Below are positions 1-64,000 of a DNA stretch of 64,000 bases, piece after piece. The notes under the pieces were generated by a model. The model saw only the letters and a program-made list of their open reading frames with translations. It was not told the origin of the DNA and ran no database searches. This stretch comes from Nanobdellota archaeon (GTDB taxonomy: Archaea > Nanobdellota > Nanobdellia > Pacearchaeales > GW2011-AR1). The stretch is taken from assembly GCA_020430505.1 (NCBI GenBank), contig JAGQJT010000001.1, forward strand, positions 7,629 through 71,628, given 5' to 3'. The first letter of the stretch is position 1; every line of letters starts with the position of its first letter. Both the position numbers and the translations under genes were made by a program.

Positions 1-647
1 AATAAAACTTTCTTAAGAGATTTTTCTTTACCCTTCAAAACAAGTTTGACTTGAGATATAGACTGAAAAGACATCAAAGCAAATAAAATAACCCCGAAAG
101 GAAGTAAAATATTCTTTGAATTAAACGTTAAAAGATTAGATAATTGGATCTTCCCTACAAATACTACAAGAATGGCTACCAAAAGAGAAAGGATTATTAT
201 CACGCCCATTTTCTCAAATTTTTTCAATGAATTCAACCCTCCTTTAATTAAAAAGGACATAAAAATTCCAAACAAAACACCAAATAACAATTCATATGAA
301 AAATTTCCAAATGCTAAAAAACTAATACTTCTGCCAATTCCCAACATATATGCAACAAGAGCAGCATAGATTCCAAAAACAGTTGCAAATTCCATTACGT
401 GTTTGCCAGATTTGCCAAGATATTTTTTAGCATAACCAATCAATTGGTGATCTCCTTTTGTCCTAAGCGCAACTTCTCCAAGATATAAATTAACCAAAAG
501 AATAATTCCTCCAATAAAGAACAAATAAACCAAGGCTAAAAAAAAACCAGATTGCGCAGCAACATAGGGGATTCCCAAAACTCCTGCACCTATACAAGTT
601 CCAACTAACACTGAAACTGCTGAATAAAATTTACTATCAAACCCCAT
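1..647 (-). CDS. amino acid permease (Trp/Tyr-permease-like transporter family), C-terminal part outside window
   Basis: Absent from the ORF track because it runs off the window. My reverse translation from CAT 645-647 gives MGFDSKFYSAVSVLVGTCIGAGVLGIPYVAAQSGFFLALVYLFFIGG..., multi-TM with the GAGVLGIP-type motif. Confidence 0.7.
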   Translation of the reverse strand, partial: MGFDSKFYSAVSVLVGTCIGAGVLGIPYVAAQSGFFLALVYLFFIGGIILLVNLYLGEVALRTKGDHQLIGYAKKYLGKSGKHVMEFATVFGIYAALVAYMLGIGRSISFLAFGNFSYELLFGVLFGIFMSFLIKGGLNSLKKFEKMGVIIILSLLVAILVVFVGKIQLSNLLTFNSKNILLPFGVILFALMSFQSISQVKLVLKGKEKSLKKVL

Positions 648-657
648 TTTATTAAAA

Positions 658-729
658 CAGGCCGGGAGGGAATCGAACCCCCATCATCAGGGCCGAAACC
701 TGATGTCCTATCCGTTGAACGACCGGCCT
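658..729 (-). tRNA. tRNA-Arg (anticodon UCG)
   Basis: Manual cloverleaf: acceptor AGGCCGG/CCGGCCT, D stem GTTC/GGAC, anticodon stem TCAGG/CCTGA, loop TTTCGGC, T arm GGGGG-TTCGATT-CCCTC. Ends +/-2 nt. Confidence 0.85.
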
Positions 730-750
730 AATACAGACAAATTAAAACAA

Positions 751-758
751 TTTATATA
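751..758. promoter_or_regulatory. TATA-like box (TTTATATA) 22 nt upstream of tRNA-Arg(UCG); possibly bidirectional with the protease gene
   Basis: AT palindrome-like TATA at the spacing seen for the other tRNAs here. The only candidate promoter between the divergent tRNA and protease genes. Confidence 0.4.
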
Positions 759-786
759 CTTTAAGATTTTTTCTATAAAAAAGAGA

Positions 787-1638
787 ATGGAATTGAGAAG
801 GCATCACAAAATACTCCTCGGAAGTTTTAGTTCTTTAGTAGTAATATTTATGATAGTTGTAGCAATTTTGCTCAATGGAATAATCTTAAATCAAAGACTA
901 CATTACAAAAATTTAAACGATAAAATAGAAGAATACCAAGCTTCAACATCAAATAAAATAAGTTATCTTTCAGAAAATGTGATTGAAACAAAAGCATCTC
1001 TAACAAATTTGGATGAATCTTTCACATCAGAATTAAATAATTTAAAAGTTTCTGTCACAGAAGATTTTTCTTCAATAATAGAAAATTCAATAAAGTCTGT
1101 GGTAACAATCAGAACTGACATTGGTCAAGGAACAGGATTTGTGGTAGAAGAGAATGGATACGTGATTACAAATGCACATGTGCTAACAGGGGGAAAATTT
1201 ATACAAGCCATAACTTATGAGCAAGAAACAAAAGATGCACAACTTATAGGGCATAATGAAGAATTTGATTTGGCATTGTTAAAGATTTCCGGGAAATACG
1301 CTCCCCTAATTTTAGAAGAAATAGAAAATGTTCAGATAGGAGAAAAAGTAATTGCAATTGGAAACCCTCTAGGGTTACAGTTTTCAGTAACTGAAGGAAT
1401 AATTTCAGGAGTCCATAGAAGAGGAATAAATGGTGCTGAAACATATATCCAAACAGATGCGGCCTTAAATCCCGGAAATTCTGGAGGCCCTTTAATTGAC
1501 AAATCTGGAAACATAGTGGGTTTGAATAATTTCAAGATAAGTGATGGTGAAAGTATCGGATTTGCACTTGAATCAGACAAATTAAAAGAAGTAATAAACG
1601 AAATTTCAAAAGAAAATTTTGGTCAAACCTTAATTTAA
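787..1638 (+). CDS. membrane-anchored trypsin-like serine protease (HtrA/DegP-like S1C, no PDZ seen)
   Basis: ORF 703-1638 trimmed to ATG 787 because the upstream part overlaps the tRNA. N-terminal TM segment. Triad contexts TNAHV, DLALLKI, GNSGGPL. Confidence 0.8.
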   Translation: MELRRHHKILLGSFSSLVVIFMIVVAILLNGIILNQRLHYKNLNDKIEEYQASTSNKISYLSENVIETKASLTNLDESFTSELNNLKVSVTEDFSSIIENSIKSVVTIRTDIGQGTGFVVEENGYVITNAHVLTGGKFIQAITYEQETKDAQLIGHNEEFDLALLKISGKYAPLILEEIENVQIGEKVIAIGNPLGLQFSVTEGIISGVHRRGINGAETYIQTDAALNPGNSGGPLIDKSGNIVGLNNFKISDGESIGFALESDKLKEVINEISKENFGQTLI

Positions 1639-1663
1639 TAAACCCTTTCTTCTTTAAATTTTA

Positions 1664-3103
1664 ATGAAAGATAATAAAGGAATAATTGCAAAAAAGGAAG
1701 AAAATATTTCTGATTGGTATGAACAAGTTTGCTTAAAATCTAACTTAGTTGAATTTGCTGTTGTCAAAGGGACAATGGTAATAAAACCAAAAGGTTATGC
1801 AATCTGGGAAAAAATTCAAGATTATTTCAATGAGAAAATAAACAAACCTTTGGGAGTTGAAAATGCATATTTCCCACTATTCATTCCAGAATCTTTTTTT
1901 AAAAAAGAAGCAGAACATGCGGAAGGATTTTCGCCAGAGGTGGCATGGTTAGACAAATCTCTAACAAAAGAAGGAGAAAGATTAGCAATCAGACCGACAA
2001 GCGAGACAATAATGTATGACTCTTATTCTAAGTGGATTAGATCTTACAGAGATTTACCTTTAAAAATGAACCAATGGTGTAACATTGTCAGGTGGGAAAC
2101 AAATACTACAAAATTATTCTTAAGATCAAGGGAGTTCTTATGGCAAGAAGGACATTGCGTTTATGAAACAGAAAAGGAATGTGAAAAAGATACTCTAAAA
2201 GTAATTGAAAGTTACAAAAAATTAGTTGAAGATTTACTAGCAATACCTGTTCTAATTGGAAGAAAAACAGAAAAAGAAAAATTTGCAGGAGCAAAACACA
2301 CTTATTCAATAGAAGCGTTCATGCCCGATGGGAAAGCGTTACAATGTGGAACCTCTCATAACCTTGGGCAAGGATTTGCAAAATCATTTGGAATATCATT
2401 CTTAGGAAGAGATGAGAAAAAGCATCTACCGTGGCAAAATTCTTGGGGAATTTCAACAAGATTAATAGGAGGAATGGTAATGACACACTCAGATGATAAA
2501 GGATTAGTTCTTCCTCCAAAAGTTGCAAAAAACAAAGTAGTAATAATCCCAATTTTATTCGAGAATACCAAAGAGAAAGTTCTTAAAAAATCCAAAGAAA
2601 TATTCAAAACATTAAAAAGTTTCAATCCAATTTTAGATGATTCAGAAGAATACTCCCCAGGTTATAAATTTTCGGAATATGAGTTGCAAGGAATACCAAT
2701 AAGAATAGAAATTGGGCCAAAAGATTTGGAAAAAAATGAAGTCGTCATTGTAAGAAGGGATACAAAAGAAAAAACAATCTCAAAAGTAAAAAACACAAAA
2801 AATACCCTCACAAAGATATTAAAAAAAATGCAAGAGGATTTATTCAAAAGAGCAAAAGAAGAAATGTACTCGAAAATTGTTGAAGCAAAAAACTTTAAAG
2901 AATTCGAAAAAGCTGTAAAAGACAAAAAGATAATTTATCTTAATTGGTGCAATGAAAAATCTTGTGAAGAGGACATTAAAGAAAAAACAGGGGCAAGTTC
3001 AAGATGCATTCCTCTTGGTTCAGAAAAACAGAAAGTTGATGGAAATTGTCCTATGTGTGGAAAACCTGCCAAAGTAAAGATATACTTTAGTAAGTCATAT
3101 TAA
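1664..3103 (+). CDS. proS: prolyl-tRNA synthetase, archaeal/eukaryal type
   Basis: 479 aa. Class II motifs AIRPTSET, FLRSREFLWQEGH, LQCGTSHNLGQGFAK. C-terminal zinc-type Cys cluster and terminal Tyr. Confidence 0.92.
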   Translation: MKDNKGIIAKKEENISDWYEQVCLKSNLVEFAVVKGTMVIKPKGYAIWEKIQDYFNEKINKPLGVENAYFPLFIPESFFKKEAEHAEGFSPEVAWLDKSLTKEGERLAIRPTSETIMYDSYSKWIRSYRDLPLKMNQWCNIVRWETNTTKLFLRSREFLWQEGHCVYETEKECEKDTLKVIESYKKLVEDLLAIPVLIGRKTEKEKFAGAKHTYSIEAFMPDGKALQCGTSHNLGQGFAKSFGISFLGRDEKKHLPWQNSWGISTRLIGGMVMTHSDDKGLVLPPKVAKNKVVIIPILFENTKEKVLKKSKEIFKTLKSFNPILDDSEEYSPGYKFSEYELQGIPIRIEIGPKDLEKNEVVIVRRDTKEKTISKVKNTKNTLTKILKKMQEDLFKRAKEEMYSKIVEAKNFKEFEKAVKDKKIIYLNWCNEKSCEEDIKEKTGASSRCIPLGSEKQKVDGNCPMCGKPAKVKIYFSKSY

Positions 3104-3458
3104 ATATTAACAAATACCTCTAAGAAAGATTAATTCCAATTTGAATTAATTCTCGTAGCTAACTAAAGAATTGAGCTCATCTTCCCATTTGAAAGTTTTC
3201 TCTAATAGAAAACTCAATTCCTTCTCGAGTTCTTTTTTTTCCATCTTGTTTTTGTCCATTTTTTAAACAAATTCAAGTCAGAAACCTCTAAAGACCTCGA
3301 ACTGATTTTTCGGAGAAATATTCCTTAATTCAATTCGAGACCCAAGAGGAAACCGAACTGAATTAACGTTTTGATACGATAATAGCCACTATATTAAACT
3401 TACAATACGTTGGTCTAAATGTAGCTTTCATACCAATAATTAGAAGTGTAACTAATAT

Positions 3459-4502
3459 TTAAGGTTTTTGTTTATCAAAAACTTCTTTAAGCTTATCATG
3501 GAAAGGATCTAAATCTTTTGTGTTCATTTGCAAACCAATTGCGTCATCATGACCTCCTCCTCCAGCATCATCAAATTCCTCTATAATTTTTAGAAATTTT
3601 TCTTTAATATTTTTTCCTCTAACCGATATTGAAGAACGATCTCCTTTAATACGGCAAACAACACTTATTTTTTTGGGGTGATTATAAGACAATCTGTTTG
3701 CCAAATCTGCACTCATACTCATCTCTCCAGCATACTTGAAAAATAGAACATTGCTATCTGTTAAATGAGATTTTGCCTTATCGTATAAATCATCTAATTT
3801 CGATTTTAAATCATTAGATCTTTTGTAAAAAACCTGGTTTTCCTTTGACTCTTCCAAAACTTCATGAGGACTTTTCACTTTTATCAAAAATCTTATCATA
3901 GCCATAACATTCGTAGTTTTATCTTTCAAACCATTTCCCAAAATTTGTGCAATCTTTCCAATATCAGAGTTATATAAAATTTCAAAAGCCTTCTCAGACT
4001 TAATTCCTAACTCGGGATACTCTTTTAAAAAATCATCATAAAAATCTGGAACAAATTTGTCGGCAATGCAACCAACAACCCCCAACCAAGAAGATTTTTC
4101 CCTAGAAACTTGATAGCATAAAGCTGTTACAGGCTCACTAGTTTTTTCTTTATTTAAAAGAGGATTATAATAACTCACAAAACCAGGAATTTTTTCTCCA
4201 TACTCATGATGGTCTATCCAAACAACTGGAAGATTAATTTTTTCAACTTCCTCAAAAAATTCTTTTGAAACGACTGGTTGATCTAAAATAAAAATATAAT
4301 CTGGTTCAAATTCATTAACTCTTCTAAAATACTCTTTCCCCATAGGAGTATTTTTTACAGGAACTCCTTTCCCTTTTTCAAAGGATCTTCTAAGCAACAA
4401 AAAACTACAAAGCCCATCTTGATCGTTATCAAAGAAAAAAAGGGGATTCTGAGCTTTATCCAAATGTTCTCTAATTTCTTCTACTTGTTTTTCTGTTAAC
4501 AT
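3459..4502 (-). CDS. DHH/DHHA1 family phosphoesterase (RecJ/NrnA-like)
   Basis: 347 aa. Motifs FFDNDQDGLCS, VWIDHH, GGGHDDAIG. Confidence 0.75.
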   Translation of the reverse strand: MLTEKQVEEIREHLDKAQNPLFFFDNDQDGLCSFLLLRRSFEKGKGVPVKNTPMGKEYFRRVNEFEPDYIFILDQPVVSKEFFEEVEKINLPVVWIDHHEYGEKIPGFVSYYNPLLNKEKTSEPVTALCYQVSREKSSWLGVVGCIADKFVPDFYDDFLKEYPELGIKSEKAFEILYNSDIGKIAQILGNGLKDKTTNVMAMIRFLIKVKSPHEVLEESKENQVFYKRSNDLKSKLDDLYDKAKSHLTDSNVLFFKYAGEMSMSADLANRLSYNHPKKISVVCRIKGDRSSISVRGKNIKEKFLKIIEEFDDAGGGGHDDAIGLQMNTKDLDPFHDKLKEVFDKQKP

Positions 4503-4536
4503 AATAAAAAAAGCTGAACCATTTATTTAAAGGTTG

Positions 4537-5520
4537 TTAAGATTTCAAAAAAGTCTTAGCGACAATTAACGGAAAAACCAAACTAGCTTCAGAGTAAATT
4601 TTTACCTTTTTAGCACTTGGGAGAATTTTCCCCCAAGAAACGGCCTCTTCAGGTAAAGCCCCTGAATCAGAACCATCAAATTCTGGATTTGAATTTATAT
4701 ACACTGCATAATTAGCGCCATTTCTGAACATATTTGCATTGCATATGTGATGTTTTATAACCCCCGCCCCCAAAAGAATTATCCCAGTTTTCTCTGGACT
4801 TAAAGTAGAATTATTCAAGGTCCAAATATCTTCAGCAATATCGACCTTAAAATCTTCGTGTTGAGATTTGAAAAAATAAATCATATCTCCCAAACTTCCA
4901 TCAGTGAGTGCAGGACAATAAACAGGAATTTTATTTTTCCATGACCAATAATAAATACTTTTTTCATCATTTATTTTTTCTCCCAGCTTCCAAATAAGTT
5001 CGCTTGGAGTAACAACTTTCCCTGTTTCTTTTTGCCTTTCATAAAATTCCTTCAAAATAGGCATAATAAAATCTTCAAACTTACAATATCTGGAATTTGG
5101 AACATAGATATTTCCAGCACGATTAATTCCTTTTTCTCTCAGCTCAGAGCCAATAGCTCTAAAGTCCCCTAGCTTAAAATCCCCCAAACACTTTATTATA
5201 TCTTCTTCAATTCCTCCTGCTGTTGTGACCAAAACATTCACTTTTTTATGCTCTGCCAAGTGCCTTATCACATCTCTTAAACCAGAAGTCACAATATTTG
5301 AAGAATAACCAAGATAAATAAAAGCCTTTTCTGAGATCATTTCATTTATAATTTCAATGCCTTCATACATTTTTGATGCTTGAATTCCCGTAGATTTGTA
5401 ACTATCGAGAATTTTATCATAATCTACTCCTTTATTAAAATCATAACCTTCAATAGAAAGACCCTCCGCCTCTTCAGATTCCCGCAATATATTTTCTCTA
5501 GCGACATTTTTATTATTCAT
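4537..5520 (-). CDS. dys: deoxyhypusine synthase
   Basis: 327 aa. Collinear with the DHS family: GYDFNKGVDY..., TTAGGIEEDIIK, GAGVIKHH, SGALPEEAVSWGK. Confidence 0.9.
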   Translation of the reverse strand: MNNKNVARENILRESEEAEGLSIEGYDFNKGVDYDKILDSYKSTGIQASKMYEGIEIINEMISEKAFIYLGYSSNIVTSGLRDVIRHLAEHKKVNVLVTTAGGIEEDIIKCLGDFKLGDFRAIGSELREKGINRAGNIYVPNSRYCKFEDFIMPILKEFYERQKETGKVVTPSELIWKLGEKINDEKSIYYWSWKNKIPVYCPALTDGSLGDMIYFFKSQHEDFKVDIAEDIWTLNNSTLSPEKTGIILLGAGVIKHHICNANMFRNGANYAVYINSNPEFDGSDSGALPEEAVSWGKILPSAKKVKIYSEASLVFPLIVAKTFLKS

Positions 5521-5607
5521 GAAAATACCAAAAAACGGGCATTTTTAAGTTTAACCAATTAAGTAAATCACAACAATCTTTTTAAAATAAAAAATTCTAA
5601 GGGAAAC

Positions 5608-5799
5608 ATGAACAAAGCACTAAAAATCTTACTAGGATTAATATTAGTAATTGTTCCCTTGTACTTAATTTTTCCAGGAAATGCCTTAGCATCTTGGGGA
5701 ATAGCTGCATTAAGCCTAATAAAAGGCGGAATAACAATTTTAGTTATTCTGATAGGGATAGTTCTAATTGTAATGGGAATAGATGAATTAAAAAAATAG
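5608..5799 (+). CDS. small two-TM membrane protein
   Basis: 63-aa ORF with two hydrophobic helices in its own intergenic slot. Confidence 0.5.
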   Translation: MNKALKILLGLILVIVPLYLIFPGNALASWGIAALSLIKGGITILVILIGIVLIVMGIDELKK

Positions 5800-6390
5800 T
5801 TAAAAAAAAGATATAAGAATTCCTTCTATTATTGCTGCTATGAAGAGTAAAGGCAAAACTATTAATAGAAAGACCCTCAAAGAGTTTTTTAAATTTTCTT
5901 TAAACATTTTAGAGGAATCTTTCCTAAAAATTTCAAAACCTAATTTAACTCCCATCCCCAATGAAATAAAAACTGCAGTTAATTCAAATATTCCGTGTGG
6001 AATCAATCTCCACAAAACAAACAGTCCTTCTTGAGAAGAAGACATCAACGAAACAAAACCGAGAATATAGCCATTTCCAGCAGAACTAATTATAGGAAAG
6101 ATTCCAAAGAAGATTCCAAAGAAGATTCCAAAAAAACTACTTTTAAGATTATTTAAAAAAATAAAAGAAGTAATATCAAGAAAACCAAATCCAGAAGTTT
6201 TGCTTAAGAGTTCTTGCAAATAGTTCAAAATTTTAGAAGAAACAATCTCAGGAGGAGAAACAAAGAAACCTAGAATAGCAAAAAGAATAAAAATAACTAT
6301 CATAGAATAAATATAATTCTTAGACTCTCCAAGGTAATCCCAAGAAAAGAGGTAATTTTCTTTCAATGAAAATTTCTTTTTCTTTTTCAT
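5800..6390 (-). CDS. SpoIIM-like (DUF95) integral membrane protein
   Basis: 196 aa, multi-TM, with PHGIFELTAVFISLGMG typical of the stage II sporulation M-like family. Confidence 0.7.
   Translation of the reverse strand: MKKKKKFSLKENYLFSWDYLGESKNYIYSMIVIFILFAILGFFVSPPEIVSSKILNYLQELLSKTSGFGFLDITSFIFLNNLKSSFFGIFFGIFFGIFPIISSAGNGYILGFVSLMSSSQEGLFVLWRLIPHGIFELTAVFISLGMGVKLGFEIFRKDSSKMFKENLKNSLRVFLLIVLPLLFIAAIIEGILISFF
6100..6135. repeat. 12-nt x3 tandem repeat (gattccaaagaa) inside the SpoIIM-like gene
   Basis: Read directly. Encodes FGIFFGIFFGIF on the minus strand. Confidence 0.9.
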
Positions 6391-7050
6391 TTAACTAAAC
6401 CTCCTTGAGATATATTTCGTTTTCTTAGGAAATTTTCTTTTCAAATAAAATCCGTAGATTAATCCTGCAATTAACCCCCCTAAATGAGCAGTATTTCCAA
6501 TTCCCAGATGCCCTACTATCGAAACTAACCATAAAACTATAAGCATCCCAGGGGCAGCATATTTCATCTTAATTGGAATTGGAATAAACATCATGTAAAC
6601 CTTTAGATTAGGAGTTAAAATCATCAACAAACCAATAAGGCCAAACAAGGCTCCAGATGCTCCTACTGCAGGAACACTCAGTGTCAAATTTCCAGACAAA
6701 AGGTAAAACCCCACATAGATAAAACCGGCAAATATTCCAGAAAAAAGATAAAACCAGAGGTATCTTTTTCTCCCAAGAAGTTGTTCAATTAAACTTCCAA
6801 CAAAAAACAATGAAAGCATATTTACAAACAAATGAAAAAAACCTGCATGCATAAACATACTGGAAACAAAAGTCCAAAGAAATTTTCCCTTAAGAATATA
6901 AAAAGGGTCTAATGCGATAAACTTCCCTATAAATTCTCCAGAAAAAAATAGCATCACGATAAAAAACAAAACATTAAGAACAATCAAATTTGTTGTTAAA
7001 CTTAGACGCTTAAAAATACTCTTTTTTTCTGAAATTTTGTGAAAGTTCAT
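6391..7050 (-). CDS. rhomboid family intramembrane serine protease
   Basis: 219 aa, multi-TM. Catalytic contexts GASGALFGLIG and AHLGGLIAGL. Directly abuts the SpoIIM-like gene. Confidence 0.85.
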   Translation of the reverse strand: MNFHKISEKKSIFKRLSLTTNLIVLNVLFFIVMLFFSGEFIGKFIALDPFYILKGKFLWTFVSSMFMHAGFFHLFVNMLSLFFVGSLIEQLLGRKRYLWFYLFSGIFAGFIYVGFYLLSGNLTLSVPAVGASGALFGLIGLLMILTPNLKVYMMFIPIPIKMKYAAPGMLIVLWLVSIVGHLGIGNTAHLGGLIAGLIYGFYLKRKFPKKTKYISRRFS

Positions 7051-7078
7051 ATTTGAAATAAAAGAAAATCATTTATAA

Positions 7079-7855
7079 TTATTTCTTCTTTGTAGTTTTC
7101 TTTTTAGAAGTCTTCTTCTTAACAGTTTTCTTTTTTACAGTTTTTTTCTTAGGAGTTTTCTTCTTTGTAGTTTTCTTTTTAGAAGTCTTCTTCTTAACAG
7201 TTTTCTTTTTTACAGTTTTTTCGGAAGCTTTCTTTTTAACCCTTCTTGCAATCTTTGCAGCTTCTTTCTTCTTTTCTTTTTCTTTTTCTGCCTTTTTTAT
7301 TTCTTTTAATTTAATCTTTTCTAAAGAGATTTTTTCTTTTTCAATTTCCACATCTATTGCATCCATTTTTTCTTTTATTTTTGAAAGATTCCTTTCCAAA
7401 TCTTTTATTACTTTAGAACTATCTTTTACAGTTAACAAATCCCCACACTCTTCACAAGCAAAATCTTTTGCTAAAGCTTCTTCTTCTTCCATTTCAATAT
7501 TGCATCTTTCACAAACATAAAATCTTTTTTCGTTTCTTTCCCTTATCTCCTGAGTCAATTCATCAAATTTTTTAGAATAAATTTCTCTAAGAAATTCAAG
7601 ACACTTTAAAATTTCAAATTTCCAAAAGTAGGTATACCATCCCTTTTTTTTATCTTTCTTCCTGATGGATGAAACCAAACCAAAATTAGAGATTTTGTAA
7701 AGAATATTCCTAGTTTGATTTATAGTAACATCCAATTTTTTTGCAATTATAAATTCATTTACATGTGAACCAGAATTAAGAAGGTCTGCAATTGGCTCTG
7801 CTTGCTTACCGACAACAATTGTAACTATTTCTCTTAATAGATTATCTAACATCAC
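7079..7855 (-). CDS. tfe: transcription factor E (TFE-alpha) with a ~90-aa lysine-rich KKKT-repeat C-terminal tail
   Basis: Winged-helix segment NQTRNILYKISNFGLVSSIRKKDKKKGWYTYFWKFE. Zn ribbon CERC...CEEC. The tail KKKTVKKKTSKKKTTKKKTPKKK is not part of canonical TFE. Confidence 0.85.
   Translation of the reverse strand: MMLDNLLREIVTIVVGKQAEPIADLLNSGSHVNEFIIAKKLDVTINQTRNILYKISNFGLVSSIRKKDKKKGWYTYFWKFEILKCLEFLREIYSKKFDELTQEIRERNEKRFYVCERCNIEMEEEEALAKDFACEECGDLLTVKDSSKVIKDLERNLSKIKEKMDAIDVEIEKEKISLEKIKLKEIKKAEKEKEKKKEAAKIARRVKKKASEKTVKKKTVKKKTSKKKTTKKKTPKKKTVKKKTVKKKTSKKKTTKKK
7083..7221. repeat. 75-bp tandem duplication inside the tfe lysine-rich tail
   Basis: The copy starting at 7083 and the copy starting at 7158 are identical for at least 63 nt (ttcttctttgtagttttctttttagaagtcttcttcttaacagttttcttttttacagttttt). 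Confidence 0.9.
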
Positions 7856-7967
7856 AATATTAAAAAGACCATAAATAAATACCTTTCGGTCAACAAAAAA
7901 ACAAAAGTAAAAGATAAAAGTTTTTAAACTTATTTTGTATAATATATTTAAGAAAATATATATTAAA

Positions 7968-8561
7968 ATGGGACTGTTTAATAAAAAGAGTAAAAAAGAG
8001 GAAGAAAAACTTCCAGAATTACCCGATCTCCCCGAACTTCCTAAACTTCCAGAGTTGTCTAATTTTAGAGAACCCCATAATCAATTACCCAGATTTCCAA
8101 ATAGTTCATTAGGAAATAAATTTTCTCAAGACACAATCAAAGAAGCCGTATCTGGGAAAAAAGAGAGTGACTCAGAGGGATTTGCAGATGAATTTGATTC
8201 TTTTGATGAAGATGAGATGATGCAGGAACCTCTGGAAAGATCCCCAAAAATAAGGGAAATTGGAGAGGATTATGAAATCCCAGAAGAGAGACCCCTCAAA
8301 AAAATGAAATCTCTTCAAGAAAATTCAAAAAAAATGAAATCCGAAATGGAGCCATTATTCATAAGATTAGATAAATTTGAAGAAACCCAAGATGCCTTAG
8401 ATGAGATAAAGAAACAAATGGAAGACATCGGAAAACTACTAGACAAAACAAAAGAGTTAAAGGCCGAGGAAGAAGATAAATTAAAAACATGGGAATCAGA
8501 ATTGCATGAGGTAAAAAAGAAGATAGAGCACATCGACCACGGACTTTTTTCTAAACTATAA
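7968..8561 (+). CDS. hypothetical acidic coiled-coil protein with N-terminal (L/K/D)PEL proline repeat
   Basis: The ORF track start at 7935 is TTG, so I prefer ATG 7968 (MGLFNKK...). LPELPDLPELPKLPEL at 8010-8057. C-terminal PLFIRLDKFEE...coiled coil...IDHGLF. Confidence 0.6.
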   Translation: MGLFNKKSKKEEEKLPELPDLPELPKLPELSNFREPHNQLPRFPNSSLGNKFSQDTIKEAVSGKKESDSEGFADEFDSFDEDEMMQEPLERSPKIREIGEDYEIPEERPLKKMKSLQENSKKMKSEMEPLFIRLDKFEETQDALDEIKKQMEDIGKLLDKTKELKAEEEDKLKTWESELHEVKKKIEHIDHGLFSKL

Positions 8562-8562
8562 A

Positions 8563-8934
8563 ATGGACGATAAAACATTAATGCATGTAAAGGTTGACTA
8601 TAGAGAAGGAATTCAAGGAAAAAAAGAATTGTTGGGCATGGAACTAGCTGTATTAAAAATGCTTGAAGCCTTGAAAGAATATCACTCCTTAAGAATTGAA
8701 GAATTAAAAACAAAGATGAGCATAAACACAAAAATTAGAAAAGTAAATGCCCAAATAAACGTTTTAAAAAAAGTGATTCCTGATGTTAAGGTTCCAAAAA
8801 AATATAAAGAACCTTCCGTTAAAAAAATTATTGAAAGAAAAGAAAAACCTGTGAAAAAAACGTATTCCACTGCTCTTGAAAGAGAACTCCAAGAGATACA
8901 AGAAAAATTAAGAGTCATAGACCAAAAGTTTTAA
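8563..8934 (+). CDS. hypothetical coiled-coil protein, coupled to the preceding gene
   Basis: 123-aa ORF starting 1 nt after the preceding stop. Heptad-rich and basic at the C-terminus. Confidence 0.55.
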   Translation: MDDKTLMHVKVDYREGIQGKKELLGMELAVLKMLEALKEYHSLRIEELKTKMSINTKIRKVNAQINVLKKVIPDVKVPKKYKEPSVKKIIERKEKPVKKTYSTALERELQEIQEKLRVIDQKF

Positions 8935-8958
8935 AATTTATCTCGAGTTCTGTCTTTA

Positions 8959-10659
8959 ATGATAACAAGAAAAGATTTAATAAAAAAGTACATTGAATTC
9001 TTCAAATCTAAAAACCATAAAGAAATTGCAAATTCTTCTTTAATCCCAGACAACGACCCTACAGTATTATTTACTACAGCAGGAATGCATCCCCTAGTTC
9101 CGTTTTTATTAGGTCAAAAACACCCTCAAGGAAAAAGATTAGTAGGAGTGCAAAAATGCATAAGAACAGGAGACATAGAAGAAGTAGGAGATAACTCCCA
9201 TCACACTTTTTTCGAAATGCTTGGAAATTGGAGCTTAGGAGATTACTGGAAAAAAGAAGCAATAGAATACAGTTTTGAATTTTTAACGCAAATTCTTAAA
9301 ATTCCGAAAGAAGAGCTATCTGTAACTTGCTTTGAGGGAGATAAAGATTCTCCAAAAGATACAGAAACTGCTAAGATCTGGAAAAGATTAGGAATAGAAA
9401 AAGTGAAATTCCTTGGAAAAAAAGATAATTGGTGGGGGCCTGCAGGAAAAACAGGTCCATGCGGACCGGATACAGAAATGTTCGTTAAAGATTTAGAAAT
9501 TTGGAACGATGTTTTAATGCAATATGAAAAAGACAAAAGAGGGAATTATAATGAAGCAAAACAAAAGAATATTGACACTGGAATGGGGGTAGAAAGAACA
9601 TTGACGATAATAAATAACTTAGAGGATAACTATGAAACAGAAGTTTGGAAACCAATAATAAAGCAAATAGAAAAATTGTCTGATAAAAAATATTCTGAGA
9701 ATAAAAGAGAAATGAGAATAATTGCAGATCACCTAAAAGCAGCCGTTTTTATCTTGGCAGAAGGAATAAAACCTTCAAATACAGAACAAGGATACGTTTT
9801 AAGAAGACTAATAAGAAGGGCAATAAGATATGGAAAACAATTAGGAATTTCCACTGAAAAAGATTTAACAACTCCTTTGGTGATTGAAATAATAAAGATT
9901 TATCCTGAATATAATCTACTCAAAAAGAATGAAAATATAATAATTGATGAATTAAATAAAGAAGAAGAAAAGTTCGAAAGAACTCTTGAAAAAGGATTAA
10001 ATCTCTTTAGCAAACTTACAAAAGATAAAAAACATTTGACTGGAAAGGAATCTTTCTTATTATTCCAATCATATGGATTTCCAATAGAAATGACTTTGGA
10101 ATTATCAAAAGAAAAGGGAATCAAAACAAGCAAAGAAGATTTTGAAGAAGAGCTAAAGAATCATCAAAAACTTTCACAAACTGCAACAAAAGGAAAGTTC
10201 AAATCAGGTTTAGCAGATCATTCTGAAAAAACAACAAAACTTCACACATCAGCACATCTTTTATTGGCGGCTTTGAAAAAAGTTCTAAAAGATTCGAATA
10301 TATCTCAAAAAGGATCAAACATAAATCCAGAAAGACTAAGGCTAGATTTCTCTTTTGATAGAAAATTAACAGGAGAAGAAATTTCTGAGGTAGAGAAATT
10401 AGTTAATGATCAAATAAAAAAAGAAATTCCTGTATCAAGAGAAGAAATGACTCTTGAAGAAGCAAAAAAACAAGGTGCAGAAGGAGCCTTTGAAGAAAAG
10501 TATAAGGGAATAATCTCTGTTTATACAGTAGGAGATTTTTCAAAAGAAATCTGTACTGGACCACATGTTAAAAATACAAAAGAGATTGGGAAATTTAAAA
10601 TAAAAAAACAAGAATCTTGCGGAGCAGGAGTTAGAAGAATAAAAGCAATCATTCAATAA
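8959..10659 (+). CDS. alaS: alanyl-tRNA synthetase, compact bacterial-type (566 aa)
   Basis: DPTVLFTTAGMHP, KCIRTGDIEEVG, HHTFFEMLGNWSLGDYWK, DTGMGVERT, PSNTEQGYVLRRLIRRA. Editing-site HTSAHLL and CTGPHV present. No C-Ala domain. Confidence 0.88.
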   Translation: MITRKDLIKKYIEFFKSKNHKEIANSSLIPDNDPTVLFTTAGMHPLVPFLLGQKHPQGKRLVGVQKCIRTGDIEEVGDNSHHTFFEMLGNWSLGDYWKKEAIEYSFEFLTQILKIPKEELSVTCFEGDKDSPKDTETAKIWKRLGIEKVKFLGKKDNWWGPAGKTGPCGPDTEMFVKDLEIWNDVLMQYEKDKRGNYNEAKQKNIDTGMGVERTLTIINNLEDNYETEVWKPIIKQIEKLSDKKYSENKREMRIIADHLKAAVFILAEGIKPSNTEQGYVLRRLIRRAIRYGKQLGISTEKDLTTPLVIEIIKIYPEYNLLKKNENIIIDELNKEEEKFERTLEKGLNLFSKLTKDKKHLTGKESFLLFQSYGFPIEMTLELSKEKGIKTSKEDFEEELKNHQKLSQTATKGKFKSGLADHSEKTTKLHTSAHLLLAALKKVLKDSNISQKGSNINPERLRLDFSFDRKLTGEEISEVEKLVNDQIKKEIPVSREEMTLEEAKKQGAEGAFEEKYKGIISVYTVGDFSKEICTGPHVKNTKEIGKFKIKKQESCGAGVRRIKAIIQ

Positions 10660-11746
10660 AATAAACTATATTATCCAAACCATACTTTGAATTTAGTCTT
10701 TCCCATTTGCCCTTAGTAAAAAAGTTTACCACTCCCTTACTTCTTATCCTAGCATAATCTAAAGAATCCCCATATTCATCTAATCCTTCTGGCAAAGAGA
10801 TTCCTTTTGAAATTATCACAATTTCTGGGATAGAAAATAATTGACCTGCTCCTAGATAGGTTCCAGAATCGTCTGTTATTATTGAAGGAGAAGTTGTTTC
10901 GACAAAACAATAACCTGAGCCTCTCAAACTATGCTCCCAAGGACATTTTATTCCTACAGATTCGTGATTTTCATCTTGATAATATAACAAAGAAGTTTCA
11001 TAACCTATTTCATCCAACAACAAAGCTAGAAGTTCAGACTTACCCTCACAAGCCCCAGATTCCTCAAATAAAACCTGGTAAGGAAATCTAGAAACATTAC
11101 TAATACTCAGATTCCCAATGGTTAAGATTTCTTTAGATTCAGAATAAGGAATATTTTGAACTAAGCTTATTGCGATTCTCGCTTGATCAACCTTACTATT
11201 TGGAGCCAGGTTTTGAATCCTTACCACTAAAGGTTCAATAGAAATTCTTTGTAATTCGTCATCTAATTTTATTCTTTTAAATTCATAACGAGAATAAGAT
11301 TCATTGTTGGAAGAATACAATGAACGTGGAAGAGATTTTACATAATCATTTATTCCCCCATAAACGCTAAAAGAAATTGAATCTGACACTCCCTTCAGAG
11401 TATATTGTAAATTCAAATCAACAACCCCTGTTTGCAAAACATTTGAACAGTAATCTCCTTCTTTAAAAAATCCACTCGGACAACCACATCTAGAAGATTT
11501 TTCTACAAGAGTTCCCTGCCCACAAAAATAAGGCTTTGTTAAAGAACAAGAATCATAAAAAGTTCCATCTCCACACGTAGGCATCTTTTCATACAATTTT
11601 TTTTCACCAAAAACACTCAAAACAAGCAATGTGATTATTCCTAAAAAAACTATTAAAATCAAAATAAAAAGAACCTCTTTCAAAATCAAATCAATCTTTT
11701 CTTTGGAATCAACTCTTTTCTTGGATTTTACATAAACCACATCCAT
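10649..11746 (-). CDS. membrane-anchored extracellular protein with Cys-rich module and transglutaminase-like Cys-His core
   Basis: N-terminal TM. CGDGTFYDSCSLTKPYFCGQG...CGCPSGFFKEGDYC. Then GACEGKSELLALLLDEIGY...NHESVGI...CFVETT, which resembles a transglutaminase-fold C/H/acid triad. Confidence 0.5.
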   Translation of the reverse strand: MDVVYVKSKKRVDSKEKIDLILKEVLFILILIVFLGIITLLVLSVFGEKKLYEKMPTCGDGTFYDSCSLTKPYFCGQGTLVEKSSRCGCPSGFFKEGDYCSNVLQTGVVDLNLQYTLKGVSDSISFSVYGGINDYVKSLPRSLYSSNNESYSRYEFKRIKLDDELQRISIEPLVVRIQNLAPNSKVDQARIAISLVQNIPYSESKEILTIGNLSISNVSRFPYQVLFEESGACEGKSELLALLLDEIGYETSLLYYQDENHESVGIKCPWEHSLRGSGYCFVETTSPSIITDDSGTYLGAGQLFSIPEIVIISKGISLPEGLDEYGDSLDYARIRSKGVVNFFTKGKWERLNSKYGLDNIVYFIE

Positions 11747-11780
11747 AAATTAACATATGAAATAAATTATAAAAAGCTAT

Positions 11781-12257
11781 CTAGTCTCCATCCCAAACTT
11801 CATTGACCCTCTTAATAATTGAACTAGCAGCAGGTTTAAATTCATTTTTCCAGAACAAGAATGATCTCTCTAAAAATTCTTTTTCCATTTCCTTATCCCC
11901 CTTAGTTACAATCAAGGAATTCTTTGAAGTAAATGCCATAAGATTTTTTATAAGATTCCAAATCAGTTTCTTATCTTCTTCTAAAGAGAATATCTTTGAT
12001 TCAGTAGAGCTAGGCAAAAATCCAGAATTTGGAACAATTAACCCATTCAGATAATTACTCCAGTTAGCAAATCTTTCAGCAATCTTTGAACATAACTGTC
12101 TTGAAAATTTCTCTCCTACAAAACCATCAAAAAGGATTGCGTCTTTTATTGAGAATTCATCTTCCATCTCTTGGAAACTCATGGACAGACCCATTTCTTT
12201 TTTCAATTCTTCATATCTTTCTTCAAGTTCTTTTAATACAACTTTTTTATCAATCAT
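11781..12257 (-). CDS. hypothetical protein
   Basis: 158-aa ORF in its own slot. No family recognised. Confidence 0.5.
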   Translation of the reverse strand: MIDKKVVLKELEERYEELKKEMGLSMSFQEMEDEFSIKDAILFDGFVGEKFSRQLCSKIAERFANWSNYLNGLIVPNSGFLPSSTESKIFSLEEDKKLIWNLIKNLMAFTSKNSLIVTKGDKEMEKEFLERSFLFWKNEFKPAASSIIKRVNEVWDGD

Positions 12258-12299
12258 AAAAATCTTAGAAAATAAGGTTATTTAAAGATTTTTATTAGA

Positions 12300-12869
12300 T
12301 TATTTTAGAATTTCTTCAAGAAGATCGGGAAATTCATTTGTTCCCATATCCCCAAAAACAAAATGGCCTTTGTTTTTCATTTCGATTAATTTCCCCTTCA
12401 AAGACTCTTCAAATATTTTAGCACTCTTTTTTCCATCCTCATCTTCATCATCAGATGTAAAAATAAGTACTTTTTTCACATTATCTTTAATTGCAGGGAA
12501 AATCTCAAAATCATAAAGTTCATTCTCCCCCTTCGTAAATTCATCACTCCTAATTTTCCAAGGAGCAACCAAGATCAATTTTTTAATTTTTTTACGTGTA
12601 TCTCCAAGCCATCTAACTAAAAAAGCACATCCACAACTATGGCCTACTAAAACAGTTTCTTTACCAATATTCAGCCCATCAAAAATATTTTTCCAATCTT
12701 CATATTTTGGATTCCAAGGCTCGGGCATCAAAGGAGTTTCACAAGCAATCCCTTTGTCAATTAATTTTTCTTTAAGCCAATATAACCAATGTTTATTATA
12801 AGTTCTAGTCTCGGGGGTTTTTTCTTTTTCTTCATTTCCTGGGCAACCGTGAACAATTACAACATTCAT
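12300..12869 (-). CDS. alpha/beta serine hydrolase (RBBP9/YdeN-like family), paralog 1
   Basis: 189 aa. VVIVHGCPGN, nucleophile elbow VGHSCG, C-terminal GHF. The start ATG overlaps the leuS stop (ATGA at 12866-12869). Confidence 0.7.
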   Translation of the reverse strand: MNVVIVHGCPGNEEKEKTPETRTYNKHWLYWLKEKLIDKGIACETPLMPEPWNPKYEDWKNIFDGLNIGKETVLVGHSCGCAFLVRWLGDTRKKIKKLILVAPWKIRSDEFTKGENELYDFEIFPAIKDNVKKVLIFTSDDEDEDGKKSAKIFEESLKGKLIEMKNKGHFVFGDMGTNEFPDLLEEILK

Positions 12870-15304
12870 TCTAAATAAAAACCAGGCATTCCAGGTCTAG
12901 CCCTCTTAGATTTATTTTGGAGATCTATTTTATTGGGGTCTGCAACAGAGAAAACTTTAGCCTTCAAACCCAACTTATCCTCGAGAAATTTTGGATTAAT
13001 TTTATCTAATTCAAAAGGGACTGTATAAATATAAACCATTTTATAATCTCCTTTTGAAACATGAGGATTTATCAAATCAAAAATTTTCGCGTTCAAATCA
13101 ACTTCCTTCTTTTTTATTTTCAATTTTTTAGAATCAAAATCAGGCCATTCATTAATAGAAAGAAATTCCTTTTCTCCCAGTTTGCTCCAAAGTTCTTCTG
13201 TAATGTGCGGGCAAATTGGATTCAAAAGTTTCAAAGCCTTTCCAAAAGTTTCTTTAGAGATTTCCTTTTCTTCAAAAATCATATCGAATAATTCTCTTAA
13301 TTCAATGGTCGCTTTTCTATACTCAAAAGTCTCATAGTAATTTGAAACATTCTTTATTGTATTATTCAACTTAACTTCTAATTTTTCAGAATCCTTTCCA
13401 AATTTCAAATTTGAAAAATCATTAAAAACCCTATTCAAAAATCTTGAACTTCCAGAAATTCCTTTTTCAGACCAATTAAAATCTTTATCTGGAGATGCAA
13501 CTGAAACTAAAAAGAATCTCAAAGTGTCGACTCCATATTCTTTAGAGGTATCTAAAGGATCAACAGTATTTCCAAGAGACTTAGACATCTTTTCTCCATC
13601 TTCTCCATAAATAAATCCTTGATGAAACAATTTATTAAAAGGTTCTCTAAAATTAATTAATTTCATATCTGCCAAGAATTTAGTATAAAATCTGGAATAG
13701 ATTAAATGCATGCAGGCATGCTCTGAACCTCCAACATAATAATCCACAGGACACCAATCTTTTACATTATTCTTATTAAAAATTTCTTTTGAATTCTGAG
13801 GGTCACAATATCTCATGAAGTACCAGGAAGAATTAACAAAAGTATCCATTGTATCTGTCTCTCTTCTTCCTTCTCCTTTACACTTGGGACATTTTGTTTT
13901 AATCCAAGATTCGTTTGTCTCAAGAGGATTTCCTTCACCAAATTTTACTTTGTCTGGAAGTTCAACAGGCAAATCTTTTTCCTTTACAGGAACGATTCCA
14001 CACTTCCCACAATGAATAATTGGAATTGGTGTTCCCCAATACCTCTGTCTTGATATTCCCCAATCTCTCAATCTAAATTGGGTAACTCTTTTACCAAGCT
14101 TATTCTTTATCAACCAATCAGTTATCTTTTTCTTAGCCTCTTCATTTTTCAATCCATTAAAACCAGGAGAATTGACTAAATTGCCCCAATCGGTGTAAGC
14201 TCTTTTCCAGTCATGATCTTTAGGACAACCAATAACTTGTTTAATTTCAATATTGTATTTTTTTGCAAATTCAAAATCTCTTTGATCATGTGCAGGCACA
14301 GCCATAACCATTCCCCCAGCATAATCTGCAACAACAAAGTTACCAGCATAGATTGGAATTTTTTCTTCATTAATTGGGTTTATAGCGTAACTTCCTGTAA
14401 AGACTCCTTCCTTCTCCATATCCGCCAAATCTTTCTCAGAAACAGATTTCAACTTTTTCAAAAATTTTTCAACATCTTTCTTTTGAGAATCAGTTACTAA
14501 ATCCCATAATTTTTTATGCTGAGCTGAAATAACCATAAAAGTAACACCAAACAAAGTATCTGGCCTTGTCGTAAAGATATTCCAATATTTTCCATTTATT
14601 TCAAACTTTATCTCAGTTCCGTGAGATTTTCCAATCCAATTTTTTTGCATTGCTTTTGTCCTCTCAGGCCAATCTTTCAAATTATCAATTCCTTCATATA
14701 ACTCATCCGCATAATCTGTGATTTTCAAAAACCATTGTTTCAAAAATTTAGTTTCAACTTTTGACCCACACCTGTCACAATTTCCAGTCTGCGCTTGCTC
14801 ATTTGCTAAAACCGTTTCACAAGAAGGGCACCAATTAACATTTGATTCTTTTTGATAAGCCAATCCTTTTTCAAACATTTTTAAGAAAATCCATTGATCC
14901 CATCTGTAATAACTAGAATCTGCGCTTGAAATCATTCTCGACCAATCATAACTAAATCCAAGAGTTTTCTGTTGATTAATGAAATTTTTTATTGATTCTG
15001 CTGTATAATTCTTAGGATGAATTCCATCTTTTATTGCAGCATTTTCTGCAGGTAACCCTAAAGAGTCATATCCCATTGGGTGAAGAACATTAAACCCTTT
15101 CAATCTTTTGTATCTTGCGAGAATATCTCCTATTAAAAAATTCCAAGCATGCCCTATATGCAAGCCTTTTCCAGAAGGATAAGGAAACATTTCCAAAACA
15201 TAACATCTCTCAAATTTGGCTATATCCCTTGCCTCAAAAATTTTAGCTTCTTCCCATTTCTTCTGCCATTTTTTTTCAATCTTTCCGAAATCAATATCAC
15301 TCAT
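12866..15304 (-). CDS. leuS: leucyl-tRNA synthetase, bacterial-type
   Basis: Start trimmed to MSDIDFGKIEKKWQKKW (ATG 15304). MFPYPSGKGLHIGHAWNF, HPMGYDSLGLPAEN (bacterial-type signature), KMSKSLGN. Confidence 0.9.
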   Translation of the reverse strand: MSDIDFGKIEKKWQKKWEEAKIFEARDIAKFERCYVLEMFPYPSGKGLHIGHAWNFLIGDILARYKRLKGFNVLHPMGYDSLGLPAENAAIKDGIHPKNYTAESIKNFINQQKTLGFSYDWSRMISSADSSYYRWDQWIFLKMFEKGLAYQKESNVNWCPSCETVLANEQAQTGNCDRCGSKVETKFLKQWFLKITDYADELYEGIDNLKDWPERTKAMQKNWIGKSHGTEIKFEINGKYWNIFTTRPDTLFGVTFMVISAQHKKLWDLVTDSQKKDVEKFLKKLKSVSEKDLADMEKEGVFTGSYAINPINEEKIPIYAGNFVVADYAGGMVMAVPAHDQRDFEFAKKYNIEIKQVIGCPKDHDWKRAYTDWGNLVNSPGFNGLKNEEAKKKITDWLIKNKLGKRVTQFRLRDWGISRQRYWGTPIPIIHCGKCGIVPVKEKDLPVELPDKVKFGEGNPLETNESWIKTKCPKCKGEGRRETDTMDTFVNSSWYFMRYCDPQNSKEIFNKNNVKDWCPVDYYVGGSEHACMHLIYSRFYTKFLADMKLINFREPFNKLFHQGFIYGEDGEKMSKSLGNTVDPLDTSKEYGVDTLRFFLVSVASPDKDFNWSEKGISGSSRFLNRVFNDFSNLKFGKDSEKLEVKLNNTIKNVSNYYETFEYRKATIELRELFDMIFEEKEISKETFGKALKLLNPICPHITEELWSKLGEKEFLSINEWPDFDSKKLKIKKKEVDLNAKIFDLINPHVSKGDYKMVYIYTVPFELDKINPKFLEDKLGLKAKVFSVADPNKIDLQNKSKRARPGMPGFYLE

Positions 15305-15355
15305 TAAAAAATCAAGATAAAGAAGTTTTAAAAGTTGTTGTTGATTAATAAATAC

Positions 15356-15874
15356 ATGGAAAAAATACAGACTCATTTAATCGGAAAAACTTTGACTTCA
15401 AACTCTAAATCAGCTTACCAAATGTCAAAAAAAAGCTATTTTGGAGAAAAAGTAGGGGAGAAAATCCAGTATATGCCTACAGAAGCATTTTATTTATTTG
15501 AAAAAAATCAACTTGAAATCTTTCAAAAGAGCAAAAAACTTCCCAATGAGGAAATTGTAAAAAAACTTCAAAAAATAGACAAGAAATTCCAAGAAAAATA
15601 CATCGTTTTCAAAGATTTAAGAAAGAAAGGGTACATTGTAAAAACGGCTTTAAAATTCGGAGCAGAGTTCAGAGTTTATTCTAAAGGAAAAAAACCAGGT
15701 CAAGAACACGCAAAATGGCTAGTAATCACCGAAAAGGAATCAAACAAAATAAACTGGCATGAATTCTCTTCTAAAAACCGTGTCGCGCATTCAACAAAAA
15801 AGAACTTACTTTTAGGATTAATTGATGAAGAAGGAAAAGTCATTTATTATGAGATTTCCTGGATTAAGCCTTAA
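15356..15874 (+). CDS. endA: tRNA-splicing endonuclease (short homotetramer-type subunit)
   Basis: The ORF track start is TTG, so I use ATG 15356. KKGYIVKTALKFGAEFRVYSKG...HAKWLV catalytic-domain pattern. Confidence 0.8.
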   Translation: MEKIQTHLIGKTLTSNSKSAYQMSKKSYFGEKVGEKIQYMPTEAFYLFEKNQLEIFQKSKKLPNEEIVKKLQKIDKKFQEKYIVFKDLRKKGYIVKTALKFGAEFRVYSKGKKPGQEHAKWLVITEKESNKINWHEFSSKNRVAHSTKKNLLLGLIDEEGKVIYYEISWIKP

Positions 15875-16260
15875 ATTCTCAATCTTTGCAAAGCTATTTC
15901 TGCACTTTCGGACATTTCTTTATCAGGATCCTTCAAAAATCTTTCAACAAAAGGGATAACCCTAGGATCTCCTAAAGTAGCCAAAGCCAAAATTGATTCG
16001 TGTCTAACAAAAAGATTTTCATCTTCTTCAACAGATTTCATCAAATATTTTCCAACTAAATCGCTTCTCCCAGTTTCACCTAAAGAAAAAGCAAACTCAT
16101 GCCTAACTATGGGAGAAGGATCAGTAAATAAACCTTTTACAAGTTTTAAGATATTTTCTTCCTTTACAGCATTCTCTAATTGAAAAGCTGCCTGAATTCT
16201 TTCTTCCATACTTTTTTTCAAATTCAAAACAATCTCACCATAATTATCCTCTCTATCCAT
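15871..16260 (-). CDS. HEAT-repeat protein resembling one half of deoxyhypusine hydroxylase (two His-Glu motifs)
   Basis: 129 aa. PIVRHEFAFSLGE and LFVRHESILALATLGDPRVIPFVERFLKDPD...AEIALQRL are collinear with my recollection of the DOHH N-terminal half. Confidence 0.55.
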   Translation of the reverse strand: MDREDNYGEIVLNLKKSMEERIQAAFQLENAVKEENILKLVKGLFTDPSPIVRHEFAFSLGETGRSDLVGKYLMKSVEEDENLFVRHESILALATLGDPRVIPFVERFLKDPDKEMSESAEIALQRLRI

Positions 16261-16333
16261 ATTAAGTTAAAAAACAAAAGTTAACTTATAAAATTAACCA
16301 AATATTTATAATTGATAACAAGTTCCATAATTC

Positions 16334-17251
16334 ATGACAACAAATACAAGAGAAATAAAAAACAAAATCATTAATTCTTTAAAATCAAAAGGCCCACTTT
16401 TACCGGCATATGTTTCAAAGGAGATTGGGATGGACATGCTTTTTACATCCGCATTTCTGTCAGAACTAATCTCAGAAAAAGAAGTCTATTCAAGCCATAT
16501 GAGAGTTGGAAGCTCAGCAATTTATTATCTAGAAGATCAAAAAAATCAGTTGGAGAAATACCAAGAGCATATAAAAGGAAAGGAAAAAGAAGCTCTTCAA
16601 TTACTCAAGGAAAAATCTTTTCTTGAAGACGAAACCCAAGAGGCTCCAATAAGAGTTGCTTTAAGACAAATAAAGGATTTTGCAATTCCATTTGAACATA
16701 ATGATAAAATAATTTGGAGGTATTTTTTAATTTCAGAAAAAGATTACCCTCACATAGAGATTAAAAAAGAAGAAACAAATCTAATCAAAGAAAAAGAAGA
16801 AATAAAAGAGATAAACAAAATAAAAGATGATGCAAAAGAAAAGCCCAAAGAAAACTTGGAAAAATCTAAAGGATCCGAAAAAGGTGAACAAAAACCTTCC
16901 AGAAAGTTCGTTAAAAAGAAGCTTGCAAAAAAAACAGCCTCACAAAAAAAGAATGAAAAATTCTTTGATAAGGTTAAAAATTTCTTAAGTGAAAAAGGAA
17001 TGGAAATAATCGGAATAGAAGGATTCAGCAAAAGCGATCTGATTCTTACAATAAAGAAAAATAATGAAGATTACCTGCTTGTTGCATTTAATAAGAAAAA
17101 AATTTCTGAAGTAGACATACTCAAAGCGCACAAAAAGGCCACAGAAGAAGACAAGAAGTACATGATTTTTAGCTTAGGGGATCTAACAAAGAAGCTAGAG
17201 AACTTCATTGAAGCCATAAGAAACCTCTCAAATATTGAAAAAATTGAATAA
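16334..17251 (+). CDS. hypothetical protein: winged-helix-like N-terminus, K/E-rich linker, possible PD-(D/E)xK-like C-terminus
   Basis: 305-aa ORF. Domain guesses come from pattern only (SDLILT...YLLVAFNKKK). Confidence 0.45.
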   Translation: MTTNTREIKNKIINSLKSKGPLLPAYVSKEIGMDMLFTSAFLSELISEKEVYSSHMRVGSSAIYYLEDQKNQLEKYQEHIKGKEKEALQLLKEKSFLEDETQEAPIRVALRQIKDFAIPFEHNDKIIWRYFLISEKDYPHIEIKKEETNLIKEKEEIKEINKIKDDAKEKPKENLEKSKGSEKGEQKPSRKFVKKKLAKKTASQKKNEKFFDKVKNFLSEKGMEIIGIEGFSKSDLILTIKKNNEDYLLVAFNKKKISEVDILKAHKKATEEDKKYMIFSLGDLTKKLENFIEAIRNLSNIEKIE

Positions 17252-17285
17252 AAAGCTTTAAAAAACCTCAAACCTCTTTTTCTCC

Positions 17286-17489
17286 ATGGGAAAGATAAAA
17301 TCAAAACAAATAAAGAGATCTGCTCATGGATTGATGGAAGCAGGGATAGATTTTTCTGAAGACTTCGAAAAAAACAAAAAAATACTTGGAAAGGAAATGC
17401 CCAGTAAGAAGATGAGAAATCAAATGGCAGGATATTTAACAAGACACAACAAGAAAAAGGCTCAAGAGAAGAAAGAACTTGAGGCCTAA
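17286..17489 (+). CDS. rps17e: 30S ribosomal protein S17e
   Basis: 67 aa. MGKIKSKQIKRSAHGLME... is the typical eS17 N-terminus. Confidence 0.85.
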   Translation: MGKIKSKQIKRSAHGLMEAGIDFSEDFEKNKKILGKEMPSKKMRNQMAGYLTRHNKKKAQEKKELEA

Positions 17490-17505
17490 ACTTCTAACAA
17501 AATCC

Positions 17506-17513
17506 TTTTAAAT
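17506..17513 (+). promoter_or_regulatory. TATA-like box (TTTTAAAT) 23 nt upstream of tRNA-Met
   Basis: Position and sequence match the other tRNA promoters in this window. Confidence 0.4.
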
Positions 17514-17535
17514 CGTTTTCATTTACTAACTTTAA

Positions 17536-17609
17536 GGCTCCATAGCTCAGTTGTTTAGAGCGCTGCTCTCATGAGGCAGAGGTCCTGAGTTAGAATCTCA
17601 GTGGAGCCA
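17536..17609 (+). tRNA. tRNA-Met/Ile2 (anticodon CAU), elongator-type
   Basis: Acceptor GGCTCCA/TGGAGCC, anticodon stem CTGCT/GGCAG, loop CTCATGA. No initiator features (G1-C72, no GGG/CCC stem). Confidence 0.85.
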
Positions 17610-17954
17610 TTAATTCAGTTTAACTCCATCATCTTTCTTTCTAGGAATAATGTGAAAATGCAAATGTGGAACTAACTGCCCCGAATCAGGAAAGTTATTC
17701 TGAACAATGTTGAAACCTGTCGCACCAACTTCTTTCATGACCTTTAATGAAACTTCTTTTATTGTGGAAATTAATTCAGGACCCATACTAATAGGAAAAT
17801 CCAAAATGGTTTCAAAATGTTTTTTGGAGATAACTAATGCATGTCCTTCAGAAATTGGATGAATGTCTTTTATTGCAAAAAAGTTATCGTCTTCAAAAAC
17901 CTTTTTAGAAGAGATCTCCCCATTTGCAATCTTACAAAAAACACATTCACTCAT
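17610..17954 (-). CDS. HIT family (histidine triad) nucleotide hydrolase
   Basis: 114 aa. CVFCKI...PISEGHALVISKKH...PHLHFHIIPR. Confidence 0.85.
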   Translation of the reverse strand: MSECVFCKIANGEISSKKVFEDDNFFAIKDIHPISEGHALVISKKHFETILDFPISMGPELISTIKEVSLKVMKEVGATGFNIVQNNFPDSGQLVPHLHFHIIPRKKDDGVKLN

Positions 17955-18016
17955 GCAAAATAAATAAAAAAGAACTATATAAAATTAATTAAAAATAAAA
18001 AAATCTAAAAGAGGTT

Positions 18017-18208
18017 TTATCTTCTCTTCTTAACTGCTTTTTTCTTAGCAGGTTTTTTCTTAACTACTTTTTTCTTAGTAACTTTTTTCTTCATTGGTTT
18101 TTTCTTAGTCACTTTCTTCTTAACAACTTTCTTTTTCACAGTTTTCTTTTTTCTAACCACCTTTTTCTTAGTTGTTTTCTTTTTAGCAGCTTTTTTTCTT
18201 ACAGCCAT
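18017..18208 (-). CDS. small poly-lysine protein (KKKV/KKKT repeats), putative nucleic-acid-binding protein
   Basis: The ORF track start is GTG. ATG 18208 (MAVRKKAAKKK...) lies 6 nt downstream of AAGGAGGTG. 63 aa, mostly K. Confidence 0.65.
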   Translation of the reverse strand: MAVRKKAAKKKTTKKKVVRKKKTVKKKVVKKKVTKKKPMKKKVTKKKVVKKKPAKKKAVKKRR

Positions 18209-18214
18209 AGCAAA

Positions 18215-18223
18215 CACCTCCTT
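18215..18223 (-). promoter_or_regulatory. Shine-Dalgarno AAGGAGGTG for the poly-lysine gene
   Basis: The plus strand reads cacctcctt. This is the strongest SD I noticed in the window. Confidence 0.6.
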
Positions 18224-18287
18224 TTAGTTACTAGAACAAAGAAAAAATACTTTATATATTTTTTTATAAAGAAAATTTTGTAAAAAA

Positions 18288-19718
18288 TTATAAATCTTCA
18301 AAATTTATTTCACCGTCGACAAGCTCCCTTAAGATATTTTTCAAATCAGAAAATTTGATTCTCACTTGTTTAGTGGTATCTCTATCTCTAATTGTAACAT
18401 CTTTATTCTTCAAACTTTCTTCATCAATTGTGATACAAAAAGGCGTCCCAATCTCGTCGTTACGAGCATATCTTCTTCCAATACTCCCAGATTTATCATA
18501 AGAAACATTAAATTCTTTTTTTAATTTATCAAAAACTTCTTTAGAGAGCTCTTCGTAATCTTTTCCTTTTACCAAAGGAAAAATTGCTGCTTTGACTGGA
18601 GAAATCTTTGGGTTGAATTTTAGAACAACATTTCCTTTTTCTCCGACGAAGTATGCCTCATATAAAAAAACAAGTAAACTTCTTTCAACTCCAAAACTAG
18701 GTTCACAAATAACGTGTGGCAAAAATTTATCTCTTGTTTCTTCATCAAAAATTCTTAAATCCTTTCTAGAATTTTTTTCATGCTGCAATAGATCATAATC
18801 TCCCCTATCTGCAATTCCTTGAAGTTCTTTCCAACCAAAAGGGAAATTATATTCCAAATCCCAACAGTCTGTGGAATAATGTGCAAGCTCACTTTTTTCG
18901 TGTTGCCTTATTCTAAAATTATCTAGATTGCATCCAAGATTTTTAAACCACAATAAACTTTGAGAAAGCCAATAAGCATGCCAATCTTTTTTTATTATTT
19001 TTTTCTTAAAAGCTTCTGAAATTTTCATTCTCTTTCCTTTCTGATCTTCCGAGGATAAAACAAGAACTTCTATCTCTGGAATCTCATAAGGACATTTTTG
19101 TTTAGGCTTAACAAAATACTCTATTTCCATCTGTTCAAATTCTCTTGATCTGAATAAAAAATTTCTAGGGGCGATTTCATTTCTAAAAGATTTTCCAATT
19201 TGTGCAATTCCACAAGGCAACTTCATTCTTGCGCCTTCAAAAACAGATTTAAAATTTGTGAAAATCAATTGAGCTGTTTCTGGCCTCAAGTAAGCAAAAT
19301 CTTTTTCCCCAACATTTGTTTTAAACATTAATTCAAAATCTTTTGCATTTTCTTCATCAAAACTCCCCCCACAATTTTCACATTTTAACTTACCTAACTC
19401 AGCCTTATCAATCTTAGAAGCTTTTTTACATTTTTTACATTTAACAAAAACATCTGAGAAACTATCAACATGCCCTGAAGATTTCCAAACTTGAGGAGAA
19501 GTGATTATTGACCCATCAATTCCCACAATGTCTTCCCTTCCTCTAACAAAAAAATTCCACCAGGAGGATTCAATATTTTTTTTCAATTCAACACCCAAAA
19601 AAAGATAATCCCAAAATCCGGCAAAGCCCCCATAGATTTCTGCAGAACGAGTTATAAAACCCTTTTTCTTACAAAAGTTAGCCATTTCCTCAATAGAAAG
19701 AACTTCTTTATTTTCCAT
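18288..19718 (-). CDS. glyS: glycyl-tRNA synthetase (alpha2, archaeal/eukaryal type)
   Basis: 476 aa. RSAEIYGGFAGFWDY, FRNEIAPRNFLFRSREFEQMEIEYF, GVERSLL, anticodon-binding C-terminus. Confidence 0.9.
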   Translation of the reverse strand: MENKEVLSIEEMANFCKKKGFITRSAEIYGGFAGFWDYLFLGVELKKNIESSWWNFFVRGREDIVGIDGSIITSPQVWKSSGHVDSFSDVFVKCKKCKKASKIDKAELGKLKCENCGGSFDEENAKDFELMFKTNVGEKDFAYLRPETAQLIFTNFKSVFEGARMKLPCGIAQIGKSFRNEIAPRNFLFRSREFEQMEIEYFVKPKQKCPYEIPEIEVLVLSSEDQKGKRMKISEAFKKKIIKKDWHAYWLSQSLLWFKNLGCNLDNFRIRQHEKSELAHYSTDCWDLEYNFPFGWKELQGIADRGDYDLLQHEKNSRKDLRIFDEETRDKFLPHVICEPSFGVERSLLVFLYEAYFVGEKGNVVLKFNPKISPVKAAIFPLVKGKDYEELSKEVFDKLKKEFNVSYDKSGSIGRRYARNDEIGTPFCITIDEESLKNKDVTIRDRDTTKQVRIKFSDLKNILRELVDGEINFEDL

Positions 19719-19752
19719 AACTTAAGACATTAAAAAGATTATTTAAAATTAT

Positions 19753-20166
19753 TTATTCTCCAAGAACCTTAATTAAAATTATTTTATCTCTTTGGCCATC
19801 AAACTCTCCATAAAAAATTTCTTCCCAAGGACCAAAATCCAATTCAAAATTACTTATGCTCACCGTGCATTCTCTCCCCATAATTGTTCTCCACAAATGT
19901 GCAAATCCATTACCTTCACCAGTTTTATGATGATTATAATCAAATTCTTTTGGCGCAAGTTTCTCAAGCCAAATTTTAAAATCTTTCAAAAGACCAGATT
20001 CATTATCATTTATAAAAACACTTGCGGTGATGTGCATTGGATTAATAAGAACAATTCCGTCTTGAACTCCAGATTCCCTAACTGCCTTTCGAATTTCATC
20101 AGTTATATTCACAAATTCTATCCTTTCTCTTGTGTTAATTTTAATTTTCTTTGTATAAACTGCCAT
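19753..20166 (-). CDS. YjbQ/UPF0047 family protein (secondary thiamine-phosphate synthase-like)
   Basis: 137 aa. HITASVFINDNESGL...YNHH...GNGFAHLWRTIMG...GPWEEIFYGEFDG. Confidence 0.8.
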   Translation of the reverse strand: MAVYTKKIKINTRERIEFVNITDEIRKAVRESGVQDGIVLINPMHITASVFINDNESGLLKDFKIWLEKLAPKEFDYNHHKTGEGNGFAHLWRTIMGRECTVSISNFELDFGPWEEIFYGEFDGQRDKIILIKVLGE

Positions 20167-20209
20167 TTTAGTGTAATTAATTTAATAAATAGAAAGAGAA
20201 TATAAAATT

Positions 20210-20680
20210 ATGGGAAATCCCGCGATAGATGAAAAAATAAAATTTAAGACAGGAATTACAAAAGAGGGAGAATTATATTTGTATAAGGAACTCATAGAAG
20301 AAGCAAATTTAGATAATAAGATAATTATGTTCGGAGGATACTTATGGAGGATACAAAATATTTTAAGAAAAGGAGGGGGAGGAAATTTTGATGAATATAA
20401 AACAGAAGCAAAGAAAGCGTACAATCAAATAATGAAAGGGTTTGAAGAAAAAGGATTAATAGATTATATTAAGACAGGAAATGGAACAACATACCCTCGA
20501 TTGATCGGATACACTCACTATGATGATCCCGAATTCTATGTGAAAATCAGAAGAAAGGGAGATGAGAATTGGACTGGAAGAACCCCAAAAAAAGGTCTAA
20601 ATAGGTTGGAAATTATTAGAGAATTGCATTTTAATTATGAATTTGAGGAGAAAGAATTTGAACAATCTGTATTAAATTAA
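20210..20680 (+). CDS. hypothetical protein
   Basis: 156-aa ORF. No family recognised. Confidence 0.5.
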   Translation: MGNPAIDEKIKFKTGITKEGELYLYKELIEEANLDNKIIMFGGYLWRIQNILRKGGGGNFDEYKTEAKKAYNQIMKGFEEKGLIDYIKTGNGTTYPRLIGYTHYDDPEFYVKIRRKGDENWTGRTPKKGLNRLEIIRELHFNYEFEEKEFEQSVLN

Positions 20681-21235
20681 TCATTTTATAAAATCTAAAA
20701 TTTCCAAGATTTCAGAGACATTATTGAAATGCTCAAGATTTTTCTTTATCAAAATTTTCGAATTAAGTTTTTCTTTAAACTTTTCTGCTTCGTCTAAGTG
20801 CACATAAGGATCATTTGTGGAAAAAATTGAGAAGAAATTATTACAATGGTCCAAAACTCTCTCAAAATGAATTTTCTCTTTTATCCAAGGATGAGCAATT
20901 TCAATTTCTTCTGGCTCCAAATTAATTAAATCGAACCAACCTGCAATAAAAACACAACCTGCAATTCTCTTGTGTTTGTGAAGTTTTTCTAGATACCTCA
21001 TTATTGTTTGGCATCCAATACTATGTCCCACAAAGTAAGTCCTTTCATCAACAGATTCAATATTTTCTTCTAAATATTTCACCCAATCTTCAATTCTGGG
21101 AGATTCAGTATCAGGCATATCAAAACTTTCCACTTCAAATCCTTTTTTTGGAAGTTCTTCCTTGAGCCAGTCGAACCATCCTCCAGATCCAGTTCCGCTC
21201 CATCCGTGTATTAAGTAAACTTTTCCTTTTGTCAT
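20681..21235 (-). CDS. alpha/beta serine hydrolase (RBBP9/YdeN-like family), paralog 2
   Basis: Trimmed to MTKGKVYLIHGWSG (ATG 21235) because the ORF extension runs through tRNA-Cys. VGHSIG nucleophile elbow. Confidence 0.7.
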   Translation of the reverse strand: MTKGKVYLIHGWSGTGSGGWFDWLKEELPKKGFEVESFDMPDTESPRIEDWVKYLEENIESVDERTYFVGHSIGCQTIMRYLEKLHKHKRIAGCVFIAGWFDLINLEPEEIEIAHPWIKEKIHFERVLDHCNNFFSIFSTNDPYVHLDEAEKFKEKLNSKILIKKNLEHFNNVSEILEILDFIK

Positions 21236-21244
21236 TTTATGAAA

Positions 21245-21318
21245 AGCGGAGGACGGGACTCGAACCCGTGAATATCTGCTCTGCAGGCAGACGCAGTAGC
21301 CGCTGTGCCACCTCCGCA
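21245..21318 (-). tRNA. tRNA-Cys (anticodon GCA)
   Basis: Acceptor GCGGAGG/CCTCCGC, anticodon stem TCTGC/GCAGA, loop CTGCAGA, T arm ACGGG-TTCGAGT-CCCGT. Confidence 0.85.
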
Positions 21319-21342
21319 TTAAAATTAAGGAAATAAGAATCT

Positions 21343-21351
21343 ATTTAAAAC
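21343..21351. promoter_or_regulatory. TATA-like box (TATTTAAAA) shared by the divergent tRNA-Cys (25 nt away) and the EamA gene (25 nt to ATG)
   Basis: The only AT-box in the 57-bp divergent gap, at correct spacing for both sides. Confidence 0.4.
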
Positions 21352-21375
21352 TATTTGTTCAATTAAAATAATAAA

Positions 21376-22263
21376 ATGGTGGAGTGGTATGTTTTGTCTT
21401 TAATCTCTGCAGTTTTCTCAGCAGGAGCCGCAATTTCCCAAAAGAAAATTCTCTTCAAAGAATCAGCACTAGGATTTTCATTACTAGTGGCATTGTTTAA
21501 TTTAATCTTAGCGATACCTTTCTTTTTCTTCGTTGAGTACACTACACTAACAACCTCGGGAATATTAGTTTTATTCTTAAAATCCACATTAGGAGCAATT
21601 GCATTCTTATTTGTAATGCTTGGAATAAAAAATTTAGAAATAAGTGAAGCCTTGCCTCTTTTAGTTTTGGCACCTGGATTGGTTGCAATATTTGCATTCA
21701 TTTTCTTAGGAGAAAACATAAACAAAATAGAAATCTTAGGATTAATTCTTTTGATAATTGGAACATACCTTCTATCCTTAAAAGAAAAACAAAAAATAAA
21801 AACTCCTTTCAAAAAAGCCTTCAGTAAAAAAGGCCATTATTACATAATATTCGCTTTGATTATTTTTACCATAACTTCAATCTTAGATAAAGCAGTTTTG
21901 AACAAATTCAAAATTCCTCTAAACGCATTTATGGGTCTTCAGCATCTTTTCTTCGCAATAGTTTTCATAGGATTACTCTTTGTCACAGGAAAGAAAATTG
22001 AATTTAAATCTGCACTAAAAAATTCATGGGCATGGATTGCATTGGTTGCACTTTTTACAATTACCTATAGGTACACCCATCTTTTGGCAATAAAGAGCAC
22101 TTCAGTTGCGTTGGCCTTGTCAATAAAAAGGATTTCGGTATTTCTCGCAGTTGCCGTGGGAGGTGCATTGTTCAAAGACAAGAATCTCATAAGAAAAATA
22201 ATTGCAACGGTCATAATAATTGCAGGAGCATTATTGATAATCAACGGGCAAAACTGGTTATAA
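21376..22263 (+). CDS. EamA/DMT-superfamily transporter
   Basis: 295 aa, about 10 TM, two-fold internal EamA-like repeat pattern. Confidence 0.75.
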   Translation: MVEWYVLSLISAVFSAGAAISQKKILFKESALGFSLLVALFNLILAIPFFFFVEYTTLTTSGILVLFLKSTLGAIAFLFVMLGIKNLEISEALPLLVLAPGLVAIFAFIFLGENINKIEILGLILLIIGTYLLSLKEKQKIKTPFKKAFSKKGHYYIIFALIIFTITSILDKAVLNKFKIPLNAFMGLQHLFFAIVFIGLLFVTGKKIEFKSALKNSWAWIALVALFTITYRYTHLLAIKSTSVALALSIKRISVFLAVAVGGALFKDKNLIRKIIATVIIIAGALLIINGQNWL

Positions 22264-23077
22264 GCGAAATTCCTTTCGCCCTTTTAGTCAAACCTTTTTT
22301 TGCTTCAGGAATATCTTCCCTGAGGGATTCTTTCAAATAATTCAAAACTTTTTTCCTTCTTTTTCTCAAACTCTCTGTTGAATTCACACAAGGTCCACCA
22401 ATACAAGCCCCGACACAAAAATTACAATCTAAAAATCTGGTATTTTTATCAGGCTTATCAAGGAATTTCATCACTCGACTTATTCCATCAATAACTTTTA
22501 TTTCTTTTTTCTTGAGGACATTTTTCAAATGAGCTGTCTTAGAAAGCCCTCCTCCAAGAGGATAAACTTTGGTATAATCATTGTAAAATTTATCAAAGTG
22601 CATCTTTTTCTTTGCATTTAAATTAATTTTATTTTTTTCAAAAAGAGATTTTAATTCTCTGTAATCTACAACATAATCAACAAATTTGGATTTCTTCGCT
22701 TCTTCTTTTTTATAATTACAAGGAGAAATAAACACAGTCTTATGTTTAGGATATACCTTTTTACAAATTTTGGACATGGCAATCATCGGACTATCAACTT
22801 GAATTAAGTTTTTTTTATATTGAGGGTATTTATCCAAAACAACACTAACAACTCCAGGACAAGCAGTAGAAATAAAAAAACCCTCTTTTTGTAATTCTTT
22901 GTAATAGGCCTGATTAACAAGTTTTGCTCCAAAAGTCAACTCAACAACCTTATCAAAACCAAATTTTTTCAAGCCGTAAATCATTCCAGGATATGGAAAA
23001 TCCACGACGAAACTTGGAGCAACCATTGCCACAAATTTTCCTTTCAAAGGGAATTTCAGTTTACGATCTTTTTTCAT
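22241..23077 (-). CDS. minimal [FeFe]-hydrogenase-like protein (H-domain only)
   Basis: 278 aa. FISTACPGVV (cf. TSCCPGW), FISPCNYKKEEA (cf. MPCxxKxxE), FCVGACIGGP (cf. CxGGCxxGGG). N-terminal VAMVAPSF...LKKFGFDKVVELTFGA. Confidence 0.6.
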   Translation of the reverse strand: MKKDRKLKFPLKGKFVAMVAPSFVVDFPYPGMIYGLKKFGFDKVVELTFGAKLVNQAYYKELQKEGFFISTACPGVVSVVLDKYPQYKKNLIQVDSPMIAMSKICKKVYPKHKTVFISPCNYKKEEAKKSKFVDYVVDYRELKSLFEKNKINLNAKKKMHFDKFYNDYTKVYPLGGGLSKTAHLKNVLKKKEIKVIDGISRVMKFLDKPDKNTRFLDCNFCVGACIGGPCVNSTESLRKRRKKVLNYLKESLREDIPEAKKGLTKRAKGISLITSFAR

Positions 23078-23085
23078 ATTAAAAA

Positions 23086-23160
23086 TGCCCCCGACAGGAT
23101 TTGAACCTGCGACCTACTGCTTAGAAGGCAGTCGCTCTATCCAGGCTGAGCTACAGGAGC
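23086..23160 (-). tRNA. tRNA-Arg (anticodon UCU)
   Basis: Acceptor GCTCCTG/CGGGGGC (2 G-U pairs), anticodon stem ACTGC/GCAGT, loop CTTCTAA, T arm GCAGG-TTCAAAT-CCTGT. Confidence 0.85.
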
Positions 23161-23183
23161 ATACTAAGATATATCCAAAGAAC

Positions 23184-23193
23184 TATTTAAAAA
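23184..23193 (-). promoter_or_regulatory. TATA-like box (TTTTTAAATA on minus strand) 24 nt upstream of tRNA-Arg(UCU)
   Basis: Lies in the 39-bp gap between the rnz stop and the tRNA. Confidence 0.4.
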
Positions 23194-23199
23194 GTTTGT

Positions 23200-24108
23200 T
23201 TAAACCTGCACCCAGTACAAATCATCAATCAAAGAGGATTTTTTGAATATTTTTGTAGCTTCTTTCAAAACAGGTTCTGTATTTTTTTCATACCTCTGAG
23301 AAATGTGAGTCAAAATTAATCTCTTAACATCTGCACGTTTTGCAATTTCAGCAGCCTGCCCAGAAGTCAAATGATATCTTCCTCTAGCAAGCTCTTCTTT
23401 TCCATGTTCAAAGGTGGCTTCGCAAACAAGAACATCAGCATTCTTAACAAAAGGAACAATATTTTTATTCAATTTAGTATCTAAAACAAAAGAAACTTTT
23501 TTGCCTTCCTCCTCAAAAGTCAAATCCTTAGATTCGTATTTCTTTCCCTTGAAAACAACATCTTTTCCTTGTTTCAATTTTTGCAGCAAAGGTCCAGGGG
23601 GCAAACCTGAAGATTTCAATTTCTTCTTATCAACTCTTCTTTCTCCCTTTTGGATGAATGAATATGCATTACAAGGCACGTTGTGAAACATTTTTCTTGC
23701 CTCAATGTAAAAATCACCATTCTCAAAAAAAACTCCTTCTTTAGTAACCTCAACTACCTTTATAGGAAACTTGTTTACAAAAGCAAAAGTCTTAAACATA
23801 TTTGCAAGATATTTCTTAGTTCCTTTTGGACCATAAATTGTCAAACCTTTTTGATATTCACTAAAAGCTAAAGTTTGCATCAACCCAGGTAACCCCAAAA
23901 CGTGATCTCCATGCCAATGCGTAATCAAGATTTTTGTAAGTTTGCAAGGATTTAACTTCGCTTTTCTAAACTGTCTTTGAGTTCCTTCGCCACAGTCTAT
24001 CAAAATATTTTCTCCACCATAAGTTAAGAGAATACTCGTGTGATTTCTATCTGCAGTTGGAATCGCACCAGAGGTTCCCAAAAAGAATAGTTTTATTTTC
24101 TCTGCCAT
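23200..24108 (-). CDS. rnz: ribonuclease Z (tRNA 3' endonuclease)
   Basis: 302 aa. FLGTSGAIPT, metallo-beta-lactamase motif ITHWHGDH, C-terminal LILTHIS. Confidence 0.9.
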   Translation of the reverse strand: MAEKIKLFFLGTSGAIPTADRNHTSILLTYGGENILIDCGEGTQRQFRKAKLNPCKLTKILITHWHGDHVLGLPGLMQTLAFSEYQKGLTIYGPKGTKKYLANMFKTFAFVNKFPIKVVEVTKEGVFFENGDFYIEARKMFHNVPCNAYSFIQKGERRVDKKKLKSSGLPPGPLLQKLKQGKDVVFKGKKYESKDLTFEEEGKKVSFVLDTKLNKNIVPFVKNADVLVCEATFEHGKEELARGRYHLTSGQAAEIAKRADVKRLILTHISQRYEKNTEPVLKEATKIFKKSSLIDDLYWVQV

Positions 24109-24210
24109 AGAAATCTATAGAATAATGAGTTTTTAAGATTTATTAAAGTCCAAACTACTTTTGAATCCCTAGAAGTCTACCTTGCTGAAAGATAAGGTAA
24201 AAACGCGGAT

Positions 24211-24456
24211 TTACTTTAATGCAGTTGAAGCAGGAGAAATGTAAATGATTGTATCTCCTCTCAAGAAGGTCAATCCCAAACTTTTCTTTATTTCGCCGTC
24301 TTCCATTTGCTTAACGTTGTCCATTACCAAATTGATATGGATATCGAAAGCCAACAAAGTTCCAACAAACTGTTTATCTCCTTTCAAATGCACCAAAACT
24401 TCTTTACCTTTAGAATTGTTCAACAAGTCCAAAGGTCTTTCAATGCTATTTGCCAT
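24211..24456 (-). CDS. Sm-like archaeal protein (SmAP/LSm)
   Basis: 81 aa. Sm1/Sm2 pattern VLVHLKGDKQFVGTLLAFDIHINLVM...FLRGDTIIYIS. Confidence 0.85.
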   Translation of the reverse strand: MANSIERPLDLLNNSKGKEVLVHLKGDKQFVGTLLAFDIHINLVMDNVKQMEDGEIKKSLGLTFLRGDTIIYISPASTALK

Positions 24457-24548
24457 ACCAAGAACTGCACTAGTTTCTTTATAAATTTTTTCGTGTTGTA
24501 TTTATCACAATAGAAAAAGTTTAAATAAAGATTAAAAAGGACTAAAAT

Positions 24549-24845
24549 ATGGATAATAAAAGATTTCAAGTGTATTTAAAAGAAGTTTATTCTAGACTAA
24601 GTGAAAAATTTCCCTTGGGAGTTGGCGAGAAATATCAAATAGAAAAGAAAGCAAGAGAATTGACATTTCATTACTTAAATAATCCTAACGGGCAAGAGCA
24701 AAACCAATTGGTAGGAATAGAAGATATAATGTTAGCGAGAAAGGTATCCAAAGAAAAAGCAATAGAAATGAGCCTTATTTCAGATGCAGCAATAGATACA
24801 GAAAAATGGTTTGAGAATAATTTCATATTCTCCCAAAACGAATAA
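24549..24845 (+). CDS. hypothetical protein
   Basis: 98-aa ORF in its own slot. Confidence 0.45.
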   Translation: MDNKRFQVYLKEVYSRLSEKFPLGVGEKYQIEKKARELTFHYLNNPNGQEQNQLVGIEDIMLARKVSKEKAIEMSLISDAAIDTEKWFENNFIFSQNE

Positions 24846-24874
24846 TTTATAAACAAAATTTTAATTGAATAAAC

Positions 24875-25237
24875 ATGAAGCTCGGAAGAAAAATAACAGG
24901 AGGAAAGTACAAGAAAGCAAGAAAGAAGAAAAGGTATGAAAGGCCTGGCCAAAAAAAGATAATAAAAATTGGAGATGACAAGAGGAAAACAGATAGAGTC
25001 CAAGGAGGAAATAAAAAAACGAGCCTTCTGAGAGCAAAATTCATAAACGTAAAAACATCAGACAAAAAGATAAAAAAAACCGAAATCAAAAACGTTCTTG
25101 AAACTCCTTCAAACAGATTCCTTGCAAGACAGAACATACTCACAAAAGGAACAATTGTAGAAACAGATCTAGGAAAAGTTAGAATCACAAATAGACCCAC
25201 TCAAGAAGGAACTCTTAACGGAGTTTTAATTGAATAA
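24875..25237 (+). CDS. rps8e: 30S ribosomal protein S8e
   Basis: 120 aa. MKLGRKITGGKYKKARKKKRYE...TKGTIVETDLGKVRITNRPTQEG. Confidence 0.88.
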   Translation: MKLGRKITGGKYKKARKKKRYERPGQKKIIKIGDDKRKTDRVQGGNKKTSLLRAKFINVKTSDKKIKKTEIKNVLETPSNRFLARQNILTKGTIVETDLGKVRITNRPTQEGTLNGVLIE

Positions 25238-25290
25238 TTCTGAAAGCAATTTAAAGAATAGCTTGCCGAAAGCTTTATAAAAGGAAACTA

Positions 25291-25298
25291 TTTATAAA
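25291..25298 (+). promoter_or_regulatory. TATA box TTTATAAA for tfb, with a second copy at 25274-25282 preceded by purine-rich BRE-like cgaaag
   Basis: The proximal box lies 34 nt upstream of the ATG, consistent with a short leader. Confidence 0.5.
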
Positions 25299-25331
25299 CT
25301 TTACTATAAACCAAAATAGGTTCTAAAAACA

Positions 25332-26264
25332 ATGGCTAATGTAAAAAGATGTCCTGAATGTGACAGCGTAAATTTAACTTTTGATTCTCATCTTGGAGAG
25401 ATAATTTGTAATGATTGTGGTCTTGTCGTCGAGGAAAAAATGGTTGACACTGGAATTGATCTTTCTGGAAAATTTGATAAGGGAGAGAAAAAAGGTCGTG
25501 GTGGAGCGCCAATCTCAATGCAAAAATTCGATAAAGGTTTAACAACAAATGTTGGAGAGATTTCTGACATTTATAGATTAGAACCAAAGCAAACCCGTAA
25601 ATTTCTTAGATTAAAAAAATGGCAAGAAAGAGTTTCAACATCAATTGAAAGAAATTTGAGACTTGCAATGGCAGAATTAAGAGTCATTGCCTCTTACTTG
25701 AATTTACCAAATGTTGTCAGAGATGAGGCTTCTAGAATTTACAATTATGTTTTACAGAGAGGCTTAGTTAGAGGTAGAAGCATGGAATCTGTAATTGCAG
25801 CTTGTCTGTATGCAGCTTGTCGTTCTTATAATATCCCAAGAACTTTAGATGAAATGGCAACAGCTTCAGATGTTGAAAGAAAGGAAATTGGAAGAACTTA
25901 TAGGTTCATTATAAGAAAATTAGGCATAAAGGTAAAACAATCCTCTCCTAAAGATTATATCTCTAGATTCTCTTCAGTGTTAAAATTATCCCCAAAAACG
26001 CAAAATGAGGCATTAAGAATCCTTGATCAAGCAAGAGATGTTGAATTGACCTCTGGAAGAGGGCCTGCAGGAATTGCGGCAGCTGCTCTTTATGTTGCGG
26101 CTTTAATAAACGACGAGAAAAAAACACAAAGAGAAGTTGCAGACATTGCGGGAATTACAGAAGTCACAATCCGTAATAGATATAAAGAATTGATTGAAAG
26201 ATTAAACCTTGAAGAGAAAATCAAGCAAAAAGAAACCGAATCGAAGACAAAAGACAAAAAATAG
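25332..26264 (+). CDS. tfb: transcription initiation factor IIB (TFB)
   Basis: 310 aa. Zn ribbon CPECDS...CNDCG, B-reader, two cyclin folds (SVIAACLYAACR..., AGIAAAALYVAAL...). Confidence 0.93.
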   Translation: MANVKRCPECDSVNLTFDSHLGEIICNDCGLVVEEKMVDTGIDLSGKFDKGEKKGRGGAPISMQKFDKGLTTNVGEISDIYRLEPKQTRKFLRLKKWQERVSTSIERNLRLAMAELRVIASYLNLPNVVRDEASRIYNYVLQRGLVRGRSMESVIAACLYAACRSYNIPRTLDEMATASDVERKEIGRTYRFIIRKLGIKVKQSSPKDYISRFSSVLKLSPKTQNEALRILDQARDVELTSGRGPAGIAAAALYVAALINDEKKTQREVADIAGITEVTIRNRYKELIERLNLEEKIKQKETESKTKDKK

Positions 26265-26270
26265 GATGCA

Positions 26271-27035
26271 ATGGGATTCGACAAAATTATTCTCAAAATT
26301 CTTAATTTAATAAGAAAAAAAAATTATCAAAATCTTGAAACTTCTAAAAAAATTTCAAAAGAAAATGCAATCAAAAGAAAAATATCAAAAAGAACTCCCT
26401 CTTCAAAAAAGACTTATTTGATACTATCTGGATGGTATGAAAATAAAAATCCTTCAATATTATTTAGAAAGAGAATATTAAAAAGTGGAGATTCATATAT
26501 ATTTTATGAATTATCAAAAAAGATTCTTTCTTCAAGAACTGAACAAGTCAAGGAATACATGGCAGAGATAAGAAAAGAAGTAATAAGAGATTTAAAAAAG
26601 ATAAAAAATGAAAAAATTTTGATCGGGACAAGCCTTGGAGGAATACCTACTCTTATGATCGCCAAAAAAGAAATAGTAGATTATTTGATTCTTCTAATGC
26701 CTTCTGATAGTTTAGCAAAAGGGGTATGGAAGAGCATTAGAACAAGAAAGATAAGAAAAGATTTGATAAAGCAAAAAATAAGTCTTAAAAAACTAGAAAA
26801 AATTTGGAAAGAGCTAGAGCCAAAGAATAATCTTAAAAATTTAGAAAATACAAAAATAATAATATTTAATTCAAAATCCGATTTAGTAATTCCCTACAAA
26901 AGAAGCCAGAACTTAATAAAAGAAATGAAAAAAAGAAACTTAAAAATCTTGGTTTTTACGAATAAAGAATTAGGTCATTATTTAACTGCAATAAAAATCT
27001 ATATGTCAAAAAAAATTTTCAAATTGGTAAATTGA
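26271..27035 (+). CDS. alpha/beta hydrolase fold protein
   Basis: 254 aa. GTSLGG nucleophile elbow, SKSDLVIP, ELGHY (Ser-Asp-His order). Confidence 0.55.
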   Translation: MGFDKIILKILNLIRKKNYQNLETSKKISKENAIKRKISKRTPSSKKTYLILSGWYENKNPSILFRKRILKSGDSYIFYELSKKILSSRTEQVKEYMAEIRKEVIRDLKKIKNEKILIGTSLGGIPTLMIAKKEIVDYLILLMPSDSLAKGVWKSIRTRKIRKDLIKQKISLKKLEKIWKELEPKNNLKNLENTKIIIFNSKSDLVIPYKRSQNLIKEMKKRNLKILVFTNKELGHYLTAIKIYMSKKIFKLVN

Positions 27036-27047
27036 GATTTCTAAAAC

Positions 27048-27055
27048 TTTTTATA
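27048..27055 (+). promoter_or_regulatory. TATA-like box (TTTTTATA) 26 nt upstream of tRNA-Leu
   Basis: Position and sequence. Confidence 0.4.
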
Positions 27056-27080
27056 CCATTAATCTCTAATTTTCTAATAA

Positions 27081-27163
27081 GCGGGGATGCCGGAGTGGTC
27101 AAACGGGACAGGTTTAGGACCTGTTAGCTTATGCTTACCAAGGTTCAAATCCTTGTCCCCGCA
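27081..27163 (+). tRNA. tRNA-Leu (anticodon UAG), long variable arm
   Basis: Acceptor GCGGGGA/TCCCCGC, anticodon stem ACAGG/CCTGT, loop TTTAGGA, 14-nt variable arm, T arm CAAGG-TTCAAAT-CCTTG. Confidence 0.88.
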
Positions 27164-27233
27164 TATATTCTGTAACTATTATCTAAAAGTAACAAAACAA
27201 AAGGTTTATAAAATAAAGAAATTCTAGAATATT

Positions 27234-28241
27234 ATGAGAAAATCACTTAAAAACAAATTAATAGACACTGCAAAAAAAGTTGGAAAAACCTTGTTAGTAG
27301 GGGGAATAGCAACAGCACCATTTACTCCTGCATTCTCCCAAGAGAGGCAAGCTTTAGAAAATACCCAATTTTACCAAGGAGAAGGATCAATCTCAAGTTC
27401 AGATTACCCTTATTACGAACCAACAAAAGAATTGAATGGAGTGGAGTATATTTTAAATGAATGGGGAGGAGAGAGATATATCACTCCAGAAAGAGAAATA
27501 AATACTGCTTTAAGTGAAGGTAGTAAAGAAGCACAATGGAAAGAAAAATATGTTTTAAGAAAAGTTGGAAAAAACCAAGATAGCATTCAAATTGAAAATG
27601 ATAATACTAGAAGAAATTATACTACTAAGAAAATTGAAAATGCGATGCATTCAAAGAGACACAAGAAAAATAGAAATTCTAAAGAAGAAATCCTTCCAGA
27701 AGGAGTTAAAACTGAAAAGGATTTTCCTTTTGGAAACTACAAAACAAATATTTTATGGGGGGATCAAGAATATTTAGTTTTAGGAATTCAAAATGACAAT
27801 AATTCAAAAACTTTAGAGTTATATTTTATCAAGAGAGATGGAATTTCTTGGACAATTGATCAAAGTACTGGAAATATTTGGGTAAAAAATACAAAATATG
27901 GAATTGAGAGACCTTTCTTAGTAGAGGGAGAAAATAAAACAAATTCAATTTATTCTCCTCAAAAAGGAAATTTAAATTCATTAGACATGTATGATTTTCT
28001 AAATAGAAAACCTTTCGGAACTTCAAATGGAAATAATTCTTCTACAAAATCAGTTAACAGAACAAAAGAAAAAACATACGACGCAAGAAAAGGAGATAAT
28101 CTAATTGGAATTGCAAAATCTTATGGAGTAAATCCAAAATCAAAAGAATTCAAAGATTTTTTAGATTTAAATGAAATTACAAATCCTAACGAGATAATTG
28201 CTGGAAAAACCTACAAGATTCCTCCTTCTTGGAAAAAATAA
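27234..28241 (+). CDS. exported protein with C-terminal LysM domain
   Basis: 335 aa. N-terminal hydrophobic signal-like segment. C-terminal YDARKGDNLIGIAKSYGV...LNEITNPNEIIAGKTYKIP matches the LysM consensus. Confidence 0.75.
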   Translation: MRKSLKNKLIDTAKKVGKTLLVGGIATAPFTPAFSQERQALENTQFYQGEGSISSSDYPYYEPTKELNGVEYILNEWGGERYITPEREINTALSEGSKEAQWKEKYVLRKVGKNQDSIQIENDNTRRNYTTKKIENAMHSKRHKKNRNSKEEILPEGVKTEKDFPFGNYKTNILWGDQEYLVLGIQNDNNSKTLELYFIKRDGISWTIDQSTGNIWVKNTKYGIERPFLVEGENKTNSIYSPQKGNLNSLDMYDFLNRKPFGTSNGNNSSTKSVNRTKEKTYDARKGDNLIGIAKSYGVNPKSKEFKDFLDLNEITNPNEIIAGKTYKIPPSWKK

Positions 28242-28245
28242 TTAA

Positions 28246-31200
28246 TCATCCTTTACTAGCTCTATTTGGCTTATTCTGTTCAAACCATTGATAAACTGCA
28301 TCTTGAGTTTCTTGATTAATTCCCTGTCTTGAAAAAAATTCATTAAGAGTAATGACTTCATAACCAAGATCCACATAGTGATAAACATCTTGAAAATCAA
28401 TCTTCAAATCATTTGGATTTACATAAAAACTAGAGGAATCTCCAAAACCTTGCTGAAAAGATTCTGAAGAAGTAGGAAGAGTCCCATCTTGCCATTTCCA
28501 ACCAGCTAATTCATAAAACTGCATTAGCTTATCATATTCCTCTTGAGTATAAACATTAACAGCCACATTATCCATAGCAGTTAAAGTAAAACTAACATCT
28601 GGAATTGTACTTCCAGAACCACTTACAGCACCCTTAGAAATTAAATAATCAATTACTTCTTGATTTTCTTCTTCAATTGCATAATCCAATGCAGTTTTGC
28701 CTTCATTATCTACGGCATTTACATTCGCACCACTTTCTACAAGGTATTTAACAATCTCGAAATAGTCCAAATAAACAGCTGTAATTAAAGAATTCCTTCC
28801 CTTATAATCATCCTCTCTCTTTGCTTCAATATCTGCACCATTCTCCACCAAAATTTTTACAGTATTCAAAGAATTTTGATCAACAGCCCAAAGTAAAGGA
28901 GTAAAACCATTCTTATTGGTGGTCTCTATATTAGCACCTTTTTCAAGAAGGTATTCAACAATTTCCCAATTATCATATAAGCTAGCCAAATGTAAGGGTT
29001 TTAGCCCCCCTCCATCACCAGAGCATTCTGAATCCACTGAAACTCCTTGCATAACCAAAGACTTAACTAAATTTAGGTTTCCTTCTATGGAAGCATCACA
29101 TAATTGATCAACCTTTGAACCAGAATTTCCTCCAATCCCATTCGCTTTGTTTTCTTCCAACATTTGTTTAACATCAGTAGGAATATCGTTCTCCCTATTA
29201 AACCATCCAAAAAAAGCCCCTTCCCCTTTAACATCAGAACATTGATCCTCTGTCAACAAATCTTGATTACAAATTTCGTCTATAAAATCTGTGTTGACTG
29301 CAGAATCAGAGTAAGTCCCTTGCAATTGACCTGCTCTCTTTATTGCAGAATCATAATTCCACACTGTAACTAAAGGTTGATACTCATGCCCTTCTTCAAG
29401 ATAAGAAATAAGTTCTGGAACAATATCCTCTCCATTACGTCCTTTTGACTTAAGTTCATTATACTTTGATACTTCAAGAAGGCCATCTGTTCTCAATTTC
29501 TCAAGCCCAAAATTTAAATCCCCTGATTTCGCTCTTTCTAAATCAAAATAATTTCCTTCTCCAATTAGTTCTGCTTTCAAGATTGCCGAAGGCACACCCC
29601 ATTTACCTGCATTAACTTCATTATATCTTACAATCAACATTTCCTTAACATCATCAAAATTATTTGCTCCATTTGCCAATTTTTCAAAAAAGTTTGAACC
29701 TCCTTTAACATCTATACACTGTGCTTCCGTCAAAATATATTCACTAGAACTCACAACAGAAGACCTGCAAATTTCATCAATAATCTCTTTATTTTGAGGT
29801 CTATCCTCGTCAGTATATTTCCCACTTAAAGGTCTGATCTGTTCTATTGCAGTTTCAATAGTCAAATCCTTAAAATAGTTCTCTCCTTCATAAACATTAG
29901 GAAGGCCTTCTAGATTTAAAGAAAATAAATATTTTGCACCCTTCACAAAGTCAAAATTATCATCTTTAATTTTCTTGATTGCCGCCTTCTCCCTTGCAGT
30001 AAACTTTGGATTATTATCTAAGGTATCTTCATTTCTTAAAGAAGAGTAATATTTATCTCCAGACCTTTTAAATACCCATTCATCCTCGACAAATTCAAAA
30101 GAGACTTTTTTATAATTGCTAAATCCACCTACCTCAAAAACTTTTTTATCATCCATTCTCGTACTCTGAGAATCTAGATTATTTCCCAATTCTACAGCTT
30201 TATTTATCAAAAGAGATAAACCCTCATCATAATTTTTGTCTTGTAATTCAAGAATTATTTTTGAATATTTGTCTCTAGGAGTTTTTCTTCCATAACTATC
30301 TTCAAAAGTTTTCGTATCCACCCATTCAACAGTAATATACTCATTAACCAATCCAGAACCAGAAACATCTAAATCAAGAGTTGTGCCAACAACATCACAA
30401 TTCATTGACCAATGCCATTCATTATTAAAAAATTTGAAACACATGTTCCTCATTTGAATCTTTGAAGAGGTACTAGGATCAACAACATTGTCCAAAGCCT
30501 CATTCAAATCTTCTGTTTCTTGAGCGACTTGTTCTTCCCCATTAATATCTACGCCATCTCCTATAGGCTCCCAATACATATAAACTGGGTGAGAATTGTC
30601 TCCAAGATTAAGAGTAAATTTTCCAAAGATCCTATTTCCTTTTTCATCATGCTGGTTCCAATCAAAGACTTCTGCAACATAATTTTCTTCGTCAATCCAT
30701 TTAAGAAAGATTATATTATGAGGAGTCTTATAATCTAAAGCAATAGATAGGATATCTCCTTCTTTTAATGCTCCCAACTTTTCAGAAGCAGAAAGATCCA
30801 AAGTAGATTTTTGCTTATTTAAAGTACAACTCTTCATAGGTTGATCATTGGCTTGAAAGATAATTGCACCATAAGCATTTTCAGTTTCACTTATTTTGAT
30901 AATATTTCCTGAAAGAGAATAAGATTTTCCTTTACCATCAGAATAAACACAATTTTTGTCCACATTTGCATATTGATAAATTGCTAAAACAGAATCATGA
31001 CAAGTAATCACACCACTATTATCACAATCCCCAATCTCAGCCTTATCGACAATTCTTCCATTAAAATATTCTACAGCAGCCAAAACTCTCTCACGAGGAT
31101 TAGAATTACCCAAAATTTCTTTTTTCTTTTCCTCTTTTTCCTTAGCAGCCGCAGCTTCTCTCTCTGCCTTTTGTTGCGCTAAAACTTTCTGGTATTCATT

Positions 31201-34200
31201 AAAAGATCCCTTAGTCAAGTCTCTATAAGCATTTCCTCGGAGATAATATAAATAAGCCTTTTGTGAGTTAAAAAACATCTTTCCAACAATTGAATCAATA
31301 AAATTTATTCTCTTGATAGGGTTAGATTCTAGTTTCAATGTTTCAACAGCTTCTTTAAATTGCCCCTCTCCAAAGTAATCAGTATTGTTAGGATTATTTT
31401 CTAAATTATCTTGGAAGTATTTTTCTAATTCACTTAAAGTTTGACCTTCTGTGTAGTTAAAAACAACTGCATCACCCACACTACTTTTATCTAACCAACA
31501 TCTTATTTCAGTGTCACCACAATATCCCACATCCACCCACCTTTCAGGATTGGAACCAGAACCAGGATTATTTGAAGCGCAAATTCTTTGAATCCCTTGG
31601 TTGTAAATCTTTGGATCAATCAAATCACTCGCAGTTTCTTCAAGATTCGGATTCAATAGATTGTAGAAACTAGCTGTTCCAGAAATACAAGCCTTTTGTG
31701 TCTTTATGTCCGTTTGAGTTGCTTGTTGCTTTACATATTGATCTTGAACATAATCTATAGCAAAACTTGTTGAGACTTCTTGGAAACCACATTCCTCTTG
31801 ATCATTTACTCTTATACACAACTCTTTAAATCCTGAAGGTGCAGTAAAATCAACTGTTTGAGTTTCATAATCTCCTTTAGGGATATAACCCGAATCAACA
31901 TTTCTTACATTACCGAAAAGAACCCCATCTTGATAATAAGAAGACTGTGAGCTTTCTCTTAAATAAACTTTATAATATGCCCCCCTATCATTTCCAGCAT
32001 AAATATGGTAAAAAACCTTGTAATGAGAACTTGGAGGATTAGTAACAGTACTATAGGGAATTTCTTCAAATTTGCCTGTGAATTGAGGAGGTGAATCTGG
32101 CTCTGTTAGAGAATCTAGAATACTAACTCCTCCAGGATAAGTTGCGGAAATAAAAGTTTTACAAGCCGCAGTTCCAACCTCTTCAGAGCTTCTTGCTTTA
32201 AATGCCTTGTATGAATCAGCTGCATAATACTGTGTAAAATAAGAGACAGAGTCTTGTGCATTTTGCCAAGCAGATTGAACCCCCAAATATTCTCCTCCAC
32301 CATGAGAATTTTGACCTAGTACAGTGCTTAAAATTTTTGGGACCGCCAAATTTGCTAAAGGCAATGCTTGTCTCCAAAAAAACTCGCACATATATACACT
32401 ATGAATCTCATCACATATTCCAACAGTTTCCCCAGTTTCCAGATTAGTTTGCAAACAATCTCTGTAAGAATCCATAACAGAAACCCACCCATCTAAACCT
32501 GCTTTAACCCCACTTAAACAAACAGGGACATAAATCCCTTCTTTAGCGTTTGGCAAACATAAAGCAACACTTCCAACGATTCCCGTTTGTATAACATCTT
32601 TGACGGGATAAGCTCCTCCAAAATCACATCTACTTGAAGGACAAATTACAGGATCACAAACATTAAATAAAACTTTACAATCTGAAGGAGACATAAAGTC
32701 AGTACACTCTACAGAGGGCACATTTGTAGCAGGACTTCCAACTCCAACAATCCCTCCATCTGGAAGAGTAATTCTTTTAACCCCAGACTTATACTGTCTT
32801 GATGCAGCTTCTATAGCACTAACTGCTTTGTTAACCAATCTAGAAGATTCAGATTCAGTCAACCCAGGAAATTGATTATAAGGCTGCCCAGTTCCCAAGT
32901 TCACTAATTCACAGACATCATCTTTTTGATTTGAATTAAATTCTTCATAGCCATTTGGACCAACATTACAAAGCCAGAAACTATTGATTCTTCCTGAAAC
33001 ATCATAACTATTTATTCCTCCCAAAACTGCAACTTTCTGCTGCACATAAGCATACCATCCATTATCTTTATCAAAAGGCACAACTGCAGGCAATCCTTGG
33101 TAAGGCTCTTCTTCATAATATCTCACAATAACATCTTTTTCTCCTGGAGAAGGATTAAACTTATTGTTATAACTAGTGGAATCTAAAACTCTGAAATCAA
33201 TCTTAAGTAATTTATCTAACCTCGTTTTATCGGTAACCCTAGTTCCAGTAAAGTCATAAATCAAGTAAGAAGAAGTGCCATCATTTTCTATATGTTGTTT
33301 AATTGGATAAACGCCTGTTTTTATAGAATCATCCAAAATGAACAAGAAAAATCCATCACTTGTTTGAATTCCTTGAACCGGAGTCGATAAAGGAAGATTA
33401 TATTCATTATCAATAACCGAACTCCATTTATCAAGAGTATTTCCCTTATAATATTCTTGAATTCTTCCTTCTTCTGTTGTTACATAAGAAAAATCAGAAG
33501 CAGAGATTCCTGTTCCTTGAAGAGCATCATTTATTTGAAGGAAACTATCGGAATTTTCTTTCAATCTAGAAGACAAATCATAAAGTTTTTTCAGATATTT
33601 TTCATCTCCGGTTTGCTGATATAATCTATAGTAAAGGTCAAAATTTTTCAAATCTTCCAAATTGTAATACCCCTTGTTAAAAGAGTCTTCTCCAGAAAAA
33701 ATTGTTGACATATCGGAAGTCAGAACATACTGGCTAGAATCATCCGGATTTTGAATTGAACCAATATTAACATTGGAAATAACTGACTGGGCATATTCGC
33801 CCACAAAACTTTCTGTGTCAACAACATTATCTCCAAATATTTTTAGTTGATTCGGAATAAGATGTTTATCTTGAATATTTTTTATGTTCTCATTTTGAGA
33901 TTTTATCGTCTGGTAAACAGAATTCACTTCCTTGTTTATTGTGTCTGCGTTCTGGAAATAACAATTTTCTTGTGAAGCATAATTACCTGCAGAAACCTCA
34001 CCAGCACAATGTTCTGTCCATCCTCCACTACTCCTCATAACCATTTGTCTTGCAATTGATTTCCCATCAGCATTTTGGATAAAATTCTTTACAGTTAATG
34101 CTGCGCCAACTCCTAAACAAGCCGCTTTCATATCCTTAACAACAACACCTAAATTATCTGAAAACTTCTTCCAATCTTCAACTTGCTTATTTAATTTCTC

Positions 34201-36423
34201 AACAAGACTTTCTACCTTTTCAGGAGCTAATTGAATTGCTCTCTTTTCAATACCAATGTTAAAATTAAAATCAGAATAAGACCTTTGATATTTTTGTTCA
34301 GGGATAATTGAAATTTTTGCTTGTTTTTTAAGATTTATTTTGGTTACTTTTATCACGACATTATCTCCTAGAGTCTTAGGATCATTTAAATTAAAATTTC
34401 TTTCTATGCTTACAAACCTATTGTAAAAGGAATCGTTAGCTACATAGACCTTTAAAGTTGCAGAATCAATATCCAAACCAGTAAGTTCTATGTATTCCCC
34501 AGAAGAGATGTTAATTGTTCGCCTTTCATCTTTGTCCAAATTAAATGAGGTTGTAGTTCCATCAGAAAATTTAACCAATACAGAAACCCCATAATCTTCA
34601 AAAGAAGGTTCATCAATCTTAACAAGAGAAATACTATGCAACTCCCCGTCTATCAAAACATCATATTTTGAATTTGAAGAGCTATAGAAAGAAACATCTT
34701 TTTCACATCCAACCGAATCCACTAATTCGGGATATAATTCTTTAAACTCGCTACAAATTTCAAGAACCTCAAAAGATTGACCAAGGAATTTAGCCAAATC
34801 AATTTTTTCCTTAAAAGATTCAAGAGACAATTCCTGACTTTCATAAGTTTCGTCAGGATAGTCTTCAATAACTCTTTCATAGCTTTGCTTGGATTCTCCA
34901 TAATATTCCGAAGTATTTATATTCAAATCCAAAGTGTCCCCAATTCCAAGTCCATTAAGAATTATAATGTGATCTTTAATTTCATTTAAAGAGCTACTTT
35001 CTCCGACGACGATCTTGATTACATCATCGCCAGTTCTTATTCCTTCTTCAATATCTAAAATATCCCCCTTAAGAGTTCCAAAATCTTCTTCAAAACTTTC
35101 AACAAGAGTCAATCCCTTATCAGTAGCCCTATCTTTGTAATTGGCCATTTTTTCAAGATAATCATATTGGGATTCACTAATGACCTCTCCAACTTTCTCA
35201 GGAGTTAAGTAAATATACGCCTGAAGATCCTTGGGATTATTTGAAGAACCAGAAAACTTTGCATACCCTAAGTACATGTGCTTTCCCTCATCTTCAGAAT
35301 ACCCAAGATAATCTCCTACATGATAGTTCTCTTGTTGATCATCAATAGTTAAATTTACTTGAGGAGAAATGAATAGAGTTTTCATGGCATCTGATTCCCA
35401 AAAAGTAGAGTCATCCTCCTTGCAATAAACTTCAACTCTTTGATTTATTCCATCTTTTCCGATACTATTCTTAACAATATGGCATCTATTATCTAAAAAT
35501 TTATCTCCCTCTTGAAGAGTGTAATATTCTGAATCAACTTTCAAAACAGCTCTTGTGTCGGGATTAACAAGCTCATCCAATTTTATTTGCAAACCCGCAA
35601 AACAATAAAGCCCAGGCAAGTAAACAACACTTGAAGAAGCTCCCTCCGCCAATCTGAAGGAACCATATTTTCTTTTCTCATCAGTACGTCCTTCAAAAGA
35701 ACCTCTATAAACATCTGAATAAACAACTATTGTTGCAGAATTACTATCTACTCCTTCAACAGCCAAATAGCCTCTTCCATCCCAAAAACTATATTGATTC
35801 TTAATCTTGTCCCACTCAGAATAAGACATTTCTGGAATGAAAAAAGTATTCTCTCCAATTCCAAAAGAATTTTGGATATCATACCTTATTGTAGCATTAA
35901 TAGTTCCCTTAACAAAATCTGGCATTGAACTTTCATTTTGATTTTGTCTTAACATTACAACAGCATAACCAATATTTTCATAAGTAGGATTTTCAACTTT
36001 ATCTGAACTTCCATAAAATCCAAGAAATTGTGAAGATAAAGCTGCTTTGTTTGGGATAAATCCGATTGTACGGACTTCTCTAGGATAATTTCCTCCAAAA
36101 GTTATTGAATCTATTTGAGAAACATCAATAAAAGGATTAATTTTAGTGGCTCTTATAGGACAAAAAACAGGAACATCCTGTTCTTCTAACAAATCACTTC
36201 TAACTGGAACAGGAGAGCATCCTGTAGCATCTATTTGAAGAAGAAAATCCTGACTTTGTTCACACATACTTGTATCCCACTCCAAGCTAGGAGAACCAAA
36301 AGAGCTATATGTTCCCCCATAGTAATATTTAGGGTTTGAAGCAGAATAACTTGCAGCTAGGGAGACCAATGAAAAGAAAACTCCCAACAAAATCAAAAAT
36401 AGAATCAAATTATTTTTTTTCAT
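28246..36423 (-). CDS. giant secreted surface protein (2,725 aa) with Cys-rich core and C-terminal ankyrin repeats
   Basis: One uninterrupted 8.2-kb ORF. Sec-type signal MKKNNLILFLILLGVFFSLVSLAAS. Ankyrin repeats at 28627-29112. Most of the length is unassignable by eye. Confidence 0.9.
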   Translation of the reverse strand: MKKNNLILFLILLGVFFSLVSLAASYSASNPKYYYGGTYSSFGSPSLEWDTSMCEQSQDFLLQIDATGCSPVPVRSDLLEEQDVPVFCPIRATKINPFIDVSQIDSITFGGNYPREVRTIGFIPNKAALSSQFLGFYGSSDKVENPTYENIGYAVVMLRQNQNESSMPDFVKGTINATIRYDIQNSFGIGENTFFIPEMSYSEWDKIKNQYSFWDGRGYLAVEGVDSNSATIVVYSDVYRGSFEGRTDEKRKYGSFRLAEGASSSVVYLPGLYCFAGLQIKLDELVNPDTRAVLKVDSEYYTLQEGDKFLDNRCHIVKNSIGKDGINQRVEVYCKEDDSTFWESDAMKTLFISPQVNLTIDDQQENYHVGDYLGYSEDEGKHMYLGYAKFSGSSNNPKDLQAYIYLTPEKVGEVISESQYDYLEKMANYKDRATDKGLTLVESFEEDFGTLKGDILDIEEGIRTGDDVIKIVVGESSSLNEIKDHIIILNGLGIGDTLDLNINTSEYYGESKQSYERVIEDYPDETYESQELSLESFKEKIDLAKFLGQSFEVLEICSEFKELYPELVDSVGCEKDVSFYSSSNSKYDVLIDGELHSISLVKIDEPSFEDYGVSVLVKFSDGTTTSFNLDKDERRTINISSGEYIELTGLDIDSATLKVYVANDSFYNRFVSIERNFNLNDPKTLGDNVVIKVTKINLKKQAKISIIPEQKYQRSYSDFNFNIGIEKRAIQLAPEKVESLVEKLNKQVEDWKKFSDNLGVVVKDMKAACLGVGAALTVKNFIQNADGKSIARQMVMRSSGGWTEHCAGEVSAGNYASQENCYFQNADTINKEVNSVYQTIKSQNENIKNIQDKHLIPNQLKIFGDNVVDTESFVGEYAQSVISNVNIGSIQNPDDSSQYVLTSDMSTIFSGEDSFNKGYYNLEDLKNFDLYYRLYQQTGDEKYLKKLYDLSSRLKENSDSFLQINDALQGTGISASDFSYVTTEEGRIQEYYKGNTLDKWSSVIDNEYNLPLSTPVQGIQTSDGFFLFILDDSIKTGVYPIKQHIENDGTSSYLIYDFTGTRVTDKTRLDKLLKIDFRVLDSTSYNNKFNPSPGEKDVIVRYYEEEPYQGLPAVVPFDKDNGWYAYVQQKVAVLGGINSYDVSGRINSFWLCNVGPNGYEEFNSNQKDDVCELVNLGTGQPYNQFPGLTESESSRLVNKAVSAIEAASRQYKSGVKRITLPDGGIVGVGSPATNVPSVECTDFMSPSDCKVLFNVCDPVICPSSRCDFGGAYPVKDVIQTGIVGSVALCLPNAKEGIYVPVCLSGVKAGLDGWVSVMDSYRDCLQTNLETGETVGICDEIHSVYMCEFFWRQALPLANLAVPKILSTVLGQNSHGGGEYLGVQSAWQNAQDSVSYFTQYYAADSYKAFKARSSEEVGTAACKTFISATYPGGVSILDSLTEPDSPPQFTGKFEEIPYSTVTNPPSSHYKVFYHIYAGNDRGAYYKVYLRESSQSSYYQDGVLFGNVRNVDSGYIPKGDYETQTVDFTAPSGFKELCIRVNDQEECGFQEVSTSFAIDYVQDQYVKQQATQTDIKTQKACISGTASFYNLLNPNLEETASDLIDPKIYNQGIQRICASNNPGSGSNPERWVDVGYCGDTEIRCWLDKSSVGDAVVFNYTEGQTLSELEKYFQDNLENNPNNTDYFGEGQFKEAVETLKLESNPIKRINFIDSIVGKMFFNSQKAYLYYLRGNAYRDLTKGSFNEYQKVLAQQKAEREAAAAKEKEEKKKEILGNSNPRERVLAAVEYFNGRIVDKAEIGDCDNSGVITCHDSVLAIYQYANVDKNCVYSDGKGKSYSLSGNIIKISETENAYGAIIFQANDQPMKSCTLNKQKSTLDLSASEKLGALKEGDILSIALDYKTPHNIIFLKWIDEENYVAEVFDWNQHDEKGNRIFGKFTLNLGDNSHPVYMYWEPIGDGVDINGEEQVAQETEDLNEALDNVVDPSTSSKIQMRNMCFKFFNNEWHWSMNCDVVGTTLDLDVSGSGLVNEYITVEWVDTKTFEDSYGRKTPRDKYSKIILELQDKNYDEGLSLLINKAVELGNNLDSQSTRMDDKKVFEVGGFSNYKKVSFEFVEDEWVFKRSGDKYYSSLRNEDTLDNNPKFTAREKAAIKKIKDDNFDFVKGAKYLFSLNLEGLPNVYEGENYFKDLTIETAIEQIRPLSGKYTDEDRPQNKEIIDEICRSSVVSSSEYILTEAQCIDVKGGSNFFEKLANGANNFDDVKEMLIVRYNEVNAGKWGVPSAILKAELIGEGNYFDLERAKSGDLNFGLEKLRTDGLLEVSKYNELKSKGRNGEDIVPELISYLEEGHEYQPLVTVWNYDSAIKRAGQLQGTYSDSAVNTDFIDEICNQDLLTEDQCSDVKGEGAFFGWFNRENDIPTDVKQMLEENKANGIGGNSGSKVDQLCDASIEGNLNLVKSLVMQGVSVDSECSGDGGGLKPLHLASLYDNWEIVEYLLEKGANIETTNKNGFTPLLWAVDQNSLNTVKILVENGADIEAKREDDYKGRNSLITAVYLDYFEIVKYLVESGANVNAVDNEGKTALDYAIEEENQEVIDYLISKGAVSGSGSTIPDVSFTLTAMDNVAVNVYTQEEYDKLMQFYELAGWKWQDGTLPTSSESFQQGFGDSSSFYVNPNDLKIDFQDVYHYVDLGYEVITLNEFFSRQGINQETQDAVYQWFEQNKPNRASKG
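28627..29112 (-). other. ankyrin-repeat region (about 4 repeats) of the giant protein
   Basis: GLKPLHLASLYDNWEIVEYLLEKGANIETTNKNGFTPLLWAV...VKILVENGADIEAK...VKYLVESGANVNAVDNEGKTALDYA. Confidence 0.85.
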
Positions 36424-38276
36424 TTAAAATTTACCTCAACTTTTTTATTTTCGTACAAAATGTAATTGTTTTGCAAATCATCAAGAGAGTTCACCTCGGG
36501 AAGACTTTCAAAATTCAATTCCACATAATTTGAATTCTTTAATTCACTTTCTGAAATGAAATAACTTGTAGAACCTCCTCCAGACAAAACCTGTGAAACA
36601 ATTTGCTCAGGAATTGTGATCTCAAAACACTCTTGTTTTTTGGCCCCGAAAAAAGCCCCAATTCCAGTTGCTGGAACATCAACACATTGTTCTTGAGTTG
36701 TTTCTGCAAGGCTCAAAGAAGAATTTTTGTAGGTGGAAATTTGTATTTCATAATCTCCTTCTGAAAGCACCACTTCCTTGCTATTTGGGATTAAGATTGT
36801 TTGTGAATCTTCCAAAGAATTAAAAGTAACAATAGCATTTCCATTGTAAACTTGTCCATCTTTTTTCAATACAATTTCTTTAGAATATTCTTTATCCAAG
36901 AAAATGGAAATGCTTCCCTCATTTACACTACTATAAATTGAACTTGAATCCTTATAACCATCAGCAGTTATAATCAACTCTCCATTTACACATTGAGGCA
37001 AGTTTGCAATTAAAGAACCATTAGAAACTCCCGTTTCCCCTATAGAACATTTATTTCCAGAACACTCGTAAGAGATACTTGCTTCCACAGGACTACCTTG
37101 ATAATCTGAAACACTTATAGAAGTTTTCGAAAAACTATCCGAACAAATGTCTATTTGATTCCCTTGCTGAGCAATCCCTTCTGCAGGCTCTCTAGGGAGA
37201 TTTCCTCTTATCACAACTGCAACAGGAAATTGAAAAATTTCATCACCACTATAAACTTGGATTAAAGTTGGATAAGCCAGATTATAAACAAAATGATATG
37301 TAGTATAACAAAAACCCAAAATTCCTAACCCTTGTTGATTCCCAACAGGATCTGCAATCAAAAGAGAACCTTCACTAGGGTTAACTTCAAAACTATACGG
37401 CCAATCTTTAGAATAAATAAATCTAAAATTATTTTTTACTGCACTATCTACTTTAAAATAATCATTTTCTGTACCCTCACCTTTTATTGAAAGAGTATTA
37501 ATCTCTATTCCTTCCTTTAAATCTTCAAAGATTTTCTCTGCTCCCCAAGTCATAGGAGAACAACTTATTTCAACGCCATCTACAGGAGCATATAACCTCA
37601 TAAAATCAACAGCATAATTTTCTAAGAATAAACTTTTCTGTTCTTGATTATATAATTCAATAGCGTCGTCGTATAGTTCACCCAATTTAGAATCAACAAC
37701 TTTGCTATGTTTTTCAAGGACATAAGAAGACTCTCCTTTTGAAATAGACAATTTCAAATCAATATCAACTATTATTTCACTATTATCAATTTTAACATCA
37801 AGATTCATGCCATTTAAATCCCTCACCACCCCATAACCTTGGGAAGAATATTCTTCAAAATCACAATTTTTTATTTGATTTGATAAATATCTTTCCAATT
37901 CCCCCTCCATAAAACTTTTTGTTGGAACTTGTTCTTTTGCAATATTTCCTCCTGAAACATAATACCAGTAAGGAATTTCATTTCCCACAAAATCCAAATG
38001 CGAAGAAAAAGGCATATAAGTAGATCCTGATTCAAATTCAGTAGGATAAATGTACCCTGCACCCGAACCCAAAAGGCGAGAACCTACTAAAACTTTTTCA
38101 TTAACACAATCCAAAAAACTATTTTCTATTGGACTTACAAAATCTGGAACACTGCCTCCTATCCTCGTGGTGTTCCTAAATAAAAAATAAGCTCCAACAA
38201 TTGCTATAATTATTATAGCAATTATAATAAAAACTGTAACTTGCCCTCTTTTTCCTCTCTTTAACAACATAATCAA
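36420..38276 (-). CDS. exported protein with class III (type IV pilin-like) signal peptide, coupled to the giant gene
   Basis: 618 aa. N-terminus MIMLLKRGKRGQVTVFIIIAIIIIAIVGAYFLF (K/R-G-Q plus hydrophobic helix). Its stop overlaps the giant gene start (ATGA). Confidence 0.75.
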   Translation of the reverse strand: MIMLLKRGKRGQVTVFIIIAIIIIAIVGAYFLFRNTTRIGGSVPDFVSPIENSFLDCVNEKVLVGSRLLGSGAGYIYPTEFESGSTYMPFSSHLDFVGNEIPYWYYVSGGNIAKEQVPTKSFMEGELERYLSNQIKNCDFEEYSSQGYGVVRDLNGMNLDVKIDNSEIIVDIDLKLSISKGESSYVLEKHSKVVDSKLGELYDDAIELYNQEQKSLFLENYAVDFMRLYAPVDGVEISCSPMTWGAEKIFEDLKEGIEINTLSIKGEGTENDYFKVDSAVKNNFRFIYSKDWPYSFEVNPSEGSLLIADPVGNQQGLGILGFCYTTYHFVYNLAYPTLIQVYSGDEIFQFPVAVVIRGNLPREPAEGIAQQGNQIDICSDSFSKTSISVSDYQGSPVEASISYECSGNKCSIGETGVSNGSLIANLPQCVNGELIITADGYKDSSSIYSSVNEGSISIFLDKEYSKEIVLKKDGQVYNGNAIVTFNSLEDSQTILIPNSKEVVLSEGDYEIQISTYKNSSLSLAETTQEQCVDVPATGIGAFFGAKKQECFEITIPEQIVSQVLSGGGSTSYFISESELKNSNYVELNFESLPEVNSLDDLQNNYILYENKKVEVNFK

Positions 38277-38321
38277 AAGATGAAAAATATCTATATAAAT
38301 ATTTGTTTAATCAAGAAAAAA

Positions 38322-38510
38322 CTATGCCCTTCTTCGAGTTACTTTGAAAGAGAATAAACCTGCAATCACTAATAAGATTCCCCCTACAAACATTATCCAA
38401 GTATTTGCTTTGTTTAAAAAATCTGGAATGACCCAATAACTAAGACCCGCATTAATAAAATATGCTCCAAAAACAATGTAAACAACAAAATAAATTAATC
38501 CCTTCCTCAT
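38322..38510 (-). CDS. small two-TM membrane protein
   Basis: 62-aa ORF, two hydrophobic helices, first gene of the minus-strand surface cluster. Confidence 0.5.
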   Translation of the reverse strand: MRKGLIYFVVYIVFGAYFINAGLSYWVIPDFLNKANTWIMFVGGILLVIAGLFSFKVTRRRA

Positions 38511-38549
38511 AGAAATAAATATAAAATATTCTATTTAAATATTTCTAAA

Positions 38550-38621
38550 GGCCCCATAGTCCAGTGGTTAAGACGCATCGCTGACTTCGATGAAGCTCAA
38601 GTTCGATTCTTGATGGGGCCA
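38550..38621 (+). tRNA. tRNA-Val (anticodon GAC) with unusual U at position 37
   Basis: Acceptor GGCCCCA/TGGGGCC, anticodon stem CATCG/CGATG, loop CTGACTT, T arm TCAAG-TTCGATT-CTTGA. Confidence 0.75.
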
Positions 38622-38893
38622 TTTCTTTTACTTTTCTTCCCTCCTTTCGACTGCCCCCAATTATCTTTAACTAATTCAAAATCAAAATCTTCTTTTTTTA
38701 ATCCAGACAAATTACATAAATCGTTTAAAAAAGATTCTGAGATTAATCGTCTTCCAGAAAGATAATTTTTCAGACTAGAATAACTAATCCCCACTAAACG
38801 ATTTTTTAATTCATTCAGCGACGGACAAGATATGATTAGCATAACTTTAATAAAAAATTCCCTTTGTTTTCCTTCATTAAATTTTACACGCAT
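38597..38893 (-). CDS. possible small HTH protein; 3' end overlaps tRNA-Val by 25 nt
   Basis: ORF trimmed to MRVKFNEG. LNELKNRLVGISYSSLKNYLSGRRLIS looks helix-turn-helix. The overlap with the tRNA makes it doubtful. Confidence 0.3.
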   Translation of the reverse strand: MRVKFNEGKQREFFIKVMLIISCPSLNELKNRLVGISYSSLKNYLSGRRLISESFLNDLCNLSGLKKEDFDFELVKDNWGQSKGGKKSKRNGPIKNRT

Positions 38894-38953
38894 AACATAG
38901 CTGCGACACCACACTATAAAAAACTTTATAAACCAAATCTTCAGAGTATAATC

Positions 38954-39265
38954 ATGAAGATTCCAAAGACAACAAATAGATATTGTCCTTACTGTAAGAA
39001 AAAAACTGAACAAAAGATTAAGTTAGTTTCTACAGGTGGAAAAAGAGGAACTTTGAAAAGAGGAGGTATTGCAAGAGCGAAGCTAAGAGGTTTAGGAATT
39101 GGAATTGGGAATAAAGGAAAATGGGGTTCAAAACCTGCTGTTTCAAAATTCAAGAGAAAATCAAAAACAACTAAAAAGACAAATATAATGTACACATGTA
39201 GAGAATGTAGTAAATCGAAGTATCAAAAGAAAGGTATAAGGGCAGGTAAACAATTACAAGAATAA
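38954..39265 (+). CDS. rpl44e: 50S ribosomal protein L44e
   Basis: Trimmed to MKIPKTTNRYCPYCKKKTEQK... Second Cys pair CRECSK. Typical eL42 layout. Confidence 0.88.
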   Translation: MKIPKTTNRYCPYCKKKTEQKIKLVSTGGKRGTLKRGGIARAKLRGLGIGIGNKGKWGSKPAVSKFKRKSKTTKKTNIMYTCRECSKSKYQKKGIRAGKQLQE

Positions 39266-39266
39266 A

Positions 39267-39815
39267 ATGGCAATACAAAAAAGAAAAAAAAGATTTTTTA
39301 GCATTGATATTCCGTTGATAAAAAAGACAACACAACTTCAAGCATTCGAAGCAAAAGAGCTAGATGGAAGATTCATAAAATATGATTTGACAAGAAGCTT
39401 GAAAGGAAAAAGTGTTATCATAACATTACGGGTTGATGTCAAAGATGAAAGAGCAAAAACAGTTCCAAAAGAATTAAGATTAATGCCTTACTATTTGAAA
39501 AGACTTGTAAGAAAAGGAACTAGTTATGTTGAAGATTCATTTTCAACTCCAACTAAAGATGCTCAAATAAGAATAAAACCTTTCTTGGTTACCCGAAGAA
39601 AAGTTCCAAGAAGTGTTAGAAAAGCTCTTAGAGTTGCGGCTAATGAAGAGTTGAAAAAATATGCAAAATCAAACACTGTAGAACAAATCTTCGAGGACGT
39701 TTTGAAAAACAAACTTCAAAAAGATTTGAGTTTAAAGATGAAAAAGATTTATCCACTTTCTGTTTTCGAGATTAGAGTTTTGAAAGTTGAGAACAACACG
39801 GAAGGTCAACAATAA
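39267..39815 (+). CDS. rps3ae: 30S ribosomal protein S3Ae (eS1)
   Basis: 182 aa. ELDGRFIKYDLTRSLKGK..., C-terminal KKIYPLSVFEIRVLKV. Starts 1 nt after rpl44e. Confidence 0.85.
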   Translation: MAIQKRKKRFFSIDIPLIKKTTQLQAFEAKELDGRFIKYDLTRSLKGKSVIITLRVDVKDERAKTVPKELRLMPYYLKRLVRKGTSYVEDSFSTPTKDAQIRIKPFLVTRRKVPRSVRKALRVAANEELKKYAKSNTVEQIFEDVLKNKLQKDLSLKMKKIYPLSVFEIRVLKVENNTEGQQ

Positions 39816-39848
39816 ATCTTTTAAACAAATAATTCTTGAAAAATTCGT

Positions 39849-39920
<72 letters not shown>

Positions 39921-39940
39921 TATTTATTTTTGGACAAAAA

Positions 39941-40525
39941 TTAATCAAAACTAAAAGTAGGAGGTAAGAAAGGTCTAAGTTTAATAGGCAATATATCGTC
40001 TAGTTTCTCTATATCTTTATCATCCAACTCTATCAAATTCTTTTTATACTTTGCATAATATGATTTTTTTAACCTTTTTCTCTTAAGATATTTTTCCTCT
40101 TCACTACCCCAAAATTCAATCCAAACTTTTTCTCCAAGAGGGATGAAAAAATCACAATAAACTTCTTCTTCAATAGGGACTCTCCTTTCATAAGAATGAA
40201 CAATTCCCTTATGATAAAGCCAATTATCAATGATTTGTTCTGCTTTACTTCTTACCCTATGCCCATCTTCTGTGATGTATGTTGCAGGAAACTTGTTTCT
40301 AAAATCTTCTTCCTCTTTCTCTTCATCTGTTTGCTTATAGTTTTCTGCCTGTTTTTTATCAAAACCCTTTTTCTTCAAAAAACAATCATAACACAATAAT
40401 TTATCCCCTTTTTTCCAAACCCCGCATTCTTGACATTTGGAAACTTTTCCTTCCTCTCTCAAAGTATTACAAGATTTACATATTGGGAAAAATCCTGATT
40501 TTTCTCCACAAATTTGGCAAACCAT
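39941..40525 (-). CDS. zinc-ribbon protein with C-terminal PD-(D/E)xK-like nuclease-fold domain
   Basis: 194 aa. Four CxxC pairs at the N-terminus. VRSKAEQIIDNWLYHKGIVHSYE...CDFFIP...IEFWG resembles the nuclease-like module seen N-terminal to some superfamily-1 helicases. Confidence 0.45.
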   Translation of the reverse strand: MVCQICGEKSGFFPICKSCNTLREEGKVSKCQECGVWKKGDKLLCYDCFLKKKGFDKKQAENYKQTDEEKEEEDFRNKFPATYITEDGHRVRSKAEQIIDNWLYHKGIVHSYERRVPIEEEVYCDFFIPLGEKVWIEFWGSEEEKYLKRKRLKKSYYAKYKKNLIELDDKDIEKLDDILPIKLRPFLPPTFSFD

Positions 40526-40575
40526 TAAAATAAGACAATAAAAGAGTATAAATTATTTACTCTTAAAAAAATTAA

Positions 40576-40923
40576 TCACCACTTCCCCAAATTATCTTTA
40601 ACAACCTTAACCCAATTGTTAACAATATCCAAAATTAACTCATTAATCTTTTTCTTGTCTTTTATAGAATATAAAAATAAATAACCTCCAACCTGTTGAT
40701 TCATTTGAGATCTCCCTATCAAATCTTTTTCATAGAGTTTTTTCACTCCTCTTTGAATTGTAGATTTGTCAAGACTCAATTCTCTAGAAAGTTCCTCTGT
40801 ATCAAACTTCTTAGTGGAATGCTTTGAAAGAAACTTCAACAAGGCATAATCTGATTTAGAAAGCCCCAAGCTACACTTTACTACGTCTTCTATATCAAAT
40901 TTCTTACATGCGAAGTCTATCAT
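40576..40923 (-). CDS. winged-helix transcriptional regulator (MarR/TrmB-like)
   Basis: 115 aa. LKFLSKHSTKKFDTEELSRELSLDKSTIQRGVKKLYEKDLI. Confidence 0.6.
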   Translation of the reverse strand: MIDFACKKFDIEDVVKCSLGLSKSDYALLKFLSKHSTKKFDTEELSRELSLDKSTIQRGVKKLYEKDLIGRSQMNQQVGGYLFLYSIKDKKKINELILDIVNNWVKVVKDNLGKW

Positions 40924-40927
40924 TTTC

Positions 40928-41257
40928 TTACATTGATTTCAAAACTGAATCAATTTTACTCTTTAGCATATCTTCTGAAGCATAACCTACATGTCTTGCA
41001 ACTTCTTCGCCTTTATTCAAAAAGACCAGCGTCGGTATCCCTTGAATTTCAAATTTCATCGCCAAACCTTCTTGAGCTTGCGTATCAAGTTTTAGAAAAT
41101 TCATCTTCCCTTCAAACTCTTTACTCAAACCTTCAAAAACAGGTTTCATCATCTGACAAGGTCCGCACCAATCAGCGTAAAAGTCTACAACAGAAGGCAC
41201 ACTAGAGTTTTCTACTTCTTCTTCATAGTTCTCTAAAGTCAATTGTTTTGTAGCCAT
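40928..41257 (-). CDS. trxA: thioredoxin
   Basis: 109 aa. VVDFYADWCGPCQMMKP active site. AGGAG lies 8 nt upstream of the ATG. Confidence 0.9.
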   Translation of the reverse strand: MATKQLTLENYEEEVENSSVPSVVDFYADWCGPCQMMKPVFEGLSKEFEGKMNFLKLDTQAQEGLAMKFEIQGIPTLVFLNKGEEVARHVGYASEDMLKSKIDSVLKSM

Positions 41258-41292
41258 TTTATTCTCCTTATTTAAGTGCTGTTACAAAAAAG

Positions 41293-41321
41293 CAGTTCTT
41301 TATAAACGTTTTTGAGAACTG
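41293..41321. promoter_or_regulatory. 7-bp perfect inverted repeat (CAGTTCT-N15-AGAACTG) enclosing the TTTATAAA box of the trx-HTH operon
   Basis: Read directly. TATA at 41299-41306, 42 nt upstream of the trx ATG. Confidence 0.45.
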
Positions 41322-41349
41322 AAAAAACTTCTAAAAAATTGCAGTTTAA

Positions 41350-41901
41350 TCAAAGAAATTCTGCTTTACCATCTTCAACAAGTATTTTCGCGACTTCCCT
41401 CGGAATGTTCGAAACTTCTCCTTGAGAAAAAGGCCCCAAACTTTTTCCATCCATTCCCACAAAATCCCCTACGTCTTCTAAAAACACAATCATATCATTT
41501 TCAATTTCTTTTTCTTGAGCACTTCCATTAAGAAAGCTACTTAGTTCTTTATCTGATTTTTCTATATCTGCAACAAACCTCTCAAAAAGTTTTTTTTCAA
41601 TTAGAAGCATGTTATTAAAATCTTGCTTAGAGATCCCTGTTTCTGAAGCAATTAAAACAAGGTTCATAATTTTCCTTCTTCTTCTCCGCAATAACTCTTG
41701 AAAAAGAGTGATTGCATTTTCAAGCTGTTTTTTTGTTTTCAAAAGTACATCTGAAAAAACATCATTGTCTTTGGATGCTGCTTCTCTTTTTTCCTTCAAA
41801 TACTGAGCAACTTCTTTTACAAAATTTTTTGGAATAGGTTGCAATGTTTCTGAGTACCTTTCTCTTTTTGCAGCGTCGTAAATATCTTTGTACGTTATCA
41901 T
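41350..41901 (-). CDS. GINS subunit (Gins51-like)
   Basis: 183 aa. N-terminal helical part RERYSETLQPIPKNFVKEVAQYL, RRRRRKIMNLV. C-terminal FVGMDGKSLGPFSQGEVSNIPREVAKILVEDGKAEF. Confidence 0.6.
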   Translation of the reverse strand: MITYKDIYDAAKRERYSETLQPIPKNFVKEVAQYLKEKREAASKDNDVFSDVLLKTKKQLENAITLFQELLRRRRRKIMNLVLIASETGISKQDFNNMLLIEKKLFERFVADIEKSDKELSSFLNGSAQEKEIENDMIVFLEDVGDFVGMDGKSLGPFSQGEVSNIPREVAKILVEDGKAEFL

Positions 41902-42539
41902 TTTTTTAAATATTCTGGAATTTCAAATTTTAAAAATTCTGGAAATAAAACTTTTCCATAAACCAACCTATAAAAACATTCTGCAGTCAATTTAGAATCT
42001 TCTAAAGCGTTATGTACCCCTCGACTATCCTCCATTCCACAAAAATCAAGTATGTTTGAAAGGCCCATTGAACTATGATCTTCCTGAATAAGAAACTTTC
42101 CTCTTAAATCCTTATATCTAAGTTGAGCAATACTATGCAAATCAAAACTTCTAAAATGAAAGGGAATTTCTAATTCGAATTTCTTGGCTTTAATCTCCAA
42201 AAATGCAACATCAAATTGAGGATTTTGACAAAGAAAATTCTTAAATTTTCTTTTCGAAACCCACTTAAAAAAACGCTCCAACAATTTTTTTTGAGTTTGT
42301 TTATTCAAGTCTCTTAATTGTTCTTCAGTCTTTCCAGTAACTCTCAGAGCTCCTTCAAAAATGTCCTCTTCATCATCAACTCTTGATTCTTCCAAAAATT
42401 CTTCTCCAGAGATTGTATCATAAGCTCCAATTTGCCAAATTCCACATTTTACCCTATCAAGGCCACTTGTTTCAATATCCATTACTATCATCTTCAAAAA
42501 AAACAATTGCTCTTTTAATAGATTACTGTGATAAATCAC
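41898..42539 (-). CDS. DEDDh 3'-5' exonuclease (DnaQ-like)
   Basis: ExoI MDIETSGLD, ExoII NPQFDVAFL, ExoIII HNALEDSKLTAE. ATGA overlaps at both ends. The true start may be ATG 42491. Confidence 0.8.
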   Translation of the reverse strand: MIYHSNLLKEQLFFLKMIVMDIETSGLDRVKCGIWQIGAYDTISGEEFLEESRVDDEEDIFEGALRVTGKTEEQLRDLNKQTQKKLLERFFKWVSKRKFKNFLCQNPQFDVAFLEIKAKKFELEIPFHFRSFDLHSIAQLRYKDLRGKFLIQEDHSSMGLSNILDFCGMEDSRGVHNALEDSKLTAECFYRLVYGKVLFPEFLKFEIPEYLKK

Positions 42540-43783
42540 TTACTAAAACCAACTTTCTTCAATAAATCCTTTCCAAGAACTCTTCCAAGACTTCCCTTTT
42601 TTGCTTCCTCTTCATTAAAATGTTTTTCCTTAGGAACTCCCAGATTATACCATAAAACAGGAACAGGGTCCGCAGAATGATTTTTTAATTTACATGGAGT
42701 CGAGTGATCTCCAGTAACAAGTAATTGAATCTTATTTTGAGGAGCAAACTTTCTTAAAAAATTAAAAAAAGTTTTGTCTATATATTCCAGCATTTGTTTC
42801 TTTTCTAGGGGTTTGTTATCATGTCCTGGCAAGTCGGTTTCCTTTATATGAACATACATATAATCGGCAGTCTTGTGATATTTTTTTATTATTTTAATTA
42901 TAAATTTACAAGCTTTCTTTAACCCTTCATGAAGGTTTTTATAAGAATCTAATCCCTTAAGTTTTGGATAAGAAAAAGAATAATTTTTCATTCCACAAAC
43001 TTTTGAAAAACCAATTTCTAAAGGCATGTAATTTACAGAAATCCAATTTTTATACTGTTTAAGTTTGGGTTTTTCAATTCCTGCCCCCCTAACAAGAAGA
43101 TAATTTGCAGGTAAAAGACCTTTTTCTCTTCTTCTCAAGTTCACAGGATGGACATCTAAAACCTCAAAAGTTTTTCTTAAAAACTCATTCAAAACCGCAC
43201 AAGTATACTGAGAATTATCCTCCTCATCAAAAGGCCTACACGTAACAACTTTATCGGGCTCTTCAGATTTCCCCGCAACATAAGTTTTATCATTTCCTAG
43301 AATGTTATCTGAAAAACCCCCCTTCAAAAGTAAAGCTCCTCTATGCTGAACAGTTGCCACAAATTCAAAATCACATGGGAGGGTTATTTCATTTATGGCC
43401 TTTGCTAATTCTTGAGCTTCAGAAGTTGTCAAAGTTCTTCCAACTCTTCTATCTTTAATATTCCCTTTTGATAAAGAATCAATAGTTGCAAAGTTGACCC
43501 TCAATGCAAGATCCCCTCTTTTTGGCTCAAGTCCTGCCCCTCTTGCTTCTAATTGTCCACGAGTACTATCAATAAGATCATTCCCAAAAAGAGAAACAAT
43601 TGCTTCATCTGATTCAGGGATAAAATTATACCTAACAGGATAAACATAACCCATTTCACCCCGAGTTGCAAAAAAATCCATATTGGGTGTATTTGCAGCC
43701 TCTAAAGGGGTTTTATTGTCGAGCTGCTTGTGTGGCAAATCTCCCAAACCATCCATAATTACAAAAATCCCTTTCATTATCAT
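42536..43783 (-). CDS. apgM: cofactor-independent phosphoglycerate mutase, archaeal type
   Basis: 415 aa. GIFVIMDGLGD, ETDLPGHD, VTGDHSTP. Confidence 0.85.
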   Translation of the reverse strand: MIMKGIFVIMDGLGDLPHKQLDNKTPLEAANTPNMDFFATRGEMGYVYPVRYNFIPESDEAIVSLFGNDLIDSTRGQLEARGAGLEPKRGDLALRVNFATIDSLSKGNIKDRRVGRTLTTSEAQELAKAINEITLPCDFEFVATVQHRGALLLKGGFSDNILGNDKTYVAGKSEEPDKVVTCRPFDEEDNSQYTCAVLNEFLRKTFEVLDVHPVNLRRREKGLLPANYLLVRGAGIEKPKLKQYKNWISVNYMPLEIGFSKVCGMKNYSFSYPKLKGLDSYKNLHEGLKKACKFIIKIIKKYHKTADYMYVHIKETDLPGHDNKPLEKKQMLEYIDKTFFNFLRKFAPQNKIQLLVTGDHSTPCKLKNHSADPVPVLWYNLGVPKEKHFNEEEAKKGSLGRVLGKDLLKKVGFSK

Positions 43784-43877
43784 TTACAAAAGCAACTTTT
43801 GTTTATAAGGATTTAGACAAAAATAGAGTGATAACACAAATAACAAAACTTAAAACCCAAAACTATCTAATAAATTT

Positions 43878-45098
43878 ATGTTCGGAAAGCTAAAAGATAA
43901 ATTAAAATCCTGGGTGAATAAAGTTTCAAAAGACGAAGAAAAAGAAGAAGAAAATCAAAAGACACTAGAGGAAACTAAAGAAAAATCAAAGAAATCGGAA
44001 AAGACCAAAAAAGAAAAGAAAAAAGAATCAAAAAATAAGCAAGAAATTCTAGAAAGAGAAGAAACGGAAACAATTTCTGAATTAATTGAAGAAGATATTG
44101 ATAAAAAATTGAAGGGAGAAATCCAAAAAGAAGAATATAAAGAACCTCCAATGAAATATAATGAAGGAAAAAGCCTTTATGATCCAGATATAGAGAAAAT
44201 TGAAGAGATAGTTAAAGAAAAGAAAAAACAATCTCTTTTCAAAAAATTAACTTCAGGAAAAAGAACTTTCACGGAAAAAGACTTTGAAGAATATTCCGAG
44301 GAATTAGAAATGCTACTTTTAGAAAACAATGTTGCTTTGGAAGTTGTGGACAAAGTTTTGGAATATTTGAAAAAAGATTTGATTGACCAAGAAGTTGGAA
44401 AAAAGGAACTTGAAGAAAAAGTAAAAAAAGCTCTTAAAGAAGTTATAGAGATGGTTTTGGTCGAACCATTTGATTTGATTGAAAAAATTAAAGAAAAAAA
44501 AGAGAAACCATTTGTGATTTTATTTTGTGGAATTAATGGAACTGGAAAAACTACAACAATTGCAAAATTAGTGAACTTATTTAAGAAAAATAAGATGAAT
44601 TCTGTTATTGCTGCAGGAGATACTTTCAGAGCAGCTTCAATTGAGCAGTTAAAAAAACATGGGGATAAATTAGATACAAAAGTTATGTCCTCTGACTATG
44701 GAGCAGATCCTGCTGCAGTGGGATTTGATGCAATAAAATATGCTGAAAAAAATAAGTTAGATGTTGTTTTAATTGACACTGCAGGAAGAATGCACACTGC
44801 AAAAAACCTTTTGAGAGAAATGGAAAAAATAAAGAAGGTTTGCAAACCAGATTTAACAATTTTTGTTGGAGAATCAACAACGGGAAATGATTCAACTGAT
44901 CAAGTCAAAGCATTTGATGAAGAAATTGGAATTGATGCAATAATCCTGAGCAAAGCAGATGTGGATGAAAAAGGCGGAACCGCTCTTTCAGTAGGGTATA
45001 CGACAAACAAACCAATTATTTATTTGGGAACAGGCCAAGAATATGAAAAATTAGAAAAATTTGATAAGAAAAATTTCATTGAAAAATTAGGACTCTAA
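43878..45098 (+). CDS. ftsY: signal recognition particle receptor FtsY
   Basis: 406 aa. K/E-rich N-terminus. NG domain FCGINGTGKTTTIAKL, DTAGR, SKADVDEKGG. Confidence 0.92.
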   Translation: MFGKLKDKLKSWVNKVSKDEEKEEENQKTLEETKEKSKKSEKTKKEKKKESKNKQEILEREETETISELIEEDIDKKLKGEIQKEEYKEPPMKYNEGKSLYDPDIEKIEEIVKEKKKQSLFKKLTSGKRTFTEKDFEEYSEELEMLLLENNVALEVVDKVLEYLKKDLIDQEVGKKELEEKVKKALKEVIEMVLVEPFDLIEKIKEKKEKPFVILFCGINGTGKTTTIAKLVNLFKKNKMNSVIAAGDTFRAASIEQLKKHGDKLDTKVMSSDYGADPAAVGFDAIKYAEKNKLDVVLIDTAGRMHTAKNLLREMEKIKKVCKPDLTIFVGESTTGNDSTDQVKAFDEEIGIDAIILSKADVDEKGGTALSVGYTTNKPIIYLGTGQEYEKLEKFDKKNFIEKLGL

Positions 45099-45137
45099 TA
45101 TAATAATTTTTATAAATTAAAAAAACCCAATAATAAG

Positions 45138-45299
45138 ATGTTGACAGCAGAGTATTATCTAAAAGTAGCCAGAATGGAGAATCAATGGGGAGAGCATAAA
45201 AAAGGGAAGATTTACACAATTTATGATATGCCTTATAAAAAAAATCCTCTTATGAGAAAGACTCTAAAGAAAAAAAATCTAACTGAAAAATTAGATTAA
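45138..45299 (+). CDS. possible small basic protein (53 aa)
   Basis: Below the ORF-track cutoff. My translation is MLTAEYYLKVARMENQWGEHKKGKIYTIYDMPYKKNPLMRKTLKKKNLTEKLD. It fills an otherwise empty 258-bp gap. Confidence 0.3.
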   Translation: MLTAEYYLKVARMENQWGEHKKGKIYTIYDMPYKKNPLMRKTLKKKNLTEKLD

Positions 45300-45356
45300 A
45301 AGTTCTATATTCTTTACAAGAACAATAAATATAAACCAATTTTTACAATAAAGAAT

Positions 45357-45683
45357 ATGAAAAACTTTGAGGATAAGATTCATTTTAATGGATCTCTTGA
45401 TCAAGCTTCAAAATTAACCTCCATGTTAAAAGAACTTCCAGATGGAACTTTTGGAGCAATAGAAATTGAAATTGGTTCTGGAAAATATTTAACCATAGAG
45501 AAGATAGAAGAAGATGCTTCTGGAGATATCAAATTAGTGGATATGACCTATCACAAAGATAAAAAAGAAATAAGAAGAATAAGGAGTCCTACTTCAGTTG
45601 TTGAATATAGTGAGTCTAGCATGGGCAGAGAATTATCGTTTGAAAGCAGAGGTACAAAATATCATGTTGTGTTTGAAGAATAG
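45357..45683 (+). CDS. hypothetical protein
   Basis: 108-aa ORF between ftsY and srp54. Confidence 0.5.
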   Translation: MKNFEDKIHFNGSLDQASKLTSMLKELPDGTFGAIEIEIGSGKYLTIEKIEEDASGDIKLVDMTYHKDKKEIRRIRSPTSVVEYSESSMGRELSFESRGTKYHVVFEE

Positions 45684-45736
45684 AATATCTTTAACTAACC
45701 CAAAAACTTAATAACTCAATTTAAACTACTAATTCT

Positions 45737-47107
45737 ATGTTAGAAAAACTAGGAAAGGCATTAAAGAAAGCTCAAGATAAAATAGCCAATGCCATATTCT
45801 TAGATAAAAATTTAGTTGAGGGAATAGTAAGAGAATTACAAAGAGCCTTGATTGAAGCAGATGTTGAGATACTTTTAGTTAAAAAAATTTCAGATAAAAT
45901 AAAGAAAGCTGCTTTTGACGAAAGAATAAAAGAAATAGAAAAAAAAGAACACCTTATAAAGATCTTACACGAAGAATTAACTTCCATTTTAGGGGATAAA
46001 AAAGAATTAGAACTTGAGAAAAAAGGGCAAACAAGAATCATGCTTCTTGGTTTGTATGGGGCAGGAAAAACAACAACAATTTCCAAATTAGGAAATTACT
46101 ATCAAAAAAGAGGTAAAAAAGTTGCACTTGTAGGATTGGATGTGCATAGGCCTGCTGCAAAAGAACAATTGATGCAGCTAGCCAAAACAAACAATCTGAA
46201 AGCATTCGTAGATTTAGAAGAAACCGATGCCCTTAAAACGTATAAAAAATTCAAGAAAGAATTAGATAAATTTGATTTAGTTTTAATTGATACTGCTGGA
46301 AGGCACACTTTAGATAAAGAGCTAGTAAAAGAAATAAAAGATTTAGGAAAAGAAGTAAAGCCCACACAAACGATTTTAGTTATGCCTGCGGATGTTGGGC
46401 AATCTGCAAAAAAACAAGCCTCTGAATTCCAAGACGCTTTGAAAATTTCTGGGGTTATAATTACCCGTATGGACTCAACAGCAAAAGGGGGAGGGGCATT
46501 AACTGCTTGCGCTGAAACAAATGCGCCAGTCTATTTTATTACAACTGGGGAAAAAGTAAATGACATAGAGGAGTTCAATCCAAACAATTTCTTGTCTAGA
46601 CTTTTGGGAATGGGAGATTTGGAAACTCTTATGCAAAAAATCAAATCTGCAACAGATGAAAAAAAGCAAGAGAAAATGCAAAAGAAATTGCAAGAAGGAA
46701 AACTTTCTCTTGAAGATGTTGTTGAACAAGTTAAATCAATGAATTCTCTTGGAGGATTTGGAAAATTAAAGTCCTTAATTCCTGGAATGGCAAATGCAAA
46801 AATTTCAGATGATATGTTGGGAGCTCAAGAAGAAAAAATAAAGAAATGGGAGCACATAATCAAATCTTTAACTCCTGAAGAAAAAGAAAATCCTGAGTTA
46901 TTGCAAAAACAGACTTCAAGAATAAAGAGAGTTGCAAAAGGTGCAGGAGTTAACACAAGTGATGTTAGAAGTTTACTAAAGCAATATGATGTGCTTCAAA
47001 GTTTTGTAAAAGATTCAAGCGACATGGACATGTCTCAAGGCATGAGTCAAAAACAAATGCAGAGATTAATGAAGAAATTCGGAAAGAAAAAGATGCGAAG
47101 GATGTAA
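45737..47107 (+). CDS. srp54: signal recognition particle protein SRP54
   Basis: 456 aa. LLGLYGAGKTTTISKL, DTAGRH, TRMDSTAKGGGAL, Met-rich M domain. Confidence 0.93.
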   Translation: MLEKLGKALKKAQDKIANAIFLDKNLVEGIVRELQRALIEADVEILLVKKISDKIKKAAFDERIKEIEKKEHLIKILHEELTSILGDKKELELEKKGQTRIMLLGLYGAGKTTTISKLGNYYQKRGKKVALVGLDVHRPAAKEQLMQLAKTNNLKAFVDLEETDALKTYKKFKKELDKFDLVLIDTAGRHTLDKELVKEIKDLGKEVKPTQTILVMPADVGQSAKKQASEFQDALKISGVIITRMDSTAKGGGALTACAETNAPVYFITTGEKVNDIEEFNPNNFLSRLLGMGDLETLMQKIKSATDEKKQEKMQKKLQEGKLSLEDVVEQVKSMNSLGGFGKLKSLIPGMANAKISDDMLGAQEEKIKKWEHIIKSLTPEEKENPELLQKQTSRIKRVAKGAGVNTSDVRSLLKQYDVLQSFVKDSSDMDMSQGMSQKQMQRLMKKFGKKKMRRM

Positions 47108-47109
47108 AA

Positions 47110-47778
47110 ATGGTAAGAGATAAAAAGAAATGGGAAGAAACGAAAAAAGAATTTAAGAAAGATTTGGAAAACCCTTTACTTTGGGGTTACTTCTTAATTA
47201 TGATCGTCTTAGCAATATTGTTCTCTGTAAAAAAAGATGAAGATTTCAGATTGATATCCCTGGTGATTTTTATAGTTTTACAAACAGGATATTTAATATT
47301 CTTAAGCAAAAAAGGTGAAAAGCGATTAAATTGGATATATTTAATTTTGTTTGTATTTTATTTGATAATATACTTTTTTGCAATAAACAAGAACATTTCT
47401 GCATTAACAATTTCAGTATTAGCATTTGTATTCTTGGCAGTAGGATGGTTGTGGGGGATATCCTATACAACCCTAAAAGATAAAAGAATTCCTTTGATAG
47501 TTTCATACATCGTTTTTGTAGGAGCTTCAATATTATTTTTCAGTTTAATTTTCTCTGTATTCAATGCCTCCCTTCAGAATAAGATTTTAGACCCAGACGG
47601 GAGACAAATTCAAGGAATGGTAGAATATGTTTGGTTTAGCGCTGGGAATTTTTATATGAATAATTTTGGTGAAAAACCTTATGGAATGTCCAAATCATTT
47701 AGTTATTTTGAAATGGCGTTTAGTTTAATAATTCATACAATAATCATCTCTAGAGAAATAGAGAGAAGAAAAAGATGA
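47110..47778 (+). CDS. integral membrane protein, unknown function
   Basis: 222 aa, about 6 TM. Starts 2 nt after the srp54 stop. Confidence 0.55.
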   Translation: MVRDKKKWEETKKEFKKDLENPLLWGYFLIMIVLAILFSVKKDEDFRLISLVIFIVLQTGYLIFLSKKGEKRLNWIYLILFVFYLIIYFFAINKNISALTISVLAFVFLAVGWLWGISYTTLKDKRIPLIVSYIVFVGASILFFSLIFSVFNASLQNKILDPDGRQIQGMVEYVWFSAGNFYMNNFGEKPYGMSKSFSYFEMAFSLIIHTIIISREIERRKR

Positions 47779-47838
47779 GAAGGATGAGATAACTAATTTC
47801 ACCTTAACATTTTTATATTAAATTCTCCACATTAAGAA

Positions 47839-48255
47839 ATGAAAAACAAGACAAAATACACAATAATCTTAATTTTAATGTTAGTTGCAACAGCAATGTC
47901 TCTTGTTTTATCCTTCATGCCTCTTGAACAAGCTTGCGGAGAAAATGGAAGCTGCACAATAGTTCAAACTTCAAAATATGAAACAACATTCGGAATAAAG
48001 ACCGCCCATATTGGACTAATTGCATTCCCAATTTTAGCATTAATAGCAATCTTTGAATTGAAAAAGAAAAGAAAATATCAAAGAAAATTACTCAATTTGG
48101 GCATAGTTGTCGGAAGTGCATTCGCTCTTTATTTTCTTTATCTTCAATTTTTTATACTTAAAGCAATTTGCAAATACTGTTTGGTTGCAGACATTGCAAC
48201 ACTTATAAGCTTGGGAATAATTCTTTTCTGGGAAGAAAAAAACATAATAAAATGA
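47839..48255 (+). CDS. vitamin K epoxide reductase (VKOR) family protein
   Basis: 138 aa, 4 TM. Loop Cys pair CGENGSC. Active-site CKYC at the start of the last helix. Confidence 0.7.
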   Translation: MKNKTKYTIILILMLVATAMSLVLSFMPLEQACGENGSCTIVQTSKYETTFGIKTAHIGLIAFPILALIAIFELKKKRKYQRKLLNLGIVVGSAFALYFLYLQFFILKAICKYCLVADIATLISLGIILFWEEKNIIK

Positions 48256-48866
48256 AAACAATCTCACAAGGAGCAGAAGCAATAATCTATCTAAATAAAG
48301 AAAAGATTATCAAAGACAGAATCTCAAAAAAATACAGGCATCCAGAAATTGATAAAAAAATAATCAAAAGAAGAACAAAAGCCGAAACAAAAATTCTTGA
48401 TAAAGTTTCAGAAATAATTTCTGCCCCAAAACCAGAAAAATCAAAAGAAGATAACAAAATAGTTATGCCTTATATTAATGGAAAAAGACTTTCTCAAAGC
48501 TTAGATTCCTTTCCCTTAGAAAAACAAAAGGAAATAATGAAGTTAATCGGAATTTCGGTTTCAAAACTTCATAAAGAAGGAATAATTCACGGAGATTTAA
48601 CAACTTCCAATATGATCTTGATTGAAAAACCAAAATTAGAAGTTTATTTTATTGATTTCGGCTTAGGATATCAAAATGGAAAATATGAAGACAAAGGAGT
48701 AGACATCCATTTACTAAAACAAGCTCTAGAAGCGAAACATTTCAAAAATTGGAAAACCTTATTTAAGGAATTTGAAAAAGCGTACAAAAAACTAGAACCA
48801 ACAGAATCAAAAAAAGTCTTTGAAAGATTAAAGTCTATTGAAAAAAGAGGAAGGTATAGGCATTAA
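48252..48866 (+). CDS. bud32: Bud32/PRPK-type small kinase (KEOPS component)
   Basis: Trimmed to MKTISQGAEAIIYLNKE (ATGA overlap with VKOR). IIHGDLTTSNMIL, YFIDFGLG, C-terminal SIEKRGRY. Confidence 0.8.
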   Translation: MKTISQGAEAIIYLNKEKIIKDRISKKYRHPEIDKKIIKRRTKAETKILDKVSEIISAPKPEKSKEDNKIVMPYINGKRLSQSLDSFPLEKQKEIMKLIGISVSKLHKEGIIHGDLTTSNMILIEKPKLEVYFIDFGLGYQNGKYEDKGVDIHLLKQALEAKHFKNWKTLFKEFEKAYKKLEPTESKKVFERLKSIEKRGRYRH

Positions 48867-49798
48867 ATCATTTTTTTGTAAAAGTCTATTATTATAATTT
48901 CTTCCTGAATATTAATTATATTTTTCAGAATGGCTTCCAAAGATTTTGAAATAGAGACTTCTTTCATTGAAGAAAATTTCTTCTCGAATTCTTCTTTTTT
49001 AGAAAACAAAGAATAATTTTTATCTTTAGGATTTCTTAAATGAGAAATTGAATAATTCAAATGTTTATTTAACTCTAAAAGGGAATTTCTTATTTCTTTA
49101 ACAAATTGTTTATTTTTTCTCACAATATTTCCCAAATTTTTTACATCATCCGAAACATTCTCAAGTCTTTTCAAAATCAAAAAAAAGTAAGGGATAAGTT
49201 TTATGTTTTTAACACCAGAAGAATTCAAAATGTTACCATTTGTCAAAGCATTTTCTATAATTCTTGTAGCAAGATTGTACAATCTATCCACTTCATCTTC
49301 ATTAAACTTTATTTCTCTCCAGTCAAGATTGGAACAAATACTTTCAAGAGAAGAACTTATCAAAAGATTCATTCGATAAATAATATGAAAAACATCTAAA
49401 TTTAATTCGCCTAACATTATCTTTATTCTTACTTTTTTATCATCCTCATATATTATCTCTGTGCCAGATAAATCATAAATAACTTCTCTAATTATCTTCT
49501 TAGAAGATTGAGGGATTTTAGATTTTGAAAATAAAACTAATTCGTCGTATCCTTCATAATAAATTGAGTACATTATTTGCCTTATCTTCTCAGAGAAACC
49601 ATCTATGCAAATTTCAATAAAAGATTTATCAACTTCTTTTATGTGTGCAGGAGAAAGAACGAGAGACATATCTTCTTGTTGAACCAAATTGATTTCTTGC
49701 TTCTGAGAAAGGTTCAGAGTTTTAACCCATTCTTTGGGCAAGGAAACAGAATAAGTTGAACCTGCAACAAATTGTAACTTTCTTTTGTATCTTTTCAT
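48863..49798 (-). CDS. AbrB/SpoVT-domain plus PhoU-like regulator
   Basis: 311 aa. N-terminal QFVAGSTYSVSLPKEWVKTLNL (swapped-hairpin AbrB type), followed by helical PhoU-like repeats. Confidence 0.55.
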   Translation of the reverse strand: MKRYKRKLQFVAGSTYSVSLPKEWVKTLNLSQKQEINLVQQEDMSLVLSPAHIKEVDKSFIEICIDGFSEKIRQIMYSIYYEGYDELVLFSKSKIPQSSKKIIREVIYDLSGTEIIYEDDKKVRIKIMLGELNLDVFHIIYRMNLLISSSLESICSNLDWREIKFNEDEVDRLYNLATRIIENALTNGNILNSSGVKNIKLIPYFFLILKRLENVSDDVKNLGNIVRKNKQFVKEIRNSLLELNKHLNYSISHLRNPKDKNYSLFSKKEEFEKKFSSMKEVSISKSLEAILKNIINIQEEIIIIDFYKKMI

Positions 49799-49889
49799 AA
49801 TAATTAATAAAATTCTAACTATATAAATAATAACACAACTATATAGTTACATAGAAAAACAATATAATCCTTAAAAGACTAAATTTAAT

Positions 49890-50249
49890 ATGAAAAAAAC
49901 ATTATTAGCAACGTTAATTTCACTCCCTTTAATATTTTCATCATGTGATACAAGCAAAAACGCTACAGGAACACTTGAAGTTAAAACAGGAGAGTTTGAT
50001 ATTCCTATATATGCAAAAGTTTCTTTCATTAGGGAGAACTCAAAAGACACAATCTCTTACAATACAGCCTTGGCAGGAAGAGTTAATTATGAAGTTCCAA
50101 CAAACAGCCCTACAAGATATAAAATTCTGGTAGAACCCGGAGAGATTGCAGGGAGTGCTGGAAACAAAGGAGATAAATTTGAACCTTTTTCTGATAGCGT
50201 AACTGTTTATCCTGGCCAAAACAAAGATCTTAAAGTAATGCCTAATTAA
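49890..50249 (+). CDS. small lipoprotein-like exported protein
   Basis: 119 aa. MKKTLLATLISLPLIFSSC lipobox-like signal. Confidence 0.55.
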   Translation: MKKTLLATLISLPLIFSSCDTSKNATGTLEVKTGEFDIPIYAKVSFIRENSKDTISYNTALAGRVNYEVPTNSPTRYKILVEPGEIAGSAGNKGDKFEPFSDSVTVYPGQNKDLKVMPN

Positions 50250-50293
50250 TGTTACAAAATATATTTTCTGATATATATTTTACAGAATATAGT

Positions 50294-50482
50294 TTAATCT
50301 TTTACAAGATTCTTATGGAAAGGCAATGAAACATCATCTTCCAAACTAAGTCTATTTTTTATTCTCTTTTCTCTAACAATTTTATCAATTGCAATAAAAA
50401 GTTCTTTCTGTTTCTTAGAGTAACTTTTAGGAAAAGAATAGTCTTTTGAGCCCAATAACTCTGTTTTATAGTCTTCTGTCAT
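50294..50482 (-). CDS. small hypothetical protein directly downstream of tRNA-Gln
   Basis: 62-aa ORF. The ATG lies 11 nt after the tRNA 3' end. Confidence 0.4.
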   Translation of the reverse strand: MTEDYKTELLGSKDYSFPKSYSKKQKELFIAIDKIVREKRIKNRLSLEDDVSLPFHKNLVKD

Positions 50483-50493
50483 TTTATTTAAAG

Positions 50494-50566
50494 TAGCCCT
50501 GCCAGGATTCGAACCTGGGTCCCTGCCTCCAAAGGGCAGTATACTTGACCACTGTACTACAGGGCT
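50494..50566 (-). tRNA. tRNA-Gln (anticodon UUG)
   Basis: Acceptor AGCCCTG/CAGGGCT, anticodon stem CTGCC/GGCAG, loop CTTTGGA, T arm CCAGG-TTCGAAT-CCTGG. Confidence 0.88.
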
Positions 50567-50588
50567 TTACAAGTAAAATTCCATTTTC

Positions 50589-50597
50589 ATTTATAAT
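50589..50597 (-). promoter_or_regulatory. TATA-like box (ATTATAAAT on minus strand) 23 nt upstream of tRNA-Gln
   Basis: Position and sequence. Confidence 0.4.
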
Positions 50598-50720
50598 GTT
50601 TTCCATTTCAATATTAACCCTTCAATAACAAACTGTCCCTTTAACTCAAGAATGCTCCTAACTCTTAACCCCCTCCAAATGCTCGAGAATTAATATAAAG
50701 AATTTTCACAAAATGAATTT

Positions 50721-50966
50721 ATGGAAAAAGCATATCTTGAATGCAGCATCCAAGAGGGGAACCGAACTGACACATACGAGGTGTTAATACCTCTATCAAA
50801 TGGATCTAGATTATCTGGGCCCATAAAAAAGAGGCACTTTAACGAGAGGGGGGAGTTAGAAGTAAAAATTGCTGGGATCAGTGATTACAATGCCACTGTA
50901 ATTCTCCCACAAAGAATAAACCATTCTGATTTCATAACTGTTGATTTCAGAAAGATAGCTAATTAA
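50721..50966 (+). CDS. hypothetical protein
   Basis: 81-aa ORF. Confidence 0.4.
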   Translation: MEKAYLECSIQEGNRTDTYEVLIPLSNGSRLSGPIKKRHFNERGELEVKIAGISDYNATVILPQRINHSDFITVDFRKIAN

Positions 50967-51757
50967 CGAAAAACACTTTCGTAATATATTTCCCTATTTA
51001 CGTCCTGCTTTTTTGGGGTTACTTTTCTAAAGAACCCCATAAAATTTTTATCCTCATATTTTTCGCCCACTAAAACTCCTGCCAATTTTCTATATTCTAC
51101 AACAGATCTAGATTTAGGAGAGTATTTTGGCCAAGGCTCAAATTTTGAAACAGCCTTTAAGATGTTTACATCATGAGGAATCACTGCAAGAATTGGAACT
51201 TCCAAAGTATTTTCTATGTCTTTCATTCCAATTTCAAAATCTTTATTATAAACTTTGTTTAAAACAACACCTATAACGGGAGTCCCTCTTTGTTTTGCCC
51301 GATTAACTGCTTTTATAGTCGTCCCAAGAGTGGGATAATCTGGAGTTGTGACCACAAGAAGTTCATCTGAAGCTAAGATCACAGAAAGAGTTTCATCATC
51401 TAGAGAAGGAGAGGAATCCAATAAAATAACATCATAGGATCTTTTTAAGGGTTTCAAATAATCTTTGAGTTTAAGAGGATTTATCCTAGGTTCCTTAAAA
51501 TGAGTAGCTGGGATTACATCAAAACCTTCCATTTTATGAATAGAATCTCTAAGATTTGCAGATCTCTCTAGAACATTATGAATTGTTTTTTCCGGATCAA
51601 GAATATTCAAATGAAAACCTAGATTGGGAGCAGAAAAATTACAATCAACCAGCAAAACTTTCTTTCCAACATCCGCAAGACTCTGACCAAGAGAAATCAC
51701 ACTAGAAGTTTTTCCAACACCTCCCTTCAAACTAAGCACACCTACAATTTTACCCAT
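50963..51757 (-). CDS. MinD/ParA-family P-loop ATPase (archaeal MinD-like)
   Basis: The ORF track start is TTG, so I use ATG 51757. Deviant Walker A SLKGGVGKTS, VLLVDCN, ILLDSSP. Confidence 0.8.
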   Translation of the reverse strand: MGKIVGVLSLKGGVGKTSSVISLGQSLADVGKKVLLVDCNFSAPNLGFHLNILDPEKTIHNVLERSANLRDSIHKMEGFDVIPATHFKEPRINPLKLKDYLKPLKRSYDVILLDSSPSLDDETLSVILASDELLVVTTPDYPTLGTTIKAVNRAKQRGTPVIGVVLNKVYNKDFEIGMKDIENTLEVPILAVIPHDVNILKAVSKFEPWPKYSPKSRSVVEYRKLAGVLVGEKYEDKNFMGFFRKVTPKKQDVNREIYYESVFR

Positions 51758-51804
51758 AGGAAATAAAACAAAAATCAATTTAAATAAGTTACCAATTAAA
51801 AGAT

Positions 51805-52053
51805 TTATTTCTTATAATCCAAAATTCTTATTTCATTAATATCTGAAATATGTCTAGAAAAAAATGAATCATGAGTTCTCCTATCCTTTAAAGATGACCT
51901 TAATTTAAGATACCCTAGATCCGAAACTTCGTGAAAATATCCCATAATAGAATCTTCATTTCTGCCTCGAGTGTATTTCAATCTAATAGAAATCTCTAAT
52001 TTATCTCCTTCCTTTAAATCCATTCTCCAAACATCTTCAATCGATAATGCCAT
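51805..52053 (-). CDS. small hypothetical protein (82 aa) between an unknown gene and minD-like
   Basis: The ORF track start is TTG. ATG 52053 lies 1 nt after the upstream stop. Looks beta-rich. Confidence 0.45.
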   Translation of the reverse strand: MALSIEDVWRMDLKEGDKLEISIRLKYTRGRNEDSIMGYFHEVSDLGYLKLRSSLKDRRTHDSFFSRHISDINEIRILDYKK

Positions 52054-52054
52054 T

Positions 52055-52777
52055 TTACAAATAACCTCCATTATCATCAAGTGCAAAATTCTTTTTCCAC
52101 CACCTTGTTAATTTCTCCCCTCTAGTCATTTCATGATGATCTGTCCAAGATAGTTTTGCATCTTTTTCATAGGAATAGGATTCATGAGAAGAATCAAACC
52201 CCGAAGAAGGAATACCAGAAAAAGGAGGGGTTAATCCTGTACCCTTCCCTACACGCATATGCACTTCTTTAATTTTTTCTGCCATGTATTTGTAAAAATG
52301 ATCTCTAAGGATATAAAATAATTTATCTTTATGCAATAAGGAAGAATTTGATAATAAACCGTGAATTGCAAATTTATTAAGGCTCCTAATAAAAGGATCG
52401 TAAACATAATCTTCGTCTTTAAAAACATGTTCATACATCTCACCTTCCCTAAGGTAAAAACGTTTTATCCCTTCATGGTTAAGTCTAAAATACTGGTGAG
52501 AAAGAAGTTGTGAAAATGACAAACGTTTAGCATCTCTCAAATCAGAGATACCCTTATCATTTTGTATTTTATTTTTATAACTTTCAACAAGATTAGCAAA
52601 ACTTTTAAGTTCATTTTTATGATCATAAGAAACAAAAAAATCATAAACCTTTGGAAAAACTTTTTCTGCAGTTTTTAATTCCAATGAACTAAGATAGTTC
52701 TCTATTCCTTTAAAAGGACTCTTTTTCAAACTAGAAATAGGCGCATCTTCTATCTCATCTAAAGGAGCAAGTGTCAT
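52055..52777 (-). CDS. hypothetical protein (240 aa), first gene of the minD-like operon
   Basis: Long clean ORF. No family recognised. Confidence 0.55.
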   Translation of the reverse strand: MTLAPLDEIEDAPISSLKKSPFKGIENYLSSLELKTAEKVFPKVYDFFVSYDHKNELKSFANLVESYKNKIQNDKGISDLRDAKRLSFSQLLSHQYFRLNHEGIKRFYLREGEMYEHVFKDEDYVYDPFIRSLNKFAIHGLLSNSSLLHKDKLFYILRDHFYKYMAEKIKEVHMRVGKGTGLTPPFSGIPSSGFDSSHESYSYEKDAKLSWTDHHEMTRGEKLTRWWKKNFALDDNGGYL

Positions 52778-52808
52778 TTTATTTTCTTATTTTTCATCTT
52801 AATTACTA

Positions 52809-52834
52809 TTTTATAATTACATTTAATTATAAAA
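52809..52834. promoter_or_regulatory. perfect 10-bp inverted repeat TTTTATAATT-N6-AATTATAAAA in a divergent promoter region
   Basis: Read directly. Provides a TATA-like box for each strand (240-aa gene and trmB-like gene). Confidence 0.35.
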
Positions 52835-52874
52835 CTATGTTATAAATTTTTTACAACAGCATAAAATTTAAAAA

Positions 52875-53618
52875 ATGAAAAATCTTAATAAAAACATGGA
52901 TATCCAAAAACTCCAAGAATTAGGATTAACAAACAATGAAGCAAAAATATATTATGCCCTTTTAGAATTAGGGGAAACAAAAATAGGTCCATTAGTAAAA
53001 AGAACAGGGATAAACAGGGTATTAATATATGATACAATAGAATCTTTGATTAAAAAAGGCTTAGCTTCCTCTGTAACAAAGGAAAATATAAAATACTTCC
53101 AAGCAGGAAATCCTTCAGTAATTCTAACATTTATAAAAGAAAAAGAAAAAATCGCAAAAAAAATTCTTCCAGAATTAGAAAAAATAAGACAGTCTGAAGA
53201 AGGAAAACAAAAAGTAACTGTTTACGAAGGGATAAAAGGGTTAAAATCTGCAATGGCAAATATGATTAAAGAAATAAAAATAAAAGGAGAACACAGGGTT
53301 TTTGCATCTGGGAATATGGCCCCCACAATAGGAGATTACTATCACTTATACCAAAAAGAAAAGGAAAAAAAGAAAATAAAAACCTTAGTAATTTATGATG
53401 AAAGTTTCAAAAAGAACAAAGAAATACTAAAAGCAACTTACGGAAACATAAGATTTCACAAAATGGGGCCTTTTCCGACAGATACCTGGATTTACAACGA
53501 TAAGGCTTTAATAGTGACATATACAGCAAATCCTCCGGTAGCTATCCTCATTCAAAGCAAAGAAACCTCTGATTCTTACAAAAGAGTATTTGATTCCCTA
53601 TGGAAAAAGACAGAGTAA
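52875..53618 (+). CDS. TrmB-family transcriptional regulator
   Basis: 247 aa. LGLTNNEAKIYYALLELGETKIGPLVKRTGINRVLIYDTIESLIKKGL. Confidence 0.8.
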   Translation: MKNLNKNMDIQKLQELGLTNNEAKIYYALLELGETKIGPLVKRTGINRVLIYDTIESLIKKGLASSVTKENIKYFQAGNPSVILTFIKEKEKIAKKILPELEKIRQSEEGKQKVTVYEGIKGLKSAMANMIKEIKIKGEHRVFASGNMAPTIGDYYHLYQKEKEKKKIKTLVIYDESFKKNKEILKATYGNIRFHKMGPFPTDTWIYNDKALIVTYTANPPVAILIQSKETSDSYKRVFDSLWKKTE

Positions 53619-53688
53619 TATTTGTCGCTACTCTCCATAAACAAAACCCCACCAGAAGCTTTAAAAAACATCAATTCAAAATAATAAG

Positions 53689-54030
53689 ATGGCAACAAAG
53701 AAAAAAGCTGAAACAAAAAAATTAACAGAAAAAGAATATGAAAAAAAAGTTCTAGAGTTAGCAGACAGCGGATTAACCAGTGAGAAAATTGGAGAAGCCT
53801 TAAGAAGAGAAGGAATCCATCCAAAAGAACACAATAAAAAGATTTCAAAAATTTTAAAAGAAAATGACAAATATGAAAGTCCTGATTTAAAGAATGTTCA
53901 AAACAAATTAGAAAGAATTCAAACTCATTACCAAAAAAATAAGCAAGACAAAAGAGCAAAAAGAGAAAAGGATAGAATTTTCTCACACGTGAGAAAACTT
54001 AAGAAATATTTGGGAATGCCTTTAAAATAA
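53689..54030 (+). CDS. rps15: 30S ribosomal protein S15 (uS15)
   Basis: 113 aa. LADSGLTSEKIGEALRREGI...PDLKNVQNKLERIQTHYQKNKQDKRAKR...KLKKY. Shorter than typical archaeal S15. Confidence 0.75.
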   Translation: MATKKKAETKKLTEKEYEKKVLELADSGLTSEKIGEALRREGIHPKEHNKKISKILKENDKYESPDLKNVQNKLERIQTHYQKNKQDKRAKREKDRIFSHVRKLKKYLGMPLK

Positions 54031-54045
54031 TTATCTCATTTTAAA

Positions 54046-55383
54046 ATGGAAAGGAGAGGGGAAAGACTAAAATTAGAAATAAAAAGAGTATCGAAAGAAT
54101 TTCTTGAAGAAATAAAAAACAAACATGTAATAGTCGTTAGCCATTTTGATACAGACGGAATTTCTTCAGCGGCAATAATGGTTCAAGCATTAAAAAAAAG
54201 AGACCAGCAATTTTCATTAAAAATTGTAAAAAGTTTAAACAAGGAATTTATAGATGAACTTCCTAAAGACAAAACAATCTTATTTCTTGATTTAGCCTCT
54301 GGAAGTTTCAACCATCTAAAAGAAGCCAAATTGAAAAAAGTATATATCATTGATCATCATGAGATCAATCAAGAAATTCCAGACAATATTAGCATAATTA
54401 ATCCTCAACTTTTAGAAAAACAAAAAATTTCTTCATCAGGTTTAGTTTATTTATTTTGTAAAGAATTGGATGAATCCAACAAAGAATATGCCAAACTTGC
54501 AGTTTTAGGCATGATTGGCGATAACTTGGAAAAAGAAATAGATAATCTAAATAATGGAATTCTCGAAGATGGAGAAGTAAAAAGAAAAAGAGGAATTTTA
54601 ATTTATCCTTCAACAAGACCATTAAATAGGACGTTAGAGTTTTCCTCAAGCCCATTCATTCCAGGTGTAACAGGAAATACTGAAGGAGTCAGGGATTTAA
54701 TTAGAGAGGCAGGAATAATTCCAGAAAAAGGAAAATACAAGAGTATAATTGATTTAACTGAAGAAGAAACAAAAAATCTAACAACAGGAATAATTTTAAG
54801 AAATCCAGAAATAAAAGAAAAAAAATTAGTAGGAGACATCTTTCTCATAAAATTATTTGGAAAACTTGAAGATGCCAGAGAGATAAGTGCAAAAATCAAT
54901 GCTTGTTCAAGAATGGGAGAAAGCACAATTGCATTAAAACTATGCATGGAATCTCTAGCAGGTAAAAAAAGGGCAGAATCAATACATGCAAAATATAGGC
55001 AAATGCTAATTTCGGGATTAAAAAAAGTAGACGAACTTGAAAAAATTCAAGGAGAAAAGTTCATGATAATAAATGCGCGCCAAGAAATAAAAGACACAAT
55101 GATAGGAACTGTCGTAAGCATACTTTCTCATTCTTCTTTGTATAAGGAAGAAACTGTTTTGATAGGACTAGCGGAAGACAAAGACAGAATAAAAGTATCT
55201 GCAAGAAATGTAGGGAGCAAAGGAAGAAATGTCAGAGAGATTCTTAGCAAAGTAATTAATTCGATTGGGGGCGAAGTTGGAGGTCATGAATTTGCTGCAG
55301 GATGCACAATTTCCCAAGAAAAAGAAAAAGAGTTCATAGACTTATTAAAAAAAGATTTGGAATTGCAAGTAGTCAAATTTTAA
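54046..55383 (+). CDS. RecJ-like DHH/DHHA1 nuclease (GAN/Cdc45-like)
   Basis: 445 aa. VVSHFDTDGISSAAIM, IIDHH, GGHEFAAG. Sits immediately after rps15, as I recall for archaeal RecJ homologs. Confidence 0.8.
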   Translation: MERRGERLKLEIKRVSKEFLEEIKNKHVIVVSHFDTDGISSAAIMVQALKKRDQQFSLKIVKSLNKEFIDELPKDKTILFLDLASGSFNHLKEAKLKKVYIIDHHEINQEIPDNISIINPQLLEKQKISSSGLVYLFCKELDESNKEYAKLAVLGMIGDNLEKEIDNLNNGILEDGEVKRKRGILIYPSTRPLNRTLEFSSSPFIPGVTGNTEGVRDLIREAGIIPEKGKYKSIIDLTEEETKNLTTGIILRNPEIKEKKLVGDIFLIKLFGKLEDAREISAKINACSRMGESTIALKLCMESLAGKKRAESIHAKYRQMLISGLKKVDELEKIQGEKFMIINARQEIKDTMIGTVVSILSHSSLYKEETVLIGLAEDKDRIKVSARNVGSKGRNVREILSKVINSIGGEVGGHEFAAGCTISQEKEKEFIDLLKKDLELQVVKF

Positions 55384-55420
55384 TCCAAAACTTTAAAACC
55401 ATACTTATTCTGGATATTTT

Positions 55421-56116
55421 ATGGAACTTGAACAAGGAGATGTTGTAATATGTACTGTAGAAAGAATACAAGGAACAACAGTATTTGTAAGCATAGAAGG
55501 AAACGGAGAAGGATACATTGTACTAAGTGAAATTGCACCTGGAAGAATAAGAAATTTAAGGGATTATGTAGTGCCAAAAAAAGTAATTGTTTGCAAAGTG
55601 CTGAGGATATCTGGAGACCGAATAGAGCTTTCATTAAGGAGAGTGACACCAAAAGAAGAAAAAGAAGCCAAAGAACAGTTCAAGTTAGAAAAAAGCTATA
55701 AAAGCATAATGAAAACTGTTTTGAAAGAAGAATGTGAGAAAATAATAGATGAAATAAAAAGCAAACGTAACTTTTTTGAGTTTTTAGAGGAAGCAAAAAA
55801 AGATCCTTCAAAACTTCAAAAGATCTGTGGAACAGAGTCTTCAAAGAAAATTCTTGAGATACTTAATTCTCAAAAGAAAAAAGTTTCTTCAGTAAAAAAA
55901 GAGATAAAACTTAGAAGTCAGAATCCAAATGGTTTAGAAGATATAAAAAAAATTTTTGAGAAAACTAAGGGTGTTGAAGTGCGATATCTCTCTTCTGGAA
56001 AATATTCTCTAAAAGCTGAATCAGATGACATAAAAAAAGCAGATAATTTAGTAAAAGAAGCAATTGAGGAAATAGAAAAATTAGCAAAATCTCTGAGAAT
56101 AAATCTTACAAAATAA
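55421..56116 (+). CDS. eif2a: translation initiation factor aIF2 alpha subunit
   Basis: 231 aa. S1 domain GDVVICTVERIQGTTVFVSIEG...SEIAPGRIRNLRDYV, helical and alpha-beta C-terminal domains. Confidence 0.85.
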   Translation: MELEQGDVVICTVERIQGTTVFVSIEGNGEGYIVLSEIAPGRIRNLRDYVVPKKVIVCKVLRISGDRIELSLRRVTPKEEKEAKEQFKLEKSYKSIMKTVLKEECEKIIDEIKSKRNFFEFLEEAKKDPSKLQKICGTESSKKILEILNSQKKKVSSVKKEIKLRSQNPNGLEDIKKIFEKTKGVEVRYLSSGKYSLKAESDDIKKADNLVKEAIEEIEKLAKSLRINLTK

Positions 56117-56169
56117 ACTACTTTTTAGGGCAACAAAACCTTTAAATAAAAGGATTTGCAAGGAAATTT

Positions 56170-56580
56170 ATGGAAGACAAGTTCAGTGTTAAAATTATAG
56201 GAATTGTTTTTGCCCCAGATAAAAAACAAATTTTAGTAGGAAAGAACAAAGGAGATTCAAATTACACTTTTGTAGAAGGACTTTTAAAAAAAGAAGAAGA
56301 ATTAGATAAATGCCTGAAAAATGCAACAAAAGAAAAAACAGGTTACAAGATACATAATCTTGGAGCAATTTATGCAAAAAACTTAATTGACAAAGAGAAG
56401 GAACTTCTTGAGATATACTTCTTGTGTGAAGCAACAGAAGGAGAAGAAAAAGCAGGAGACAAAGTAGAAGAATTAAAGTGGATTGATCCTTGCAAAACAG
56501 AAGAGATAATGGAAGTCAAATTCCCTACCAGATTAAAAGAATACATCTTCGGGTTGGGAGATAATTGTTCTATAGAATGA
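56170..56580 (+). CDS. NUDIX-fold protein (degenerate Nudix box)
   Basis: 136 aa. VEGLLKKEEELDKCLKNATKEKTGY in the Nudix-box position. Confidence 0.55.
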   Translation: MEDKFSVKIIGIVFAPDKKQILVGKNKGDSNYTFVEGLLKKEEELDKCLKNATKEKTGYKIHNLGAIYAKNLIDKEKELLEIYFLCEATEGEEKAGDKVEELKWIDPCKTEEIMEVKFPTRLKEYIFGLGDNCSIE

Positions 56581-56723
56581 AATTAAAAAAATGCCCAAAA
56601 TGCGATTCTTATACTTTAAAAGAAAATTGCAATAAATGTAAATCAAAATCAAAAGAGGCACATTATAAATTTATAAAAGTAAGAGATGCTCCTAGTTCAA
56701 AAGAATCTCCCAAAAATATTTAA
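56577..56723 (+). CDS. nop10: H/ACA RNP protein Nop10
   Basis: Below the ORF-track cutoff. My translation is MKLKKCPKCDSYTLKENCNKCKSKSKEAHYKFIKVRD... (48 aa, CxxC...CxxC zinc ribbon). ATGA overlap with the NUDIX gene. Confidence 0.8.
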   Translation: MKLKKCPKCDSYTLKENCNKCKSKSKEAHYKFIKVRDAPSSKESPKNI

Positions 56724-57166
56724 TCAAAAAGATTATAAATAGAATATCTAAATTCAGAAAGAAGAGGCTTAGAAAATAATTCAGAAACCTCCTCAAGAAT
56801 TAAAGGAGAAGCTTTCTTAAACCATCTTTTATGAGATTTTTCAATTGATTCATCTTTTAAAAGAAAATCTGGGATTCCATTATTAAGAATGATCTTCTCA
56901 GGAGATTTATTAAAAAGAGCTCCAGAGAGATATGTTCCAAGAGATTCCTTATAAAGTCCTACCAAGTAGCCCATTGAAAAATAAATTTCTTTATTTGAAC
57001 CTTCAAATTTCCCATAATGCAAAACTCCAAAACTTTTTTCAATAACTTCATTCCCAACTTTTAATTTTGGTTTCTTGAATGAACAAAAAGCAAAGAATTC
57101 CGATCCAACTTCTTTTCCATTAAAAATCTCAATTGAAGGATTTAAAGATTTTCCCATAACTTGCAT
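56720..57166 (-). CDS. hypothetical protein
   Basis: 148-aa ORF. Confidence 0.5.
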   Translation of the reverse strand: MQVMGKSLNPSIEIFNGKEVGSEFFAFCSFKKPKLKVGNEVIEKSFGVLHYGKFEGSNKEIYFSMGYLVGLYKESLGTYLSGALFNKSPEKIILNNGIPDFLLKDESIEKSHKRWFKKASPLILEEVSELFSKPLLSEFRYSIYNLFD

Positions 57167-57196
57167 TAGAAAGAATACTTAATAAAGATTATTATA

Positions 57197-57805
57197 CTAA
57201 AACAACTTCTTCTGAGACAAAGACTCTTTAATTTCTTTTTTTACAACCCCCACATCTTTCTCCCATAAAGGCAATAAATCCCTTTTGTAAATTATTGCTG
57301 CAGGATGGAACAAAGGAATTAATTTTATTTGCATTCCCAAAAAACCCATATCTCTAACTTTTCCGTGTACACTTGTAATTCCTGGTTGATTTTTCATGTC
57401 TCCAACTTCTCCATTAGCAAGAAAAAACTTTGTGGCATAATTTCCTAAAGAACAAATCACCTTTGGTTTTATTTCCTTTATTTGCTCAATTAACCAAGGA
57501 GTATGCTCTTCAATTTCCTCTGGTAAGGGATCCCTATTTTCAGGAGGTCTATACTTCAAAATATTTGCAATGTAAATTTCTTCTAAACTTAATCCAACTT
57601 TAACCAACATCTCATTCAAATTTTTTCCAGCACGCCCCACAAAAGGCAAACCTTGTTCATCTTCATTTCTTCCTGGAGCTTCACCAACAAATAAAATATT
57701 TGCATCAGAACTTCCCTTTCCAAAAACCAAATTCTTTGCATTCTCCTTTAAAGGGAGATTTGCCAACCTACAATTTTCTTCCAATTGCTTCAATTTTTCA
57801 TCCAT
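57197..57805 (-). CDS. udg: uracil-DNA glycosylase, family 4
   Basis: The ORF track start is TTG, so I use ATG 57805. ILFVGEAPGRNEDEQGLPFVGRAGKNL, FHPAAIIY. Confidence 0.85.
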   Translation of the reverse strand: MDEKLKQLEENCRLANLPLKENAKNLVFGKGSSDANILFVGEAPGRNEDEQGLPFVGRAGKNLNEMLVKVGLSLEEIYIANILKYRPPENRDPLPEEIEEHTPWLIEQIKEIKPKVICSLGNYATKFFLANGEVGDMKNQPGITSVHGKVRDMGFLGMQIKLIPLFHPAAIIYKRDLLPLWEKDVGVVKKEIKESLSQKKLF

Positions 57806-57855
57806 AAAAAGAAATACTTCCAAAACTATATAAATTTAATAGATTTAAAACCAAA

Positions 57856-58155
57856 ATGGAAGAAAAAACTGAAATTGAAATTTTGATTGCAGTAGTTATA
57901 ATTTTATTAGTTGGAGGAACAATTTTTTACCACAATGCAGAAAATTTCTCAATTTTAGACTCCTTTTATCTCTCTGTTTCAACACTTTCAACAGTAGGCT
58001 ATGGAGATGTTGTGCCCCACACAAAAATTGGAAAGATTTTTACTTCTTTTTACATTCTTCTAGGAGTGGGAATTCTTTTGGAGTGCTTGAGGTTATTCAC
58101 GCACAATAGGGTAAAAAAAGGAATAAAATTTAAAAAGAAGAAAAAACAGAATTAA
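57856..58155 (+). CDS. minimal 2-TM potassium channel
   Basis: 99 aa. Selectivity filter STVGYGD between two TM helices. Confidence 0.8.
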   Translation: MEEKTEIEILIAVVIILLVGGTIFYHNAENFSILDSFYLSVSTLSTVGYGDVVPHTKIGKIFTSFYILLGVGILLECLRLFTHNRVKKGIKFKKKKKQN

Positions 58156-58157
58156 TT

Positions 58158-58643
58158 ATGGAAAGAACCTTAGTTTTGATTAAACCTGAAGGAGTACAAA
58201 GGCACTTAGTTGGAAAAATTATCCAAAGATTTGAGGATGCTTCTTTAAAAATAATCGGAATGAAACAAGTTTGGGCAGACAAAGAATTCGCAAAGAAACA
58301 TTATACAGAGGATATTGCAGAAAGAAGAGGGGAAAAAGTGAGAGAGATGCTTTTAGATTATATCACTGAAGGCCCAGTTATTGCAATATGCCTTGAAGGA
58401 GTGGATGCAATTGAAAATGTTAGAAAGATTGTCGGGGGCACAGAACCAAGAAATTCTCCTCCTGGAACAATAAGAGGAGATTTTGCGCATGTTAGTTTTG
58501 CTTATGCAGACAAAAATAATTTGCCGGTTAAAAATCTAATTCATGCTTCTTCGGATGAAACTGACGCAAAAAGAGAAGTGGCATTATGGTTTTCAGAAAA
58601 AGAATTACATTCTTACAAATCAATTCAAGATTTATTTATGTAA
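58158..58643 (+). CDS. ndk: nucleoside diphosphate kinase
   Basis: 161 aa. MERTLVLIKPEGVQRHLVGKIIQRFE, NLIHASS catalytic His context. Confidence 0.9.
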   Translation: MERTLVLIKPEGVQRHLVGKIIQRFEDASLKIIGMKQVWADKEFAKKHYTEDIAERRGEKVREMLLDYITEGPVIAICLEGVDAIENVRKIVGGTEPRNSPPGTIRGDFAHVSFAYADKNNLPVKNLIHASSDETDAKREVALWFSEKELHSYKSIQDLFM

Positions 58644-58676
58644 AAGTTTTTATAATTAAAAAACTCCATTCAGATA

Positions 58677-59144
58677 ATGGATGAAATAAAAAACAAAGCA
58701 CATTACATTGCGGTTACAGGAATAATAAGAAATTCTGAAGGAAAATTTTTAATTTGTAAAAGAAGTCCTAATGAAAAAAACTTTGCGAATAAATGGTGTG
58801 TGCCTGGAGGAAAAGTCGAAATAAAAGATTTTGTCAATTTACCTAAAGACACAAGTTCACACTGGCTAGACATCTTTGAAAAAGTTCTCCAAAGAGAAAT
58901 AAAAGAAGAAACAGGTTTAGAAATAAAAAATATTAATTATGTTTCAAATCTTGCATTTGTAAGGCCAAACGGATTTTCAACAATAATAATAAGTTTGCAT
59001 GCGGATCATAAAGAAGGAGAAGTTAAATTAAATGAAGACGAATTAGTTGATCATTCTTGGGTGAATTTAGAGGAAGCAAAAAATTATGATTTAATAGAAA
59101 ATATTTATGAACAAATTGAAAAAGTTCATGAAAAATTTAGTTAA
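58677..59144 (+). CDS. NUDIX hydrolase
   Basis: 155 aa. Nudix box GGKVEIKD...VLQREIKEETGL. Confidence 0.8.
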   Translation: MDEIKNKAHYIAVTGIIRNSEGKFLICKRSPNEKNFANKWCVPGGKVEIKDFVNLPKDTSSHWLDIFEKVLQREIKEETGLEIKNINYVSNLAFVRPNGFSTIIISLHADHKEGEVKLNEDELVDHSWVNLEEAKNYDLIENIYEQIEKVHEKFS

Positions 59145-59380
59145 TCTAAAGAATCCTTCTTCGAAAAATAAGCCAAACTATTTTCAAAAGAATACTTTAT
59201 CTCAAAACCATATTTCTCCTTAAAAGTTAAACAAACCTCATCCAAAAAAGAATTACTTTCTTCTTGACAATGAAAAGAGACTTTTTCAAAATTATTATTT
59301 TCAAGATTTCCATAAATAGAAGAAACCACTAAATCTAAAGAAGACTTGGAAGCTTCATCAATAAAAAAATCTTTCTCCAT
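59141..59380 (-). CDS. small acidic hypothetical protein downstream of radA
   Basis: 79-aa ORF. Its start lies 1 nt after the radA stop. Confidence 0.45.
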   Translation of the reverse strand: MEKDFFIDEASKSSLDLVVSSIYGNLENNNFEKVSFHCQEESNSFLDEVCLTFKEKYGFEIKYSFENSLAYFSKKDSLD

Positions 59381-59381
59381 T

Positions 59382-60359
59382 TTATGCTTTATCCCTCAAA
59401 CCCTCAGTAGTAACCCAGTAAACACACTCATCATCTGGCAAGTTAGGGCTGTCAATCAATTTTGCTACTCTTGAACCTTGCTTTCCTCTCCTCAAATATA
59501 ATCTATAGGTTGAAGCATGTCCAACAATATTTCCTCCAATTGCAGTAGTAGGATCTCCAAACATTTGCGCCGGATTTGCCATAACTTGATTTGTAACATA
59601 AACTGCTAAATTATGTGTTTCGGCCAATTTCATTAAATCATGCATATATCTATTCAACTTTTGTTGCCTATCTGCCAACTGCCCTCTTCCAGAATATTCT
59701 GCTCTAAAATGGGCTGTCAACGAATCTATAATTAAAAGTTTGATTGGCTCTCCTGCCTTAACCATCTCCCCAATTTTTTCTAGTAACAACATTTGATGAT
59801 CTGAATTAAAAGCCCTCGCAACCAAGATATTTTTTAGAACACTTTCTGGATCTGCTCCAATTCCCTCAGCAAATTGTTTTATTCTTGCAGGTCTAAAAGT
59901 TCCTTCAGTGTCAATAAAAACTGCTTTTCCCTCAGCGCCTCCTTTTTCTTTAGGTAGCTGTGCATTAACTGCCAAAGAAAGACCTAATTGAGTTTTTCCA
60001 GAGCCAAAAGCTCCAAAAGCTTCCGTTATGGCTCTAGACTCAATTCCCCTTCCTCCCAGAAGATTGTTTAAACTTTCACAACCAGTTGTGATATAATGAA
60101 CATTTTCTCTTTTTTTAGAAAATTCCAAACCATCACTAAAGCCTATGTCTAACATAGATCTTGCAGCTTGAATTGCCTTTCTTGCTACAGCAGCGCTTAC
60201 ACCTGCAGCATCAGCAATTGTAGCGGGACTTGAAACAGCCAAAGACATCAAATCCAAAATTCCTGCACCTTCTAATTTAGCAGCAACAGCAGGACCAATT
60301 CCAGGAAGATCTGTTAACTCAAGAGTTTTTTCTTCCTTTTCTTTTTTAGTTGCCATCAT
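59382..60359 (-). CDS. radA: DNA repair and recombination protein RadA
   Basis: 325 aa. HhH N-domain LTDLPGIGPAVAAKL, Walker A GAFGSGKTQ, Walker B LLIIDS. Confidence 0.95.
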   Translation of the reverse strand: MMATKKEKEEKTLELTDLPGIGPAVAAKLEGAGILDLMSLAVSSPATIADAAGVSAAVARKAIQAARSMLDIGFSDGLEFSKKRENVHYITTGCESLNNLLGGRGIESRAITEAFGAFGSGKTQLGLSLAVNAQLPKEKGGAEGKAVFIDTEGTFRPARIKQFAEGIGADPESVLKNILVARAFNSDHQMLLLEKIGEMVKAGEPIKLLIIDSLTAHFRAEYSGRGQLADRQQKLNRYMHDLMKLAETHNLAVYVTNQVMANPAQMFGDPTTAIGGNIVGHASTYRLYLRRGKQGSRVAKLIDSPNLPDDECVYWVTTEGLRDKA

Positions 60360-60663
60360 TCCTCCTAACTTGTTCCATTCTAGATTTTTGTGCGAAATAC
60401 TCTATAGAACCCCTTCGGAAAGTCTTAAGCTTGTCTAGAACAGGAGTTCCTTCAGAAGAATAAACTTTTCTAAACAGATTATCTCCTCTTTCTTTCAAAG
60501 TATAAAATTCTTTATTCTCCTCATCAGATCCAAAATAAAATTCAACACTTCCATTAATCTCTACAAAATTTTCTTCCCTCACCTCTCCAAAAGAATATTC
60601 CGAATTGATTGAAAAAGGATTCTTCTCACTACCTAATCTTTTCGAGATATCTTTTACAACCAT
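60346..60663 (-). CDS. hypothetical protein overlapping the radA start by 14 nt
   Basis: 105-aa ORF. Confidence 0.45.
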   Translation of the reverse strand: MVVKDISKRLGSEKNPFSINSEYSFGEVREENFVEINGSVEFYFGSDEENKEFYTLKERGDNLFRKVYSSEGTPVLDKLKTFRRGSIEYFAQKSRMEQVRRNDGN

Positions 60664-60723
60664 AAAAATCTCAGTAGAATTTCCTTTATAAATTTTATAA
60701 CGCTGCAGAATATATATTAAAAA

Positions 60724-61185
60724 TCATCTAAACACTTTTAAACCTAATAAGAAAAAACCTACAACAAGGCATATTGTAAATATTAACCTTTCAAACTTTC
60801 CGCCTGTTTTTATAGGTCCTTTAAAATTTTTCTTTATTGGCCAAAGTAAGTAAACCCCAAATTTTGTAAAACTATCTGCAAAAAGATGTAGCCCATAACC
60901 AAGCAAAAAACCAAATGCAATCACTTCATTCAAAAATAAAAGAAAAACAAAGATTATTGCAAGAAAAGTGAAACTGTGAATAAATCCCCTATGGCCAAAA
61001 AAGAATTGAATAGGCCTAAAAACTTTTCTTTTACCCAACTTAGAAAACCTTGTATCAACATCAGGAATAAAAGTTGCTAAGAATGCAACCCCTAAAAATA
61101 AAAGTTTATTTTCAATGCCATGAAAGAAATCTAAAAAAATAACAATCCCAAAAAAAGTAATTGCTAAATGAGTTTTAATAAACAT
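60724..61185 (-). CDS. membrane-bound metal-dependent hydrolase (YdjM/DUF457-like)
   Basis: 153 aa, 4-5 TM. THLAIT, PDVD, GHRGFIHS, HLFADSFT. Confidence 0.7.
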   Translation of the reverse strand: MFIKTHLAITFFGIVIFLDFFHGIENKLLFLGVAFLATFIPDVDTRFSKLGKRKVFRPIQFFFGHRGFIHSFTFLAIIFVFLLFLNEVIAFGFLLGYGLHLFADSFTKFGVYLLWPIKKNFKGPIKTGGKFERLIFTICLVVGFFLLGLKVFR

Positions 61186-61215
61186 TAAATCTAAAGTAAA
61201 AAAAGAAATTTAAAA

Positions 61216-62142
61216 TTAACCCTCCAATTGGGCAATCAATTTATCCAAATCAATTTCCTGAACATCTTCTATAACTAATTCATTGTTCCCAAAATAACTA
61301 TTTCTTCTAACATTTCCAACAAAAACCATCTCTTTACCAAGAATATTTTCCCTTTGTTGTTCCATCAAAGTGGGATTATCCTCAATTGTTTCAAAACCAA
61401 GCTTTTTAAGATTTTCATGAAAAAGAACGGCCCTTATATTTTCAGTGCCATCGTCGATTACAACATTAATCAAAGCTCTTTTTTCTGCAATTTTCCCTGT
61501 AGCTCTCTCTTCGTCAGTCAATTTTTTTCCAGTATCAGGATTTACTTCAAAAAACCGAGGCAAAAAAGATTGGACAACAAAAGCCCTAACTTTTATTGAT
61601 TCCCCAAAAAGAATTTCAGATAAGGGTTTTTCCTTAACTGTTTTCTCAGTCACAACATTATTCAAAATATCCGAACTTTTTTTCAATTCAGAAAAACTTC
61701 CCATATGGATTTCACCATCTCTCATACTCCCACTAATGATTTCAATGACAGTTTTTTCCCCAACCTCTCCTTTTTCAATTAAATCAATATGATTTGTATC
61801 CCATAAAACAACTTTAACATTAGAAGTATCATCAGCAATAATCATATTTGCAACTTTTCCTTCATCTCCAGATTTCGTCTTATAAGTTCTAATGGGATAA
61901 ATCGTTATCACCTTCCCAACAGTATTAACTTTTCTCATTCCAGGCAATAATTCCTTTATTTTTAATTTTTCATTATCAAAACTAATTCCTAACTCAGCAG
62001 CAATAACTTGCAATGCTCCTTCTTTACTAATCAAACCGGAAAGCTTTGATCTCTTAGCTTCAACTCTCCTTTCTAACTCTTCTTCAGATACTCCGGACTG
62101 TCTAGAAACTCTTTCTAGAACAAGTTCATAATTTCCATCCAT
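61216..62142 (-). CDS. rpa: replication protein A (OB-fold ssDNA-binding protein)
   Basis: 308 aa. VNTVGKVITIYPIRTYKTKSGDEGKVANMIIADDTSNVKVVLWD and a second OB-like repeat. Confidence 0.8.
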   Translation of the reverse strand: MDGNYELVLERVSRQSGVSEEELERRVEAKRSKLSGLISKEGALQVIAAELGISFDNEKLKIKELLPGMRKVNTVGKVITIYPIRTYKTKSGDEGKVANMIIADDTSNVKVVLWDTNHIDLIEKGEVGEKTVIEIISGSMRDGEIHMGSFSELKKSSDILNNVVTEKTVKEKPLSEILFGESIKVRAFVVQSFLPRFFEVNPDTGKKLTDEERATGKIAEKRALINVVIDDGTENIRAVLFHENLKKLGFETIEDNPTLMEQQRENILGKEMVFVGNVRRNSYFGNNELVIEDVQEIDLDKLIAQLEG

Positions 62143-62234
62143 CTCAGAAAAAATAAATTATCTTTTATAAGTATTTTGTCACTATAACAAGATTTTTTAA
62201 AAAACTTTATAAAGCAATTTCTCTAAAACTAATT

Positions 62235-62507
62235 ATGGCAGGAATAGTAGGGATAAAATTCAGGTTAATGCCTTCTTCACCAGACATAAATTTGGAAGAG
62301 ATCAAAACAAAAGCAAAAATTCTTCTTGAAGAAAAAAATGCAATGAAGATAGAAATAACTGAAGAACCCGTAGCATTTGGGCTTAAATCAGTAAACTTAT
62401 TTTTTCAGTATGATGAAGAAAAAGAAACCTCTGAGATAGAAGAAGCTCTTGGGAATATAGAAAACGTTCAATCTTGTGAAATAACTGATTTAAGAAAGTT
62501 AGCATAA
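62235..62507 (+). CDS. ef1b: elongation factor 1-beta (aEF-1beta)
   Basis: 90 aa. KFRLMPSSPDINLEEIK...EEPVAFGLKSVNL...VQSCEITDLRKL. Confidence 0.85.
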   Translation: MAGIVGIKFRLMPSSPDINLEEIKTKAKILLEEKNAMKIEITEEPVAFGLKSVNLFFQYDEEKETSEIEEALGNIENVQSCEITDLRKLA

Positions 62508-62510
62508 AAA

Positions 62511-62804
62511 CTAATAATTTTTTATTGAAACAAGAAAATCTTCAGGAATTCTTAAACTTAGATACTTTGTTTTTCCATCTGAATGAAAGGGCTCAAAAAT
62601 TCCAAAATGTGCAGAAACATCATATCTTGAAAGAGGAGAAAATTTTTTTATTAGAAATTCTTCAGAAACATTTTTATAATAGAAATTGACAGAATTATCA
62701 TCTAAATCAAAATCAATTCTTGTAGGTTTTCCTATCTCAAATAAATCTCCTTCAATATTAATCTTGCATGGGTCAGCAACATAAACATCTAAATTTTTCT
62801 TCAT
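62511..62804 (-). CDS. hypothetical protein
   Basis: 97-aa ORF. Confidence 0.45.
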   Translation of the reverse strand: MKKNLDVYVADPCKINIEGDLFEIGKPTRIDFDLDDNSVNFYYKNVSEEFLIKKFSPLSRYDVSAHFGIFEPFHSDGKTKYLSLRIPEDFLVSIKNY

Positions 62805-62894
62805 GATAAAACATGGAAGGAATCATTTAAAAAAACTATCGTGGTCCAAGATATAAATATAAAACTTTATTAAACCTTTTTTCTAAGTTGAATT

Positions 62895-63545
62895 ATGGAA
62901 TTTTCAAGGGAACAAATTGAAGAATTAAAAAAACAAATTTTAGAACAAATAGAAAGTTCTTTTCCGGAAGATAAAAAAAAAGAAACCTCTGATAAAATTA
63001 AATCTATGGGCGATGAGGAATTCATAGAATTTTTAAAACAAAATAACTTAATAAAAACTGCTGATTCTAAGGAACAAACACAATGTATTTTTTGTTCGAT
63101 GGTATTTGGAGAAATTCCCACTACAAAAATTGCAGAAAATGAGAAAGCAATTGCAATTTTAGAATTAAATCCTGTTTCTGAAGGGCACACCCTAATAATT
63201 CCAAAAAATCACATTATAGACCCTAATGAAATAGATGAAGGAACCCAAGAATTAGCGGGGGCCGTAAAAGAGAAGTTACAAGGTTCACTTTCTCCAAAAG
63301 AAATCCAAGTATATGTTCGAGAAGTGATGGGACACGAAGCAATAAACCTTGTGCCTGTTTATAATGAAGAAACAATTGACTCCCCACGTACAAAGAAAAC
63401 TCCTGAAGAGTTAAAATCTTTGCAAGAAAAGATAACTTCTCAAGAAGAAATTAAACCTCAAGAAACAGAAAAAATTAACGAAGAAAAACAAAAACTAGAA
63501 TCAATCTCTGAAGAAGAAATGATTTTACCAAAACGCCTTCCATAA
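62895..63545 (+). CDS. HIT-like domain protein with a degenerate histidine triad and acidic extensions
   Basis: CIFCSMVFGEIPTTKIAENEKAIAILELNPVSEGHTLIIPKNH, but GHEAINLVPVY sits where HxHxHxx is expected. Confidence 0.55.
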   Translation: MEFSREQIEELKKQILEQIESSFPEDKKKETSDKIKSMGDEEFIEFLKQNNLIKTADSKEQTQCIFCSMVFGEIPTTKIAENEKAIAILELNPVSEGHTLIIPKNHIIDPNEIDEGTQELAGAVKEKLQGSLSPKEIQVYVREVMGHEAINLVPVYNEETIDSPRTKKTPEELKSLQEKITSQEEIKPQETEKINEEKQKLESISEEEMILPKRLP

Positions 63546-64000
63546 AAAATCGACCTTATCAACAAGTAGCCCTAAGAAAAGAATAACAAAACTAATTAAA
63601 AATGCGGGAGAAAATTGAACCCCCACTCTCACAAGAACATCTTTATTTCTCTTTTTTAACAGATAAATTTCTTTCTTTGTTAAGCCATCCCAAGTAGCTT
63701 TTACAATTTTCTTTCCAACTTTTACATCTTTGTATAACCAATCTCCTTCAGTCAACATAGAAACATTAAATTTTTTCACCATACAGGATTCATCGACAGA
63801 TTTAGCAAGTAGATATAAATAAGAAAGAAAAAAACAAATAACTCCCAATATCCAAAAAGGATAACCTAAGAAAGATAAGGCAACTAGAAGAATAGAGATT
63901 CCCAACAAAGAATAAACAAAAATCTTACTTTTGTTAAACTGCCTAGAAAATTCTTTCTTGAAACGAGAGAGATTCTTTATGGCAAAATAAAGAGTCGCAA
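63525..64000 (-). CDS. membrane protein, N-terminal part outside window
   Basis: The ORF track start at 63908 is TTG. The frame stays open to the window edge (...ATLYFAIKNLSRFKKEFSRQFNKSKIFVYSLLGISILL...). TM helices flank a small soluble domain. Confidence 0.5.
   Translation of the reverse strand, partial: ATLYFAIKNLSRFKKEFSRQFNKSKIFVYSLLGISILLVALSFLGYPFWILGVICFFLSYLYLLAKSVDESCMVKKFNVSMLTEGDWLYKDVKVGKKIVKATWDGLTKKEIYLLKKRNKDVLVRVGVQFSPAFLISFVILFLGLLVDKVDFLWKAFW

Follow-up and report, generated by a model that had tools for sequence, protein, structure and literature searches.

A conserved three-gene set of DPANN archaea encodes a secreted giant of 2,725 residues together with a pilin-like and a small membrane protein, probably for gripping or attacking bacteria

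The "large murein-like lytic transglycosylase proteins" of Pace- and Woesearchaeota are a family already present in the literature (2021, PMC8204110; Vigneron et al. 2022, PMC9723730; mBio 2024, PMC10936187), and the searchable text of these papers proposes a part in host interaction for the giants bearing an SLT domain. In another archaeal lineage, peptidoglycan hydrolases demonstrably kill bacteria (PMC12352652), and type IV pili mediate episymbiosis in Saccharibacteria (PMC9894109, PMC11623550). Here we describe a locus from the MAG of a tiny-genome DPANN archaeon (Nanoarchaeota), analyzed within a stretch of 64,000 nt (the window), whose giant protein resembles the published family, as far as its searchable descriptions go, in lineage, size class (up to ~3,000 aa) and predicted extracellular location. 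Since relatives of the giant often end in enzymes that cleave the walls of bacteria, the locus probably serves the cell to grip or attack bacteria. We know of no member of the Pace-/Woesearchaeota-type lineages with a known host, a point against this reading.

The four ORFs described in an initial annotation of this DNA reappeared in the ORF list with the same coordinates, strands and lengths, and both tRNA genes lay where that annotation had placed them (Table 1). An ORF of 8.2 kb cannot arise by chance in DNA of 31–33% GC, and each of the three minus-strand genes has many homologs. The pilin-like gene had been assigned 618 aa, a length obtained by reading from TTG 38276; the more likely start, however, is ATG 38270, which yields 616 aa and equals the deposited protein P0001. 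The ATGA overlap between this gene and the giant, also proposed earlier, is legible in the sequence itself.

Table 1 Coordinates of the locus and of the features of its proteins within the window.
Feature	Position (nt)	Strand	Details
tRNA-Leu(tag)	27081..27163	+	ARAGORN and Rfam agree; flank 3' of giant gene
LysM-domain protein	27234..28241	+	335 aa; ORF list; convergent with giant
LysM domain	28086-28223		aa 285-330
Giant gene	28246..36423	-	2,725 aa; ORF list and translation
C-terminal ~125 aa of giant	28249..28623	-	Essentially unique among listed homologs; coverage ~1 sequence
Ankyrin repeat array	28624..29193	-	aa ~2411-2600; Pfam Ank_2 E 7e-31; also Ank, Ank_3, Ank_4, Ank_5
Modules M2 and M3	29134..30450	-	M2 aa 1992-2172; M3 aa 2186-2350, second partial copy to ~2430
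Cys/His module	30562..31122	-	aa 1768-1954; invariant Cys, His, Tyr, Lys, Trp (alignment A4)
Conserved scaffold	31174..36351	-	aa 25-~1750; beta-sandwich domains, long helical segments, Cys-rich core
Most conserved scaffold core	31474..33123	-	aa 1101-1650
Long charged helix at scaffold end			aa 1719-1764
Sec-type signal peptide of giant	36352..36423	-	aa 1-24; K-rich n-region, hydrophobic core, SLAA/S
ATGA overlap	36420..36423	-	616-aa gene stop / giant start; TTT AAA TGA / ATG AAA AAA
Pilin-like partner gene	36420..38270	-	616 aa (ATG 38270); 618 aa if TTG 38276
Layout of 616-aa partner			aa 1-32 class III-type signal and N-terminal helix; aa ~45-360 alpha/beta domain; aa ~380-616 three beta-sandwich domains
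Mini membrane protein	38322..38510	-	62 aa, two TM helices; first gene of set
tRNA-Val(gac)	38550..38621	+	ARAGORN and Rfam agree; flank 5' of operon, divergent from it
Prepilin peptidase gene, 3' part	63525..64000	-	Peptidase_A24, 283 aa; continues past window end

The three minus-strand genes form a conserved set. The pilin-like gene and the giant were found together at all 57 related loci with enough downstream sequence, and the identical 4-nt overlap recurred at 37 of 62 related junctions, with 12 further junctions at 0–48 nt; this co-conservation and shared overlap support the earlier view that the two proteins are made together, by translational coupling. A homolog of the mini membrane protein, marked by the conserved pattern YF.N ... 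PE ... W ... GGiL, precedes the pair on the same strand in 63 of the 76 loci with room for it, placing this protein within the set as well. The giant locus is single-copy and sits in a core housekeeping neighborhood in each assessable related genome.

Homologs of the 616-aa partner number more than 1,500 and are uniform in length (608–625 aa; ~50% identity); none of them carries a Pfam domain, and the window's protein had no match in Pfam, NCBIfam or PHROGs. The class III signal first seen as KRGQ plus a hydrophobic stretch was borne out: by its conservation, KRG/Q qualifies as a class III-type signal, with G9/Q10, T12 and F14 invariant (G-Q-x-T-x-F after K/R, then a 21-residue hydrophobic stretch), and the same genome encodes a prepilin peptidase. 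Shorter paralogs have the N-terminus and first domain in common with the partner. Foldseek comparisons of its AF2 model (pLDDT 76.6) returned only generic Ig-like adhesin or pilin arrays.

The giant is identical to P0121, deposited as 'ankyrin repeat domain-containing protein', and consists of a constant scaffold followed by an exchangeable C-terminal cassette. Its signal peptide, whose n-h-c layout ending in small residues recurs in the homologs, is the sole strongly hydrophobic segment, and there is no C-terminal anchor. The scaffold (~1,750 aa) is 40–45% identical to the giants of other species, rising to 55–64% in the core (alignment A5), where 17 cysteines between aa 1240 and 1642 are invariant; ribosomal protein S3Ae, for comparison, is conserved at 66%. 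The window also encodes a VKOR homolog. A search with the core profile recovered 1,100 representatives (967 with E<=1e-30), and among those shown complete the match always lay within a protein of 1,700–3,800 aa. The giant is thus no family-less orphan, as it had first appeared, but one of a family that counts at least 1,100 representative sequences and that the literature had already flagged. That most of it lacks an assignable domain family did hold: beyond the ankyrin repeats nothing matched in Pfam, NCBIfam or PHROGs, the scaffold having no Pfam match and none to PDB sequences at E<=10, and its core none in phage and plasmid collections. An AF2 model of scaffold aa 566–1765 (pLDDT 71.9) found no credible Foldseek match in PDB or BFVD.

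Behind the core, the tails vary from 47 to 1,298 aa and carry shuffled modules; a few giants are nearly scaffold-only (tails of 47–126 aa), and nearly all giants have at least one extra C-terminal module. In the window's giant, the Cys/His module is, by its motif, a putative papain-like (NlpC/P60-type) hydrolase. It recurs in ~43 of 119 database homologs and in 15 of 50 species-representative giants, frequently in final position, and matched nothing in Pfam, PDB, phage collections or the DUF2272 profile. M2 and M3 likewise recur in other giants at differing positions; their profiles (A6 and A7) had no Pfam match and, against PDB, a noise-level match for A7 only. The ankyrin repeats reported earlier are confirmed, and NCBIfam models for Ank effectors hit nothing but these repeats, far under their cut-offs. 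A phmmer search of PDB with the C-terminal ~125 aa gave nothing below E 0.6. Among 120 homologs, 33 carry murein hydrolase or remodeling domains (SLT, M23, Amidase_3, Glucosaminidase, VanY, YkuD, DUF1615, DUF2272), and one (P0227) carries a pre-toxin HINT domain (PT-HINT; E 4e-12). Ankyrin and LRR cassettes also fit non-bacterial targets, an observation that runs counter to a bacterial target.

Several points about the neighborhood in the initial annotation needed correction. The LysM domain is sound (Pfam LysM E 2.2e-5, 24.8 bits, cut-off 20.9), and the PHROG endolysin LysM region matches the 335-aa protein at E 6e-7. Its gene, however, had no homolog among 82 related loci, so that, rather than being a general part of the locus, it is a lineage-specific accessory of one sublineage. 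LysM proteins are encoded beside the giant in three species, the window's included, those of the other two (L085, L008) being non-homologous yet in the same convergent position. The claim that only exported proteins are encoded here softens for this gene, whose product may be exported, as a weakly hydrophobic N-terminus suggests. Nor is the surrounding DNA entirely free of secretion and pilus genes, as had been proposed: this stands for ~25 kb on each side except for SRP54 and FtsY at 5–8 kb, but a prepilin peptidase begins at 63525, and a type IV pilus cluster lies beyond the window end. The latter is visible in L088, which is identical to window positions 58214–64000, extends past 64000 and there contains about ten small ORFs with class III signals, a 722-aa ORF and a T2SSE ATPase; precomputed Pfam matches (PF01478 and PF00437) and pilin-like N-termini mark the cluster.

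On balance, we lean towards reading the set as an adhesin/hydrolase, anchored by a pilin, that targets bacterial cell walls, a conserved surface assembly of Pace-/Woesearchaeota-type DPANN archaea. The 616-aa protein would be cut after Gly9 of its class III (prepilin-type) signal by the genome's A24 prepilin peptidase, and its hydrophobic N-terminal helix would keep it in the membrane or put it into a type IV pilus-like filament, with the alpha/beta domain and the three Ig-like domains facing out. The giant would be translated off the same mRNA, as the 4-nt overlap suggests, exported by Sec and, since it lacks an anchor, retained at the surface through its pilin-like partner, comparable to large non-pilin adhesins like PilY1 on minor pilins; the 62-aa two-helix protein may be an assembly or anchoring factor. 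From the ~1,750-aa disulfide-rich scaffold, as the constant part, the long charged helix would lead to an exchangeable enzyme or binding cassette, in many relatives a bacterial peptidoglycan hydrolase or remodeling enzyme and in the window's giant the Cys/His module (possibly a papain-like amidase/peptidase), two further modules, the ankyrin repeats and the unique end domain. We infer a physical complex of these proteins on the surface or on a pilus, a bacterial target and a catalytic activity of the window's giant; the assembly would most likely bind and locally open the wall of bacteria that the archaeon lives or feeds on. The murein-degrading or -remodeling tails of the homologs lend this indirect support and, with the published proposals (PMC8204110, PMC9723730), strengthen the host-interaction reading of the initial annotation, which is weakened by the window's giant having no recognizable peptidoglycan hydrolase. 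The LysM proteins beside the giant in three species and the killing of bacteria by archaeal peptidoglycan hydrolases elsewhere also count in favor of the wall-directed reading. Against it also stands that about three quarters of the listed homologs have no annotated murein-related domain and that the best conserved part, the scaffold, found no relative in the PDB and Foldseek searches, and against pilin anchoring that the pilus cluster is ~25 kb from the giant locus rather than adjacent.

Other readings account for some of the same features. The tRNA genes on both sides, and a LysM gene between giant and tRNA-Leu in this sublineage only, might recall a horizontally acquired island at a tRNA gene. 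This is hardly credible and already contradicted: the block has the GC of its surroundings, no integrase or direct repeats were noted, the core is without phage or plasmid matches, and the neighbors recur. Of the related loci, 26 of 42 have a tRNA-Leu(tag) no more than 2 kb downstream of the giant and 40 of 64 a tRNA-Val within 2 kb upstream, divergently in nearly all, and S3Ae and TFIIB flank the operon in many species as the two tRNAs do, arguing for an old core locus. The tRNA bracket is therefore ancestral synteny and not, as first thought, the border of a special unit. Such a single-copy locus in every assessable related genome, amid housekeeping genes, would also suit a structural envelope analogous to SlaA/SlaB of Sulfolobales, an S-layer-like canopy on stalks with the 616-aa protein as membrane-anchored stalk, the scaffold as lattice and the enzymes as decorations. 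This view is partly compatible with the pilin-anchored adhesin/hydrolase and draws on the pairing of a large secreted subunit with a membrane-anchored partner rich in Ig-like domains, on the few almost scaffold-only giants, and on the scanned part of the window holding no other S-layer candidate. S-layer proteins, however, are usually fast-evolving and Cys-poor, whereas this core is about as conserved as S3Ae and rich in invariant cysteines; with extra modules on nearly all giants and no lattice-forming or S-layer family match in the Pfam, PDB or Foldseek searches, we consider this view rather unlikely.

The constant N-terminus and shuffled C-terminus could alternatively mark a polymorphic toxin for contact-dependent competition, in which interchangeable toxins at the C-terminus ride on a constant N-terminal region for delivery and immunity genes protect the producer; P0227 and the hydrolase warheads common in the family would fit. 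Yet the giant is not followed by a small same-strand gene, the next gene being TFIIB in 25 of 47 related loci and, in the window, the convergent LysM gene, although this sign is blurred because archaea lack murein and would need no immunity protein. As PT-HINT is confined to the one homolog, the cassettes consist of wall hydrolases and repeats for binding rather than typical nucleases or deaminases, and each locus holds one copy with no orphan cassettes nearby, a toxin appears improbable. Very improbable, finally, is a membrane-active pore or fusion machine opening a conduit into the host once the cassette has breached the wall. It would make use of the long helices, including a 51-residue helix (aa 734–784) with a conserved Ala/Gly-rich hydrophobic stretch (aa 760–778), and of the conserved helical Cys-rich bundle (aa 1190–1422) followed by a beta-sandwich. 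Diphtheria toxin, with its helical translocation domain and beta-sandwich, gave the best Foldseek matches, but at noise level (E 0.012, probability 0.18, TM <=0.13); no pore-former or fusogen matched significantly in structure or sequence, no scaffold segment is as hydrophobic as a transmembrane helix, and the bundle is modeled at moderate to low confidence.

Several described systems share parts of this architecture. PilY1/PilC with PilVWX likewise comprise a large Sec-exported non-pilin protein encoded beside a pilin-type gene, and both they and the Saccharibacteria pili come with a prepilin peptidase and assembly ATPase in the genome, the latter also sharing the proposed role, in which an ultra-small episymbiont attaches to its host. 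The locus proteins showed no similarity to PilY1 or bacterial minor pilins in sequence or fold, however, and the partner is far larger than usual pilins, its pilus cluster 25 kb off and its incorporation into a filament putative. SlaA/SlaB of Sulfolobales are likewise a two-gene unit of a large anchorless secreted subunit and a smaller membrane-anchored beta-sandwich partner. SlaB is anchored through a C-terminal helix, the 616-aa partner through a class III-type helix at its N-terminus. The two pairs match neither in sequence nor in fold, the core of the giant is strongly conserved and rich in Cys, and the giant bears an enzymatic cassette. With polymorphic toxins and MARTX, the giant shares a constant N-terminal region, shuffled C-terminal modules, PT-HINT in one homolog and a Cys/His module between scaffold and other modules, but it has no immunity gene and no RHS, filamentous haemagglutinin or RTX repeats, and the module misfits a release protease because homologs often end with it. 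The SPEARE proteins of Nanohaloarchaeota (for context, PMC6642349, PMC11291902) are likewise secreted giants with several domains from a DPANN symbiont, and have a proposed host-contact role. They belong to another lineage, with archaeal hosts, and have another domain set.

Closest remains the murein-like lytic transglycosylase family, of which fam00969 of the published work is the putative counterpart of the giant family. The searchable text of PMC8204110, PMC9723730 and PMC10936187 makes no mention of a shared scaffold with exchangeable cassette, a pilin-like partner with 4-nt overlap or a mini membrane protein; in the literature as far as it is searchable, the family is known, and we found no description of its partner genes, common scaffold and cassette swapping. 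In that text the family is defined via the SLT domain, which the window's giant lacks; even so, the giant aligns over ~1,750 aa with SLT-bearing homologs, such as P0164, P0171 and P0234, all named 'transglycosylase SLT domain-containing protein' in NCBI.

Between tRNA-Leu(tag) and tRNA-Val(gac), on whose positions ARAGORN and Rfam concurred, we recovered as open reading frames (ORFs) all four genes proposed by the initial annotation: a LysM gene and, convergent with it (stops 4 nt apart), a minus-strand set encoding a 2,725-aa secreted protein (hereafter, the giant), a pilin-like partner, and a 62-aa mini membrane protein (see table). The proposed ATGA overlap between the partner and giant genes was found at 36420-36423, with the partner stop running into the giant start. 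As to the partner, the proposed length of 618 aa holds when translation is read from a TTG at 38276, but the deposited protein comprises 616 aa and begins at an ATG at 38270. Pfam returned both the LysM domain and the ankyrin repeats that had been claimed, and searches of all four proteins against Pfam, NCBIfam, and PHROGs yielded nothing beyond these two. The accompanying statement that more than 2,000 aa could not be assigned to any family is accurate for these collections, but the giant as such belongs to a family of at least 1,100 representatives.

Positions of features in the window, in the giant and partner proteins, and in related loci
Feature	Location	Coordinates	Strand	Basis or remark
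tRNA-Leu(tag)	window	27081-27163		ARAGORN and Rfam
LysM gene, 335 aa	window	27234-28241	+	ORF
Giant gene, 2,725 aa	window	28246-36423	-	ORF
Partner gene, 618 aa from TTG	window	36420-38276	-	ORF
Partner gene, 616 aa	window	from ATG at 38270	-	equals deposited protein
Mini membrane protein gene, 62 aa	window	38322-38510	-	ORF
tRNA-Val(gac)	window	38550-38621		ARAGORN and Rfam
Alanyl-tRNA synthetase	window	8959-10659	+	
Leucyl-tRNA synthetase	window	12866-15376	-	Pfam PF13603
Hydrogenase-domain protein, 278 aa	window	22241-23077	-	
VKOR homolog	window	47839-48255	+	
Prepilin peptidase (Peptidase_A24, PF01478), 283 aa	window	63525-64000 and beyond	-	identical contig L088
Pilus-like cluster	L088	5312-14821		
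N-terminal helix	partner	aa 9-32		AlphaFold model
Second helix	partner	aa 46-69		AlphaFold model
Alpha/beta domain	partner	to aa ~360		AlphaFold model
Three beta-sandwich domains	partner	aa 380-616		AlphaFold model
Beta-sandwich	giant	aa 586-698		AlphaFold model
Long helical region, including a 51-residue helix with conserved Ala/Gly-rich stretch	giant	aa 734-968		AlphaFold model
Beta-rich part	giant	aa 978-1175		AlphaFold model
Helical Cys-rich bundle	giant	aa 1190-1422		AlphaFold model
Beta-sandwich	giant	aa 1447-1551		AlphaFold model
Small Cys-rich alpha/beta domain	giant	aa 1553-1645		AlphaFold model
Helices up to long charged helix	giant	charged helix aa 1719-1764		AlphaFold model
Cys/His module	giant	aa 1768-1954	-	
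Module M2	giant	aa 1992-2172	-	
Module M3 (without its partial repeat)	giant	aa 2186-2350 (window 29374-29868)	-	
Ankyrin repeats	giant	aa ~2411-2600		Ank_2 107 bits; Ank, Ank_3, Ank_4, Ank_5 above Pfam cut-offs
Unique C-terminus	giant	last ~125 aa		
Soluble ORF, 44-45 aa	L001	9874-10008		
Soluble ORF, 44-45 aa	L003	9874-10011		
Short partner paralog	L063	18714-19541		
Short partner paralogs	L057	271-1101, 5199-5927		
Short partner paralog	L056	4777-5595		
Short partner paralog	L077	5672-6430		
LysM-ending protein	L085	11687-12535	-	
LysM-ending protein	L008	18999-19415	-	
DDE transposase gene	L085	14934-15578		

The block has the GC content of its surroundings, where archaeal housekeeping genes prevail (TFIIB, S3Ae, S8e, L44e, RNase Z, GINS, SRP54, FtsY, and several aminoacyl-tRNA synthetases); the sequence was deposited as part of a Nanoarchaeota MAG. 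Among the synthetases, the leucyl enzyme is recognized by PF13603, the Pfam model of the LeuRS editing domain (E 5e-63) and a domain typical of the bacterial type, and the alanyl enzyme has only 566 aa, with no C-terminal domain past tRNA_SAD. The window also encodes a 278-aa protein with an iron-only hydrogenase large subunit C-terminal domain (E 1e-41), syntenic in the related locus L003 as well. Within the block, on the minus strand at 38277-38321 and 38511-38549, a six-T run lies downstream of the stop codon that ends the 62-aa gene, and TATA-like boxes lie ~25-30 nt upstream of the 62-aa and 616-aa start codons (TTTAAATA and TTTATATA). These signals hint that the genes have two promoters and that their mRNAs lack a leader or have a short one; in DNA of 31% GC, they may also reflect chance.

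To assess the conservation of this gene set, we scanned one genome per species, found a relative in 369 species, and analyzed 82 loci (80 fetched plus two obtained earlier). In all 57 loci whose sequence extends 5.2 kb or more downstream, a giant bearing the family's conserved core directly followed the partner (57/57 loci); the ATGA overlap recurred identically at 37 of 62 partner–giant junctions, and at 12 more junctions the spacing was 0-48 nt. The proposal that partner and giant are made together is supported by their co-conservation across related genomes and by the shared overlap. Of the 76 loci with room for it, 63 carry a homolog of the two-helix mini membrane protein upstream, in the same orientation. 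The flanks recurred, too: tRNA-Val(gac) within 2 kb upstream (40/64 loci), tRNA-Leu(tag) no more than 2 kb past the giant on its downstream side (26/42), S3Ae in 62 and TFIIB in 40 of the 82 loci. On two long contigs, a partner homolog overlaps by 4 nt the gene that follows it, which encodes 2,175 or 2,334 aa; the flanking genes there, S3Ae at one end and TFIIB or RNase Z at the other, match those of the window. This recurrence argues that the tRNA bracket represents old gene order rather than an insertion scar.

Several further features were seen in individual loci. A soluble ORF of 44-45 aa (MKKYLLLIEDEKLW...) lies between the mini membrane and partner genes in 37 of the 82 related loci, and the window has none. 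One contig titled 'Bacillota bacterium' (DATKUW010000047.1) bears the archaeal operon, including a 616-aa homolog and a giant, and is probably mis-binned. On L085, the contig of the closest relative, ~3 kb separate the giant from a DDE transposase gene, whose neighbors are S8e and TFIIB.

The partner has more than 1,500 homologs of 608-625 aa that are ~50% identical, none with a Pfam domain; their named sources are Pacearchaeota, Nanoarchaeota, or unclassified archaea. The class III signal previously attributed to this protein is evident throughout the family, which follows the archaeal pattern: a short charged N-terminus, K/R at position -2, G at -1, and then about 20 hydrophobic residues. 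In the window, the N-terminus reads MLLKRGKRG/QVTVFIIIAIIIIAIVGAYFLFR; the family pattern is M-K-x-K-R-G/Q-V-T-I-F-I-I-I-A, followed by ~21 hydrophobic residues and then Arg/Lys, with G, Q, T, and F invariant. The position of these invariant residues, at the cytoplasmic end of the membrane helix, is more in keeping with a peptidase recognition site than with a simple anchor. An AlphaFold model of the partner (pLDDT 76.6) predicts two helices, an alpha/beta domain, and three beta-sandwiches; its Foldseek matches were confined to generic arrays of Ig-like domains from Gram-positive pilins and adhesins (TM-score 0.16 at most). A profile search of the partner family against the PDB returned nothing credible, and hhalign detected no shared domain or homology between the partner and giant families. 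Related genomes also encode short paralogs (240-277 aa) that have the KRGQVTIFIIIA N-terminus and the first ~200 residues in common with the partner family. One of them directly follows the giant (L063); the window has none.

Further along, the window runs into a prepilin peptidase gene completed on L088, a contig identical to window 58214-64000 that reaches beyond the window end. There, the A24 peptidase is accompanied by ~10 small class III-like ORFs (e.g., MKNKRG/QGLSTSTIILL and MRFRRG/ELSTQQIVVLII), a 722-aa ORF with no Pfam match, and a 761-aa T2SSE ATPase. From its gene content, we classify this as a predicted type IV pilus-like cluster; it begins ~25 kb from the locus, with the T2SSE ATPase and pilin-like ORFs at 25-38 kb. 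With such a peptidase, class III-like ORFs, and ATPase, the genome is predicted to be able to process and assemble pilin-type proteins.

The giant aligned to the 119 homologs listed with 38-47% identity over 96-100% of the query where unsplit. Its conserved scaffold spans aa 25-~1750, beyond which conservation collapses, and contains a core (aa 1101-1650) with 17 invariant Cys. A profile of this core scored 1,045 bits on the window giant and matched, at 50% clustering, 1,100 representatives, of which 967 had E-values below 1e-30. Each of the 150 matches listed exceeded 900 bits, and in the full-length proteins among these (1,700-3,800 aa) the core begins ~1,000-1,300 residues in; as judged by profile scores, the family is sharply bounded. 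The sole strongly hydrophobic segment of the giant is its N-terminal Sec-type signal, and it has no C-terminal anchor; homologs share the n-h-c layout with small residues at the end. The window also encodes a VKOR homolog (E 7e-21), likely an extracytoplasmic disulfide-forming enzyme; this would fit the 17 invariant Cys and could support the giant's many disulfides.

No known structure credibly matched this scaffold. The giant-family profile hit no PDB sequence even at E 10, and Foldseek searches with an AlphaFold model of aa 566-1765 (pLDDT 71.9) gave nothing below E 1e-3 in PDB or BFVD; matches to diphtheria toxin (probability <=0.18) were not credible. For scaffold and partner combined—some ~2,300 conserved residues—no relative of known structure was detected in these searches.

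The tails past the core range from 47 to 1,298 aa (median near 510; 1,027 aa in the window) and are built from modules that recur in differing order. According to precomputed Pfam assignments for the tails of 120 listed homologs, 33 carry a domain acting on bacterial peptidoglycan. An SLT lytic transglycosylase is the most frequent (22/120); YkuD, Peptidase M23, VanY, DUF1615, and DUF2272 occur in two tails each, Glucosaminidase and Amidase_3 in one each. The same 120 tails include ankyrin (4) and LRR domains (3) and single instances of a beta-helix, a Cys-rich repeat, and a pre-toxin HINT domain. In the window giant, Pfam and NCBIfam at E<=1 returned ankyrin families only, with no SLT/GH23.

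Ahead of the ankyrin repeats, the window giant carries three recurring modules. The Cys/His module recurs in ~43 of the 119 homologs from databases and in 15 of the 50 giants that each represent a species, and is often the last domain. Its conserved stretch opens with the invariant Cys43; the GDxLS motif follows, then the invariant His137 and an Asp that is also conserved, an order known from papain-like cell-wall hydrolases of the NlpC/P60-CHAP type. It had no Pfam match in 20 members and no PDB profile match, and hhalign found no relation to the DUF2272 regions of two giant homologs (P0200 and P0229); we regard it as a candidate hydrolase only. PDB profile searches with M2, M3, and the last 134 aa of the giant returned nothing credible. 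A weak match of M3 to a monofunctional GT51 peptidoglycan glycosyltransferase, aligned over the GT51 motif 2-3 region (PDB E 0.03, domain E 0.18, no Pfam backing), was dismissed as noise. Any catalytic activity of the window giant is putative. Its ankyrin-bearing cassette may mainly be a binding device, with the neighboring LysM protein contributing murein binding.

The LysM domain itself (aa 285-330) scored 24.8 bits against a Pfam cut-off of 20.9. No homolog of the window LysM protein was found across the 82 loci. A separate jackhmmer search for LysM domains in the related loci had low sensitivity, missing the known case in L085, so that LysM domains may also be present in other loci. Convergent LysM-ending proteins do follow the giant directly in L085 and L008; in L085, the one case compared, similarity to the window protein is limited to the LysM domain. 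In other loci, the same slot holds unrelated signal- or lipoprotein-like ORFs.

Comparative sequence analysis thus establishes three co-conserved genes, two of them (partner and giant) with predicted translational coupling, whose products carry a prepilin-type signal, a Sec signal without an anchor, and two membrane helices, respectively, and a giant composed of a constant scaffold and a swappable enzyme or binding cassette. We lean, by a little, toward a pilin-anchored adhesin or hydrolase acting on bacterial cell walls: the partner would tether the giant to the cell surface or to a type IV filament, and the cassette would target another cell's envelope. The many murein hydrolases of related giants point to bacteria as the target, given that murein is absent from this group of archaea. 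That the pair instead forms an S-layer-like envelope is compatible with this reading and rather unlikely. No S-layer family was matched in the sequence or Foldseek searches, and S-layer proteins share no universal signature at the sequence level. A polymorphic toxin, with which the lone pre-toxin HINT domain (PT-HINT) among the 120 listed homologs would accord, is improbable: the window giant has no such domain and no immunity gene follows downstream on the same strand; the gene adjoining the giant there, at a distance of 4 nt, is the convergent LysM gene. We consider it very improbable that the scaffold is a membrane-active conduit. We give next to no credence to the block being a mobile island, which synteny across the related loci and the matching GC composition led us to reject; tblastn searches of phage and plasmid collections with the giant core and with the Cys/His module returned no match.

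A further, distinctly unlikely possibility is an undescribed archaeal contact machine with the partner as adaptor and the scaffold as active device. The pilin-type partner would attach the giant to a type IV filament or to the membrane, the disulfide-locked scaffold, which has no known relative, would recognize a conserved component of the bacterial envelope and open the envelope, and the exchangeable C-terminal cassette would tune the giant to different hosts. If so, this would serve the entire Pace-/Woesearchaeota radiation as its organelle for attachment and feeding, and would offer the first molecular entry point to the episymbiosis of archaea on bacteria.

Few uncultivated archaea are as widespread as the Pacearchaeota and Woesearchaeota; to our knowledge, the sole earlier hint of bacterial hosts was the SLT domain of some large proteins. 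The present analysis shows that these large proteins have one constant 1,750-aa scaffold in common, with swappable enzyme ends. A pilin-type protein, with predicted translational coupling, is always their partner, and a mini membrane protein usually accompanies the pair. A loose annotation would thereby become a defined, testable apparatus, and cassette type, correlated with co-occurring bacteria, a possible marker for host prediction.

Both Castelle et al. 2021 (PMC8204110) and Vigneron et al. 2022 (PMC9723730) had already proposed bacteria as the target of SLT-bearing proteins. Judged by its description, fam00969 (Module 98) in the former study is probably the giant family. Experimental precedent comes from a haloarchaeon, with archaeal peptidoglycan hydrolases shown to kill bacteria (PMC12352652). 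In the literature covered, we found no description of the common scaffold, cassette exchange, or pilin-like partner, nor of the gene overlap, mini membrane protein, or conserved tRNA/S3Ae/TFIIB setting. As far as we can tell, then, DPANN genomics had flagged the giant family, and the operon-level picture is new. The locus is a real, conserved, and largely uncharacterized apparatus. The window giant shares scaffold homology with SLT-bearing members of the large murein-like lytic transglycosylase proteins but has no SLT domain itself, and is therefore a variant rather than a transglycosylase. For giant and partner together, the closest functional analogy is PilY1-like: minor pilins carrying a large adhesin that is not itself a pilin.
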